A stretch of DNA of 64,000 nucleotides from Lepidodermella squamata (lineage: Eukaryota > Animalia > Gastrotricha). Both the position numbers and the translations under genes were made by a program. Shown one piece after another: positions 1-64,000 of this stretch. The first letter of the stretch is position 1, and the number at the start of each line of letters is the position of its first letter. The notes below the pieces were generated by a model. That model did no database searches and was not told where the DNA came from. It was given only the letters and a program-made list of their open reading frames with translations. The stretch lies in assembly GCA_047495785.1 (NCBI GenBank), contig JBLDXI010000021.1, positions 2,604,001 to 2,668,000 of the forward strand. The letters run 5' to 3'.

Positions 1-1177
1 TCTGTATCTCTAATCGCGGCTAAAACATCCTCTCTCCTTAACGGTAGGTCTCTCAAAAATTCCGATAGCAGATCTTGACAAGTCGTTAATTCAGTCGATA
101 GGGCAGTTGTTGTCTGAATCTCGAATTTATTCACACAGCCTTCCTCAATCGAAAATACAGCTCTCACTGTATCGAGCGCCAGTTTGAATGAGTGGCTGAC
201 TACGAACGGTGGCGTTTTGCCGAAAATCCAATCCCAAGTGCGATATTCTTCGCATCTGCGGTAGTAATCAACTATCAGAGTCGAATCGTTGCATAATACA
301 TCTTCAACTGAACATGAGTCTTGTTCGATAACGGGGAGATCGAAATTTCCTTGACCTGTTTTGAGCGCTGGAGTATTCAAATAAACATCCAAAAACGCAT
401 GTATCAAATTATCCGGGGTGAAATTAGGCGTCGATCGATCCATCGTAGAATGACATGCGTTTATCACAGGGGCTATCCGACTAGGAGTAGCCCTTGAAGA
501 AATTATTTCCGATGGTGAGATGGATGATTTCAAGTATCTTTCCATGAGAGACAAATTGGCATCAACCAAACAGGTAAAGTGATGTAACGAAGTAAACTTG
601 TCCAACCTCGAAAAATTTGAATTTAATTTCAAATTGGCAATTACTGACCAGGTAAGTACCTTGCAGCTGTTCCTGAAATTTTGTGACCATTTAGCAAGAT
701 GTCGAACTTGTCAGTAATTGACAATGCAGAATGTCCAACACCACAAGACACCAACGCATCTACCAAAACTTCCAAGTTTTTTTGTCGATTATAATTATTG
801 CGATCGTTGACGATGGAAAAGTTCACATTTCCGCTGTCGTGATAAACTGTACCGCCTCCGCTGATTCTTCTGGCAACTTCGACTGAATCATTGGTCAAGT
901 TTTGTAGGCTGCATTCCAACCAAGGATTTTGATGACGACCAATAACGACGCAGTTTGGTTTACTGAGAACATGTGATTAGAGAACAAATTCGGAATCTGA
1001 TCATCTGCAAACCAACCTCATGTATATCATCAGAAGGGACCAACCTGGCAACACAACACAGCGCTCTGTCAACGTTGCCTCAAGCGAGAGATAGTCATAG
1101 ATTGATCCGGGATTAACGGAAATCAATGCCTCTTTTTTGAAAGCTGGCAAAATCAATCGACGAAAAAACATGGACAT
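1..1177 (-). CDS. LIPT1: Mitochondrial lipoyltransferase 1 (3' end runs off window; spliced)
   Basis: Spliced reading MSMFFRR...; exon 2 has VVIGRHQNPWLE, ARRISGGGTVYHDSGNVNFS and KISGTA lipoate-protein ligase motifs; GT-AG introns ~963-1016 and ~608-658. Confidence 0.9.
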
Positions 1178-1419
1178 CTAGGAATAAGCACACTAGGTAA
1201 ATTCGTGCCGTTTTATTTCCATCAACTTAACATCTAGATATATCAATGCATTCAGTTTTACAAAGAGTCTTCAAGACCGATTTTATTAGAAAGACTCAAA
1301 AGGATCTACGCAACGGGTGACAAAATAAAACGAGACTGAATTTAATAAGCGTTATTTCTCGTTTCCCTCTTCGCATGAGGCTCGAGAGAGGCTTGAGAGA
1401 ATAAAATACCGAATTGAAT

Positions 1420-1859
1420 TCATTGTTTCTTCGACTGGGTTGCTACGATAGCTCCGCCGAGAAGAAATGCGACCGTTGCGCCTTGCGCAATGACACGAGC
1501 TCTGTAACAAACGCAAGTGTGATACAGACAACAAACATACAACAAAATTATTACCTCATCATTAGCTGGGAGCGGTAATGATTTCCTTGTTTCATTGAAA
1601 TCAATCCATAAGTAAGAATGGCAGCTGTGGCTAAGCAACCTGAATGAGAACTTGAGAATAAGTAGAATAATAATTAGCATCAGATCAAACCGATAGGAAC
1701 AAAAGGGTTATCATTCAGCTTGCTTTTCAGCTTTGCCATCTGCTCGGTTTCTCGCTCTTTCTGCATCTCTAAAATTTCATTTAGAGGAGCAGCGGGCAGC
1801 GATGGTAAATACTTGAATTCCCCGTGCTGAGTTGCTTGTTGCGGAATTTTATCGCTCAT
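1420..1859 (-). CDS. HIGD2A: HIG1 domain family member (HIGD2A-like), 3 exons
   Basis: Spliced translation ...LKSKLNDNPFVPIG|CLATAAILTYGLISMKQGNHYRSQLMMR|ARVIAQGATVAFLLGG matches the HIG1 signature (NPxVPIG, SQxMMRxRVxAQG). Confidence 0.88.
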
Positions 1860-3736
1860 TTTAATTTATTAGTTGAAAATTCTAGATATAATTCTAGACA
1901 TGAAACATTACTAAACATAGACGCTTTTGCATGTTTGAGAGTAACATGCAAGAACTCCGGAAGCGTAAATTAGTAAACAGTATAGAAGACATTCTATTCT
2001 CGTGGAATCCAATAGCTGAAGCAACGTGTAGTGTGCCTATTGTTTGAATAAAATAAAATTGCCGGTAATTGTGTATCGATTCTCAAACTCTGCGGTGTAT
2101 TTAGTAACAGCAGAAGAGCGATTAGGGTTAGGGTTCGACATAGCTCGGATAAACCTTCAGAATTGTGACTTTATGAAAATATAGCTTTAAGAACTGCAAC
2201 CGCAACTGCTCAACTAGGTACTAACGTGAGACACGCTCCAAGATCAATAGCCAAACCTGCAAACAACGTAAAGCAAAGGACTAAGAGCATTAAAAAATTA
2301 TAGGTTGATAACTCTCGTTGACTCCCTTGACATATCCGGAACGATTGCTCTTATTTCAGCCATAATGGCCACAGAATATCTGACCAATAACCCAGCGTAA
2401 TGCAACAGCTGACGTCCGCGTGGGTCGCTGCCAATTACTCGGCGCCATGTTCAGGTAGGTACGGGTAGGGTAGGGTACTGACAAGCCGGGCGCCGCGAAC
2501 GACTCAACGACATGACCATAAGGTCAGCGTAGTGGCTAGTCCGACAAGCATCCAAGAGGAATGTACTGGATGCACAGCCCTTCTACTGAACGCCCCTAAC
2601 TGGGCCTGACTGAGGATGACAACAAACGATTTAGATGTTGGTTCCTCTGAGCATTCCAACCATTAGACATTAGAAGAGTATGGCCACCCACGTCTACGCC
2701 CTTAAGCGGTGGCTGGGGGCGTATCCGTGTCTGAAGCTCGAAATCGTAAGTCGCACCACATCAGTCAAAACCTTAAGCTAAAAGCATCCAAGAGCGACAC
2801 CAGTCGATCGAACTTCTAAGAATCAGACTTCAAGTTGAAGGTCAAGTTGATACGAGGTCCCTAGGTCCCTTCTAATTTCTAGTCCAAATTTAGTACCTAG
2901 GTAGCGTTTCCACTCACCAGGCCATGAATATAAACGGCGTCGTAGCAAAAAAGCCACAAACAGACTGGTAAAGAGAGGCAAGACAGGTTTGGGCACGAGA
3001 TAAGTTTCTCACGGGTGCATTTGGCGAAACCGAGAAAATAATAATAAACAAGGAGAAAAGTGACTATGCCAGAACCTAGGGCATTAATTCATTCAATTTT
3101 TCCATGAAAAAAACTATTTGGTTGGCAGCCAGTCCTCAAGTCACCTCAAACTGGTCATGATCTTTGGCTGAGACCAGAGACCAGAGACATCGCCTGCCAG
3201 CGAAGTCAGTGAATGGACAGATAGGTAAAGGGATTTATAATTATAATCCCAGTTCACCAGTTATCCAATGCTACGGGCGTAAGTTCGAGACTAAGAGCCC
3301 GAGTCAACAGTAGCGATGATTTAAACGGGCCAGAATTGACCTAGGTCAATCAGCTGATCATCTCCCCCTCTGCTGCTTGAACCTCCATTTTTATTTTATT
3401 TTAGTTTTCTCCTAAATATTTTTCCTGTGTTACTGCGGCAAAATATTACGAACTTTTTATCGCCTTTAATGCTATTTACTCAATTTACGGTCACGATCGC
3501 ATGCTGTCTTGCTTTAGGTCATAAGCTGCACGTGGCAGAACATGCCGATGGCTTCTCGATACTTCGACTATGGTGTATTTAACTGGCCCGGTCATTCAAC
3601 CTCAATAGATTGCAATTTACTTTACTAGTTGCATCATCTGACCATAAGTGTTATCATCTGATGATTTATTTTCGAAAAGTTAACCGAAAAGTTAAAAGTT
3701 AAGCCTTTGTATTGATTACTAGTTTGAAGTGATTGA

Positions 3737-6476
<2,740 letters not shown>

Positions 6477-8476
6477 TTATGTTTAGGTATTAAATAATAA
6501 TAAAAGATGCTCTTTTTGATTGTAATATCCTTTCGAAGCGCGTCTTGTGTGACAAGTTTTTATTTGAATCTTAGATTTATTTCTGTATCATCGAGGTTAT
6601 TCGACCGGAAAAATATTATTTACGAACAGAACCGAGCACAATGTGCCTTCTAGCGTCTCATCCCGTTGTTTTCATGATTGTGAATTAGTCCTCTGATAAA
6701 TGATTATTGTTGCGGCTTTCTAATAAACACGAGCCTGTCTTTATTGCTGAATCTTACTTCGAGGTTGGATTCGTCGAGTGTACAATTTGTTCAACTCTAC
6801 GATTACTTCATAGCAAGTTGCGAGCTTGCAAAAGAAGACGACTTTCCAGGTATAAGTTAGCCCATTATTTTGAGTTGGCTTAGTATGCTGTCATTGAAAG
6901 ATGAGAATCATCGGGATGTCTGCTGCTTGATGTTCAACAAGCATCTCAAGTCGTAAAAGAGTGAGATCAGTGTTTTAGCGACAAGATTGACGTGCACTAT
7001 TGACGTATGCTATTTTTCAAGAATATTCAGTAGAAATGGGTAATCATCAATATTCACAAGAGAATGAGCTAATAGCTAATACACGCCGATAAGCATCACG
7101 TCTCATTAGTAAACGGCCTTGGCACTTCACGAATAAGCTGAACATTTGCAAATAGCTTCATCAGGTTACCCTCCCCCGCTGATGTCACAACTGTCGAACC
7201 CCCTCTTTTTCGCATGTCAATAACAGATCAACCACCTTGTGAAATGATGAAATAAAAAAGTGAAAATCCGAGCATTAAAAATGTGGGGGTCGCAAAGAAT
7301 CGAACTTCTTTCTTCTTTCTCCTCTTTCGCTCTCTCTGCTGGCTGTTCATATAGGCCCGATTTTGCATTTGCAAACGATTTTTTAAGGTTGATTTTTTTA
7401 AATTGCGAACAAATTAATTTAATGAGGAAATCAACCGTAGTATAACCATAATAGAAATTTCAGTAGTTTTTCCGTAGTACTATTACAGTAGCACTCACTT
7501 TTCGACGATACTATTAATTATACTACTACTACTATTATACTATCACTCCGCCTATTAAAATTACTACGGTAAAAAAAAATAAAAATCATCAACAATTAGT
7601 CGAACCACCGCATTCGACTAGAGCACTGCTTCTAATTTTACAATGCAAATCGCACGATTTCTAATTATGAGTTGTTCTAATTAGCGAATTAGAACACGCA
7701 TGTTTTTTTATTGCGCGTAATCACTCATTCATAAAACAGCAACGCATTTTTTCGCACAACAATAAATTTTATTTTCTATCGCACACACAATACGCTGTTA
7801 CTAACCGAGGCGAGGTTACAAAAGGCGAGCGCAGCGATGCCTTTAAAATCAAACGAGGCGAAGCCGAGTTTAGATGTGGAAGGCGAGTGAAGAGAGCCTG
7901 GATGAGACGTTGAAACGAGTCGAAGCATGAGTGGAACAAGGCGCAGCCGAGTGTAACGAGTGCGGAGACGAGTTTTAACGTATTTCAATTTTTTTAAGCA
8001 ACAACTTTTCTGTCTGCTGTTTATTGAACGTATTATCGCCGCCGCCAAGCAACTAAACTCCTATACCAAATACCTATAGTTGGGTTTTGGAATTCGCTTT
8101 CTTGATGATTACATATGTAGCTACATTAGATGCCGCGATTTCACCTCACCTGCTCTTTGCACTTGATACTTAATATTCTCAGAGTAGTCCACGGGCCGAA
8201 TTTTCGGAACCCGACCCGGCCCGTATATGAACGAATCTGAAAACCCGGCCTTTGCTGATTCCGCTTAATGAACGCCCGAAGGCATTTGATTCCACAAGTG
8301 CGGGCCACGGTACGACATGCTTAGCTGGCCTCGCTCGGACGTGTAGGTGGGTTTGAACATGGGTTCAAAATTACGACAGCTGTAGCCGTGGCTGCGATCG
8401 TGAACATCAACGTGTGAATTCATCCGGCGCCATCTGGTTCAGGCTCTTCCACACGAATGTACATAGGTGGCACATA

Positions 8477-8750
8477 GGGGGCACACAGTAGTTCAGTGGA
8501 TAGCTGTCTGCTGTGTATTGAGCGTCAAGATCGATGGGCACGAGTTCGATCCCCACCCGGGTCGACCGTGGTTTATCAATGACGCTCTACCCCGACGGTG
8601 GCCGACCACTCCATCGTGTTACAAAAGTGAAAAGTGGTAGATTAGGAGTGTCAGCGAGACTGCACTAATCGCTACCGAGCTGTCCTCAAGAGACCCCAAC
8701 AAGCGACCCTAAGAGCGCTCATTCGGGACCCATGGCTTCGGCCCATCCAT
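8477..8750 (+). mobile_element. tRNA-derived SINE-like sequence (boundaries approximate)
   Basis: Pol III A box TAGTTCAGTGG (8489-8499) and B box GTTCGATCC (8544-8552) without a proper cloverleaf. Confidence 0.4.
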
Positions 8751-8851
8751 TCAACGAATGGGACGTCTCAATAATAAAAAAGGAATTTTCGAATTTTTTT
8801 TACATAGGTGCATCGCGTGTTTCTGGCCGACTGTTATAGCCACCCAAGTCG

Positions 8852-9925
8852 ATGCCGCAGCGCATCCGCCAATGGATGAGTGCCGTACTATCAGCTGTGA
8901 ATGTACTATCAGTTATCAGATCAGTCTTTTTTCCATTATTTCCAAAGACGCCCGAGACTGAACCGTTCGTTTGTAATTTGACGAAAGGAACAACAACCAC
9001 CAACCTGCAGTCGCCCGTTTTCGACCACACCGTTTTGCAGAAGTTGATGCTTGAAGCCTATCAGTCGCCCGGGCCGCCCGCAAACCATGTTTTTATGCGA
9101 AGAATATAAAACGCCAAGTCAATTTTTACCTGTAGCGCATAAAAGAACGAATCCTTTGAGGAAGCAGATACGATTCTAATTCGATGGTTCACGCTGAAGA
9201 AAGGTCTCGAGAGGAACTACAATGTTGAACCGTTTCTTACCGACGTGCCATCGATGTTGATGAGACACGGCATCAGTAGCCGCGCTGACCTATTTACCCT
9301 CGTTCTGCAATACGAGCACGCCATCGACATCATAAGACCACTGGTCAAGCCCGTCGATCTGAAACCATGCTGTGACACTAGATTCACCGATGTATACGAT
9401 TTCGAACCGCCTGTCGGACGTGAGACAGAGGTAAACGTCAATCTCGCGGGCCGAGTTCTACAATTCACCCATAAAGGCATCGTCACTACGACTCAGGGCG
9501 ACCACAACCGCGACATTGCTGGGGCTGTCTTAACAGTCGTTAATTCAGTGAATGTTATGCTAAGTTAGTAATGCTATTTTTTATATTTATTCAGTTATTT
9601 GAAAGTCGCGGTGCTCAAGAGATCAAATTCATTTATTCATGTTTGAATCTTGATTTCTTTCGCAGATATCCTGATCTGGGGCGACAAGGAAGTAGCATTA
9701 TTGGAACGTCAGCAGCGTGAACACTTGATAGCTGGCAACATGTGTGGGCATTTTTGGTTCAAGCTCGTGTTCGACGGGATGGCATAATTGTGACGTGTGG
9801 CCGTACTTTCATCGGGCTTGACAGCACTGCTCGCCGAGATTTGATGGTGCAGCCCAACAGATCAGACCGCTGGGAGTTTCGCCGGACGGACACCGTTTTG
9901 TTGCGGGATCTCGAAGCAGCTCGTA
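8852..9925 (+). pseudogene. Unknown coding-like spliced gene or pseudogene, 3' end interrupted by a transposon
   Basis: Three successive protein-like + ORF segments (8852, ~9150-9560, ~9666-9925) separated by AT-rich intron-like gaps; no family recognised. Confidence 0.3.
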
Positions 9926-11144
9926 CCGTCAGTTGGGGCTATCCGGACGGCGAAAAAAAATTACCCCCTGATTTTTTTGCATTTTTACACGTTTCAGAAG
10001 GTCCTGATTCCAATGGAACCAGGATTCCGAATAGCCCCACGGATGGGGCTATTCGGACAGGTGTGGGGCTATTAATTATACATAAATATTCAATTCAAAT
10101 ATTGCTAATATGCTGTGTTCAGTGGTCGAGTGGCTTTGGATGTGCTTCTAGAAAGCATAGCAAAGTACAACAGCAGGGTTCGAGTCCACGCCGCGGAGCA
10201 ATTTTTCGTCCGAATAGCCGAATTGGGTCATTGGGGCTATTCGGACGAATGTTCATGCAAACGGGAGAATGAGCATGGCTCCAAAACTACCCGGCCGTTA
10301 GCAATGAAATTTTGCACGGAGTTTGGTGGAAAGACGACCCACATGCCATAAAAATTTCATGACCTGAGAGTAAGTGGTTGTGAAGATATGAGCTTACCTT
10401 TCAGGTGTAAGTTAAACTCAGTTTAAGCACTGTTCTGCGTTGAATTACCTGGACCAGATGAGAATTTTGCTGGACCTGCGATCAATTTTTTCTGAACCTA
10501 CAGATGATAGGGCACCCATGAAAATTTAAACCGCCCCGATCCGACTCATACTTTTGTCTAATTAATTGCGTCCTTTTAGCCCCACGGAAAAATGATGTTG
10601 TGGGGCTATTCGGTCTGCCATTTGAATATGCTAATGAACTGCGTTGTTCAAACGTTCCTGGCTGATTAAAGCGGACTTTTACTTCATTTACAATTTAATT
10701 TTTGAATAAGCTGGAAAGACTGCAAAATACTAGTGTTACTGGCCTACGACATTGCCAATTAATTAATTACGACTATAATTGACAAATAATTCAACTAAAA
10801 ATCAGTGTTTTAGTTTGCTCAAATTCTTGGGCATACAAATAATAATAATACAATTTTGCGGAAAAAAATTGCTCCGCGGCGTGGACTCGAACCCTGCTGT
10901 TGTACTTTGCTATGCTTTCTAGAAGCACATCCAAAGCCACTCGACCACTGAACACAGCATATTAGCAATATTTGAATTGAATATTTATGTATAATTAATA
11001 GCCCCACACCTGTCCGAATAGCCCCATCCGTGGGGCTATTCGGAATCCTGGTTCCATTGGAATCAGGACCTTCTGAAACGTGTAAAAATGCAAAAAAATC
11101 AGGGGGTAATTTTTTTTCGCCGTCCGGATAGCCCCAACTGACGG
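9926..11144. mobile_element. Non-autonomous DNA transposon with ~280-bp TIRs (Tc1/mariner-pogo type)
   Basis: TIR CCGTCAGTTGGGGCTATCCGG... 9926-~10206 mirrored at ~10864-11144; flanked by TA on both sides; no transposase inside. Confidence 0.9.
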
Positions 11145-12605
11145 TATGATTTAAGCCACGTATTTCTTGATTTCCTGCTTTTAAATCATGAGAACTTGAT
11201 GTAAAACCAATACATGCTTCCACTGCTAATTTCAAGTTAATTTATACTGGCAGTCATCGCCCGTACCTTTGTTGCCATGGCTAATGACAACGTTGACCCA
11301 TCTATTTCGAAATTTCGCTCTGCGTTGTTATGGGCAGCCAAGTGCACCTACCAGAATAATCAAGCTGGGCTTGAAGAAATTTTCCGAAAAAAGCTGACGA
11401 ATAACCACCAAATTCCGCCATTTTCAGGTGCAGCCTTTCGTCTCACTTGGCCAGTCATCGTTGAGATAAATTATTATAAAGACATTACTTTGATTGGACA
11501 AAAGCCGCTCGTTTTTTGCAGATTTGCGCCACCCACCTCGCCGCTCTTAATTTACTCGACAGAGTACCCCTTAATTAATGCCCTCGGTTTAGGCTGTTGC
11601 TTCATATGTTCTACGCCTTATCTTCCCTTTATCTTCTGTTGACCGTCTCTCATTCTTCTTTCGTTTTTTACTCTTGCTATCGTTTCTCGTATTATTAATA
11701 GTTTATCCGATATAATTATTCTATCTCTTTACATTGTTGCTTTTCCAAAATGACCAGCTTTTCACATACTGACTTGTTGAGCGTTTTTTTTGTGTGCCAA
11801 AAATATATACAACCACAGTATTATTACAGAATTTATACTCATCCCGGTGATTACACTGAAGTTGTGAAAATGAGAAAATATTTGTTGTTTTTCAATCTAA
11901 ATTGTTGTTTTTCTCGGCGGATACCTCGATGCTAATTTGTCTTTATCATTTCATGCACCTAGATATTAACGATATTTGAATTTCACGATCATCCTGTAAT
12001 GGAAGATTTCACCGACAGCCTAACAGAACAGGTCATGACACATTATGGCGTTGAAGCCGCGGGCGATTTCGCCGAAGACCTTACTGCTGCAGATTGGGCA
12101 AGAATTAATGGTAATAGCCAATATCATTTTTTTACAACAAAAATTAATTGCTGTCGTTGTTTCTTTAGCATGGTGCCAGTCAGATGATGCGCAAGCACAA
12201 GAGCCAGTCGTTGCCGCATTACCGCCGCCTGCTCCTACGTCATCGCCCACGCAAGTTTTAGGCCGTTTCGTGGTTAGCGCAGTTGGCCTTAGAACGGAGA
12301 CCGAGATAGCGAGTTTCGCTACGGTCATACCGCCATCAGCTTACCATCGTCAGCGCCACGAATGTCTTTGCGAATTCGTCAGCCCGAGTTTCGGTTGTCT
12401 TCGGCGGCAAAGCACAGGCAGCTGCCTTCCAAGACCTCGGCCATATCCGTTTGCCTCTGGAAGACCGCCTCGTTTACCTGCAAAATTTCATGCCTATTCA
12501 CCGCTCAACAGGTGTTCTCTACAACATCCCTAGCGATGCCGAAGCAGAACGTTTTTTCGCGAAGCTAATCGACGAGCACTTCAATGCGATTGTGCCGATT
12601 CGCGA

Positions 12606-14102
12606 TTGCTCCTCGCTGGCGACGAAGTAGGCGTTAAAAGGCTAACAAAACAATGCAGAGATAAAGCGAAGCGCAGCGTTTTTGTCGCTCGTCTTCCGCT
12701 CGACGTCACCGATGAAGACCTTCGCCTGTTAGCTTCTGGGAAGATTCTCGCCGAGATTATTATACGTGATAATGACCCGCGTTTGAATGCTCGCCGCAAG
12801 TCAGCAATCATTCGTTTCACAAGCCAACAAGAAGCTGTTGATTTCCTCGAAGCCGGTGGGCATTTCCGTGTCGTTCGCAACTGCGGAGTGGTCATTGACT
12901 TGATGGGTGCAGCGCGGCGCCTATTCAATCACGAGGTGTACCGAGAAGATTGGGCTGCCGACGATCGCCTCGTTTACCTGACGGGTCTGCCGTTAGATGT
13001 CACGCTGTTTCAGCTGAAAGCTGCCTTCCCCGGCGTCACCGTTCATATGTACGCTCCATTTCGAGCCGTTTCACACTTCGCCTCACTCGAATTCGCTACG
13101 CGGGCCCAACGCGTCGATTTTTGCAACACCAACACAACGCCTTATGGTGTCATACAACCTGCGAACTCGATCTGCTCTACATTGATTGGCAGTTTCGAGG
13201 GGAAGCTGGCTTATTTGCCAAGCGGAAGGTTCTGGGAAAGCGAACCTGGCGAGCCCGAATTTTACGCAGCCAACACATTCTCACCCGAAGATCTGAAGAT
13301 CGTCTTGGGCACTCAAACAGACGGCGACGTTGAGTCCATAGCCAAGGACAAATTGAGTCGCATCCTCGACGAACGCCTCTCAGGTGACCTCTTTGGAGCG
13401 GTTGAGAACGAGCTAAAGCGATTTCATGGAGATGCTGGCTCTGCCGCAGTCTCGGAATTTCGCCGTTTACGGAATGCCAGGCGCCAATCCGTCGTCTACA
13501 CTCGGTTTTTTTGCCCCACAAACAATGACACGATGTGTCCTCTTCAAATTTACTATCGCTTGCCCGAAGGCAGCCACAAAGCCAATCTGCGCGACTTGCT
13601 GTCGACGGAAATGACCCATCAAGCTTTCCTGAACGCCTTCTATAAGTTCTTGGAGCATCTCACCAGAGATGGAGACTTGATGGGTCGTTATTTAAGCCAG
13701 CGTCATCTGGGCTGCCGCGTTAACTGCAAGGTGGATAATCTCAACTCCATCGACTACTGCGGCTACATTACCGAGAAGCTCGCCTTTCTAGGCGTAGAAA
13801 AGGAACATTGCTATGCCAATACTGTTTATATCAACTTTGATATCATCGGGTCGGATCTATTTTACATCGGTGCCTCGTGGCGAACATTCCTGCGTCCTGA
13901 TGAACATCGGCGCCTGATGTATCAGCAAAAACTTAACAAAACTTTGGGTAATTTCTTCTTTAGGCAACGTTGCCCTTGCCCGTCGAATCCTTTTCGTTGC
14001 GTCATTTTGAAAGTTGCACCCTGTGCTTTCTACCTTGAGCAGCGCCTCATCGATGTTTGTTGGAATTTTATTTCTAACCTTGAGCGCTATCCGAGATATT
14101 AG
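12606..14102 (+). CDS. Intronless ORF with two degenerate RRM-like domains plus unknown C-terminal domain; true start is upstream or disrupted
   Basis: 498-aa ORF; SVFVARLPLDVTDEDL...SAIIRF and LVYLTGLPLDVT...FASLEF resemble RNP2/RNP1. Confidence 0.55.
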   Translation: MLLAGDEVGVKRLTKQCRDKAKRSVFVARLPLDVTDEDLRLLASGKILAEIIIRDNDPRLNARRKSAIIRFTSQQEAVDFLEAGGHFRVVRNCGVVIDLMGAARRLFNHEVYREDWAADDRLVYLTGLPLDVTLFQLKAAFPGVTVHMYAPFRAVSHFASLEFATRAQRVDFCNTNTTPYGVIQPANSICSTLIGSFEGKLAYLPSGRFWESEPGEPEFYAANTFSPEDLKIVLGTQTDGDVESIAKDKLSRILDERLSGDLFGAVENELKRFHGDAGSAAVSEFRRLRNARRQSVVYTRFFCPTNNDTMCPLQIYYRLPEGSHKANLRDLLSTEMTHQAFLNAFYKFLEHLTRDGDLMGRYLSQRHLGCRVNCKVDNLNSIDYCGYITEKLAFLGVEKEHCYANTVYINFDIIGSDLFYIGASWRTFLRPDEHRRLMYQQKLNKTLGNFFFRQRCPCPSNPFRCVILKVAPCAFYLEQRLIDVCWNFISNLERYPRY

Positions 14103-14806
14103 CTTGTTTATTGCTGTTGTGCTTATACGATTTCCTATTGCCTAGTGCTGGTTGGACGTAAATTTGCCGAAGCTACTTCAAGACTGTTTATTTGACACGT
14201 TTCCTTCAACCTTCAATGTTATCAAGTCGGAAGAAAGCTTCTTTTTGTTAAATGCGTTGGCTCATGCTATTACTTGCATTACTATGTATTATTTGCTTAG
14301 TCTCTATTGTGTCATCTCTGTCGGCTACCTAGTCCTGTGTCCTGTCTAACCCGTTTCGTTTCGATGGATTCACTCGGTGCCTTGTTGTTAATTAACCTGT
14401 CGTCTTCATTTTCATCAGCGATCCACCACTATATTTATGTGCACTGAAAGATAGTCTACATTTTGAAAACGAGTTTAATTGATTGTTGGGATTTCATTTC
14501 GAAGCTATTATGCTTCCGCAGCAGACACTAGGCACTTCAATTGTGCCGGAACCTCGAAAGTGTTAAAACCCTCAATTTTTGAATTATATACTTATTGACT
14601 GTATGAACGTCTATTGCCGCTGTATTGCAACATGGAAGCCATTATTATACACGAGAAATAAACTGAGAGTTTTTATTTTCGTCTTATAAAAACCTACAAA
14701 TGGAGTCCGGTTCAACAATAGTGCACAGACTTGCGCATATCTTTCTTCTTTCCTTCGTTGAGCACAAATCAGGGAGCATCCCTGCAACCCAGTTGATCCT
14801 GAATCA

Positions 14807-15436
14807 TCACTTCTTTATCGCCTTCGCTGCAGTCGACGAATAGCCAAACAGGTTGAAATGTCGCAGCGAACGAACTGCCAAGTGAGTAGCACCAAGGGTA
14901 GCGCCGTAACGAACAGGGGCGATCAGCTTGTACAGTAAATATGCCACAGCAGCATTTCCTGCTGTCGAACGTAATGCTTCTTTCAATCTATCGTTTGTCA
15001 GACCCATGCGCTCTAGAAGTCCGGTTATGTCGAAACCGCTGATTTGAGTAATGCATAATACTTGCAATCAGCTTGCAATCACTTAAAATAAATCTCACCT
15101 AGACGCAAGTACATACAACCCGCTGTACCACCCCAAGCTGAGCACAAGGTGCACCGCCAACATGACCTTTCCGTATTCTCGATAAGCGGCCTTGAATCTT
15201 TGAACAAGGGTAGGTTTAACATTCGAACCATTGCCGTTCACAGGCGGTAAAGCTGGACAAGTTTTTATCGTTGGCTGCTCCCCGCTGGCTTGTTTGCTGC
15301 AAAAATTGCGAATATTGAATGTTCGATAACGATCTAGATGAAGTGCTCGCCGAGATAGACTGCTGGCGTGTAGCCAAGGCCTAGTAGTGAAGCAGGCAAC
15401 GATGCGACCCGATGCCAGAAGACCGGCAAGCGCCAT
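14807..15436 (-). CDS. FAM210B: FAM210B-like (DUF1279) mitochondrial protein, 2 exons
   Basis: RFKAAYREYGKVMLAVHL...GFD...VAYLLYKLIAPVRYGATL matches the FAM210 pattern; N-terminal transit-like peptide. Confidence 0.8.
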
Positions 15437-16614
15437 CTAGTATGAAAATCCTACATTTCGAAACAAAAGACGATTAGGCGTAGGTGTGTGCACACTTTTA
15501 TTTATCATATTTATGTACAAAGAGGACATGGAACAACGCCAAAAAGAAATAAGCGGCAAAACGTAGACAAAACAAACTGGATAATCTTGACGGTCGATAA
15601 GATTGTTTCAGTTTATTGATCAAGACACATGTGTTTTCACATATGATGACAATTCTTCACAATTCAGCTGAAAAAGGAAGAACGCAGTTGTTGCCACGTT
15701 TTGCCTACTACTTTTGATGACCGAATGAGCAGGAGAAGAAAATATTTCAGAGAAAAAAATCGATGCAGCCAACGCATGCATGTGGTTGTTTTGAACAACG
15801 ACAAGAAGGATTTTGCCAGTGTATTTAAAATTTATATGACCCGCCGACGCTTTCAATAGGCCTTACGCAGAGAAATCCAGTTGACGCCTTGGGCGAGCAT
15901 GTACAATAGCTGACCTACGTGATATTTCATAAGAGAGGACTTGTGGGTTTAGAGCAGAGATGTAACAGAGTGGGACAGAAAAGCATGATCGCAGATTTAA
16001 TTCAGAGATTGACTTTGCTTCTGTCACAAAATTTGCTTTCTTTATTAAACATTCGAAGCGAGAATCGGCGTATATCAAAACAGAAAAATTCAGTCACAGA
16101 AAACACGTCACAACACCGAGTTGAAACGAACGTTGCGATTCATTACACAAATTGATCATCGGTAGCTCGCAAAAACCGACTACGAGAATTTCAATTAAAA
16201 ATGACAAAAAAGAAAAATAACGATCGCCGACGTAACACTTGCAATCATGATCGTTACCATCATGATCAATATTACTATCATATTATTATCATTGAAATAT
16301 CTATGCAAATAATTGCATCAAGCCTGTTGGCCTGTTCATCCGATCAAGCACAAAATACATGATGAATGAATGGGAGAGGAAAAAAACAAACGTTTCTAAA
16401 ATATGTGAGCACGGTCATTTTGCTTGTTTCCATTGACACTTGCCCATGAAGTACGAGCGGCAAACGCAAACGGAACAGAAGGATCAAAGTTGTAAGGAGA
16501 GAACGCGAAAAAGCACAAATTACTATGGAAAAATGGCCTAAGCCGATGCTAGAAGTCGGTTTCAAGTTGCTTCTTGTCAGGCGAGAGGCATGCCGATGGA
16601 ATATCACGGCATGC

Positions 16615-19202
<2,588 letters not shown>

Positions 19203-20427
19203 ATGTTAAGCTGAATCAGTGGTAGAAAATCAACGACAAGATACCTGCCAAGGAACGGTCTAGAGTTTGACGAGTTCAGCAAGTCACTGTGCAAATAAAA
19301 CGTGTGAGTGCTCAGACACTACATTTATATACAAACGAGACAAACGATAATATTAATTTACGCTTTACCCTTTAATCGTGAATAAGAAATTAAGCAATTC
19401 GAGTGTTCAATTCTCAAGCTTGTTGAACTAGCGCAAGGAGAAGCCGCTGTATTAGAATGACGCGATTTTGGCATCAAAGAGTTACAGATTATGGCTGAAT
19501 ATCACGAGACTTCAAGATCCTTCATAACGATCCCATCAGATGTACACAGCGATCTGATAATTGCGCGCTTATCTGCGATAATTTGAGAGAAACTAAATAC
19601 CAATTACCAATACCGTTATACGTTACGTAATAGCTTAAAGCTTAAAGTCGCTTCTAGCACAATCAGTCAACGCAAGCAAGTAGTAGACGTAGACGCAGCG
19701 GTGGTTTGCGCAGACGCTTACAGGGAGCCTACGCTTGGCGTAAGATGGCTGTTTAACTAACTTGACGCTCTGTGCCCCTTCTCTGAAACTGCGATTACTT
19801 GTTATTTATTAAAACAAAATTCAAATTAATGTTGCCGGTGATAGAATATAATACAAATTATTATAAAATATAATTTTATAAAATTGAAAAATATTTGTTG
19901 TTGAAGACTAATTTGATGCTACAAAATTAAAGCTCCGACTTTTGGCGCCGATTTCAAACTAATGAAATTAGCTCTAGGACCGTTCAACAATCAACATATC
20001 TTTGATCGTTAATACCATCGTCTACTCAGCCTCATCATCGACCATGCTTCCAATATGGATGTATTGAAAGTTTTATCATTCCCTCCGAAATTAATTGAAT
20101 TTTACAGCCGCTGATCGTAAATCAGAAATCGTAGCCTTTCAGCATTTATTATTTATTTCTACTTCTATTTTCTATTGTGTTTTACCGATGTCACTGTGCT
20201 TATGGCCGGTACTTCTTGGTTACTATATCTGGCTCAGTACCGAGTGCCTTCTGTTTTAGTCTAAATAAGGCGTATTAATGGAGGGAGTGATGTAGATTTT
20301 AAGCTTTCTGTGATACACTACGTCTATTAGTTTGTTCGCATTCCCTAATTATCTTCCCTATAGATATGTTGTACGCCTTTAGAGGATCTAAGCTTATACG
20401 GGATAAGCGATAATTTAAACTGTCGTA

Positions 20428-20694
20428 GCGGCCAAACTGTGAGGGTCACAATCGATCATCATATATCAATCGATTGCTGTAATAAAGGGCTACCGATTGG
20501 TGCCAAATCGAAGTCCACGCGGCACATTCAGGGTCAAGTTTTGGCCTGAAGACGCGCATTTTTTCAACTTTGAAGGCAAAAATCATATTTCCAGAAGTTC
20601 CACGCGGAATTTGATTTGGCACCAATCGATAGCCCTTTATTACAGCAATCGATTGATATATGATGATCGATTGTGACCCTCACGGTTTGACCAT
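20428..20694. mobile_element. MITE, ~80-bp TIRs, TA flanks
   Basis: ...CAAACTGTGAGGGTCACAATCGATCATC... is mirrored by ...GATGATCGATTGTGACCCTCACGGTTTG... Confidence 0.8.
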
Positions 20695-23600
20695 TATTTT
20701 GGTTAAATACAATGCTCATACCCTAAAGGCTTAAATCCCTTATATGTGTACAACAGATACAAGTGTCTAGTACAGTTAACAGACAGTTACTTATTTTTTA
20801 TTAATCTTTAAGCAGTTACTAACTTAGCCATAGAGAAATTTTTTTTTCAACTTTGAGATGCGCAATGAACAACGAGCAAGGTCTGGCATCAGTAGCGCCC
20901 TACGTGTTCGAGGTAAGCATTCCCATATACATCTGCCCAACTGGTTGTTAGTTGATTAATGTCGATTGACTGATATCCGCACTCAGTATCATAGTCTTAA
21001 CAAGATGGTTCAACTTGCAGATAAGTTAAAAATTGAACTAAGGATTCTAGGCGAGCATTCCCTCAAAGCGTATTTCATCCAAACGCTTCCATTCAGACCG
21101 TAGCCTTCTCGGATATAAATTTATGACCGCACAACTAGGTTAACTGTTGCCAATTGCTGACCCATCCCATACTCTAAATGCTATAATTCCTAACTTGAGA
21201 CGACATTGATGAGCAAACCCCGAGTGTGCGCAAGTGTGCGCGGCGCAATTAAGCAAATGCGGGGATGAGCTACCTATCACCTTAATAGATTTTGTACTCG
21301 GAAGTCCGAAGCATATCATTTGAATATCATTTGAAGATGTTTTCCGTATCACTTTGAAATAGCTTATTTTTGAATTTGTTGTATCGATGGGTGATTAGCA
21401 AAGGTACTTTGCTCGCACAACTGACTGTTGTTACCAAATTGTCGAGGGATAGTCAATGAGAACTAGGCATATAGTGCAATGTAATGGTGCTTTGGTGAAT
21501 AGTGCACGATTCATGGCAGTGATTTACGTAGTTGCATTGACTATTGACATTCATATATTAATAACTTTTTAGCTCTTACTTGGCTAACAATTGTTTCTTC
21601 CGTGCGACCTATGGCTTCAAGCCATTTTTGTCTAAGAATCAATGGCTTCTACGAGTTGGAAGAAGTGAACATACTTCATTTCATATTGTTAACCATAGTT
21701 AAACAAACCTTTGGTACTCGATAGAAATGGCGGTTGTCTTCAGCACCTGTAATTATTAAAAAAAATCGGTGTGTTATTCGGAAAACATTCAGTATGTTCA
21801 CCTTTATAACGAGCTCTGAACTTGCAATTCGGAAATCCACATGTTGTAGGCATATTTAAGAGATATCTATAAACAGTTATTCAAGTTGACAAAGTTAAAT
21901 ATTGCCTACATAATAATAAGAAGGTTTGCTACTGCCGTAAATGCTGTTACGCCGAGGTTTCTTTAGAAAGCGCCAATTATATTTTACACCTATTTATCCA
22001 GCGCCACTTCAGACCCAAACCTCAATTTCTGTCGCAATCCGTTTTTCCGTTAACTAGAACGTGGTACCTGCGCAGCACTGATTAAGCATCAGGTGTCTTG
22101 TTAAATGATTTTTAAGAAAAAAGATCGCCCCGAAATCGCTCATTGGGTCTGAATTGTCTCTATGATGGAAGAGGTATGAATAATTTGGAAATAAGAGAAT
22201 GAATGTCATGTCAGTTCGACCGAGTTGATGCCAGCTTGATAGATTTATTGCTGTTTTGTGGTGTCTTGATCTCGCAATAAGTGAATGCGATGCGACCTAA
22301 TGGATGTTTACGTGGAATCACTGTACCCATCCCACCAAGAGCACCATCAAAAATTGACACTCGAGCTGTAGGCGTCGTCTCCTACTAGTGAGTCTTCTTC
22401 CGCAGCGACGGTGTCAGCGCGGCTCCAGCTCCGATGGCTCATGTGCACTCATTCGCTTGATAGTCGTCGATATTGGCACATACGTGGGTGACGTTTTATC
22501 GCTTTCGCCGTGATGCTTGATGCTGACATTATATATCTTGTTGAAAATACGGCGTTGTGTTGGGCGCATATGAAATTTAGAAAGCACTTGTGCTGGAGAT
22601 ATTAGCAGACAGACACACGACGCGGAGCCGATATATGCTGGAAGTGGGGCTTCGTTGATCCTAAAATCACGAGCGCAAAATTTGCGGGCAAGAAGAATTT
22701 GTGCGGTGAGCACAACCATGTGCAAAATGCGAATTATAGGCTTTAAAATATGTGGTGGTCGGGTCTTATATTATTAGTTGGGTGGCTGAAAATATTACGC
22801 TATTCTTTCTCTAGTGTTGCTACTCTTCATTTGGTATTGCTACTTCCGTGTGGTGCTGGCCAGAAAATCACAGCGAACGTGTCCTTGCCTGGCCGTATCG
22901 TGCCGGTGTGGAAGACGCTGAGTACGGAGGTCGATGACGGCGGCGGCGGCGGCGACGCAGAAGAATATTGGCTAGATGATGACGGCAGTGGTTGGCTGGT
23001 GGATGTACACGGCACTAAGCAATAATACATTGGCGGGCGGCGCCATCAGCGTTGCGTGTGTATTGTTTCTATGTGCCAAATACATGTGCGCGAACGCGCG
23101 AGCGCGCGCTGGGATGTAGAGTGGATTAAAGATTTTGGTATTAAGAAAATCGATAATTTGCGACCGGGAGCCAGAGTCTTTTCCTCCCTTTGCCAGTCTC
23201 AAGTCCTGATTACACGTACTATAGATCGCAGCCGGGTGCCTGACGAACGGCGCGGTGTTGTCCTTACCGCCGCTACGAAGCAACCGCTCCAGACCAGGAG
23301 GGAGCCGGGCAACGTCGCGCGAATGACTGGGACAGTGCAGAATACAGGCCGCGCCTAGTAGTAAGCAGCGCAGTCTAGAAGCAGTGACGGCAAGCTATAT
23401 TAGCCGCGAATATCCTGAGACCTGCCTCAGGTACTCTCGTGTATCCTTTATTAATGCTTAATAATTATACACGCATACACAGCCAGCCACCCACCTTTGC
23501 TTATTCGCCGTAATTATTATTATTACGTGCGCGTTCGCTCTATCGCGTGCCGTGGTGTTGGTTCACGATGATGGTTCTTCTTCCCCCGGTCGATCATGAG

Positions 23601-25228
23601 GCGCGGCGATATTGAGATTGAATTGGAGTCCATCCGTGGTGGCTTCGCCGTGCGCTCTGCGACCTACCTCGCCGCAGCTATCACTTATCGCGGCGCTGTC
23701 GCTGCCGGTCTGCGTTCGATTTCAGCGAACTTGATGTTGATGGTGACAGTAATACTCGCGACGTAGTATGCCACATAGTGGCGTGGTGTGATAATAATAT
23801 TTTTGATTAGGTGGGAAGACGCGCGAAACACGAACGCCGCTGTGTGATGTTGATCATTAACGATTAGCTCTTGTCACTTTGGCGCAAATATGATATCTAA
23901 GACTTGACAAGCGGCGGGCGACGGAAGCTCGTCTGGCTACTAGCTGCCTGGCGCTTCTCCTACGTGGAATGCAGATTTTATGGTAGTATCTGCTTATTAG
24001 ACTTGTCGTCTAATGAAAAAGATATGCTAGCTAGCTCGGATGCCCTTCAGACGCGTCAGCCAAATAATACTAAACACCTAATTGAGGCGAGAGAAATAAA
24101 ACTAGGCTGGTTGGAACTATCATGAAGTTTAAAATGAGACAAAGAGCACCTATGCGAGTGAATCCTGCTGATTAGTGAGCAACAAACCACTCAGCACGAC
24201 TACCCTCGGGGCTCCTCTTAACCAATCAATCCGCGCAAAGTTGGTTCTGCGCTTAGCGGAGAAGACACAGTAGTGCAGCGATCGCGACGCGCGTGATGCG
24301 ATACCGGCTTGTTTTCCTGTTTCCTCTGCGGCATGCGCGCGCGCTGGATCGGCGGCTGAGTAGTTCTTCGACCGTGTGTCGAATTGGCTAATCCTTTTAA
24401 TCATTGGCAGTCTTAATCGTTTTTCGGTGCCGCGATGTCATATCGCCTCGCAGTATATACCTATCGCACGTCCGCCATAATTAGGCTTGTAAGCGACCGT
24501 CAGCAGCTTGTAGGTGTGATTACGGATGTGATGAGACCGGTTGCCGATGGAGTTCAGATAGTTGCGCGCGGCCTTTGCCGCTCAGTAATCCTTAATAATA
24601 TAGACAGATAATATGCGTGTGTATATGTGTGTGTCTATGTCATATCACCTGGTCGACGGCAAAGGGATGAGCTTAAGTAGATGCCAGCCTGCAAGGAAAT
24701 TCAAACCCCACATTACGCGCCGTCGCCATCCGTGCGCGCACTCACTAATATAATCACAAATGTGACGATAATGGAAAGAAAACTTGCCGCGGGTGGTGAA
24801 GCCTTGTCATTTTCCTGAGACTTAATTAGAAGGAGAGCATCACCTCAAGTTGGTCATCGACCAGCGGCGCCGATTGCTGTAAACACGGCGTGTCCTGGCG
24901 TAAAACAGGGCGATGAAAACGAAGCTTTGAATTCTTTCGTATCGTCTGAAAATGAAAACCGAATTTTATAGGTGGAAATCACAGTGAATAGAAAAATGAA
25001 TGAACATGAGAATATTGTCGAAGATGTCAAAGATTGATGCTGATGTCAGGGTTTTTTCGGTTTTCATGTTGAATATCAGTCAATAATTTCATTTATATTA
25101 TTCTACTTTGAATTAATCTCCGGATTGGTATATTTGCACTATTGGAATAGGTCATCGTTGTTTTATTGTTGTGTTTAATCTATTATTCACTGCAAGATCT
25201 TGCGTCCGTGATAGGTCGCATATTTGCA

Positions 25229-28200
25229 ATGACCGTTTTACGTCTCGTTGCAAAACGACTAGCTTCGTTAATATTGTTATCCAGCTGCCTCGTTCATGGA
25301 CAGAGAGGTAAATTTTCTGGAAATCTGCTTGGGAATAGCTTTGATGTGACAATATTGATTAGTCGCTGAAATAGCCGGATACACGCCGTTGGCGGGGAAC
25401 TGCCCGGGAAATACAATCCCTCCAACGCTGCAGCTCAGCCCAGAAGATTGTGCTGTTCGATGCGATGCCGACCCGAACTGCGCTGGTTTTTCATACACGA
25501 CAAGTGAGTATGAACTCTCGTGTCTGTTGAAATCAGACGCATGTGCCTCTCCGCTTGAAATGAAGGAGTATTCCTTCTATAAAAAACGTAAGTGCAAATT
25601 GGTTCCAGGACATTTTCATCTTGAAATCATAAACATATCTTAGGCGAAGAAACAATCGCATGCAGTGCTGGGCCAAAGTTACTTCGAAGCCTGAGCGTGG
25701 CGAAAATTCCCGGGCGATATTTTGTAGCGTGTCCCACTTTACAGTTCACGTGCTCCGGCTCACTCTACAGGTAAAACTTTGAAAATTTAAAATTCAACAC
25801 GATGAGTATGAACATTACAGGTGGGAATTTTACTCCGCTTCGGAGAGTGGATATCAGGTTCATCTGATTGTTTTGCGGAAAAATGCCCAGCAAGATTCTT
25901 ATAAGCTTGTGGGCTTCAACGCCCTCAGCGTATTCAAAAAAGGCCTCACTAATTACACGGTTCATAAAGCCGTACGCGTCGAGGTTCAAGCCAACGATTT
26001 CATAGGTTTCATGTATGACGAGAGCGCTCAGACCGGCGTGGTAGCGTGGCTCGATGCAACAGATAACATGGTGGGATACAGCCAGGACGACTTGCCAACA
26101 TGTTTCAGGACAACGCTCTGGCGATCGGAAGTCTTGCGCCAGAAAGAAAACTTGGTAATCAATGCGCCTCCCGAGAGAACGAAACTGCCGTTATTAAGAG
26201 CCTATATTACGAACGATCGTAAGCGCTTCATTTAATGACTATCCGTTGGATAATTTGTATTGATTAGAGAGTGGCCCTGTGTTGTGCCAGCAGCCACCAT
26301 TCGTACAGAACGGCTACTATACAGGCAGTGGGTTTCGGGAAATGTCTACCAGGACGTATACGTGTGATCCAGGCTATCGGCTTATTGGTAAAATTATTGA
26401 TTATAACGCAATTGTACGAGCTAAACCTCTTTTACGTAACCAGACAATCCGGTTATAACGTGCCTCCCAGGTAATGAGAATGTGCTTAATACTGATGATG
26501 CCTTAACTGAACTTGTGAGATAGATGGCTCCTGGACAAAGCCGCCTACTTGTGAAAAAGAAATGAATCTTGTTGGCGCTACTGGTTGTCCTGATAATCCG
26601 ATCGTACCTAACGCTCAGCGAGCTCCTGCAGATGTTCTCATGGCTTCACAACCCGGGCAGCCTGCTATGTCTGCTCCGTCTGCATCTAGCGGAAGCGTGG
26701 TCGTTTATCACTGTGACAGCGGTTACGAACTCGAAGGTCCTCTCTTCAGCATTTGCCAACCAGATGGTTCTTGGTCAACTCCTCCAACTTGCATTCGTAT
26801 GTTTTTCTTTCACATTAAGTAGAATGGCAATATTAAATATAACACTGTGTCTATATTTTTAACCTTGAAACACAAATCTATAGTTTTTCATACTTCAAAT
26901 ATAGATTTGAATATGAACTATATTTCTGATCTATATCTGAAATATAGATTCAGGTTTATCTATATTTTTGACCTGGAAAATCTATATTTTGAATATAAAT
27001 GCCCATTTCCAAGCCTGTCTAACGGAAAAACACAGGGATATAGTTTTCGCAACGCAATTTATTATGAAAGAAAATGGGGAAATTCAATTTTGAGAATAAT
27101 TTAGACGGGGACAGCATGGCAGGCGGGCTGCAAATATTGGCCGTAGGAACCAGGATTTCTCAGAAAACTCCGGAAAATCGAGCAGCATTTCGTCCCCGCT
27201 GTGCATGAATTCGCAGCGATTAGTGGGTCGGATCGCGCAGAAGATCATCGAACAGGTACGGTCAGCAAGTCGTCTCCTTAGATCGATAGAACGCGCCGCG
27301 AACACTGAGCAGAAAATCCAGAAAATCGGACAGCATTTTGACCCCAATTCGCAGAAATCACCACCGTGAAACTTGATTGAACTTGAAGTACTCTGCCAGC
27401 GACAGTTCCGATTCGATCACGCTGAAAACATCGACGTACCAAACACCGTTGCGACGCGCTAGTCTGAAATTGAGCCATTTTCAACATCCAGAGATGAAAT
27501 TCCGACGGACTGCTGTCGACTTTCTTCCATCGCAACCAAACGTGTCGTTCAAATCGAACCAGTTTCTTCGGTTGTAAAGGCGCATGGTTTTCGCGAACGT
27601 TGATTTCGAAGGAACCAGGTTTCAGGGTTGATGGGTTATCGAACCATTCGGCTTCAATTGCGGCAGCTTTGCCAATCGGAGCAGAATTCTGGGAGCATTT
27701 GTTCGGGAAATTCGAGCAGAATTCCGTTCGGACAGAAAATCGACTTTCAAAACGAGACGAAATTCGAACGAATGAGAAAAAATGAGCGAGAATGAGAATA
27801 AAGCCATTTTTAGGGGAAATTTTAAGTTGGATTTTTTATTTTTTAATACTTCTGCGTTGCGAAAAATATAGACACGTGTAATATTTTACGATACAACATT
27901 CGTAGAAACCTATATTTTCGTGAAGCACTCGTATAGATCTCGTAAAACTCATTCACCTCGTGAAATCTCGTCTCCACTCGCCTGCCGGCTCGTTCCGCCT
28001 CGATTTCACTCGTTTCATTCGTTTTACTCGATCTATATTTCGTGCTTCACTCAAATATAGATTCCTACTCATGTTATATCATACAAATATAAAAAACATT
28101 ATTTACAGCTACACCGGAACCGAGATGTCGTGCGGGCCGCCGAGTAACTGACTCATTCAGGATACAATTTGCGCCCAGCCAATCGCCTGATTTTATCGCC

Positions 28201-31200
28201 TGTCCGTCAATGCGTGTTGGCTGTGTCGGGGAAACCAATCGTTGGATCTTTTTCAGCCGCAAGGATGACGGTACCCCTGTGGTGCTAAGTGTGTGGCGCG
28301 AAACCTCGGTTGGCCAGTTCGTTCAAGTTGCCAATTACTTCTGGAATGCAACGGTCGTTGGGCGTGTAGTTTTGGTCATCCCGCCTGAGTCACGTCGCCG
28401 CGTCATCCAGGACGACTTCGTTTCAGTGCACTACATGAGCTCGGAAATGACTCCAGTCATCCCGTGGGCTGATGAATCATACCTGGCTGACTTGCCTTCG
28501 CCCGACGAGCTGTACGAATGTTACACTGCCCCACTCTATGACAGCCAGATCGAGCGCAGTATTCGCAAGCAAGGCTTCCTGAACATGCCAATGTACAAAA
28601 CTCGACGCTTGCCCGCAGTTCAGCTGCTCATATCAGACGTCGCGAAGTGCACGGCGCCGCCGGTCGTTGCTCACGCCGCAAATAATTTCCCGTCAAATCA
28701 AATCGCCAACTTCGGCTATGGCGTCTCGTATCGAGGTTACGGCGGCGAACCTGACTACGAACTGCGCGACGCCTTACCTGTTGACGTCTCGAACATGCTG
28801 GTCGACGCCGGTACTTTGGTGCAGTACTTTTGCGAAGACGGTTTCCGTATTCAAGGCCGACCATTTGTTACGTGCCAGCGCAATGGAACTTGGACCAAAC
28901 CTCCAACTTGCCAATGTATTCTTTATAATTTGACAACTTGAAAATGATGTAAAGCGATATTTTTATAGCCGTGGTTTACGATTGCAGTGCGGGCAACCCT
29001 CCAGAAATGCTGGACATGTTACCGGCCACCCCGATGCGGAAGCAGCTTTACTTGTTTCCGAACTTGCGGATTGGATGTTCATCTGAAATCGTTAGGTACG
29101 ATTTTCAAATTCACGATGTGGCCTTAATTCATTGTGGATTCGCTCATGCTTAGGTGGGAATTCTTCTCTATGGTATCTGAGAAGACAGTGATCTACTTTG
29201 ATGTTTGGCGCCGCATTGAACTGGATATCTATCAGCTGATCAACTCAAACAAAGTTGTTGTCGCTCAGAGCGGAAGAGTTGTCTACGACGTTCCACCAGC
29301 CGAGCGTATCTTGGTTCAGCGAGATTGCCTCCTAGGCTTCCATTACGAATCGCTCGCTGGGCCTGCTGTCATCCCACTTTACACACCTGAGGATCTCAGC
29401 CTGTTATTCCCACCTCCCGATATGACGCTCAATAACATTACTAGTGCAGACTTGTTCGCTACCTCAACGCCGTCCCGGCAGCAAATTTTATTGTCTGAGC
29501 GACTCTTCGAGTTCCAGTCAAAACCCATCAATCACGCAAAATTGCTCAAAGAAATTCGCATTTCTAATTACATGTCCGTAATTGGTCAGACGGCGAATCG
29601 GGCCGTTGCTCCGGCATTCGCTGCATATGCGCGAAGTAATTTTCCTTGTTTATAAGCCGTCATCTAGCAGCCTTATTTTACTAGGTGTGTCCGGTTGTGG
29701 TTTGGCTCCATCCGTCCCTTACGCTCAATTTACGATGTCAGATCCTCGAGGTTCGGTAGGCAGCATGGCGACCTACGAATGTTTTGATGGATTCGGCTTG
29801 ATCGGTAACGCTGTCTCGAAGTGCGGAATCGACCGAAAGTGGTCTGATACTCCGTTTTGCCAGCAACAAGGTACCATTGAACAACTTTGCGGTCGATGAA
29901 ATAATCCCAAGTTTGTTTTAGTTTTATGTACCGCGGGATATCCACTGCCAGCTCAAGCGCCCAAGGGGCTCAGCACATTTTTAATGGTCTTCACGAACTT
30001 GACCTTCAACTGCAGTGGAGTTGTTACAGCTTGGAAATATTACAGCCAAAATCATGGAAGAGTTAGTTTTGATCAACCGTTCGTTTCTTCGAAACGTTAG
30101 GTCTTTGATGATTATTAGATTGTTTACTTCGGCGTTTGGCGGCGAATCGATGCTGGTTTGAATCGTTACAAATTGATTGGGTTTAACAAGGTTACAACAT
30201 CTACCGTTGGGCTTGAAGTAGCCATTGTTAATCCCGAGGATTATATTGTGGCGAAACAAGGCGATATGCTGGGTATTCACTACGACTCAGTCAGAACTCC
30301 TGTTCATGAAGTCGTAGTACCATTTTCCTCAAACGAAGGCCCAGCTGTGACGAAAACGTCGCCATTACATCTGCAAATGTCTGATGGCTTCGTTGCCGAA
30401 CTCGGTCATGGTGATATAATATCCCGAAATCGCATCGTACGCTTCCTTGGTCCTCACTTCCACGACTGGCGCAGGCCCGCGCTCCAAGCTATTGTTAAAG
30501 TGACATTCACTCATTGCGGTGAAGCTCCTAATGTCGCATTCGCTCGCGTTCGTGTTGAAGACGACAGCCATGGCGCAGAAGGCACTTATGAGTGCTACGG
30601 TGCGTTGTATTTTGAATCGTCAATTTTATTTGCTTCAATTTGCAATAATTTTATCCAGACGGGTATTATTTAGTTGGAGAACCTACTGTGACTTGTCAGT
30701 ATAACGGTTACTGGACTACGCCTCCGAAATGCGTCGCGAATTGTAAGAATTTCACTTGAAAAAATCGAAACTACTATCAAGTTTTTTAAATAGCGAAATG
30801 CATTTGGAATCTGTTGCCTTCAACTTGGCCTCAAATGGCAACATCAGACCTCGAAGTTTATACGTCACGCCCCATTCTTTGCTCGGGATTTGTGAAGCGT
30901 TGGTCGTTCGTTAGCTTGGCTGCAAGCGGAACTGTTTATTTCGATATATGGCGCCCGATTCGTGGGTCCGACAAAACGGAGACCGGGAAATTTCGGCTGC
31001 AATTGATTGGCTACAACACAGTCAACAATATAACTCGTAAATGGTCAACTTTAGTTAGTGATTGACAATCAACAATGTTCTATTTCAGGTGGCGTAAACA
31101 CCATGATTGTTCCCCCGGAATCGCAAATTTTGGTAAACGTGGGCGATTTGATTGGAGTGCACTATCCGAACTCGTTGAGCAAGGTTATTCCATACCTTGA

Positions 31201-32508
31201 AGCTAAAGACGATATTCCTGAATCTGAGCTGTTTGATGTTGCGACCGCTGCTGGGGTCTATCACGACGAGGATCTCTTCAAGCCATTCCAATATTCTAAA
31301 TCTTTCGAAAGCGTCCTTCATAAAACGAAATATCCGGCAATCGAGGCTTTCATTTACAACGGTATGAAGATAAATGACATGCAGTGACTGCTGATTGAAA
31401 TTGTTAATTCTTTGTCTTTTTAATAAGAGCAAGAAAAACCCTACAAAGCCTGCAATGTGTGGACGACTTGTGCTGCAAATAGCGAATGCATCAGCCTCAA
31501 CTGCCGCCAACCGACTTGCGTCTGCAAATTCGGATACTGGTTGTCAGATGACGGTTTCAGGTGCCTGCCTGCTGCTCGCTTGTTGCAGACCTGTGGCTCT
31601 TCGAATGTAGCTTGCGCGACTTTTAACGCTCGTTGCGATCCGGCGTCGAATATTTGCAACTGTAATTACGACATGGAGCCTTCTACGGATGGTACTCGAT
31701 GCAGACCTCGTTCGACAGCCCAGAATTCGTTGCTTAATGAGCCATGCAGTAAGTTCACGTCTATTTATAAATAATCTGAAGGTTTCTGAACCTGAGCTAT
31801 TCTAGTTACTGAAACAAGCATAGTCTTTCTATTTTGAAGAATTAAATTGAAAAAATGCATCTTTCCATGATTGAAATACATTTAACTTCAGCCGATTTTC
31901 AAGTTTCAATTGTTAGCATTGAAATAATTTGCGCGAAAGGGTTTGAACATTGAGCAAGTCTTGCTAAAATGTTTGCTTCAATATTACAGAGAAATCAGAA
32001 GATTGCTATCAATCAATGCTTGGTCAAGATTGTGTTCAAGGACGTTGCCGATGCTCAATAGGATTCAGAGAAAAAACTGAAGAGGAGCTACGAATTGTAC
32101 CCACCGATACTCGTGAATGCGTGGAACTGTCTCTAAATTTCAGTGAGTTGGGATATTTGTTTTCGAGAATACCTGTTGATAATTTCCTCCTTTTTAGGCT
32201 TCTATCACGCTTACGACGAAAGGTGCTTTTCAGAAAGCAGCCCGTATTACACAGAGCTCTACGGTGAAAACCTCCGCCTTGGCTCAGATAAACCTGCCGC
32301 TGTATCAGCCATCGCGAGGTCAAATGTTCGCGAGTCATTGCCTGTTGCACCGACGGCGGCACCGCTGCTTGGAGAGGAATCCGAGTATATATTTGTCGTT
32401 TCTCGGCTCAACATAAAGCAATTTTCAGTTGCTGTTACAGCTTTTGCATTCATCATTTCGGCGTTGGTCACCCTATACATCCGTCGGAAGCGCAGAACTC
32501 GTTTTTAG
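25229..32508 (+). CDS. Multidomain type I membrane protein: signal peptide, PAN/apple, five copies of an unnamed beta-rich domain alternating with Sushi/CCP domains, EB-like Cys-rich modules, TM
   Basis: MTVLRLVAKRLASLILLSSCLVHG signal; CAVRCDADPNCAGFSY (PAN); YHCDSGYELEG..ICQPDGSWSTPPTC and similar (Sushi); TM AVTAFAFIISALVTLYI followed by RRKRR; many short GT-AG introns. Confidence 0.8.
27039..27869. mobile_element. Intronic TIR-bounded non-autonomous element
   Basis: TATAGTTTTCGCAACGCA ... TGCGTTGCGAAAAATATA inverted ends around a compositionally distinct insert in a large intron. Confidence 0.45.
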
Positions 32509-33119
32509 TTTACTTCTTTTGTACTTTTTATTTACCCGGTCTATTGTATATTTGAACTGATTGTTGATTGCTCAGCTTATCAAGTGCTGCTCAGTAGTGT
32601 CTCTCATGATTGTTACGCTAATGTTGAAGTATCTTCAAAAGGATTCAAGGATTCTTCTTCCTCATTGACTATTCTTACGCCTGTGGTTTCCTCTGATGAA
32701 CGGTAATGTAATAAAGGAGTTTCGACATTTTTATCCTGTTTTTTTTATTTAAGAATGGTATCCGCGATTTCAAAATCGTTATCAGGACCATCGAAAATCT
32801 CTAGAACTATGCCGTCAAATATTTTTTCACCCGCAAAATTTAAATGTCCCGACGCATTACGATCGAAAAAAATTGAGCGTATAGACAATGGCATCGACGT
32901 ATCAATTTCTGAACGAGCAATACAGAATTATGAAAAGTACACTACCGGGGAGCGGTAAAATTTTGTCAGGTACAACCTTGACAACGTTTTTTCGAAAAAA
33001 ACTTTATCCCGCAGTAAAAATCGTTTTTTCGCAGTAAGTATCTTCTTTTCGCAGTAACACACTTTTTCGCGCAGTAAGGACTTTTCTCTGCAGCAAATCG
33101 ACTTTTTCTCGCGAACCAT

Positions 33120-33585
33120 TACCGTGCCAGACCAAAAAGTTCGTTATAAGAAAAGTTCCTTAAAGCAAAGGCTGAAATTCGGAAATTTTCAGCACTTAAA
33201 TCCGATTCACCGAATTCCGAAGAGCCGATGACTCTTCATAGAATGAGTAGGTAGACGTATCCGGTTTCTCAACCTCTAGTCTTTGCTTTTAGCAGGCATT
33301 GAAACAAAACATTGATTTTTTAGGAGAAAACTTTCTTTTTTCTATGAAAGCCCCACGTGTGACAGGCGCCAAGGTACCTAGTTCGTTATAGCTAATGTGT
33401 ATAACGGGCGTTTTGCCGCCGCGGCGCCAGCTCATAACGTTCGTTATAGACAAAAATTCGCTATAAAATGCTCGCTATAGCTAATGTTGTTTACATGAAA
33501 AAGTGCCTATTTTGGAACGAAACAACCAAAATCGTTCGTTATAACAAAAGTTCGCTATAACACCGGTTCATTATATCAAGTCCGG
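33120..33585. mobile_element. pogo/Tigger-like transposon end remnant
   Basis: Clustered GTTCGTTATA(G/A) subterminal repeats typical of pogo/Tigger ends. Confidence 0.4.
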
Positions 33586-33644
33586 CGCCCATATGCCTTT
33601 CGCGCATTTATCAGCGTCCTTTTGTCTTCTTCCTTCTTTCCTAT

Positions 33645-33692
33645 CTTTCGCTCTCTCAGCTGGTCGACATAGGCCCGATTTTGCATTTGCCT
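33645..33692 (+). repeat. Short interspersed repeat (copies also at ~7323-7371 and ~38225-38275)
   Basis: Shared CT-rich-GCTGG...ATAGGCCCGATTTTGCATTTGC in three places. Confidence 0.6.
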
Positions 33693-36600
33693 CTGCAAGT
33701 TAGATAGAATCCAAATAAATAAAAAGTTGCATCTGATCACATGATATCAGCATTATAACGCCTCATCTTTTTCATTTACAGAGCAGGAAGCAACAACAAG
33801 CAGATATTTGCACAGCAGTAATATGCACCCCACATTTTCTGTCACCAACTCGTATCGAGTTGCGCCATAAACAAAACGAATTAATGAGTACTTTTCTTCG
33901 CCATTTCTTCGTAAATGGATTCTAAGCTCATGATACCTATTATTAAGTAATTTGTTCATTTATATGAATAGATACCTTTGAGCTCTGAGCATATGCAGTT
34001 AATTTTTAAATACCTGCCATATAGAACCAACTGTATATAATAATTTTTTTACTGGTACTTTTTTCTTTGCAAATTGACGCGGAGAAAATGTTGCCCTATG
34101 CCCTATCTGGCCTTGATTTAAACCTACTTAAAGAATAAGTCTTGAACCGTAGACTCATGCTGCAATTCTCAACCAAAACTGGATGACATAACGGACGAGG
34201 CGACGAGTGATTTTGATAACAGCAGGAATTGACCTGCTTATTCTTCCTCTTCACTCTCTGTTCTTCCTCTCCTTTCTCTATCTTCATATCCTTCTACTCT
34301 TCCACTCGTCCTCCATTCTATTTCCAAAAGAGTTGAGATTGGAAGAAAGAGTAGGAAGAAGGGAAGAATAAGAAAGGGAAGAGGAAGACTGCTTTTGATC
34401 ATCAAATTGTTGCTCAGCTAGGGCTTATTAAGAATTCTAAGTGCGTAAACCCCCTGTTTCAACCTCCATAAGTATTACTTCGAAGTATTGCTATGTAGGC
34501 CGCCTTCCGATGGGGGAAACCTTTCAAACAATAAGTGCATTCTAAATGGGATGCGCCGTTTCAACAAGTAAATAATACCGATCGCCGGAAAAAAATTCGA
34601 CAACATGCCGTTCCGCATGTTAATCTTTACTATATCCCTTCGCATCTTTACATATTATTTACCCTGCAAGACCTTTTCCGCTCACCGCGCACGTGCAGCT
34701 ACCCCATCCCTCTTTAAATATCGATTTGATATGATTGGTTCAGAAATCAGGTAAAGGTAAATAAGTATCATTTTCTCAATTAATACATTTTTTGCTGAAC
34801 AAGTTACGCGGACCATGAGCGATTTTTAACCGACAAATTGCTCAGCTATATATGCGGTCCTGTACATATGCTATACCTGTTGGAAGCTTGGGCTTAGGTG
34901 CGTAATGAAAATAAATCGAATAACGTTTAGATCTTAAAAAAGTAAAGTTAATTTACATCGAGCCACTATCTGCGAAAAACGCATGGAAATTGGTTGAGAA
35001 CTTGTTCTTCATTACACACATTTCCTAAAAAAACTAACAGAACTAACTGATAGGTATGTACAATCAAACTTATAACATGGCGAGACTTGATTGTTGGCTT
35101 TTTGATAAAGTGTGCGCAAAGATTTTTTTGCCTCGCTTTTTTTGAATAACTTTTCAACCGTAAGTGATGCGAAGACGCGGGTTTGAGCAAATTAAAGACC
35201 AGGCGTGGTCTGATTATTCCTTAAGAGCTTGTTTCAAAAAGATGTACCTCGAAAAGTTGTGCGAGAAATGCGTTTCGCCATTTTTCATACTTTTTCATTT
35301 TTGAAAAATGAAAGTTTTGCATCCGATGTGGCCTGAGTTGATTGTATCTCTCGCCAGAGGCTTCAGATTTTGTTGGCATATGGTCTGTGATGGATCCAAG
35401 TCACCGATGCCCGAAGCAAACATTGCACGACTCTCCGAAACTCGAGGTTTCATTCAATTGGCACGGATCAATCAAAAATTCTGCAAAATCATTTCCGATC
35501 GCGGTTGGTGGATAAGACCTTTTCTGAGGGCGCTAATTCAAATTTCCCTGTTGACGGCGCGTTATTGACCCAATTCCCAACTAAGAAAATTTTCCAATAT
35601 AAAGCTGTTTCACAGGAGGATGCCATTCAACCTCAAATCCTGTAAAATGTCATTTTTCAAAAATGAGAATGTTTGAAATAATCGCGAATTGCATTTTGGT
35701 CATCAATTTTCTCTCTCAAATCCCATTCTACCGAAAATTTGAGGGAAGATTATACTCCGCACTGGATCTATCGGCTGGCGAAAACCGCATTGAAAAATTC
35801 ATCATGGTTATGGAGTTATTCAAAAAAAGCGAGGCAAAAAAATGTTTGCACATACTTTATCTTGGTATCGCTCTACGGCCTACTGGCCCTGGAAACGCTC
35901 TACGGAATAGGAACTAAGCAAACTATTTTTACCCCGGCGAATCTCACGTTGCTAAGTCACAAAGCCAGTATAAAAAAGGCGGTTTTCGATACATTTTCGC
36001 CATTCGGTACTTAATTTTGACATTCGGTTTACAAGGTGCTCCATACCACTGGGCAGAATTTATATTTCTTGGTATCCCTAGATAGCTCAGGACATGCTGT
36101 AAAAGATGGAGCCCAAGCGAACGATTATTATCACTGTGAACCTCAAGTTGACAGGTCGCAGAAGTGGTAAGAATTGGGGTGCCGTAGTCGTTTTTTTGCC
36201 AAAAACGGGTGACATTTGTTCAAACAAGCTTCTCTAGTCCGTTTTCGGATTTTCGATTTATTGGTTAGAGATGCTCTACTGGATAACACCATTCCAGTAT
36301 TATTTTAACTTGCTAAATTTCAGTTTAAAACGCGACAAAATCGGCCAAAATAGCCCAAAACGAGACTTTGTAACCAATGATAGATGACATTCGGCCAACG
36401 CCAAGTCCCCAACCGCAAAGCGAAAGTTTAATTTCTCGGTGTCATCTGATAGCCAAGAGCAGTGCTCCGCAAACTTTTTTCACCGCCGGCATTTTTGGCG
36501 GCCGAAAAGCCATGGTTTCGGCCGCAGATACAATCTGACCATTCTCCGGCCGCATATAGTTCTATAATTTAGCAGTTGTTAGACAAAGACAGGTGTCATA

Positions 36601-37770
36601 CGGACAACTGTACGTTCCTATAACAGCCTGGCGGATTTTTTATTTTGTTGGGGTAGGTAAATAGCCTGGTAGATGCTCTATGAATCTGGAACCTCGCGCT
36701 ATGAAATAATTTAGCCACATCGCAAAAAATTCCACGCGAAAACGAGTCAAAATGGGCTTAATGATAGCTCAGAGAACAAAACTGAGGTGAGCCATAGCAC
36801 TGAATATTGGCTCTTGGCATGCCATTGTTTTTTAACTCGGAGGCACGTGCCAATAAATCTTTGACCTCTTCGATTCCGGAAATCCTTTCGTTGGGCTTGA
36901 GATCGGCTAATAAGGCGGTATTGGAAGTAGGCAGTCGAGGTTTGGACCATCGATCCTATAATCTATAATCTATAACCTGCCCTGTGAGGCCCATGTAAAT
37001 TAGGCATTTTCTACTTATAACAAGCGATGTGTTTAATTTTGGATCTCAGCGAGGTCTCGACTATTCAGTCGCGATGATATGCCCGATGGCCATTTTACAA
37101 GCCAACATGCCAACCCACAACTACTGCCCTTCAAAAAATGGATTCGCCCGCCTTGCGCCTTGATCGTAGAACTTATTCCTTCCACAGGAAATACTATCAC
37201 GACAAGGCCTTGTGGAAAATGTTGATTTTTGTTTGATGTCATCCTTAAATTTGAATCTCAAGCTTCCCGACCTTCCTGAAAGGTTCCACTGATTTCATCC
37301 GTAATATTTCATCCACTGACATCGCTTTTTCCAACCAGATTAAGTTTGATTCGAATTCAGCTTCACATGTTGATTACTTGGTGCAAATAATTTTCGATTT
37401 TAGTGCTGGGAGCCTAAAAACTCAGTTCTTTGGCCCGTGGCACCAATCGATTCCAAAACCAGAAATATGTTGAAGAACCCATGAGCTAGCGGAATCGGGA
37501 CTTCAAAATGACGTCCTTTGACGTAAAAAAGGGTTAAATACTGTTCGAAATCCTGACTTCGAACGGATTTTTCTATCTCAAAAATATTCCTAAACCAAAT
37601 AACCCTTTGCCGAATCAATATCGACTTCGTAATCACTAGATATCCACGGTCACCAAGTCATTCTTGAAGTTCCCTCATTTGCTAAAAATTCAGTGAAACT
37701 TGGTTCCGAGTGAGAACTGTTTTCGGATAATTAAAGTCACATTTTTGGATGTCTGATAGAAGAAGACATA

Positions 37771-37858
37771 CCGTAGTTACCGAAATACAAGCCTACCCTT
37801 TGTCGGCACTTTGATGTTCTTTGTAGTGCCGCCTAGGCTTGTATTTCGGTAACTACGG
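37771..37858. mobile_element. 88-bp hairpin MITE (TA-flanked, CCGTA termini)
   Basis: CCGTAGTTACCGAAATACAAGCCTA / TAGGCTTGTATTTCGGTAACTACGG perfect inverted repeat. Confidence 0.7.
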
Positions 37859-39246
37859 TATGTCTGATGAAAAAAGTCACACCCTCAGCGTCAAGCAAAG
37901 TCAGATTTTCCCTCAAAAGCTCGTTTTACAAAATAAACCAGCCAGTGAAATACATTTATTCTCAGTCAAACAGTTAATCAAGGGTCTTTGGGCAAAAGAT
38001 GCTCTGAGAAGTAACCAGCATCATCCACGAGCATCAAGCGATACTCCTTTTTTAGTCAGTTTTCACTCATAGTTTTTCGTTTCTATAGAAACACACAGAA
38101 ACACACGTGTGCGACACAAAAATCGCTGTGTCCGTAAAACAGCAAACAAAATATAAATAGCACCTTAATAATTTTCGAAATGAAATTTGTCGAAAGCTGA
38201 TTGGCTCGCTTCTTTCTTCTTTCCTCTCTTTCCCGTCTGTCTGCTGGTCGACATAGGCCCGATTTTGCATTTGCCTTTAAAAGTTTATGTATGGCTCGCT
38301 TCAGTGACTCAAAACACAAGAATTCGTCTATAAAAAAGGAAGAAAAGGCACAGCGCCGCGCGCAGAGGCCAGCCTAAGGAAGAAGAAGGAAGAATAGGAA
38401 GTATAGAAAGGAAATAATAGAAAGGAAGAAAAGGAAGATGAGAGAAGGAAGAGGACGATTGTCTTTCGATGCGTGCAAATGAGATGCACGCCGAGAAGAG
38501 GTACCAAGTTTATTTCGATTTGAAAAAAGCACAAGCTGCGGTGCATTTGGTGCTGCACACACCCTCTACATTACTTGACAGCATTGCTAGTTTTTGTACC
38601 TTTTCTTTGCTTGAGTACAAATAGCTTCCGTGTAATTTGATAACTTACCGGTTTATCGCAACAGATCCGTGCAAGATCGGCTCGGCGGATTTCAACTGTT
38701 CGTTCGCTAGATTTAATAATTTGGAAATTAAATTTATCATACTCATGTCGTTTTTTGAATAGATTGCGCAGTAGCAGATTGTGTTTCGCGTTCTTTGTGT
38801 ATCTTTGCAAATTCTAGGTTTAGGGTAGGACCAACATTTCCCAGCGTAGCTATCACTTCCCAATTTCCCCACACAAGTGAAATGGATTTCCAATCTATAT
38901 TTAAATTACTCTATCTACTACCTAATTAAATCTATATTTAATTTATGCCACTTGCTTTGGTGCTGCACGGGTCTTCTTTATTTACATTTGTTCGTGCGTT
39001 CAAGCAATGGCAAAATTCGTTTCTCTTTCCGTGAAAACGGCACCCTTCTCGATGATCGGCGCTTGTTGCCTTACGCTGTATTATAATCCTCGTAATTCTT
39101 ATGAATAACATATTTTAAAACTTTGATGCTTTTTAGAACACTTCATCCATCCGCCTGAATGTGGTTTTCAGTGCGATGTGTATACGTTGTAATATATCGC
39201 TCCGGTATCATGGAAATGAACTGAATTCAACAGTGCCAATCTCCTC

Positions 39247-42200
39247 ATGGCAATTATCATGACGAAATCTGTACGACCCAACTTACTAGTATTATTTGGC
39301 TGCATGTCCATTGGCATTCTGATGGATCTTGCCTTCGCAGACGTTTTCGGCGAGAGTAATTTCTGGACCAGCTGCTCTCGGCTGCCACGAGGTTGCAATT
39401 GCCAAGGACACAGCTATCCCTCAGACGGGGTACATTGACAAATTTGCTAAATATATTGATGTTGGGCCCCGAGCCCGATTTCGGCCCATACGCGTTCGGG
39501 CCGGCCCCCATGCGGTCCGGTAACAGTACTTTACCACTCCGCGCTCGAGCCGGTCTATAACGTGCCGGTATGCGACGTTCACTGCAAATTTAACGCATTT
39601 CATCGAATTCCGCTCCACTGCAGAGCACGGCGCAGAACAATTGGAACCAGTGCTGTTGTTAGTTGTCAGGCGCTCGCGCGCGCCGTACTCGGTCCGCCGG
39701 GTTTGGACCGGGACTTAATACAGTTATCGGGTAGGGCGTTGGTTGCAGGATGACCCAAGCCCGGCGACCCGATTCAAGGCCTGAGCCCGGCGCTGAACAA
39801 TAGCGCTGGTTCCCATTGTTCTCCGCGTGCTCTGGCCAACACTTTGGCCGGCCCGTGTGCGGTGAGGCGTGATTTTTCGAGTTTTTTAATTTACATTAAA
39901 CGTCCCATACGGGCATGTTTTAAAGCGTCCCGAGCGCGGATCGGCAAATCAATGTTACCCGTTTGCGTACGGGCAGAATTCGGACTCGGGCTCCAACATT
40001 GACAAATGGACAGTCGCCACTTGAATTAACCTGCTGTGTTATTTCGACAGATGAGCATTGTGTGCAGCGATGTCGAGCTACTAGAATTTGGCGGTTTCCC
40101 ATCTTTTATACCGGATAAAACGATTTCCCTATCATTTTTGAACGTTACTTTCGGGCCGATTTCTTTGGGAAATTTCCAGCAACAAAGCTACGATGCTGAT
40201 TTTAGGTTAAAAATCTTTTGAAAACATTCATTTGTGCTAAAACGAAAAATTTGAAACATCAGGTATGGATCAACTGCTGGCTACATTATTTCAGCGAGGA
40301 ACGTTGCCGATAAATCTTTTCACTCATTGAAAGCGTTAACATTCGATAGAACAGGTTATTGTCAATATTCGATCAATCGCGCATTATCTGCTGTCATGGC
40401 TTCAGAAAATCTCGCCTTTTTACGGTCATTTCCAATTTATATTACGTTTAAACTGTTTTCCCCTAAACTGACGTAAAGTAGAAAGTAGAAAGCAAGAATC
40501 GTCACTATGCCAACAAGACAGATAATGCGCGGAAATCTATACAGGATGGCCGAAAAATTCCGCAGAAGGCGAATTCGATGCGCATCTATTTAATAAGAAG
40601 TTTTAAGTGAATGAATTTCAAGCATTCTTTATTTGCCAATGGAACTCCTCCATTTCTTGAAACTCCTAATTGAAATGATGTGCATCGAATTCGCCTTCTG
40701 CGGAATTTTTCGGCCACCCTGTAGAGCACAACCAAACACTATTTTTTTAATTCCAGACTTGAAGCGGCTTGATCCAAACGTTTTCAGATCTCTCAACTTG
40801 ACAAGCCTATATTTGACTTACAATCCACTGCTAAGGTAAGGCGAGCTCGTCATGATGGCGATTTTTAGTAGATAGGTATAAACATTCAATTACCTAGTGA
40901 GCCCCCTACCTACTAAGGCATTTGGCTTTGAAAGCCGCGAAAATCGGATCAAACAATGCGGTCCCTTTAGAGTTTCACTGCAATTGAAAAATCACAGTAT
41001 AGCCTAATGAGTCTTCAGGTATATTTTCGGGTACCGTACTGCCCGAATTTTTTGGTATGTCCTCTATTTTTCGTCTTATATGAGAGACCGCCCTTTATTT
41101 GAGGCCTGACCTTTATTGTTTCGAACCCTTCTCGACTATTCACATATCGTCATACAACGCCTCCAGTCGCTCGGAATCGGCCTCTAAATGGATCGGCATA
41201 TGCGCGGTTTTTTAACCCGAGGGGAAGGCGATGATGATAATGATCGTAGTAGAATTTAAATTCCATTCAGCCATTTCGCAATTTATCAATAAATCACGAA
41301 ATGATGATACACGGGTACCAGACCCAACCATTATTTGAGGCCTGACCGTTATTATTTCGAATGACCTTTGGACCCGTCTTATACTTGAGGCCGACCTGTA
41401 TTCGAGACCGACTAACTTTTCGGGCAGTACGGTATATAGGTAAGTGATGCTTTTGTTTTACTGCACAATCCGGGGAATGTTATTTACAAATGCACAACTA
41501 ACCCGAATATTATAAGGCCTTTAGCCAAATTAGACAGGCATTGGAAATTTGACCTTATTGCTATTCTGTTATCTTAGGACGCTCGATGACGAATTCGCTG
41601 ATATTCTTGCGTGTAAACTTCGATTCTGGTCTTTACAGGTAAATACGGATAGGGTGGCCTAAGTTGTGTAGTCTGAAAATGTGTTTGTGTAACCTCTCAA
41701 AATGGACAAGTGTCATCTAGAACGTGTGTGCGCGCCACCTTAATCTTCGAAGTGTAAACAAAACCAAGAAATCGCCACCTAATCTTGAATTATGTCAACA
41801 AAACCTTGAAAACGCAGCGCTGAACTTGAAAGCGCCTCTAAAGACTGTAAATCGTAACCCGCGCCCATGAAATTGTCAACTTTTTCAGAGAAATTGTAAA
41901 CTAAACCCTAGCCAACAGAAACTAATGGAAAAAAGGCAAAAAGACAAGGGGGTTCGGATGAGTCATAGGTAGATAGCGCCTAGTTTGGCCGGGCCGGGCC
42001 GGGTACGGTGACCACGGGCCGGGTCTGCTTGTTGGACTCCTTTGAAGGGCCTGGCCGGGTTAAAAAATCTCGGAGCGAGCGCGTTCGAGCGGGGTAGCGG
42101 GGATTTACCACTCCTCAGGCCGCTCTAAAACATGCCCGCACGCGACGCTTGCAGGAAAAATGACGAATTCGAACTGGTCTCGCCTTATTGAACGTTGGCC

Positions 42201-44152
42201 GGCAGATGTGTTTTCATCACCGTATTTTCATCATCGTCTCACGGATAGGGGAAAATTCTGTCTAATAACGGCTTGGGCTAGCATGTCAATAAAAAAATTC
42301 TATCCTTTTTCAGGAATATTAGTAAAATTTTTGAGATCTTTTTCTCCTTGTCCTAAATGATTTTACGTCATTGGGTTAGCAATTAAGTGATTCTCCCAGG
42401 GTATTAATAAAGCAGAAAAAGAGATCAAGGAAGCTAGTTTTCTCTTCCGCGAACGTCACCAGCTGCGCGCTGGTGTGTTGTTTGTACACAATAATGATCG
42501 CTGGGAGTGGACACCCACATTTCAAAACCATGTGTGCGAGTGTGGATTAGCGCTCGTTGGACGGATGTCTGCAGGATTGAGGACTATTGTAAGCCGGACA
42601 GGATTAACGATTATTGCCCACCTAAAGGTTTTTGTGTCATCAGCTCATTTTGAAGCGAATATTGAACCAGAAAAATACGAAACCTTTTTAGCCAGGATGG
42701 CCTATCAAAAATCAAAAATCAAAATAAGTCAAGAATAGTATTTCTATTACTATCATTGTCGGCCTGGTGGATTTTTATGGTTCCTGTCACTTTTTTGAGG
42801 TCATTGTTCGATGATGAGAGACGTAGCAAGCGAATTCAGCCCTATCTGTCTTCACAGTCATTTGAAAAAACAACAGCTGACGCAAGGTCATTATTGCAAA
42901 ACACCCGATTTTCAAATGAATGTGAAGCGGGGTTGTCCTTGGATCGCGTTTGGTCCGGGTCGGTTCGGGTACAATCGGGTCCGACATCTTAGACCTGAAG
43001 ACAACAGACAGAGATGGGGCCGATATCACTTACTATGTCTCTAAACATCGACCAATAAATGCCAAATTGAGTGAACAAAGCCGCAGTACAGTACCTCAAG
43101 CTGCAGGTTTTCCTCATTTTTGTTACACGATCCTGAAAATTCACAGCCAGAAAGCGCAGAAAAAAATGCAAACAATTTACCAGAAAAAGTCATATGACAG
43201 CCTCAGGCCTCAGGCCAGCTGTTTTTAGCTTTCGGTGCGACATAGGCTCTCAACAAATGCAGCGGGCTATTTAAATGGGCATGGACTCAAAGAAATAGGG
43301 CTATCGCGCGAATTATTGATTTAGGACCCCATTTTAACGCACCTGACTACAGTTTCACTTTTGTGGTTACAATTCGCAGGTTTTGTTTACATAGTGCGCG
43401 CACAGGTGACACTTTACATTTTGGCTACGATTTACAGGATTAAGACTACGCAATTTATTTTAGCGATACGGATATTCGGTGTAAAAGCCGCTTTCTTCAT
43501 GTACTAATTTTCTCTCATCCTGTCAGACGAATTCCTTTTCATGCAACGCCAATTCATCATGGCTTTTCCATATTTTGAATACCACAGCGCGACGTGGTCA
43601 AGGGCGAAGCAAAATGCGTGGTGATGTAAGTTTTTTCAAATTTATATACCTATGATAGCATTATATATTTTTCCACTCTGTTCAAAGCCCTTCGCTGTGA
43701 AATGTATTGATCCACCATATGCGGAGAACAAGCCTCTGCTAAATGTTTTTGACAAATCGGTAGCAAAGTCAAAAGTCAGCTGCTCGGTTTCCTTAGACGA
43801 AGTCCGAAGTAACAGCGGTGATCAGGATGCGTCATTCTTTTTCTTTAGTGGGAATAGTACCACAGAAGACGAAAACACGATGCAAACAATACTCCCACTT
43901 GTGCTTGGATATGACGTAACCGAATACGTTCAGCAGAACTCGCCAGCACTGCATTTACTACGCGAAGCTCATTTACCACCGATTCTGCCTAGTTCGGTAT
44001 TTACCTGCTACTTATGGATGATCCTCTCTCTTTTCGCTACGCTGATTGTACTGTTTATCAGCATAACAGGTTCGTGTCATTACTGTTCGAAAAATGACAC
44101 GAATCCGCAAAAGCAGAATGGTTATTTTAGCGATATTCTCTTCAACCTCTGA
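39247..44152 (+). CDS. Leucine-rich-repeat transmembrane protein (exon structure approximate)
   Basis: Signal peptide plus LRRNT (CSRLPRGCNC...IVCS...FPSFIPDKTISLSF), LRR exon LKRLDPNVFRSLNLTSLYLTYNPL (~40757), LRRCT NSFSCNANSSWLF...VKCIDPP, TM YLWMILSLFATLIVLFISI. Confidence 0.6.
40542..40721. mobile_element. Tc1/mariner-type MITE
   Basis: TA|CAGGATGGCCGAAAAATTCCGCAGAAGGCGAATTCG ... CGAATTCGCCTTCTGCGGAATTTTTCGGCCACCCTG|TA. Confidence 0.85.
41034..41432. mobile_element. pogo/Tigger-type MITE
   Basis: TA|CCGTACTGCCCGAA ... TTCGGGCAGTACGG|TA with internal TTTGAGGCCTGACC repeats. Confidence 0.8.
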
Positions 44153-45607
44153 TATCTATATTTCCATATATCTTCATCTCACGCCTTGATAAAGTGGGGT
44201 GACCAATTGACCATAATGTGAGACTGTGACGTATGATATCATGGCCGATATTAATAAAAGCTTGTGGCTGCTTGTAGATGCCGTTGGAGTGCAAAATATG
44301 TGCGTAATTTTTGTGTTTTCTTCAATAATTGAGTGCAAGGATTGTTGGCGTATTGTTATGGTGCGTTCACAAACTAACTTCAGAGAGGGTGTCTTGACCG
44401 AACTTGAAACTTCGGAACACTCAAGCGAAACTTCGGTGGCGTTATCAGTGGCAATCAGTGGCAATCAGTGGCAAAGTTTCTATGGGTTAGGGTTAGGTTT
44501 TATGGCGAATGACAGGAGGCGTATGTTGGAAACTAAGTTAAATATTCGTCAAGTTTTACTAAGTTAGGCTAAACCTTAAACCGAGATTCATCTAAAGATC
44601 CCAGTCATTTCGAGACACTTTTCTATTAATTTATAAAATTTGACTAAAAAACGCCGATGAAGTCCCTTTTTGATTGATTTAGAATGTGTCATCTGGAACA
44701 AACTATTTGCGATTTAGGCTCGCAACTTTTCTGCGTAAAAAATATCTCGATGAAAATATCTCTAGATATATAAAAAGTGGTCAGGATTCACTGCACATCT
44801 ATGGGCTTCTTTATAGCTGTTTAACTCATTGACTGCCAAGGCCCCGATGTATCGGTTTTTCCTAGGAGAAACACTAATATCTCCACTAATATTTGAAATG
44901 TTCTGCGGTTCACTGTGTGAACAAAGGGCGCGGTGCGTGCGGGTAACAATGTAAACAGCAATAATAACCACGCATCGCGCGCTACCGCGCTGCAGTCCTG
45001 TGTCACGTGCCGGCTGTTTGCTTTGTTCGATTATTAGAGCGATCGATCAGAGGGGAACGAATAACGAATTCGAATTAATGCGCCTTTTATGATGAGAATG
45101 GTGCCATAAACTTCAACAAATGCCGCGAGTATCATGAAATTCGAGCCAGTGACATATTTGGCTGGTTTTATATGAAATTTAGCTATCACTGTGATATCTC
45201 ACCCTGCGCGCTTTATTTTCACCCTGAATAGCAGGCATGGCTATCGCCCAGTCATCGTGAAATCGCACCAAGGGCCACCCATGCATGACAGACGCGTGAA
45301 GAAATTCGGCTCCAAGGCGCAATTTAGAGCGGCCGATGACGATTTTGTTGTCAAGCTGAGCATCTGCTGCTTGGAGGCATTCCTTCAAGGCAACGAGCCC
45401 CAGCCAATAGGAGCGCGCGCGGAGAAAATACTGGCGGGACGGAAAATGTGCGATTTTCTTTCATTTTGAGTACATTGTATGTCTAGCCTTCAGCAAATTT
45501 CACCTGTCTTCGAAGGTATTCCCGGCGCGAGTTATGTTCAAAGCTAGATTAGCCACGATGTACTCTGCACGCTGCCAAGCGAGTTGCCAAGAAGGTTTTT
45601 GATGTTA

Positions 45608-46028
45608 CCCAGTCCGGCACGAGCACTTTTGGCTCATTCGAACAACTCCGAACAATACGAGTTGACCCCCTTGTTCGCCCGTTTGAATTTTTTTTAGATT
45701 TCATCTGTTCAAGTGAAGATTTCCGATAAAAAATGTCATTGAAATCGCTAAATTGGGATTCTCGCATCACGAAACCCCTAACCCGCCAGGGATTACAGCG
45801 TACCTGGCAGGTACAACTGGAGCCCAAACCTGCCAGGTACGCGTCCCCGGTACTACCCTCCACGTCCCTTGCGTCCCTGGCACTACTTTCAGCGCTGCCG
45901 TTTTTAGCGTTTCCCAGCCGAACAACTCCGAACAAATCCTAAAGTGCTCAAAAAGAGGCGAACAAAGGGGTCAAATCGAATTGTTCGGAGTTGTTCGAAT
46001 GAGCCAAAAGTGCTCGTGCCGGACTGGG
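45608..46028. mobile_element. MITE with ~70-bp TIRs beginning CCCAG
   Basis: CCCAGTCCGGCACGAGCACTTTTGGCTCATTCGAACAACTCCGAACAA mirrored at the right end; TSD unclear. Confidence 0.8.
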
Positions 46029-47139
46029 AAGTGTGGCCTTTGCCAGATTCAAGTTCATCCTTGAAATTATCCGCACCCTAGTAGATATACCCGAAAGCAA
46101 TTTATTCTTACTTATCTGAACTTGGCAATCATCGAGGATTGATATTCGCGCTTCGAAAATTAGAATTTTTCTCTAAAGCTTTCTGATCTACTAGCTCCTA
46201 GAATTTGGATTGCCCCTAATTGATAGTATTTGTTTCTATAGAAGCTGGCAACTCGAGCTACTATAATTTCAACCTTGAAATATGAGCTATTCTTGAACCT
46301 TGACCTTGGATAAATCGTTCACAAAGTCGGGCTTTGGATCAGTATGTATGTGTTTTTTACGTCAATGGCCGCCATTTCAATTACTGAAGTCATACTGAAG
46401 TCGATTAGAGCTTCGAATCAAATTAACGGAATTTCCTCGGCTTAGCTATGCGGTAAAAACGCTCGAAAACAGTCTGAATTCAGGCTCCTGGTTCCTTGTC
46501 AGAATTAACATTTTCGAGAATGGGATGAAATGACTTTATGAAGGCCTTCTTTTGTCAGAAGTCTTCAGAAGTCAGAAATAACTAAGCTTAGGAATGGTCG
46601 ATTAGAATGGGCTTCCTCTATTGGAACAGCTACGGTATTTGGTATTCGCGCATATTTTTCCAATATTTTTTTTAATTCAGGCCACTATTTGAACTAAACC
46701 AGCGTAAAGCTTCTCTACTTCTTATTCGAAACAAAGAAAAAACACAGCCACGGTTGAGATAAAATTGAATATTGTATGGGAATTGTATGGTAAATTCCCA
46801 AGGCTAGGGCTATATTCCTGCACTGTATTCCTCAACAAATGGAATTTCAGGTCTTCAATCGAATCACTGGATTTTTCATTATCACGCCTATCTGAGAGAT
46901 CTCCATATTACAAGGTATTTAGCGCTATAAGCGGTCAGTATATCGATTCCACAAATCAGTGATTTTCCCTTGGGAATATTCCAGATATCATCTGTCTTGA
47001 AACCCAACAAATAATCTTCCACATAAAACCCAAGGTCCAAGGCATCATGTGGCTAAAACATAATACTCCCAGGTTCAGGGTAGGCAGCAATATCAAAAAC
47101 AAAAACCGCTAAATCGCGAGAAATCTGAACAATTCGGAT

Positions 47140-47181
47140 GGGTTAGGGTTAGGGTTAGGGTTAGGGTTAGGGTTAGGGTTA
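47140..47181 (+). repeat. Telomeric tract (GGGTTA)7
   Basis: Directly visible. Confidence 0.98.
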
Positions 47182-49238
47182 TTGGTAATAGTTTAATACA
47201 GACGAGCTGCAAACCGGGGCCTCTCGTTTTACCGAGAGTCAAACCGGGCCCTACCATTACTCCATCATAGGTATCCAAGATGAGCATCATTTTTATGTTT
47301 GTGATAATTCTTCATCACAAAAATTATGTGTTCCTAACCACTCCGCGATAATACTGAGATCCGATAAAAAATTCCCGACAAATGGCTCAAAGGAACTCAG
47401 ACAAAATTTGTATTCAAAGAATGAATACAATTCAATCAGAAGAATGACCCAGGGGAGTCATTTTCTGTTTGATCTTATTTTACCATGACCCAGGGGAGTC
47501 AGGCAAATTATTTATTTTACCATGACCCAGGGGAGTCAGGCAAATTATTAATATTTCACCATGACCCAAGGGAGTCAGGGAAATTACAAAGGATAGAATT
47601 AGAAATAAATAAATTGTAAACATTTCAACATAAGTCTACTGCCTTGGAACAGTTTCATAACTTTGAAAAAATTACTTCAAATTACATCAATATTCGTCAA
47701 ACGTTGAAGCAAAAGTTATGAAGGGTTTTACACTAGTGCCCTCAAACTTACTATATGTTGAAAACAAAGTTTAACAGATAGTGCTGTTGAAGAGCGATTG
47801 ATAATTTTACAGTCTTCGAGAAAGACTTTTATAAGCTTCTTTGATTGAATGGCTGCGTAAATTATTTGTTCGCCAGATTTTGCCAATCGTCGTGCCAAGT
47901 CAAGTCACATGGATCTTATTCATGCGTTGTATTTAATTAGCGAGTCGTTCTTTATGAATGAAATAAAATTCCAAGCTCAAGTCACGTGCAAACTAAAGCA
48001 CATAAAAAATTATTTCCAAGATATTTCGATGATTTTGCGCTAAAGCCGACCAACGAGAAAAAAATTCCTATACAGAGTACTGCGCACAATAAGAAGTACT
48101 ACGCGCGCATAATATTATAAGATATACTTATAGCCCGCATTCTGTGTGAAAAAAATGAATGTACTGGACAAATGACCAACAAATATAAGTGCGCTTTTGT
48201 GGATGTTACCATGAAATCTTCTGCTTACCTGGTAGAGAACTGTCGAAAGTATCAGGAAATCGATAGAAAAGCATGTGCAACCGTGGGTTATTCACCGCTA
48301 GGCGACTTGAAAATGATCTGAAATCGCAAAAACCTTGGAAAAATGCACCCACTGGTGTCTTGAGCGGCGTTTCTGCGAAAACCAAAATGGGTTCACCCAC
48401 AGTTTTTCACATTCCCTAGCCGAGCACATGGATAGCTTATTAGGGAAGTAAGAAATAGCCAGTTAATATGGAGGACATCCACGGCTTTTCAGTATTTTCC
48501 CTCCCGGCTTGAAAATCGTGGAAAAATCGAAAATTGTATGTTTTTAGTCGCTCTTATCTCGAAAACACCCATGGTTGCACCATAGCTTTTTGTGGTCAAA
48601 TAGGAGAAGGCACTAGGAGGAAGGTTTTAACAGGGAAAACAGCAAGAACCACCCCAACTTATCCAAGACTTTTTCGTCCTGATTAGCACTCACTACGTCA
48701 CACCCAACACCTCGAAAATGCATGGCCTGGCGTCTTTTGGGGCATTGCTGCAAGAAAGAGCATGGGTTCAACCACAGTTTTTCACGTCCTTTAGTAGAGC
48801 ACAAGAAGATCTTACTCAGGAAGTAAGAAATTGCCAGTAAATGCGGTGTTTATCCACGGGTTAAGAGTCTTTTCTCTCCACATCCGATTCAAGTCCGAAT
48901 CGAAGAGAAAGTGAGGATTTTTCATCTTTCATGGCACTTATCTTGAAAAAACCCGTGGCTGCACCATAAGTTTTTGTATTCAAACAGTAGAGGAGATTGA
49001 GAAGAAGGTTTCAAAAGAGAAAACAGCACGAACCACGACAACTTATCCACGACTTTTTCGCCTTGATGGACAATCACATTTTAAGCTCAAAATCGAACTT
49101 CAAAACTGGGCTATTCACCTTACCTTACGCGGCAGAGCCCTTATTTCACCTGTAACAAGTTGAATGAAGCGCATACTTCTTATAAAATAGCAAATATGCG
49201 GGTGCTACCATGATTTGCCATGATTTTCCATTCGGTCC
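47182..49238 (-). mobile_element. Non-coding telomere-attached module A (diverged relative of the 54-57 kb partner element)
   Basis: First ~95 nt are homologous to 54067-54160; bounded by telomeric tracts; contains 4x ATGACCCA(G/A)GGGAGTCA (47444-47577) and a ~375-bp diverged direct repeat (48440-49070). Confidence 0.6.
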
Positions 49239-49302
49239 GGGTTAGGGTTAGGGTTAGGGTTAGGGTTAGGGTTAGGGTTAGGGTTAGGGTTAGTAGGGTT
49301 AG
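49239..49302 (+). repeat. Telomeric tract (GGGTTA)9 plus variant GTAGGGTTAG
   Basis: Directly visible. Confidence 0.97.
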
Positions 49303-50251
49303 TACTATGGTCCTCCGGTTCAATGTATTGCAAATTTTCAAGCAAAACTTTCCACCCCGTGACCAAGTTGTCACGGAGGTTCGTGCTGGTCATTGAGGCG
49401 CAGGCTTGACGCCACGCGTTGACGAATTCTTCACGCGGTTCGCCGAGGTTGATGCCGCGGGCCTTGCGGATGACCGTAACCGAGCTGCCTTGACTGCAGA
49501 CGCTGTTGAAGGCGCGAGCGGTGTAGAGCGGTAGCGAGTCGGGGTCGCAGTAGAGGAACGCTTGCGACGCGTCGTCGTAGGCTAAGTGGGCGGCACCTGC
49601 GTGAGCCCAGCCGGAGCGGAGGCGAAGCGAGGTGACGGTGGCGGCGGCGAAACTGTCGCGTTCTGCAACGACTTTCGGGTCGACGAGCGAGTCTGTGGGA
49701 AAGAATTTGTTCATGCCATTAATAAAATTTCTTTCATGTGGCGTATAGCCGCCGCTGTTAACAGCAGTGCTAATGCGCGCCCGAATAATAAAATGATTAA
49801 TAAATGATGCAAGCTTGGCCTGATATCGCTCGAGGATATCGTGACGGTGCTGTTGCTCGAGCCGTTGACGACGGTTAGAGGGCGGTGGTGGCGGCGGTGA
49901 CGCGTTCCTTGGAGCACGATTGCTCGGAGCGGGCGGACGCTGCTCTCGCCATGAGCGGTCGCGATAGCGGTCTTCTCGGTCTTGAGGACGGTCTTCGCGG
50001 TAGTAATGGCGGTCGTCGCGGTAGCGCTGACGGTCTTCGTCACGGTGACGGTGTTGTTGTCGATGTTGATCGTCTTGTTCGCGGTAACGCGATTGAGACG
50101 GCGGCGGTGGTTGACGATGGCGACCGGCGGTTGATGTCGAATTGTGGTAGACATAACGGAAGCCGCCAATGTAAGCGCGCTTCGCCGGATCGTTGTTGGC
50201 CGTGGTGAACCCGTTGTAATTATTTGCAACAAAGCGATTGTGATTTGACAT
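49293..50251 (-). CDS. PLE-1 ORF1, N-terminal part (runs into telomeric repeats)
   Basis: MSNHNRFVANNYNGFT...FRYVYHNS is homologous to the N-terminus of the 831-aa ORF1 at 61134-63629. Confidence 0.8.
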
Positions 50252-50273
50252 TTATCAAGATTTATTTATACTT

Positions 50274-50307
50274 TCAACTAACGCGTTTCAAATTTCATCA
50301 GAGTTGA
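50274..50307 (-). ncRNA. Minimal type I hammerhead ribozyme
   Basis: Minus strand: TCAACT CTGATGA AATTT GAAAC GC GTT^AGTTGA; stem I TCAACT/AGTTGA. Confidence 0.8.
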
Positions 50308-51276
50308 GTGTGAAAACAGATAGATTCGTCGTCGTATTTAACCTAGCGAAGCTGCGCCCACTCGGTCCAGGTGAGATCGTGTTAGGCGCAGCCGCTTAAC
50401 GCAACAGCTGTACATTAATTAACAATAATCTGTGTGTAACGAGGCGTTGACTAGGCGTGGCGCGGCAGAAGGCGAAAACAGGTGTGCGCCGAGGTGCTGT
50501 AATCCCTAATCCCTCGCAGGTGCTCGGGTGATCACGAGCGGATTAACAGAAGGGAGCGAGAGCGGATAATCATTAAGCAGTGATTAAGTCCTGATGACTA
50601 CCGGCGTTGAGAGCTACTCGGAAGGAGGTTTGGCGGACGTAACAAATCGACCGCGAAGAAAAAATCCGGCGTGACAACGGGGCGCAAAAGTAGGCAATTT
50701 ATCAAAAACTTGCAGAAGTGACACAATTGCAGCCGAGGTGTGTTTCTAGATGTAAGAGACCACGGAGAGCTCAAAAATCGAGGTCCCAGACTCACACGAG
50801 CTGGCGTTTGGAAGTAAACATCAAAATACAAAAATATTTTCGGTTTTTTCCGGATTTCGTGAAAACTAAGTCGAAAATCAAAATTCGAAGATCGGAGCAA
50901 AAAACTACATCATATGACACATCCAAATATGCTAGTCATTAAAACGTGGTCATACTTTCATATTAGTGAGCTCGCAGTTTTTGCCGTTTTACGCGAAAAC
51001 GGTGAGGATTGGCGATCAAACAACAGTAACGTGACCCATATGTCTAGAACAGACCACGCGGAATCGATTGGAACTATTTCCCGGGAGAGTAGGTGTCACG
51101 GTTAACGAGATAATCGACTTTTACGAAAATAAATTTTGGTGAAGTGAGCGGAAGAGCGCGTAAGAGCGCACATAAGTAATTTCAGTGACTATTCACACGT
51201 TTCGCAACATTAGAACATTATTACAGATTAATTGAGCGAGAGAATTTTGAGGCGAAAAACTTTGAGCCAGAGCACG

Positions 51277-53082
51277 CTAACAGTCTTTAGTGCGGCAGAG
51301 CTGCTTGACCAGCGACGGGCCGAGGCGTGTGACGACGCGATGCCGGTGCCGTTTGGCGACGTCGAGTAGTGGCTGCAGACCGCGAACGAACTTGGTTTCG
51401 TGCTCCGGCCGCCAGTCACGATCGACCGGTCGCGAGTCAGCACGGTGTCGTAGAAACGGCCAGTCGAGGCCGGCGCAGCCGTCGACAACGCTGCGGCAGA
51501 TTGCGAAGACGTCCGCGTCGTGATAGCCGTACTTGCTGGCGGAGGCGGCGAGACTGAACACGGCCGAGGCCAGGTCCTGTGTGTTGTTACAAATTCGAAC
51601 AAAATTAAGTAAACGACCAGAAATAGCTGCACGTAAGGTGGAAAGAGGGTGATTAGAATCTGCGTGCAATAAAGGCAGCGCATTCATAGGCTTAAAGTAA
51701 ACCCCTGTTCGAATTGAACCGTCTTCAAACTTCTGCATTCGCACGTCGAGCACGTTAGCGCAGTCGTTGCTGATGTCGATTTCCAGTTTGATGCGAGGGT
51801 GCAGCGCGCTGTAGCCATTGCCCAGGTTGACGGCGGCTTCGTGGCTGGTAGCGACCGCGAAAATGTCGTCTCGGTAGCGTTTGAACAGTAGGAGGCCCTC
51901 GGAGCGGGCGACGAGGTCGCGTTCGAGAACGAAGAGAAAGGCGTCGGCGACGACGGGCGCGGTGTTCGACCCCATCGGGATGCCGTGCACTTGCCGATAA
52001 CGAGCGCCTGCAAATAGAAAAATATTGAATTTAAGCGTGATTTTTAATATTTCGACAACAAGATGGCGTTCTGCCTGAGACCCGATACTGTTCTCGCGCA
52101 GTAGTAGTTCGATAGCGGCGATGCCTTCGTCGATCGGGACGTTGGTGTAGAGATCGCTGACGTCGGCGGTGAAGAACGTAGCGTCGAGACCGCTTGTGTC
52201 GATTGACCGCACGGCTGAAAGCAGGTCGATTGTAGACATCGCACACGTCGTCATGAAGTAATTCAGCGGTTTACAGAAGGCGGCGGCGACCTTGTCTGCG
52301 GCTGCGAGCGCGGTACCTAGACAGTCGACGATCGGGCGAATCTTCGGTAGACCATCGACGTCGTTCGGTTTATGCATTTTCGGCAAGAAGTAGATGTACC
52401 GGTCACGCGTTGGCACGAGGTCGAGACCGCGGAGCAGCTTGCGTTGCGCCGCGGTACCTGAGGCGTTGATTCGCTCGACCAGAGTCTTCATTGCTTCCAG
52501 CCCGGCGGTTGACTCGTCTTCAGTGGCGTTGACGTAGTTGGCGGTTGACAGATGCTTCGTTGCCATTCGGTTGTAGTCTTCTTTCTTGAGATAGACCATG
52601 GCCGAGCCCTTATCCGACTTCTTAAAGACGCCGTTGTTGCGGAGCGCCTTGATTCGTCGCAGCTGCGGGTCGTCGTTGAGCGGGCCGATTGTGAGCGTTC
52701 GGGCAGGCTGAGCGTGACGGATGACAACTTGGCCGTTGATGCCTACGATAGGCCCTACGAAGCGTTTCGAGAACGGTACCGCTGGGACCGAGACGTCGTA
52801 GCGGTGATCGGCTCGCGGTTGAACGGTTGCACCTAGAAGATCTGACATAGATTTTAGTGAGGCAAATTTTTCTTTTTTAGTAAAATTTATAATTTTAAGG
52901 CCCCGCTCGAGTGCCTGTTTCTCGGCGGGCGCCAAACTCCCTGTCAGATCAATGACTGACGGCAGGGAACAGCGGTGAAGGCTGAAGGCGGTACCATTCT
53001 GGACAAGGCACGACATGCCCGTCAGCCCTAGCGACTTTAAAAAACGAGATCGCGGCTTTTCGATGCCTCCCTGCCTTGTCAC
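51277..53082 (-). CDS. PLE-1 reverse transcriptase, no GIY-YIG endonuclease
   Basis: YFLPKMHK..PKIRPIV, FFTADVSDLYTNVP, YRQVHGIPMGS, FKRYRDDIF, GVYFKP; stops at LVKQLCRTKDC. Confidence 0.93.
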   Translation of the reverse strand: MTRQGGIEKPRSRFLKSLGLTGMSCLVQNGTAFSLHRCSLPSVIDLTGSLAPAEKQALERGLKIINFTKKEKFASLKSMSDLLGATVQPRADHRYDVSVPAVPFSKRFVGPIVGINGQVVIRHAQPARTLTIGPLNDDPQLRRIKALRNNGVFKKSDKGSAMVYLKKEDYNRMATKHLSTANYVNATEDESTAGLEAMKTLVERINASGTAAQRKLLRGLDLVPTRDRYIYFLPKMHKPNDVDGLPKIRPIVDCLGTALAAADKVAAAFCKPLNYFMTTCAMSTIDLLSAVRSIDTSGLDATFFTADVSDLYTNVPIDEGIAAIELLLRENSIGSQAERHLVVEILKITLKFNIFLFAGARYRQVHGIPMGSNTAPVVADAFLFVLERDLVARSEGLLLFKRYRDDIFAVATSHEAAVNLGNGYSALHPRIKLEIDISNDCANVLDVRMQKFEDGSIRTGVYFKPMNALPLLHADSNHPLSTLRAAISGRLLNFVRICNNTQDLASAVFSLAASASKYGYHDADVFAICRSVVDGCAGLDWPFLRHRADSRPVDRDWRPEHETKFVRGLQPLLDVAKRHRHRVVTRLGPSLVKQLCRTKDC

Positions 53083-53976
53083 CGTGAACTGTGGCGATGT
53101 GTTCGCATAGGGCGTTGATCGAACCGCGGTGAGGTTTGTGAAGACACTTGCTGCCGTCCACCATCTTCTTGCCGCAGTACCAGAAGTGTTCTAATTCGTT
53201 CCATTCGACGCCGATTTCCGGGTCTTCTTTCTTCGTCTTCTGCCACCATTCGCGCCGGTACTTGGCCGTGTTGACTCCGCGTTGCTGAGCGAACGTTTTC
53301 GGCGAGACTTGTTGCGCGTTGGTGTTCGAACGTTTCGACTGACCGGGCGCGTTGTTGTAAACTTTCGATGCGGACGCGGCGTTTTCACCGTACATCTTCT
53401 TCGCGGGTACAGCCTTGGGCTTCGCTTTCGGAGCGACGGTCGAGATCGCTTGTTGTTTCGCGGTGGGCGGACGAGCTGTAGGCGATGGCTCCTTCTCTTC
53501 TTCTTGACGCTTCCGCTTCGACGACACTGAAGGCGGAGGCGCGACCGGGTGGGTCACGCGTTGAGAGTTCGGCGTGAGCCCGAAGAAATCCGACGCGACC
53601 ATGATAACATTTTCTCTAGGAAAAAGTGGGTTATTATTAATTAAAGCTTCGGCCGCTGTAGCGGCAGCCAGAAGCGCTGTGTCGCTCGCAGTATCGATGA
53701 CAGGTGACGAGATCTTCCTCGGTGCGGCGGGCTGAACCGATTGTTCAGAGGCGCGTGTTGTGGTCGGAGTGACCGAATCGGTGTTGTTGTTGTTCGATTC
53801 GACGACGACGACGGGTGAGGCGTTACGTGCGCTGGCCACGACTGGCGGTGAGGCGGTAGGCGTCCGCGTTGTCGGAGACTTGGCGACTGGCGCGGCGATA
53901 GGTTCGCTGTTCTTGTTGACGATGGGTGAGGCGACGGCGGCGGCTGCTGGAGGCGCGACCTTCGATGTGACGTCGA
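52949..53976 (-). CDS. PLE-1 ORF1, C-terminal part with C2H2/BED-like zinc finger (5' truncated by telomeric tract)
   Basis: WYCGKKMVDGSKCLHKPHRGSINALCEHIATVH; homologous to the PLE-2 ORF1 C-terminus. Confidence 0.8.
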
Positions 53977-54066
53977 GGGTTAGGGTTAGGGTTAGGGTTA
54001 GGGTTAGGGTTAGGGTTAGGGTTAGGGTTAGGGTTAGGGTTGGGGTTAGGGTTAGGGTTAGGGTTA
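53977..54066 (+). repeat. Telomeric tract, 15 units (one TTGGGG variant)
   Basis: Directly visible. Confidence 0.98.
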
Positions 54067-54249
54067 TTGTAATGATTTAATACAGACGAGCTGTAAACCG
54101 GGGATTCTCCGAAGAGAATGACACCGGGCCCTACCACTACTCCCTCGGGAGCCGATCCAGAGAACGTGGTCTCAGTGATCAGAACAAACAATGGAACGAT
54201 CGGAAACCGCGCGAGATTAATCCGATAATATTCAATATCAGGACCACGA
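54067..54249 (-). mobile_element. Short truncated copy of non-autonomous partner element B (3' end only)
   Basis: Identical to 54328-54510; capped by a telomeric tract. Confidence 0.85.
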
Positions 54250-54327
54250 GGGTTAGGGTTAGGGTTAGGGTTAGGGTTAGGGTTAGGGTTAGGGTTAGGG
54301 TTAGGGTTAGGGTTGGGGTTAGGGTTA
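54250..54327 (+). repeat. Telomeric tract, 13 units (one TTGGGG variant)
   Basis: Directly visible. Confidence 0.98.
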
Positions 54328-54684
54328 TTGTAATGATTTAATACAGACGAGCTGTAAACCGGGGATTCTCCGAAGAGAATGACACCGGGCCCTACCACTA
54401 CTCCCTCGGGAGCCGATCCAGAGAACGTGGTCTCAGTGATCAGAACAAACAATGGAACGATCGGAAACCGCGCGAGATTAATCCGATAATATTCAATATC
54501 AGGACCACGAGGGGTTCGCCGATATAATTAGATAGTCACGGGGGACTGCTGTATAAACTCGCAAACATTAATTAAACAAGTTCATTACCGAAACTCCAAA
54601 GAACGTTGTCGTTTGTAACTGCTTAAACCAGTTAAACCAGCAATTGTAACTGCATAAACCATGAATGAAATGGAACCGTAAACT

Positions 54685-54753
54685 AAGAGGTAGCCTTTAT
54701 CAGACCGGTTTCGCTACTTGGCTAGGGTAGCTCATCAGTGACTTTTACCTCTT
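54685..54753 (-). ncRNA. Type I hammerhead ribozyme
   Basis: Minus strand: AAGAGGTA AAA GTCA CTGATGA GCTAC-CCTAGCCAA-GTAGC GAAAC CG GTC^TGAT AAAGGC TACCTCTT; stem II and extended stem I pair. Confidence 0.9.
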
Positions 54754-55040
54754 GCAAAAGAATGATTTTATTCTGCTAGCTTGAGCATTTAAATAGGCAG
54801 CAGGCCACGTTTATCCAAGCAAGGTCAGGCGCCACATGCTTGATTTTTCGTGTGTGTAAGATCACGTGAATGCGTGATTTCATGCGTGAAAAACTTTATT
54901 TTATTATCGTGCAGCATTTTAATTTCCCCATAATATAATTTATTAGTGACTTGTTGAAAATGTCGAATGTATTTATTATCGTAATCATTTTATCTCATAT
55001 AAACAGTTCCATGTCATAAATTTAAAATCAGACGGTCATC

Positions 55041-57237
55041 GAGCAACATGTGATGAAATTTGAAACCTCAAAAAATTAATTTTAAACTTAGAAATAGGTC
55101 ATTTGGCATCGCTCTGGAACCTTTTCGGTCAACGTAACTGGCAACGTGACTTGATATTCACGATCAGCGGTCCTTGTAGTACTAATTCCGTGAAATATTC
55201 ATGACTTGGTTCAGGATTGAGCTACTTGTGATGAAATTTGAGACCTCAAAAAATTAATTTTAAACTTCGAAATAGGTCATTTGGCATCGCTCTGGAACCT
55301 TTTCGGTCAACGCAACTGGCAAAGTGACTTGATATTCACGATCAGCGGTCCTTGTAATACTAATTTCGTGAAATATTCATGACTTGGTTCAGGATTGAGC
55401 AACTTGTGATGAAATTTGAAACCTCAAAAAATTAATTTTAAACTTCGAAATAGGTCATTTGGCATCGCTCTGGAACCTTTTCGGTCAACGCAACTGGCAA
55501 AGTGACTTGATATTCACGATCAGCGGTCCTTGTAGTACTAATTCCGTGAGATATTCATGACTTGGTTCAGGATTGAGCAACTTGTGATGAGATTTGAGAC
55601 CTCAAAAAATTAATTTTAAACTTCGAAATAGGTCATTTGGCATCGCTCTGGAACCTTTTCGGTCAACGCAACTGGCAAAGTGACTTGATATTCACGATCA
55701 GCGGTCCTTGTAGTACTAATTCCGTGAAATATTCATGACTTGGTTCAGGATTGAGCAACTTGTGATGAAATTTGAAACCTCAAAAAATTAATTTTAAACT
55801 TCGAAATAGGTCATTTGGCATCGCTCTGGAACCTTTTCGGTCAACGCAACTGGCAAAGTGACTTGATATTCACGATCAGCGGTCCTTGTAGTACTAATTC
55901 CGTGAGATATTCATGACTTGGTTCAGGATTGAGCAACTTGTGATGAGATTTGAGACCTCAAAAAATTAATTTTAAACTTCGAAATAGGTCATTTGGCATC
56001 GCTCTGGAACCTTTTCGGTCAACGCAACTGGCAAAGTGACTTGATATTCACGATCAGCGGTCCTTGTAGTACTAATTCCGTGAAATATTCATGACTTGGT
56101 TCAGGATTGAGCAACTTGTGATGAAATTTGAAACCTCAAAAAATTAATTTTAAACTTAGAAATAGGTCATTTGGCATCGCTCTGGAACCTTTTCGGTCAA
56201 CGCAACTGGCAAAGTGACTTGATATTCACGATCAGCGGTCCTTGTAGTACTAATTCCGTGAAATATTCATGACTTGGTTCAGGATTGAGCAACTTGTGAT
56301 GAAATTTGAGACCTCAAAAAATTAATTTTAAACTTCGAAATAGGTCATTTGGCATCGCTCTGGAACCTTTTCGGTCAACGCAACTGGCAAAGTGACTTGA
56401 TATTCACGATCAGCGGTCCTTGTAGTACTAATTCCGTGAAATATTCATGACTTGGTTCAGGATTGAGCAACTTGTGATGAAATTTGAAACCTCAAAAAAT
56501 TAATTTTAAACTTCGAAATAGGTCATTTGGCATCGCTCTGGAACCTTTTCGGTCAACGCAACTGGCAAAGTGACTTGATATTCACGATCAGCGGTCCTTG
56601 TAGTACTAATTCCGTGAGATATTCATGACTTGGTTCAGGATTGAGCAACTTGTGATGAGATTTGAGACCTCAAAAAATTAATTTTAAACTTCGAAATAGG
56701 TCATTTGGCATCGCTCTGGAACCTTTTCGGTCAACGCAACTGGCAAAGTGACTTGATATTCACGATCAGCGGTCCTTGTAGTACTAATTCCGTGAAATAT
56801 TCATGACTTGGTTCAGGATTGAGCAACTTGTGATGAAATTTGAAACCTCAAAAAATTAATTTTAAACTTAGAAATAGGTCATTTGGCATCGCTCTGGAAC
56901 CTTTTCGGTCAACGCAACTGGCAAAGTGACTTGATATTCACGATCAGCGGTCCTTGTAGTACTAATTCCGTGAAATATTCATGACTTGGTTCAGGATTGA
57001 GCAACTTGTGATGAAATTTGAGACCTCAAAAAATTAATTTTAAACTTCGAAATAGGTCATTTGGCATCGCTCTGGAACCTTTTCGGTCAACGCAACTGGC
57101 AAAGTGACTTGATATTCACGATCAGCGGTCCTTGTAGTACTAATTCCGTGAAATATTCATGACTTGGTTCAGGATTGAGCAACTTGTGATGAAATTTGAA
57201 ACCTCAAAAAATTAATTTGCAACTTCGAAATAGGTCT
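55041..57237. repeat. 178-bp tandem satellite, ~12.3 copies
   Basis: GAGCAAC/GAGCTAC starts at 55041, 55219, 55397 ... 57177 (period 178). Confidence 0.97.
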
Positions 57238-57551
57238 TTTGGTTTCGCTCAAGAGCACCTCGTTCCCCTTCACAGCCCCTTTGGTTTCTTGGTGATACAT
57301 TGTACCGAACGGGCAAGATCAGTTAGGGTTATTGTAATGATTTAATACAGACGAGCTGTAAACCGGGGATTCTCCGAAGAGAATGACACCGGGCCCTACC
57401 ACTACTCCCTCGGGAGCCGATCCAGAGAACGTGGTCTCAGTGATCAGAACAAACAATGGAACGATCGGAAACCGCGCGAGATTAATCCGATAATATTCAA
57501 TATCAGGACCACGAGGGGTTCGCCGATATAATTAGATAGTCACGGGGGACT

Positions 57552-57713
57552 GGGTTAGGGTTAGGGTTAGGGTTAGGGTTAGGGTTAGGGTTAGGGTTAG
57601 GGTTAGGGTTAGGGTTAGGGTTAGGGTTAGGGTTAGGGTTAGGGTTAGGGTTAGGGTTAGGGTTAGGGTTAGGGTTAGGGTTAGGGTTAGGGTTAGGGTT
57701 AGGGTTAGGGTTA
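57552..57713 (+). repeat. Telomeric tract (GGGTTA)27
   Basis: Directly visible. Confidence 0.98.
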
Positions 57714-58684
57714 ATTAGTAAGCTGCGGTCCGCCTGTATTTTGTTTTGCGCAAGGTGATAAGTAAAAGCCTGCCAGCCCTTCGTAACGTTGGTGAGCAAG
57801 TCAGGGCTGCGCATGGCGCGTTTCATTTCGTTGCAGGCGCATTGAAATTGTTCGTAGATCGCCGGCCAGTAGATGTTGCTCGACTTGCGCAGGACTCGTA
57901 GCACGCTGTTGCTGCTCGCGACAGTGTTGAAGACCCGCGACGTTTGGGCCGCTCTGTCCGACGGATGGCAGTAGTTTGCTGCTTGGCGTGCATCGGTGAA
58001 CGCACTTTCGAGAGCTTGCTCGTGTCCTGTCATGGATTTATGACGTATCTCGGAAACAACATTGTAAAAAAGCAAATCAACGATGCCCTGAGTGCTAGCT
58101 TCGAACCGATGCTCGCGCGGGAAAAACTTCTCGAGCACTGGCCGGAGTGCCTTCTCGTGAGCGGTGGTGGGTCTCTCGTTTTGAGGTTTGGCGTAGTCTT
58201 CACTGAAGTTGGCTGTGGCGAGCTTGGCTAAAATGAAGAAATGATGAATAAAATTGTTGAGTTTCTCGCGGAAGCGATCGAGGAGATCTTGTCGATGTTC
58301 CCTCGCTCGACGTTGCCCTTCTGCTGCTGCCTTAGAAGGTAGCTGCCTGTTGTCCGTTGAGTCTTGCGGTCGCTTCGTACCATCCGCGTGCCGACGGTCT
58401 GACTGAGCGTTCGAACCAGACCCGTGCGAGCGACTGGAGCGGCCGTGCGTAGCACCCTCGTGCGAACGGTAAGATCGAGTGTTCGAACTGGACGCTGCTG
58501 CGGAGACTGTCTGTTTCGAGCGGCTTTGATGACGATCGCGCCGTTCTTGTTGATAGGGCGGATTGTGACGACTCGAGTTGTAATAGACGTAGCGGAAGCG
58601 GCCAAAGATGGCCCGTCCCGGGCGGTCGTTGTTAATTTCTGTAAACCCGTTGTTATTAGAAACAAAACGGTTACGGTTAGACAT
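57714..58684 (-). CDS. PLE-2 ORF1 5' portion in the terminal repeat (pLTR), fused to telomeric repeats
   Basis: Near-identical to the first ~325 aa of 61134-63629, then poly(NP). Confidence 0.85.
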
Positions 58685-58693
58685 AATGAGATT

Positions 58694-58732
58694 TATTGGT
58701 AGACCGGTTTCACTATTTCTTCAGTACCAATA
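58694..58732 (-). ncRNA. Minimal type I hammerhead ribozyme
   Basis: Minus strand: TATTGGTA CTGAAGA AATAGT GAAAC CG GTC^TACCAATA; perfect 8-bp stem I. Confidence 0.88.
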
Positions 58733-59461
58733 TCATACTTCTGATAGAATTATAACGAGTGACATTATTGTGACAGCGCTATGATAACACCGTACCAGGT
58801 GCGTGTGCCTCGGACTATGTTAGGCGCAGCGGATTAGGATTACAAGGTGTTGTTTCGCGCACACGTGTTACTAAGTTCAAGTTAACTACGGCAGGTGTGC
58901 GTCTAGGTGTGCGCACTATATCGGATTAGCGCACAGATGTTGTGGCCACTACTTGTTAATCGGTGATTCTAGCCAAATGGGTAACAAGGTGTGCTACTAG
59001 GCTGGCGAGGCCTTGATGACGAGCTAACGTGACATCTGTGCTGTTGAGAGACGACAATTACAATGATGAAGATGACCAATAGAAGATTGACAGCTGACGC
59101 AAGGCGTTATTGCCGGCGACATCAAGGTATTGAAAGCAATAAAAGTCATAAAACAGGATATGCCGATTCTAAGGTCGTTATCGACTTTGGATCTCGCTGC
59201 GGGTTACTGGTTGATACCAGGATGGCTTGGCCGCCGTGGTCGTGCGCGACTATGACTCGCTGACGTCCAGAACATTAGACCTCGCTGCGGGTTACTGGCC
59301 GATACCGCGTTGAACAGGCTATAAAACATGAATGGAGAAACATATAATACTGCGTAATGGTGGTAATTAATCTAATGAATTAATTAAGAATAATTAATAA
59401 ACGGTCGGTAGCTTTGTTGCTACTCTTGACATCGTCGCTGGCTACTGGTCGATTGGTTCGG

Positions 59462-61288
59462 CTAGCAGTCTTTCGTTCGGCAGAGTTGCTTGACAACGCT
59501 TGGACCGAGTCGGGTGACGAGACGAATGCGTCGCCGGCGTGCGATGTCGTACAGTGGCTGTAGTGGCCGAACGAACTTCGTTTCGACCGGTGGTCGCCAG
59601 TCTTGTTGGTAGCGAAAGTTGTCGACACGATTGCGTAGGAACGGCCAGTCTTGACCTTCGCAACTTGTGATGACGTCGTGGGCGAGCGCAAAAACATCTG
59701 CGTCGACGTAGCCGTACTTGGACGCGGAACTGGCGAGGCTAAAAATGGCAGAACACAAGTCTTCTGTATTATTGCAAATTCTTAAAAAGTTTAAAATGCG
59801 CCCTGTGACTGCGGCCCGGAGAGTCGATTCTGGGTGATTGGAGTCAGCGTGTAAGAGAGGCAACGAGTTCATGGGCTTGAAGTAAACGCCGGTTCTGATG
59901 GAGCCATCGGGGTACTTGCTCAGGCGGACGTCGAGAACATTCGCACGCTCGGAGCTGATCTCGACTTCGAGCTTTATACGTGGATGTAGTGCGCCGTATT
60001 CGTTGCCTAGCGTGACTGCGGCCTCTTGAGTGGTGCAGATTGCGAAGACGTCGTCTCGATACCGTTTGAACAACATCACGTCGGTTTGGCGTTCGACCAG
60101 ATCGCGCTCGAGCACATAGAGGAACGCGTCCGCTACGACTGGGGCACTGTTGGAGCCCATCGGAATTCCGTGCACCTGACGATACTGAATGCCTGAAAAA
60201 TAGAAAATGTTTGAATTAAGTGTTATTTCGAGCATTGCGACGACGAGGTCGCGTTCGGGTGCGGTTCCGATTGCGTTCTCGTCCAACATGGTCTTGATCG
60301 CTGCGATTCCTTCTCCAATCGGTACGTTGGTGTACAAGTCGCTCACGTCTGCGGTAAAGAACGTGACGTCGCACCCGCTTGAGTCGATTGCGCGAACAGC
60401 GTGTAGTAGGTCGATGGTAGACGAGGCACAGGTAGTCATGAACCGGTTAAGCGGTTTGCAGTAAGCTGCGGCGACCTTGTCTGCGGCGGCGAGCGCTGTG
60501 CCCAAACAGTCGACAATCGGCCGAATTTTCGGTAGACCATCTACGTCAAATGCCTTGTGCATTTTTGGTAAAAAATAAATATGACGATCGCGGGTTGGCT
60601 CGAGATCGAGCCCGCGTAACAGCTTGCGTTGTGCGGCTGTACCGGTTGCCATAACGCGGTCGACGAGAGTCTTCATTGCTTCGAGGCCTCGCTTCTCTTC
60701 TGATTCTTCGGCGTGCACATAGTTCGCTGTAGTGAGATGTTTGAGCGCCATTTTCGAGTAGTTCGCCTTTGACATGTAGACCATCGCTGCACCTTTGTCA
60801 GATTTCTTGAATACGCCGTCTTTGCGGAGGGCGCGTAATCGTCGTAGCTGTGGGTCGTCGACGATGGGACCGAGCCGTACTGTGCGAGCTGGCTGTGCGT
60901 GGCGGATAACGACTTGTCCGTGGATCCCGATAATCGGACCAACGAAGCGCTTTGAGAACGCTACAGAGGGAACCTTGACGTCGAGGCCGTGGTCGGGACG
61001 AGGGACGACGGTTGCGCCAAGGAGATCTGAAATGACATTAACACAGGCAATTTTATCTTTTTTCGTGAAATTAATGATTTTAAGGCCACGCTCGAGTGCC
61101 TGTTTCTCGGCTGGCTGGAGAGTTCCCGTCAGGTCAACGACGGACGGTAGAGAACAGCGATGCAGCGTCCCGTACGCTCCGTTTTGGACTAGGGATGGGA
61201 TGGCCCTGAGCCCGAGCGATCCCGCGAAACCGCGACGCGATGTCTGCGTGTCTGTCTCCTTTTTCGTGCTTCTCGCGGATGTGTGTGA
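59462..61288 (-). CDS. PLE-2 reverse transcriptase (open frame 61288-59462; no start codon until 60784), no endonuclease
   Basis: HIYFLPKMHK, FFTADVSDLYTNVP, YRQVHGIPMGS, FKRYRDDVF; the upstream ATG-less part (LVQNG...LHRCSLPSVVDLTG) is homologous to PLE-1 RT. Confidence 0.93.
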   Translation of the reverse strand, partial: SHTSARSTKKETDTQTSRRGFAGSLGLRAIPSLVQNGAYGTLHRCSLPSVVDLTGTLQPAEKQALERGLKIINFTKKDKIACVNVISDLLGATVVPRPDHGLDVKVPSVAFSKRFVGPIIGIHGQVVIRHAQPARTVRLGPIVDDPQLRRLRALRKDGVFKKSDKGAAMVYMSKANYSKMALKHLTTANYVHAEESEEKRGLEAMKTLVDRVMATGTAAQRKLLRGLDLEPTRDRHIYFLPKMHKAFDVDGLPKIRPIVDCLGTALAAADKVAAAYCKPLNRFMTTCASSTIDLLHAVRAIDSSGCDVTFFTADVSDLYTNVPIGEGIAAIKTMLDENAIGTAPERDLVVAMLEITLNSNIFYFSGIQYRQVHGIPMGSNSAPVVADAFLYVLERDLVERQTDVMLFKRYRDDVFAICTTQEAAVTLGNEYGALHPRIKLEVEISSERANVLDVRLSKYPDGSIRTGVYFKPMNSLPLLHADSNHPESTLRAAVTGRILNFLRICNNTEDLCSAIFSLASSASKYGYVDADVFALAHDVITSCEGQDWPFLRNRVDNFRYQQDWRPPVETKFVRPLQPLYDIARRRRIRLVTRLGPSVVKQLCRTKDC

Positions 61289-63629
61289 TCAGACCATTGA
61301 TTGAGCAGCTCTTGCCGACGTGGCCGCATCGTTTGCCGCTCGGTAGCTTGAAAGCGCACGACCACTTGCCGTTGTGAAACTCGACGAGTATCGACGGATC
61401 GCGTATCTTTTCTTTCTTCCACCATTCGCGGGTGAACTCTGCTTTGCTCAAGTTCTTCTGTATGGCGTAGTCTTGCTTTGATAGCGTGGTCGTCGTATCA
61501 CCCTGCTCTTGACGGACCGACTGAGCGTTCGAACCGTGCATCGGTGGGTTGTGCGCAGGCGGTCGCGATGCCGGTGCCAGGCGTTTGAGACACGTTCCGG
61601 GTTGCCCGTACATTTGTTGCGCCGAGATCGCTTTGACGACGGCGGGCTTCTTGGACGGCGCCGGAAGTTCTGTTGGTGACTTGTCTTTCGGGCTGGTGGC
61701 ACGAGCTCGCTTGGTGGGCACCGAGGCGTTTGGCGCACCTGGTCGAGGAGCGTTCTGCGAGACCGCGTTGATCGCTTCACCGAAGAACGAGGCGACCGAG
61801 CTGACATCTGAAATAGAATTGCAATTATTAAAACGAGATTCGACATTGGCTGCAGCTGCTGCTAGCGCGGTGTCGCTGGCACTGTCGATCGGTGAAGCGT
61901 CCTTGCTCGGAGTCTGAGGCAGAGGCGCGGACGTGGGCGTTAACTGGGCTGCTGTCGATTTGTCGGCAGTGACCGTTTGTGGAGTAGCCGGGCGGGCTAC
62001 ATTGATAGTCGTTGAGTGGTCGGCGGTCGCCGCTGAATCGCGGCTGCCACCGTTCTTGGTAACCAAGTTGCTAGCTTCAGAAGTTGACCGAGCGGTAGTC
62101 GACGCTGAACCGCGACTGTCAACGCTCTTTGAGACCAAGTTGCTAGCTTCAGAAGTTGACCGAGCGGTAGTCGACGCTGAACCGCGACTGTCATCGCTCT
62201 TTGAGACCGAGTTGCTAGCTTCAGAAGTTGACCGAGCGGTAGTCGACGCTGAACCGCGACTGTCATCGCTCTTTGAGACCAAGTTGCTAGCTTCAGAAGT
62301 TGACCGTGCGGGAATCGAGGCCAAATCGCGACCGAGACCTCTCTTCGGTACCAGTGCGTTGATCTGAGCGGTTGAACGTGCGGAAATCCAGGTCGAATCG
62401 CGTTCTTCTGTGGTGAGCAAGCCCCAATCACCCGGGCTCGGATGGCCAGTCTGAGCGGTTGAACCGGGAGCCGCCTTGGGTGTCGGTGGTAACGCTTGAC
62501 GAGCTGTTTCTGATTGACCTGTCGGCGTAACCGGATTGACGGCCGGGTCGCTTACGACCATCGGCGACGAAGACTGAATGGTGTCGTGCGCTTCAACTGT
62601 TATGTTGACAGGTGCTTCCCTTGGGGAGGCATGGACCTGAGAAAGAGAGTTAGGGTTAATTAGTAAGCTGCGGTCCGCCTGTATTTTGTTTTGCGCAAGG
62701 TGATAAGTAAAAGCCTGCCAGCCCTTCGTAACGTTGGTGAGCAAGTCAGGGCTGCGCATGGCGCGTTTCATTTCGTTGCAGGCGCATTGAAATTGTTCGT
62801 AGATCGCCGGCCAGTAGATGTTGCTCGACTTGCGCAGGACTCGTAGCACGCTGTTGCTGCTCGCGACAGTGTTGAAGACCCGCGACGTTTGGGCCGCTCT
62901 GTCCGACGGATGGCAGTAGTTTGCTGCTTGGCGTGCATCGGTGAACGCACTTTCGAGAGCTTGCTCGTGTCCTGTCATGGATTTATGACGTATCTCGGAA
63001 ACAACATTGTAAAAAAGCAAATCAACGATGCCCTGAGTGCTAGCTTCGAACCGATGCTCGCGCGGGAAGAACTTCTCGAGCACTGGCCGGAGTGCCTTCT
63101 CGTGAGCGGTGGTGGGTCTCTCGTTTTGAGGTTTGGCGTAGTCTTCACTGAAGTTGGCTGTGGCGAGCTTGGCTAAAATGAAGAAATGATGAATAAAATT
63201 GTTGAGTTTCTCGCGGAAGCGATCGAGGAGATCTTGTCGATGTTCCCTCGCTCGACGTTGCCCTTCTGCTGCTGCCTTAGAAGGTAGCTGCCCGTTGTCC
63301 GTTGAGTCTTGCGGTCGCTTCGTACCATCCGCGTGCCGACGGTCTGACTGAGCGTTCGAACCAGACCCGTGCGAGCGACTGGAGCGGCCGTGCGTAGCAC
63401 CCTCGTGCGAACGGTAAGATCGAGTGTTCGAACTGGACGCTGCTGCGGAGACTGTCTGTTTCGAGCGGCTTTGATGACGATCGCGCCGTTCTTGTTGATA
63501 GGGCGGATTGTGACGACTCGAGTTGTAATAGACGTAGCGGAAGCGGCCAAAGATGGCCCGTCCCGGGCGGTCGTTGTTAATTTCTGTAAACCCGTTGTTA
63601 TTAGAAACAAAACGGTTACGGTTAGACAT
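61134..63629 (-). CDS. PLE-2 ORF1 (831 aa): basic N-terminus, helical domain, S/T-rich repeats, C-terminal C2H2/BED-like finger
   Basis: Full ORF with ATG; WSCAFKLPSGKRCGHVGKSCSINGLITHIREKH. Confidence 0.88.
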   Translation of the reverse strand: MSNRNRFVSNNNGFTEINNDRPGRAIFGRFRYVYYNSSRHNPPYQQERRDRHQSRSKQTVSAAASSSNTRSYRSHEGATHGRSSRSHGSGSNAQSDRRHADGTKRPQDSTDNGQLPSKAAAEGQRRAREHRQDLLDRFREKLNNFIHHFFILAKLATANFSEDYAKPQNERPTTAHEKALRPVLEKFFPREHRFEASTQGIVDLLFYNVVSEIRHKSMTGHEQALESAFTDARQAANYCHPSDRAAQTSRVFNTVASSNSVLRVLRKSSNIYWPAIYEQFQCACNEMKRAMRSPDLLTNVTKGWQAFTYHLAQNKIQADRSLLINPNSLSQVHASPREAPVNITVEAHDTIQSSSPMVVSDPAVNPVTPTGQSETARQALPPTPKAAPGSTAQTGHPSPGDWGLLTTEERDSTWISARSTAQINALVPKRGLGRDLASIPARSTSEASNLVSKSDDSRGSASTTARSTSEASNSVSKSDDSRGSASTTARSTSEASNLVSKSVDSRGSASTTARSTSEASNLVTKNGGSRDSAATADHSTTINVARPATPQTVTADKSTAAQLTPTSAPLPQTPSKDASPIDSASDTALAAAAANVESRFNNCNSISDVSSVASFFGEAINAVSQNAPRPGAPNASVPTKRARATSPKDKSPTELPAPSKKPAVVKAISAQQMYGQPGTCLKRLAPASRPPAHNPPMHGSNAQSVRQEQGDTTTTLSKQDYAIQKNLSKAEFTREWWKKEKIRDPSILVEFHNGKWSCAFKLPSGKRCGHVGKSCSINGLITHIREKHEKGDRHADIASRFRGIARAQGHPIPSPKRSVRDAASLFSTVRR
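62040..62310 (-). repeat. 72-bp in-frame tandem repeat (~4 copies) in ORF1
   Basis: (C)A/GAGTTGCTAGCTTCAGAAGTTGACCG at 62064, 62136, 62208, 62280; encodes STSEASNLVSKSDDSRGSASTTAR. Confidence 0.92.
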
Positions 63630-63638
63630 AATGAGATT

Positions 63639-63677
63639 TATTGGTAGACCGGTTTCACTATTTCTTCAGTACCAATA
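63639..63677 (-). ncRNA. Minimal type I hammerhead ribozyme (copy of 58694-58732)
   Basis: Same sequence at offset 4945. Confidence 0.88.
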
Positions 63678-64000
63678 TCATACTTCTGATAGAATTATAA
63701 CGAGTGACATTATTGTGACAGCGCTATGATAACACCGTACCAGGTGCGTGTGCCTCGGACTATGTTAGGCGCAGCGGATTAGGATTACAAGGTGTTGTTT
63801 CGCGCACACGTGTTACTAAGTTCAAGTTAACTACGGCAGGTGTGCGTCTAGGTGTGCGCACTATATCGGATTAGCGCACAGATGTTGTGGCCACTACTTG
63901 TTGATCGGTGATTCTAGCCAAATGGGTAACAAGGTGTGCTACTAGGCTGGCGAGGCCTTGATGACGAGCTAACGTGACATCTGTGCTGTTGAGAGACGAC

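Follow-up and report, generated by a model that had tools for sequence, protein, structure and literature searches.

The last ~17 kb of the window, by which we mean the whole 64-kb stretch of DNA that was analysed, consist of minus-strand retroelement modules chained head to tail on (TTAGGG)n (positions 47140–64000). The tracts of (TTAGGG)n are located on the plus strand, with 56 matches to the 18-mer against 0 expected, and positions 1–47100 contain no telomere-tract matches, no tandem repeats, and no copies of any module. On its inner side the array begins with tract T1 (47140–47181, (TTAGGG)7), in direct contact with unique host sequence. The host flank carries a Sushi-domain ORF, as well as an intronic SNORD36-like snoRNA beside an HSP70 exon, and looks like part of an intron-rich, animal-type genome. 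The four tracts that follow are T2 (49239–49293, (TTAGGG)9), T3 (53976–54066, 15 repeats with one TTGGGG variant at 54040), T4 (54249–54327, 13 repeats with one TTGGGG variant at 54313), and T5 (57552–57713, (TTAGGG)27). Two further boundaries are formed by plus-strand stubs of 10 nt, GTTAGGGTTA, one between M4 and M5 (57322–57331) and the other between M6 and M7 (62649–62658). The stub is the complement of UAACCCUAAC, and the sequence TAACCCTAAC is present in both stubs of the window and in every close relative.

Seven modules, M1–M7, are set off by these five tracts and two stubs. M1 (47182–49238, 2057 nt) is non-coding, with no ORF of at least 100 aa. M2 (49294–53975, 4682 nt) is the autonomous unit of family A and has a long tract at each side. 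M4 (54328–57321, 2994 nt) is non-coding and comprises a 3′ module, a hammerhead, and a satellite; M3 (54067–54248, 182 nt) and M5 (57332–57551, 220 nt) are 5′-truncated copies of its 3′ end, both 100% identical to it, with the truncation point of M3 coinciding with a G-run. M6 (57714–62648), the autonomous unit of family B, has a period of 4945 nt counting the stub. It is followed by a second family B copy, M7 (62659–64000), which is cut off by the window end and is 99.7% identical to M6 over 1355 nt, its counterpart there being 57714–59055. The minus strand holds every coding frame, hammerhead motif, and shared 3′ module, and their 3′ ends lie on the low-coordinate side. Since the G-strand is the plus strand, the chromosome end lies to the right, and since the window stops inside M7, the true end is outside the view. 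The 3′ end of every module meets its tract in the identical phase (...GGGTTA|), and the 5′ ends are either truncated and capped by fresh repeats or located exactly at a 10-nt stub. A reading made earlier from the sequence alone (the sequence-only reading) had described five minus-strand modules, each bounded by (GGGTTA)n, with RNA 3′ ends toward the centromere and with all modules other than two RT units non-coding. The orientation, the five tracts, and the non-coding nature of M1, M3, M4, and M5 stand; the count rises to seven, as two of the boundaries are 10-nt stubs that had been missed, and M7 belongs to family B.

Both families encode intact reverse transcriptases (RTs), which are 75% identical to each other. 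The RT of family A (51277–53082) comprises 601 aa counted from a GTG codon, within an open frame of 637 aa, and the open frame of the family B RT in M6 (59465–61288) comprises 608 aa. The DKG motif is found at residues 157 and 164, and YRDD at residues 403 and 410, of A and B, respectively, with RICNN in the thumb; Asp157, Lys158, Asp405, and Asp406 are invariant in a 47-sequence alignment. DKG, YxDD, a RICNN thumb, and PLE RTs as the nearest relatives mark membership of the PLEs, and all of them are present. An endonuclease (EN) profile derived from four PF01541-annotated relatives, which detects 69 of the 167 collected proteins, gave no GIY-YIG match in six frames of 47001–64000 even at E ≤ 10, and none in any of the 28 rows of the clade of the window RT. 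The sequence-only reading had proposed two intact PLE-type RTs lacking GIY-YIG, as found here.

The nearest relatives of these RTs are 15 EN-free proteins with 35–62% identity; the next tier, with 28–32%, bears GIY-YIG. Precomputed Pfam annotation assigns the PLE-associated DUF8422 and HTH_animal to the relatives, and RT plus GIY-YIG to the next tier. An exhaustive search of 1.84 billion representatives found only about a dozen close clusters, and none of the 20 clade or neighbour proteins that were looked up has an NCBI or UniRef name or accession. In a tree from a quick search, with no outgroup and with EN status taken from the home-made profile, A and B group as sisters (100) in a clade of 21 rows (100), itself part of an EN-free clade of 28 rows (99) on a long stem (0.8); all 27 EN-bearing rows are on the opposite side, so that the RTs are not nested among EN-bearing relatives, in keeping with the earlier reading. 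By their sequences, the window RTs belong to a deep EN-free clade known only from metagenome contigs. The AF2 model of the family A RT has a pLDDT of 92.8, and the top seven PDB matches in a fold search with it are all TERTs (E 2.3e-9 to 6e-8, TM 0.40–0.45); the RT sequence profile matches TERT weakly (E 5e-4), among other RTs, and a single-sequence PDB search was uninformative. A likeness between the C-terminal tail of the RT and the post-EN tail of EN-bearing PLEs, seen by eye, was not significant and was set aside.

ORF1 is predicted to be a single frame, in which an N-terminal half continues through the stub, read as Asn-Pro-Asn, into a C2H2 zinc-finger half. In family B, the complete ORF1 of 831 aa (61134–63629, minus strand, as are all frames and motifs below) spans the M7/M6 junction in the order N-half, Asn-Pro-Asn encoded by the minus strand of the stub, and zinc-finger C-half (61134–62648 in M6). 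It holds a 72-nt coding tandem repeat (62026–62332), and another copy of its N-half is present in M6 (57714–58684). In family A, the N-half is the 318-aa 'MSN..NRF' protein (49296–50251), which has no stop codon and enters the CCCTAA tract in the Asn-Pro frame; the C-half (52949–53975) carries a C2H2-type zinc finger and a 'REWW' motif. The order of elements in M2, in the RNA sense, is ORF1 C-half, RT, hammerhead-like motif, and ORF1 N-half. The two halves enter their tracts in different frames, and since family A is a single copy between long tracts, the continuity of its ORF1 cannot be assessed there. The sequence-only reading had proposed an ORF1–zinc-finger architecture, which needs to be revised, as its 3′ ORF ('ORF3') appears to be the N-terminal half of ORF1, in frame through the stub.

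This anatomy, together with stub-to-stub integration units, a coding unit that starts at a hammerhead-like motif, and an RT in the +1 frame, recurs in seven related contigs; the stub is read as N-P-N in family B of the window and in contigs L001–L006. ORF1 is continuous in the unrotated contigs L005 (513 aa) and L006 (567 aa); in L002 (670 aa) and L004 (660 aa) it is continuous after the overlapping contig ends are closed, these two fusions depending on the closing of short-read contigs that may be assembly collapses. In L001 and L003 it is open to the contig ends. L002, L004, and L005 are self-closing, with end overlaps of 99, 30, and 104 nt, respectively. The N-half is conserved as protein between families (~30% identity, E 2e-39 to 1e-14), as is the C-half. 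The N-half has no match in Pfam, a word-indexed homology search with it was empty, and a profile search matched only the L005 protein; its AF2 model, confident and helical, has no fold match in the PDB (best E 0.9).

Relative to ORF1, the RT occupies the +1 frame, as had been noted earlier with respect to the zinc-finger ORF, and a conserved UUU-CGN site links the two. Six of seven elements have the +1 frame and UUU-CGN (UUU-CGC in family B, 61218–61234 in M6), and family A has a U6 run (53031–53050) homologous to the UUU-CGN of its relatives. The junction is a putative +1 frameshift site.

The coding region could also be viewed as that of a plain linear three-ORF element of the Athena/Coprina type, with the 'MSN' ORF an independent third gene. 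Its RNA would begin shortly before the zinc-finger ORF and end in a 3′ telomere-complement tail, template jumping would account for the short-stub tandems, and it would be incidental that the frame is open over the stub. M2 and M6 are bounded in exactly that manner, partial tandems (pseudo-LTRs) are typical of PLEs (PMC8557442), and a telomere repeat is in any case open in two of its three reading frames. However, five complete and two partial independent elements keep the frame unbroken over the stub, which is N-P-N every time. Conserved residues of the C-half precede any Met, among them the motif IDxASDTAL upstream of the first Met of the family A frame, and the RT frame of family B lacks an AUG ahead of the conserved residues at its N-terminus. 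In addition, a hammerhead-like motif is located 11–73 nt before the 'MSN' ATG of ORF1 in every element, as expected of the start of a coding unit. We consider the three-ORF arrangement unlikely.

Hammerhead-type motifs were located by a relaxed scan of all 64 kb, on both strands, in M2, M4, M6, and M7 only, with none in M1, M3, or M5. The family A motif (50271–50310) consists of CUGAUGA, a 5-nt linker, GAAA, a CGCG loop, and UU; its helix I is 6 bp long, and cleavage is predicted after GUU at about 50280, 31 nt ahead of the ATG of ORF1. The family B motifs are at 58693–58733 (M6) and 63638–63678 (M7), with cleavage predicted after GUC at about 58702 and 63647, respectively. The hammerhead of M4 (54694–54747) is of the canonical type I, with a 5-bp helix II (GCUAC/GUAGC) and a palindromic helix III (ACCGGU). 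The distance from the motif to the 3′ end is ~1.0 kb in families A and B, 0.82–0.9 kb in their relatives, and ~0.4 kb in M4. The core of the hammerhead-like motif is invariant in nine elements. Helix I is 90% paired, compared with 34–43% when slid, and nine of nine pairs change on both sides, a covariation reached in 0 of 500 shuffles. Helix II has 5 bp in M4 and L008 and is absent in the autonomous families, where a linker of 4–6 nt is found; helix III of the autonomous motifs consists of 1 bp with a palindromic loop, as in the minimal hammerheads of PLEs. The autonomous motifs may thus be inactive as ribozymes, because helix II is absent and helix III has a single base pair. Rfam at gathering thresholds reports nothing in the array, the hammerhead-like motif scoring 23.8 bits against a gathering score of 56.3, and at E ≤ 10 the only ribozyme-family matches are two weak ones to RAGATH-1-hammerhead, none of them in the 3′ module. 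The folding energies of the hammerhead-like motifs and of the 3′ module are not better than those of shuffles (MFE z-scores), so that claims about structure stand on covariation only. As in PLEs, the hammerhead-like motif belongs to the repeated part of partial tandems, here the stretch that M6 and M7 have in common.

The non-coding modules end in a structured 3′ module that contains GGUAGGGCCCGG and differs from the 3′ ends of families A and B. It occupies the 3′ ~85 nt of M1, with GGUAGGGCCCGG at 47244–47255, and positions 54328–54404 of M4. M4 also contains a satellite of 178 bp × 12.4 (55041–57250), and M1 has internal repeats (37 nt × 3 and a ~375-nt pair at 73%). The sequence GGTAGGGCCCGG occurs four times in the window, compared with 0.03 expected, and is also found at the 3′ end of contig L009, a member of a different lineage, adjoining (AACCCT)9; the 3′ ~580 nt of M1 share blocks with the 3′ UTR of L009 (E 7e-10). 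A metagenome pattern scan for the 3′ module found one contig only, L011. The possibility that the 3′ module is a known ribozyme was dropped, with no match to an Rfam ribozyme family in it and no CUGANGA/GAAA core on either strand. The 'non-coding ribozyme partners' of the sequence-only reading are seen in M4, which has a hammerhead motif, and not in M1, M3, or M5. Since the 3′ ends of the non-coding modules match L009 and not A or B, these two families are probably not their drivers, which departs from the earlier view of autonomous and non-autonomous members of one system.

The integration unit, as delimited by sequence, extends from stub to stub, and the predicted coding unit starts at the hammerhead-like motif; the two would be circular permutations of each other, offset by roughly 0.9–1.0 kb. 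Because the stub splits ORF1 between integration units, a complete ORF1 needs a tandem or multimeric template. We think it likely that the locus is a subtelomeric array of EN-free PLEs, added at the chromosome end by overhang-primed reverse transcription, with telomerase re-extending the end between additions, and we infer, as did the sequence-only reading, that the system is telomere-extending. The templates would be transcripts covering more than a single unit or continuing into the proximal CCCTAA tract. The G-rich telomere overhang would anneal to the C-strand tail or stub and prime the RT, which would copy toward the RNA 5′ end. Passing the stub without stopping would yield tandem units, and a stop at the stub or at a G-run would leave an end to be extended by telomerase. 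A weak, dimer-dependent hammerhead may trim some of the transcripts immediately before ORF1, and the trimmed transcript would serve as the message for ORF1 and, via +1 frameshifting, for ORF1-RT. Transcript ends, hammerhead cleavage, and frameshifting are what we infer from sequence features. For their mobilisation in trans, the non-coding modules would probably depend on an L009-like RT with its gene at another place in the genome.

It is conceivable, if rather unlikely, that the element replicates via RNA, either obligatorily multimeric or circularised by cleavage and ligation, which the chromosome end copies in a rolling manner; if so, such RNA would link telomerase-like repeat addition, retrozyme-type circular RNAs, and PLEs. 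In the specifically circular scheme, two hammerhead cleavages would free unit-length RNA, a host RNA ligase would close it, as in retrozymes, and the chromosome end would prime on the stub, with the RT rounding the circle to give stub-to-stub units and tandems. The coding and integration units would be exact circular permutations, full-length 5′ ends fall at the stub, three related contigs are self-closing, and hammerhead retrozymes make circular RNAs, with PLEs/Terminons proposed as their mobilisers (PMC7761336). However, contigs would close in an identical way on tandem DNA, the minimal hammerhead-like motifs may be poor at cleavage, and no circular coding RNA template of 4–5 kb has been described for PLEs. 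Linear read-through multimers account for everything equally well, and we regard the circular scheme as quite improbable. That terminal retrotransposition did not take place at all, the array being due instead to EN-driven, site-specific insertion into telomere-like repeats (as for SART/TRAS in silkworm), to recombination or break-induced replication of subtelomeric repeats, or to an assembly artefact, is very improbable. In its favour, module copies are 99.7–100% identical (M3/M4/M5 and M6/M7), which unequal exchange could also explain, a near-perfect duplication of 261 bp relates a tract and M3 to a tract and the 3′ end of M4, and the chromosome end is beyond the window. Against it, six frames contain no nuclease domain, all modules point the same way and meet their tracts at the 3′ side in one phase, truncated 5′ ends carry new repeats, tract lengths differ, with the TTGGGG variant at different positions in two tracts, and the unit architecture recurs in independent assemblies.

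As a probable array of terminally added EN-free PLEs, the locus is of the already described Athena/Coprina kind, with a new anatomy. Its architecture and its satellite-carrying partner were not recognised as a described family in the sequence-only reading; EN-free telomeric PLEs have been described as Athena, Terminons, and Coprina, TTAGGG hosts included (PMC8557442, PMC6431247, PMC13159263). The features that mark EN-deficient telomeric PLEs are the lack of GIY-YIG, found here, and end location, uniform orientation, and reverse-complement 3′ repeats, which are found at this one locus. In common with Athena and Terminons of bdelloid rotifer telomeres, the array has an EN-free PLE RT, head-to-tail organisation with 3′ ends centromere-ward, 5′ truncations capped by telomere repeats, a hammerhead motif, short reverse-complement telomere repeats that dock on the G-overhang, and ORF1 upstream of the RT with a frameshift between them (PMC6431247; PMC8557442). 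The comparison with Athena is based on descriptions in reviews. The repeat is TTAGGG here and TGTGGG in Athena/Terminons, and the units, at 4.7–4.9 kb, are not giant as in Terminons. In Athena, docking repeats of the (ACACCC)n/(TCACCC)n type immediately follow the 3′ hammerhead, whereas the repeats here are CCCTAA and the hammerhead-like motif of A and B is ~0.8–1.0 kb upstream of them, the interval encoding the N-half of ORF1 and the stub lying in frame inside ORF1.

Coprina elements (fungi, diatom, Selaginella) similarly reside in TTAGGG-type hosts, where they occupy the extreme ends of chromosomes and are flanked on either side by telomere repeats (PMC13159263). An example is Coprina-1_Alen of Ascochyta lentis, with ORFs centromere-ward, ~4.5 kb in length, terminal direct repeats, and, as published, two ORFs: ORF1, with coil and disordered regions, and an RT-thumb ORF2 (PMC13159263). 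Compared by description, Coprina usually has one ORF, and ORF1 and RT are present here; no ORF spanning a telomere stub is reported for Coprina, and the flank here is intron-rich and animal-type in look. In the PLEs of fungi and protists, the hammerheads act as monomers and their helix III is large (PMC4209133). EN-bearing PLEs (Penelope/Poseidon, Neptune, Nematis) share DKG, the RICNN thumb, and partial tandems with the array, which differs in having no GIY-YIG and in its attachment to chromosome ends and not to internal sites. Their minimal hammerheads are of type I and, like the autonomous motifs here, combine a palindromic loop with a helix III of 1 bp, from which action as dimers has been suggested (PMC4209133), but their helix II is unusually long (6–8 bp), whereas A and B have none.

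Head-to-tail telomeric retroelement arrays are also formed by HeT-A/TART/TAHRE in Drosophila and SART/TRAS in Bombyx, with an unrelated, LINE-like class of RT. SART/TRAS use an endonuclease, and Drosophila has no telomerase repeats between the elements. The HeT-A promoter is located in the 3′ end of the upstream element, and dependence of expression on a neighbouring copy would be a further point of likeness to the present array.

Among retroelements, EN-free PLEs are those most closely related to telomerase, and they are central to ideas on its origin. The locus and its seven related contigs provide a compact and apparently young example, with copies that are 99.7–100% identical and with intact ORFs. 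Their anatomy yields testable predictions, namely, a docking stub within ORF1, a hammerhead-like motif that lacks helix II and would process the 5′ end, a +1 site at UUU-CGN, and a separate structured 3′ module used by non-coding passengers. EN-free telomeric PLEs also appear to extend to an animal-type genome with TTAGGG telomeres.

The array at 47140–64000 consists of minus-strand modules whose 3′ ends face the centromere, separated by perfect or near-perfect plus-strand (TTAGGG)n tracts at 47140–47181, 49239–49293, 53976–54066, 54249–54327 and 57552–57713; matches to the telomere 18-mer number 56, against 0 expected. The sequence-only reading had proposed five modules bounded by telomere repeats. 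The telomeric boundaries hold, but reading of the junctions revealed two additional 10-nt stubs, GTTAGGGTTA, at 57322–57331 and 62649–62658, and there are therefore seven modules (M1–M7). M2 (49294–53975) and M6 (57714–62648) represent two families, A and B, of autonomous Penelope-like element (PLE) units, with 73% nucleotide and 75% RT amino-acid identity; M7 (62659–64000), also of family B, is cut by the window end. M1 (47182–49238), M3 (54067–54248), M4 (54328–57321) and M5 (57332–57551) are non-coding passengers. In self-comparison, M3 (182 nt) and M5 (220 nt) are 5′-truncated, 100% identical copies of the 3′ end of M4, and the 3′ 1355 nt of M6 are repeated in M7 at 99.7%, with a period of 4945 nt. 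The 3′ junctions have the same phase in all seven modules, the repeats capping truncated 5′ ends begin with GGGTTA, and the full-length 5′ ends of M4 and M6 adjoin one identical 10-nt stub, common to all close relatives. A single TTGGGG variant is present in each of two adjacent tracts, at 54040–54045 (fourth repeat from the M3 3′ end) and 54313–54318 (second from the M4 3′ end); its source may be an RNA tail, transcribed off the tract flanking a donor and then copied, or a telomerase error.

The first 47.1 kb of the window contain no telomere repeats, tandem repeats or module copies. The genes found there are ordinary ones, namely a Sushi-domain ORF, a 2-hydroxyacid dehydrogenase, a SNORD36-like snoRNA and an HSP70 exon, and long ORFs are few, which fits an intron-rich, animal-type genome. 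The C/D box snoRNA (4769–4842, plus strand, 40.5 bits) lies ~60 nt upstream of the HSP70 exon ORF (4901–5911, plus strand) and is probably intron-hosted within an hsp70/hsc70 gene.

The RT open frames of families A (637 aa) and B (608 aa) both match RVT_1 and include the PLE DKG motif, YRDD and the RICNN thumb motif. A GIY-YIG endonuclease (EN) profile, built here from four PF01541-annotated relatives and detecting 69 of the 167 collected proteins, has no match in the six frames of 47001–64000. The closest proteins are 15 EN-free RTs of 570–600 aa (35–62% identity), followed by a tier at 28–32% identity in which GIY-YIG is present; among 1.84 billion representatives searched exhaustively, only about a dozen close RT clusters came up. 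In a 74-row RT tree, A and B are sisters within a 21-row clade (support 100), nested in a 28-row EN-free clade (support 99, stem length 0.8). A recent loss of EN inside an EN-bearing clade, which would have spoken against the sequence-only reading, is not what the tree indicates, since all 27 EN-bearing rows lie on the opposite side from the EN-free clade. All 20 clade members or neighbours looked up derive from Logan, ENA or JGI contigs, none with an NCBI or UniRef name. The seven best PDB matches of the AF2 model of the family A RT (pLDDT 92.8) are TERTs.

The array is of a known kind, that of the EN-deficient PLEs described as Athena, Terminon and Coprina (PMC8557442, PMC6431247, PMC13159263), an assignment made by comparison with published descriptions and at the level of that kind. 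It resembles Coprina in its orientation and in the TTAGGG repeats of the hosts (PMC8557442, PMC6431247, PMC13159263).

Ten related contigs (L001–L010) were compared, seven of which (L001–L006 and L010) form the close clade and carry corresponding parts in one common order. A minimal hammerhead-like motif is followed, 11–73 nt later, by the ATG of an 'MSN..NRF' protein (~130 nt in L010, with a different N-terminus) and, ~820–905 nt past the motif, by a short TAACCCTAAC stub; L010 instead has its repeats ~1.7 kb past the motif, where the contig ends. The contigs L002, L004 and L005 are self-closing, their ends overlapping by 99, 30 and 104 nt, respectively. From the motif, a single long ORF1 runs through the stub, always translated as Asn-Pro-Asn, into a zinc-finger half whose end overlaps the RT. 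Its length is 513 aa in L005 and 567 aa in L006, both unrotated, 670 aa in L002 and 660 aa in L004 once the overlapping ends are closed, and 831 aa across the M7/M6 junction, while in L001 and L003 it is open up to the contig ends. Continuity was assessed outside family A, the only copy of which is flanked by long tracts. The N-half is 31% identical between A and B (E 2e-39) and about 29% identical to those of L001 and L002; the C-half is 35% identical, with an invariant C..C..H..H pattern, and in family A the first Met of that frame comes only after a conserved C-half motif. The separate 3′ 'ORF3' of the sequence-only reading is accordingly the N-terminal half of ORF1, because the frame is continuous through the stub, both halves are conserved as protein, and the C-half motif precedes the first Met. 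Stub-to-stub integrated units and motif-to-motif coding units are circular permutations of one another: ORF1 is split into two pieces in a terminal single copy, M2 being an example, and the M7/M6 pair holds one complete coding unit.

Residues 118–322 of the N-half (57714–58684, minus strand) are modelled by AF2 as a confident all-helical bundle with ~40-residue helices (pLDDT >90), preceded by a conserved 35-aa N-terminal peptide and a disordered Arg/Ser-rich region; the N-half model has no fold match in the PDB. In-frame coding tandem repeats occur in the family B C-half (72 nt × 4.3, Ser/Thr-rich, 62026–62332, minus strand) and in the family A N-half (21 nt × 3.4, Arg/Asp-rich, 49968–50039, minus strand).

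The RT frame is +1 relative to ORF1 in window families A and B, L001, L002, L005, L006 and L010, and in family B no AUG precedes the conserved N-terminal residues. Conservation switches from the ORF1 frame (..Q-L/R-F-R..) to the RT frame (..G/S-F-x-G..) at UUU-CGN in six elements and at a U6 run in family A, pointing to a putative programmed +1 slippage of Phe-tRNA ahead of an Arg codon. An ORF1/RT frameshift in EN-free PLEs has already been drawn (PMC8557442, Fig. 1 legend).

Nine autonomous elements were readily aligned, and the CUGA.GA, GAAA and U of their hammerhead-like motif do not vary. Pairing in the 9-bp helix I reaches 90%, versus 34–43% with the partner slid, and all nine pairs are changed on both sides, a covariation equalled by 0 of 500 shuffles. 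Helix III, A-[CCGG, CUAG, CGCG or UCUAGA]-U, is of the palindromic type known in animal PLE hammerheads, thought to act as dimers (PMC4209133). Whereas described PLE minimal hammerheads have a long helix II, the autonomous elements have 4–6 A/U-rich nucleotides in its place, and ribozyme activity is therefore uncertain; Rfam scores the motif at 23.8 bits (threshold 56.3), and its folding energy does not stand out. When both strands of the whole window were scanned with relaxed settings, no sites turned up beyond the four in the array. In M4, and in the less closely related contig L008, the hammerhead is canonical, with a 5-bp helix II covarying at two pairs.

An ~85-nt 3′ module, 85% identical, is all that M1 has in common with the other passengers, M4 and its fragments M3 and M5. 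The module contains GGUAGGGCCCGG, of which the window has four occurrences (0.03 expected). The consensus fold of the module is a rod, with an 8-bp outer helix whose pairing is kept through three M1/M4 differences and an interior CCGG/CCGG helix and hairpin, the stem of which differs wholly among M1, M4 and L009; a single-stranded AAUAACCC tail directly follows. L009, an autonomous element of a sister ('tier 2') lineage, has the same motif 53 nt before a 3′-terminal (AACCCT)9 and further 3′ UTR blocks in common with M1 (E 7e-10). The motif also lies beside CCCTAAA-type repeats in contig L011 and is therefore conserved across hosts with differing telomere repeats. In L011 (JGI Ga0307489_10011128), minus strand 638–725 reads GGTAGGGCCCGG[Y]ACAGAC, twice, flanking the CCCTAAA-type (TTTAGGG) repeats. 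Since families A and B lack the 3′ module and L009 has it, the RT that drives the passengers is more likely an L009-like one, encoded elsewhere. M4 includes a satellite (178-bp unit, 12.4 copies), and the tier-2 contig L007 is also satellite-bearing. In L007 (autonomous, RT P0033), the satellites lie at 1029–2873 and 8081–9243, with periods of about 276 and 169 bp; such cargo may be common in the tier-2 lineage. M1 contains a 37-nt repeat × 3 and a diverged ~375-nt duplication (73%), at 47475–47586 and 48340–48879.

In the literature searched, which stopped short of the primary Athena and Terminon papers, no description was found of the in-frame docking stub in ORF1 and the resulting permutation, of a helix-II-less motif ~1.0 kb from the docking site (A and B; 0.82–0.9 kb in relatives) rather than adjoining it, of the UUU-CGN junction, or of the GGUAGGGCCCGG 3′ module of the passengers.

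The G-overhang would probably anneal to C-strand sequence, either the tail or the stub, in a transcript that is multimeric or reads through, and RT would then copy toward the RNA 5′ end. A circular RNA, which would fit equally well as template, is the less probable alternative. On a read-through or multimeric template, reading through the stub would yield tandem units, and stopping at a stub or G-run would leave an end usable by telomerase. Through the hammerhead-like motif, the message would be trimmed to a point shortly before ORF1, much as by HDV-like ribozymes in some LINEs (PMC7761336), and the weakness of the motif would allow uncleaved RNA to remain as template. The 5′ truncations of M3 (..CACGAGGG, 54245–54252) and M5 (..GGGGGACT, 57540–57552) fall at G-rich runs of the M4 sequence, which suggests that aborted cDNAs with G-run ends are a preferred substrate for telomerase healing. 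Tracts of 7 to 27 repeats separate modules, implying that telomerase is active.

Follow-up and report, generated by a model that had tools for sequence, protein, structure and literature searches.

Penelope-like elements (PLEs) that lack an endonuclease are the closest living relatives of telomerase, and the way in which they engage chromosome ends is, to our knowledge, known from sequence anatomy only. Attachment through short telomere-complementary stretches has already been described for Athena, Coprina and the Terminons (PMC8557442, PMC6431247). In bdelloid rotifers, Athena and the Terminons encode a reverse transcriptase (RT) without an endonuclease and have two ORFs; they form head-to-tail, co-oriented arrays at chromosome ends, in which short telomere tracts separate 5'-truncated copies, and they carry both a reverse-complement telomere stretch for attachment and a hammerhead motif (PMC8557442, PMC6431247). 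These features recur at the locus described here, in particular in its main element, A. The principle of attachment is known; the position of the attachment site, inside a coding sequence, is a variant of it.

The window, i.e., the whole 64-kb stretch of DNA that was analysed, holds a subtelomeric stack of terminal additions in its right 20 kb (44.4-64 kb; Table 1). Six (GGGTTA)n tracts are present, every one on the + strand, and no telomere match of 10 nt or more was found in the 64-kb window on the opposite strand. The G-rich strand of a telomere runs 5' to 3' towards the chromosome end, which must therefore lie to the right. Between the tracts, all elements are in sense orientation on the - strand, with their ORFs pointing towards the centromere and their 3' side abutting the tract to the left, so that chromosome-end location, co-orientation and telomere tracts between copies are all found together. 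The tracts themselves are plain (GGGTTA)n, as expected from telomerase. A tract with a TTGGGG variant forms part of a 261-nt segment that occurs twice, having been duplicated at either the DNA or the RNA level.

Table 1. Features of the terminal stack and of element A, by position in the window
Feature	Position	Strand	Description
Telomere tract	44484-44497	+	
Piece X, unclassified	44498-47139		
Telomere tract	47140-47181	+	
Element B2	47182-49238	-	
Telomere tract	49239-49293	+	
PLE-1	49294-53975	-	Second coding family
Telomere tract	53976-54066	+	Caps PLE-1
Partial B copy	54067-54248	-	182 nt; begins after the tract at B's usual joining nucleotide
Telomere tract	54249-54327	+	
Element B	54328-57551	-	Non-coding
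Telomere tract	57552-57713	+	(GGGTTA)27, joined to element A
Element A	57714 to beyond 64000	-	
Second, partial A copy	57714-59055	-	5'UTR, hammerhead, ORF1 codons 1-326
Second hammerhead copy of A	58707-58724	-	
ORF2 of A	59462-61261	-	~600 aa Penelope-like reverse transcriptase; +1 frame, overlaps ORF1
ORF1 of A	61134-63629	-	831 aa, intact
Telomere-complementary motif TAACCCTAAC	62649-62658	-	In ORF1 of A, codons N-P-N
Minimal hammerhead core of A	63652-63669	-	~17 nt before ORF1 ATG; CTGAAGA...GAAAC

Element A, whose unit measures 4945 nt, is an endonuclease-less PLE. Its ORF2 is 73% identical to that of PLE-1 and scores at or just under the Pfam cut-off for RVT_1, while PF28514 and PF26215 are found on ORF2 homologues. 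A K..DKG motif is invariant among 13 aligned ORF2 proteins, as expected from the N-terminal DKG of PLEs. No Pfam match to a GIY-YIG endonuclease domain was obtained, ORF2 stops after the thumb region, and no further ORF lies between ORF2 and the next unit. ORF1 matches no Pfam family, a word search for its relatives returned none, and its exact sequence is unrecorded in the databases searched. As to the clade within the endonuclease-deficient PLEs, the presence of two ORFs and the mostly rotiferan make-up of the Atlas clusters nearest to the RT give a lead, and a lead only, towards Athena. The hammerhead of A has a palindromic ACCGGT loop, typical of the minimal hammerheads of metazoan PLEs (PMC4209133). 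Searches against Rfam reported no ribozyme in the stack at the gathering score; at a permissive threshold, a weak hammerhead match was obtained upstream of ORF1 only and nothing at the 10-mer motif described below. The second copy of A makes positions 57701-59055 a repeat of 62646-64000 (99.7% identical, offset 4945), with three differences between the copies beyond the motif.

The original prediction held that a telomere-complementary motif inside ORF1 both serves as codons and marks the exact point at which the element is attached to a telomere tract, and the letters bear this out. The + strand at 62645-62665 reads AGAGTTAGGGTTAATTAGTAA, and on the - strand ATT AAC CCT AAC TCT encodes I-N-P-N-S, codons 323-327 of the intact ORF1. 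The (GGGTTA)27 tract is followed by ATTAGTAAGC, the very letters that follow 62658, and the partial copy of A thus starts precisely at the motif nucleotide. Joining at such a motif had also been noted for two other elements of the stack, and is found in both. B carries the motif (AGTTAGGGTTA) at its internal junction, 57321-57331, and the two copies of B that are joined to a tract both start at the corresponding nucleotide (54067 and 54328). The tract junction of PLE-1 is GGGTTAGTAGGGTTAG (49288-49303), at a position of ORF1 homologous to that of A: its residue 307 is aligned with residue 311 of A, the N-terminal parts of the two proteins being 31% identical (E 1e-37). B2 likewise joins its tract, (GGGTTA)7, at B's equivalent nucleotide, 47182. 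A short reverse-complement telomere stretch is therefore found at the attachment point of A, B, B2 and PLE-1, and the junctions of the window map to it in A, in PLE-1, twice in B and in B2. The read evidence comes from a single public run containing the element, in the form of Logan contigs from which rare variants are dropped and which may be the window's own source. In this read set, the only loose end or branch on the A unit is GTTAGGGTTAGGGTTAGG, i.e., telomere repeats, before 62649, and the main contig begins exactly at 62649; another contig crosses the internal joint, and one short contig consists of telomere plus R.

By chance, 64 kb should contain about 0.4 isolated 10-nt matches in telomere phase on each strand. 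The significance of the motif lies not in its bare presence, but in its exact coincidence with a repeat boundary in four element families and in its occurrence in ten relatives. Among all elements its length is 10-13 nt, or 1.7-2.2 repeats. Healing by telomerase of a break in ORF1 was considered as a source of the tract-to-element junction and is excluded by polarity, the tract being on the centromere side. Since the tract sits centromere-side of the joined copy, something was added onto a telomere.

Relatives of the RT were recovered on eleven short contigs from other samples. Ten of these contigs, with an RT identity of 35-62%, cover the motif spot, the eleventh (L010) starting inside ORF1, downstream of the expected position. 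All ten have, on the sense strand within ORF1 and in the N-P-N frame, a telomere complement of 10-13 nt. Within the coding family, the motif is located 765-993 nt after a minimal hammerhead found just upstream of ORF1. Elsewhere on these contigs, only L001 and L011 have a further 10-nt run in telomere phase on the sense strand, a single one in either case, and none was found on the antisense strand. The motif is doubled in L002, L004, L011, L012 and PLE-1; the L012 contig, from the run of another species, ends in the motif, and L002, L005 and L006 were assembled as circles, which fits tandem or longer-than-unit copies. A metagenome scan with an ORF2 profile yielded one distant, irrelevant locus (L009).

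Conservation of the motif is visible at the level of nucleotides. Its 8-nt core is invariant in nine of nine aligned elements and the next two bases are nearly so, with flanks at background, whereas ORF2 of the same nine elements, which is much better conserved than ORF1, has 10% invariant columns and a longest invariant run of 5 nt. The codon just before the motif specifies I, V, C, S, F, P, T or N, yet its third base is always T, and Pro is written CCT, which is rare among the Pro codons of these elements (4-43%). Judged against the codon usage of the element concerned, NNT-AAC-CCT-AAC would be chosen with a probability of 0.004-0.04; as the relatives share descent, these per-element values overstate independence, and no combined figure is given. 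The invariant core as compared with the 5-nt run in ORF2, the rare synonymous codons and the fixed T of the preceding codon all indicate that selection acts on the nucleotides of the motif, and not on the N-P-N protein sequence. An alignment fold of the coding family revealed no conserved structure 5' of the motif or beside it.

The non-coding element B (3004-nt unit) contains a 178-bp satellite and a single hammerhead at 54708-54738, about 375 nt upstream of the motif; B2 is about 85% identical to B across the first 124 nt. With A and PLE-1, B and B2 have in common only the motif and the type of hammerhead. They are thus non-coding, with a type I PLE-like hammerhead and with cis signals as the only sequences shared with an autonomous element, as in retrozyme-like partners. 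An 85-nt domain adjoining the motif is common to B and B2. It was ruled out as a hammerhead by its wrong core positions and wrong strand, and its fold is no stabler than that of shuffled sequence (z -0.6); one hairpin in it has compensatory changes.

Counted from the fixed start, the copies in this window have lengths of 0.06, about 1.0, 1.07 and at least 1.27 units, and only copies that exceed one unit contain a complete ORF1. A fixed start combined with varied stops is the pattern of internal priming on a template longer than one unit. The copy of about one unit is PLE-1, whose left end joins its tract at the motif and whose right end is no more than about two codons away from the homologous motif spot. 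Its ORF1 frame is open right up to the tract, at 53975, and the D-V-T-S-K-V-A-P-P with which ORF1 begins there lines up with what comes after N-P-N in A and L003. This right end is either that of a true motif-to-motif unit or an eroding end that was recapped on reaching the motif. The DNA form of the motif ends in TTAGGGTTA, which would be an ideal seed for telomerase, and the 182-nt B copy also ends at a GGGTT match.

The best explanation for these observations, to which we assign a probability of roughly 55%, is that an endonuclease-less PLE uses the 10-mer as its primer-binding site, and does so internally. Within the element RNA, UAACCCUAAC would pair, at a chromosome end, with the TTAGGG 3' overhang, which the element RT would extend along the RNA; each new copy would start at the motif nucleotide because the RT extends an overhang paired there. 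That the motif is the annealing site of the G-overhang is an interpretation with good support. RNA-templated extension of this overhang is consistent with the intact, conserved RT of both coding families, with the motif being the exact complement of the overhang, and with the retention by B and B2 of the motif and the hammerhead type only. Such a mechanism has been put forward before for Athena, Coprina and the Terminons (PMC8557442, PMC3846280, PMC6431247). Priming would be internal since the site is in ORF1, approximately 1 kb downstream of the hammerhead and of the ORF1 start; because this length of ORF1 coding sequence separates hammerhead and motif, and no conserved structure adjoins the latter, the site should be internal to any RNA that encodes ORF1. 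The 5' part of the element would be copied first and the 3' part of that unit next, for which the RT would either be on a circular or longer-than-unit RNA or have switched to a second RNA. Candidate templates are a read-through multimer, a circle cut by the hammerhead and ligated, or two RNAs connected by a template jump. Circularly permuted copies of variable length would be the outcome, and telomerase would then recap the 5' end of the element. As the telomeric hexamer corresponds to two codons (N-P), the site and changes in its repeat number keep the frame, which may explain why a priming site resides in a gene.

A different use of the same site is possible, although we consider it rather doubtful: the motif could be the 3' terminus of the template RNA, as in Athena and the Terminons, each unit beginning just past one motif and extending to the following one. 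The internal motif would then be a joint, formed where the RT has completed one RNA and moves on to the 3' end of a second, and ORF1 would happen to span this joint. PLE-1, one unit long with the motif at both sides, is explained by such motif-bounded units, with RNA ends at the motif, no less well than by internal priming. A partial upstream copy followed by a full unit, in the sense direction, is also the canonical PLE arrangement, or pseudo-LTR (PMC8557442), and motif length and doubling vary among the relatives, as imprecise joints would. However, nothing was seen that would make an RNA end at the motif: the hammerhead is 765-993 nt upstream of it (375 nt in B), Rfam detects no other ribozyme, no conserved structure was found next to the motif in the coding family, and the ORF1 messenger must in any case pass through it. 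An RNA may not even be needed if the overhang of one chromosome end invades the 10-nt motif on another and break-induced replication proceeds outward, erosion in the other direction stopping at the motif because it seeds telomerase. This DNA-only process, which we regard as improbable, would yield the same tract-R-U-motif-R structure, and the right end of PLE-1 and the GGGTT end of the 182-nt B copy do resemble telomerase seeding; the duplicated 261-nt segment with its TTGGGG-containing tract could have arisen in this manner too, although it could equally have been copied as RNA. But both coding families keep intact, conserved RT genes, a motif conserved from species to species suggests that the element gains from it, the non-coding partners retain just two signals, motif and hammerhead, both acting at the RNA level, and the copies end at varied points, where they are recapped, without running into the flanks of a donor.

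The original prediction went further and suggested reiterative synthesis of telomere repeats by the element RT, the motif being a true telomerase-like template on which the RT would realign, copy repeatedly and make the TTAGGG tracts itself. The dual role of the motif, as codons and as exact attachment point, stands, and selection on its nucleotides is as expected of a site that pairs with the overhang; the reiterative part is not supported. In length and sequence the motif does match the template of telomerase RNA (1.5-2 repeats, 11 nt in human; PMC4993307), and PLE RTs are the sister group of TERT (PMC8557442). Every recovered copy nevertheless reads through past the 5' edge of the motif, the alignment fold of the coding family contains no template-boundary structure, the variant repeat of PLE-1, GTAGGGTTA, is not carried into its tract, and the tracts, being plain (GGGTTA)n, are indistinguishable from telomerase products, all of which makes repeat addition by the element very unlikely. 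A chance match, or a need for Asn-Pro-Asn in the protein, is harder still to credit. A single 10-nt match is not rare in 64 kb (0.4 expected), and the frame is identical across the relatives; against this, the wobble positions are invariant, Pro is encoded by the rare CCT, the third base of the preceding codon is fixed although the amino acid varies, and B and B2, which are non-coding, carry the motif as well.

With internal priming at the 10-mer as the preferred reading, the locus can be set against the systems that it most resembles. In Terminons, the telomere stretch is directly downstream of a 3'-terminal hammerhead fold (PMC6431247), whereas here it is 765-993 nt downstream, in ORF1, as N-P-N; a hammerhead directly upstream of a 3'-end telomere stretch is thus not what we find, ORF1 codons intervening in the coding family. 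The attachment signal, then, need not adjoin the hammerhead. The telomere repeat is of the TTAGGG type, as opposed to (ACACCC)n or (TCACCC)n for Athena and the Terminons. The literature searched, which excluded the primary Athena and Terminon papers, yielded no report of an in-gene site far from the hammerhead, of its strict conservation or of its sharing with non-coding elements. TTAGGG-type telomeres and ORFs directed towards the centromere are features of Coprina, from fungi and other eukaryotes (e.g., Coprina-1_Alen), as are telomere repeats on both sides and direct terminal repeats (PMC13159263). Unlike A, Coprina elements typically have one ORF, and PMC13159263 reports no in-gene attachment site for them. 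B and B2, for their part, are akin to the non-LTR retrozymes, which are non-coding PLE partners with a PLE-type hammerhead and tandem repeats (bioRxiv 10.64898/2026.07.22.740005), but they differ in being telomere-attached via the same 10-mer as A, and the B copy here has a single hammerhead.

In its working principle, and in that only, the proposed priming is reminiscent of the primer-binding site and strong-stop transfer of LTR retroelements: an internal, near-5' site is primed by a cellular 3' end, and the 5' part is copied before the 3' part, giving terminal repeats. The primer, however, would be a chromosome end instead of a tRNA, and the product would be joined directly to the chromosome. 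The putative engaging site of this locus is a fixed 10-mer of telomerase-template size that has long stayed invariant in a gene of rapid evolution and that unrelated non-coding passengers carry as well; it is a sharply defined cis element, mutable even synonymously, and would explain both the circularly permuted copies and the restriction of whole ORF1 to copies longer than one unit.

The template of telomerase RNA is the last point of comparison. Like the motif, it comprises 1.5-2 repeats of telomere complement; it pairs with the G-overhang, as the motif would, and is copied by an RT of the sister clade (PMC4993307), and the 10-13 nt measured in all elements fall within its range of lengths (PMC4993307). 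Its boundary has no counterpart here, all copies showing read-through and no pairs being conserved 5' of the motif in the coding family. In contrast to a telomerase template, the motif is part of a messenger RNA encoding the partner protein of the RT, and the RT would read on into the element. The step by which an RT whose RNA bears a telomere complement might turn into a telomerase is thereby directly testable in a TTAGGG organism, and if a telomerase-type template did work, with the RT adding TTAGGG, which we consider very unlikely, the element would be a living intermediate between a telomere-attaching retrotransposon and telomerase.

One of the telomere tracts lies within a tandem duplication of a 261-nt segment, whose two copies are 99% alike and each comprise the tract together with the first 182 nt of B, a non-coding element joined to tracts at the motif (the 10-nt telomere complement). 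Three repeats before its right end, the tract contains the variant GGGTTG, and a GGGTT microhomology is found at the breakpoint of the duplication. The tract was thus duplicated within a larger unit, at the DNA or RNA level, and not made twice by telomerase.

The PLE-1 copy, from one of the two endonuclease-less Penelope-like coding families, is almost exactly one unit long and has a telomere tract on either side, each adjoining it at the position of the motif; the N- and C-terminal parts of its ORF1 would be in frame only with a joint of 3n+1 letters. Three contigs of related elements from other samples (L002, L005, and L006) were assembled as circles because their ends are identical, over 30, 99, and 55 nt, respectively, which is consistent with other hosts having copies that are tandem or longer than one unit.

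Features of the window, in order of position
Feature	Position	Size or score	Remark
Isolated telomere-like run TTAGGGTTAGGGTT	2122-2135	14 nt	Orientation as tracts
SNORD36 match	4769-4842	40.5 bits	C/D-box snoRNA
Innermost telomere remnant	44444-44497 region	2.3 repeats	
B2 domain	47172-47263		
PLE-1 copy	49294-53975		
PLE-1 ORF1/ORF2 overlap	52949-53082		
Tandem duplication	53988-54513	261-nt segment	
B domain	54318-54404		
178-bp satellite in B	55041-57250	12.4 copies, 97% identical	Bulk of element B
Open frame through tract and partial A copy	57503-58684	393 aa	
A ORF1/ORF2 overlap	61134-61261		
Tandem repeat in A ORF1	62026-62332	72 bp, 4.3 copies	

B and the related B2 share an 85-nt domain directly adjoining the motif, in which one hairpin is preserved by compensatory changes (ATTCTC/GAGAAT versus CTCTCG/CGAGAG); the predicted fold energy of this domain is no better than that of shuffled sequence. 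It was also considered as a hammerhead, which it is not. The right ends of B2 and of X, an unclassified 2.6-kb piece, have ATTCGG in common just before their tracts. Three exact copies of ATCAGTGGCA stand before the innermost telomere remnant, and X comes after it. The isolated telomere-like run lies 42 kb inside the stack of terminal additions. The SNORD36 match exceeds the Rfam gathering score.

The ORF1 frame of the partial copy of A, the other coding family, continues across the entire telomere tract as (Asn-Pro)27, giving an open frame of 393 aa. The tandem repeat of A ORF1 encodes a repeated 24-residue Ser/Thr-rich peptide, and read-set contigs are broken at this repeat. In both A and PLE-1, the end of ORF1 is overlapped over about 130 nt by ORF2, which lies in the +1 (or -2) frame relative to ORF1; Athena has been reported to have a frameshift between ORF1 and ORF2, together with a pseudoknot (PMC8557442).
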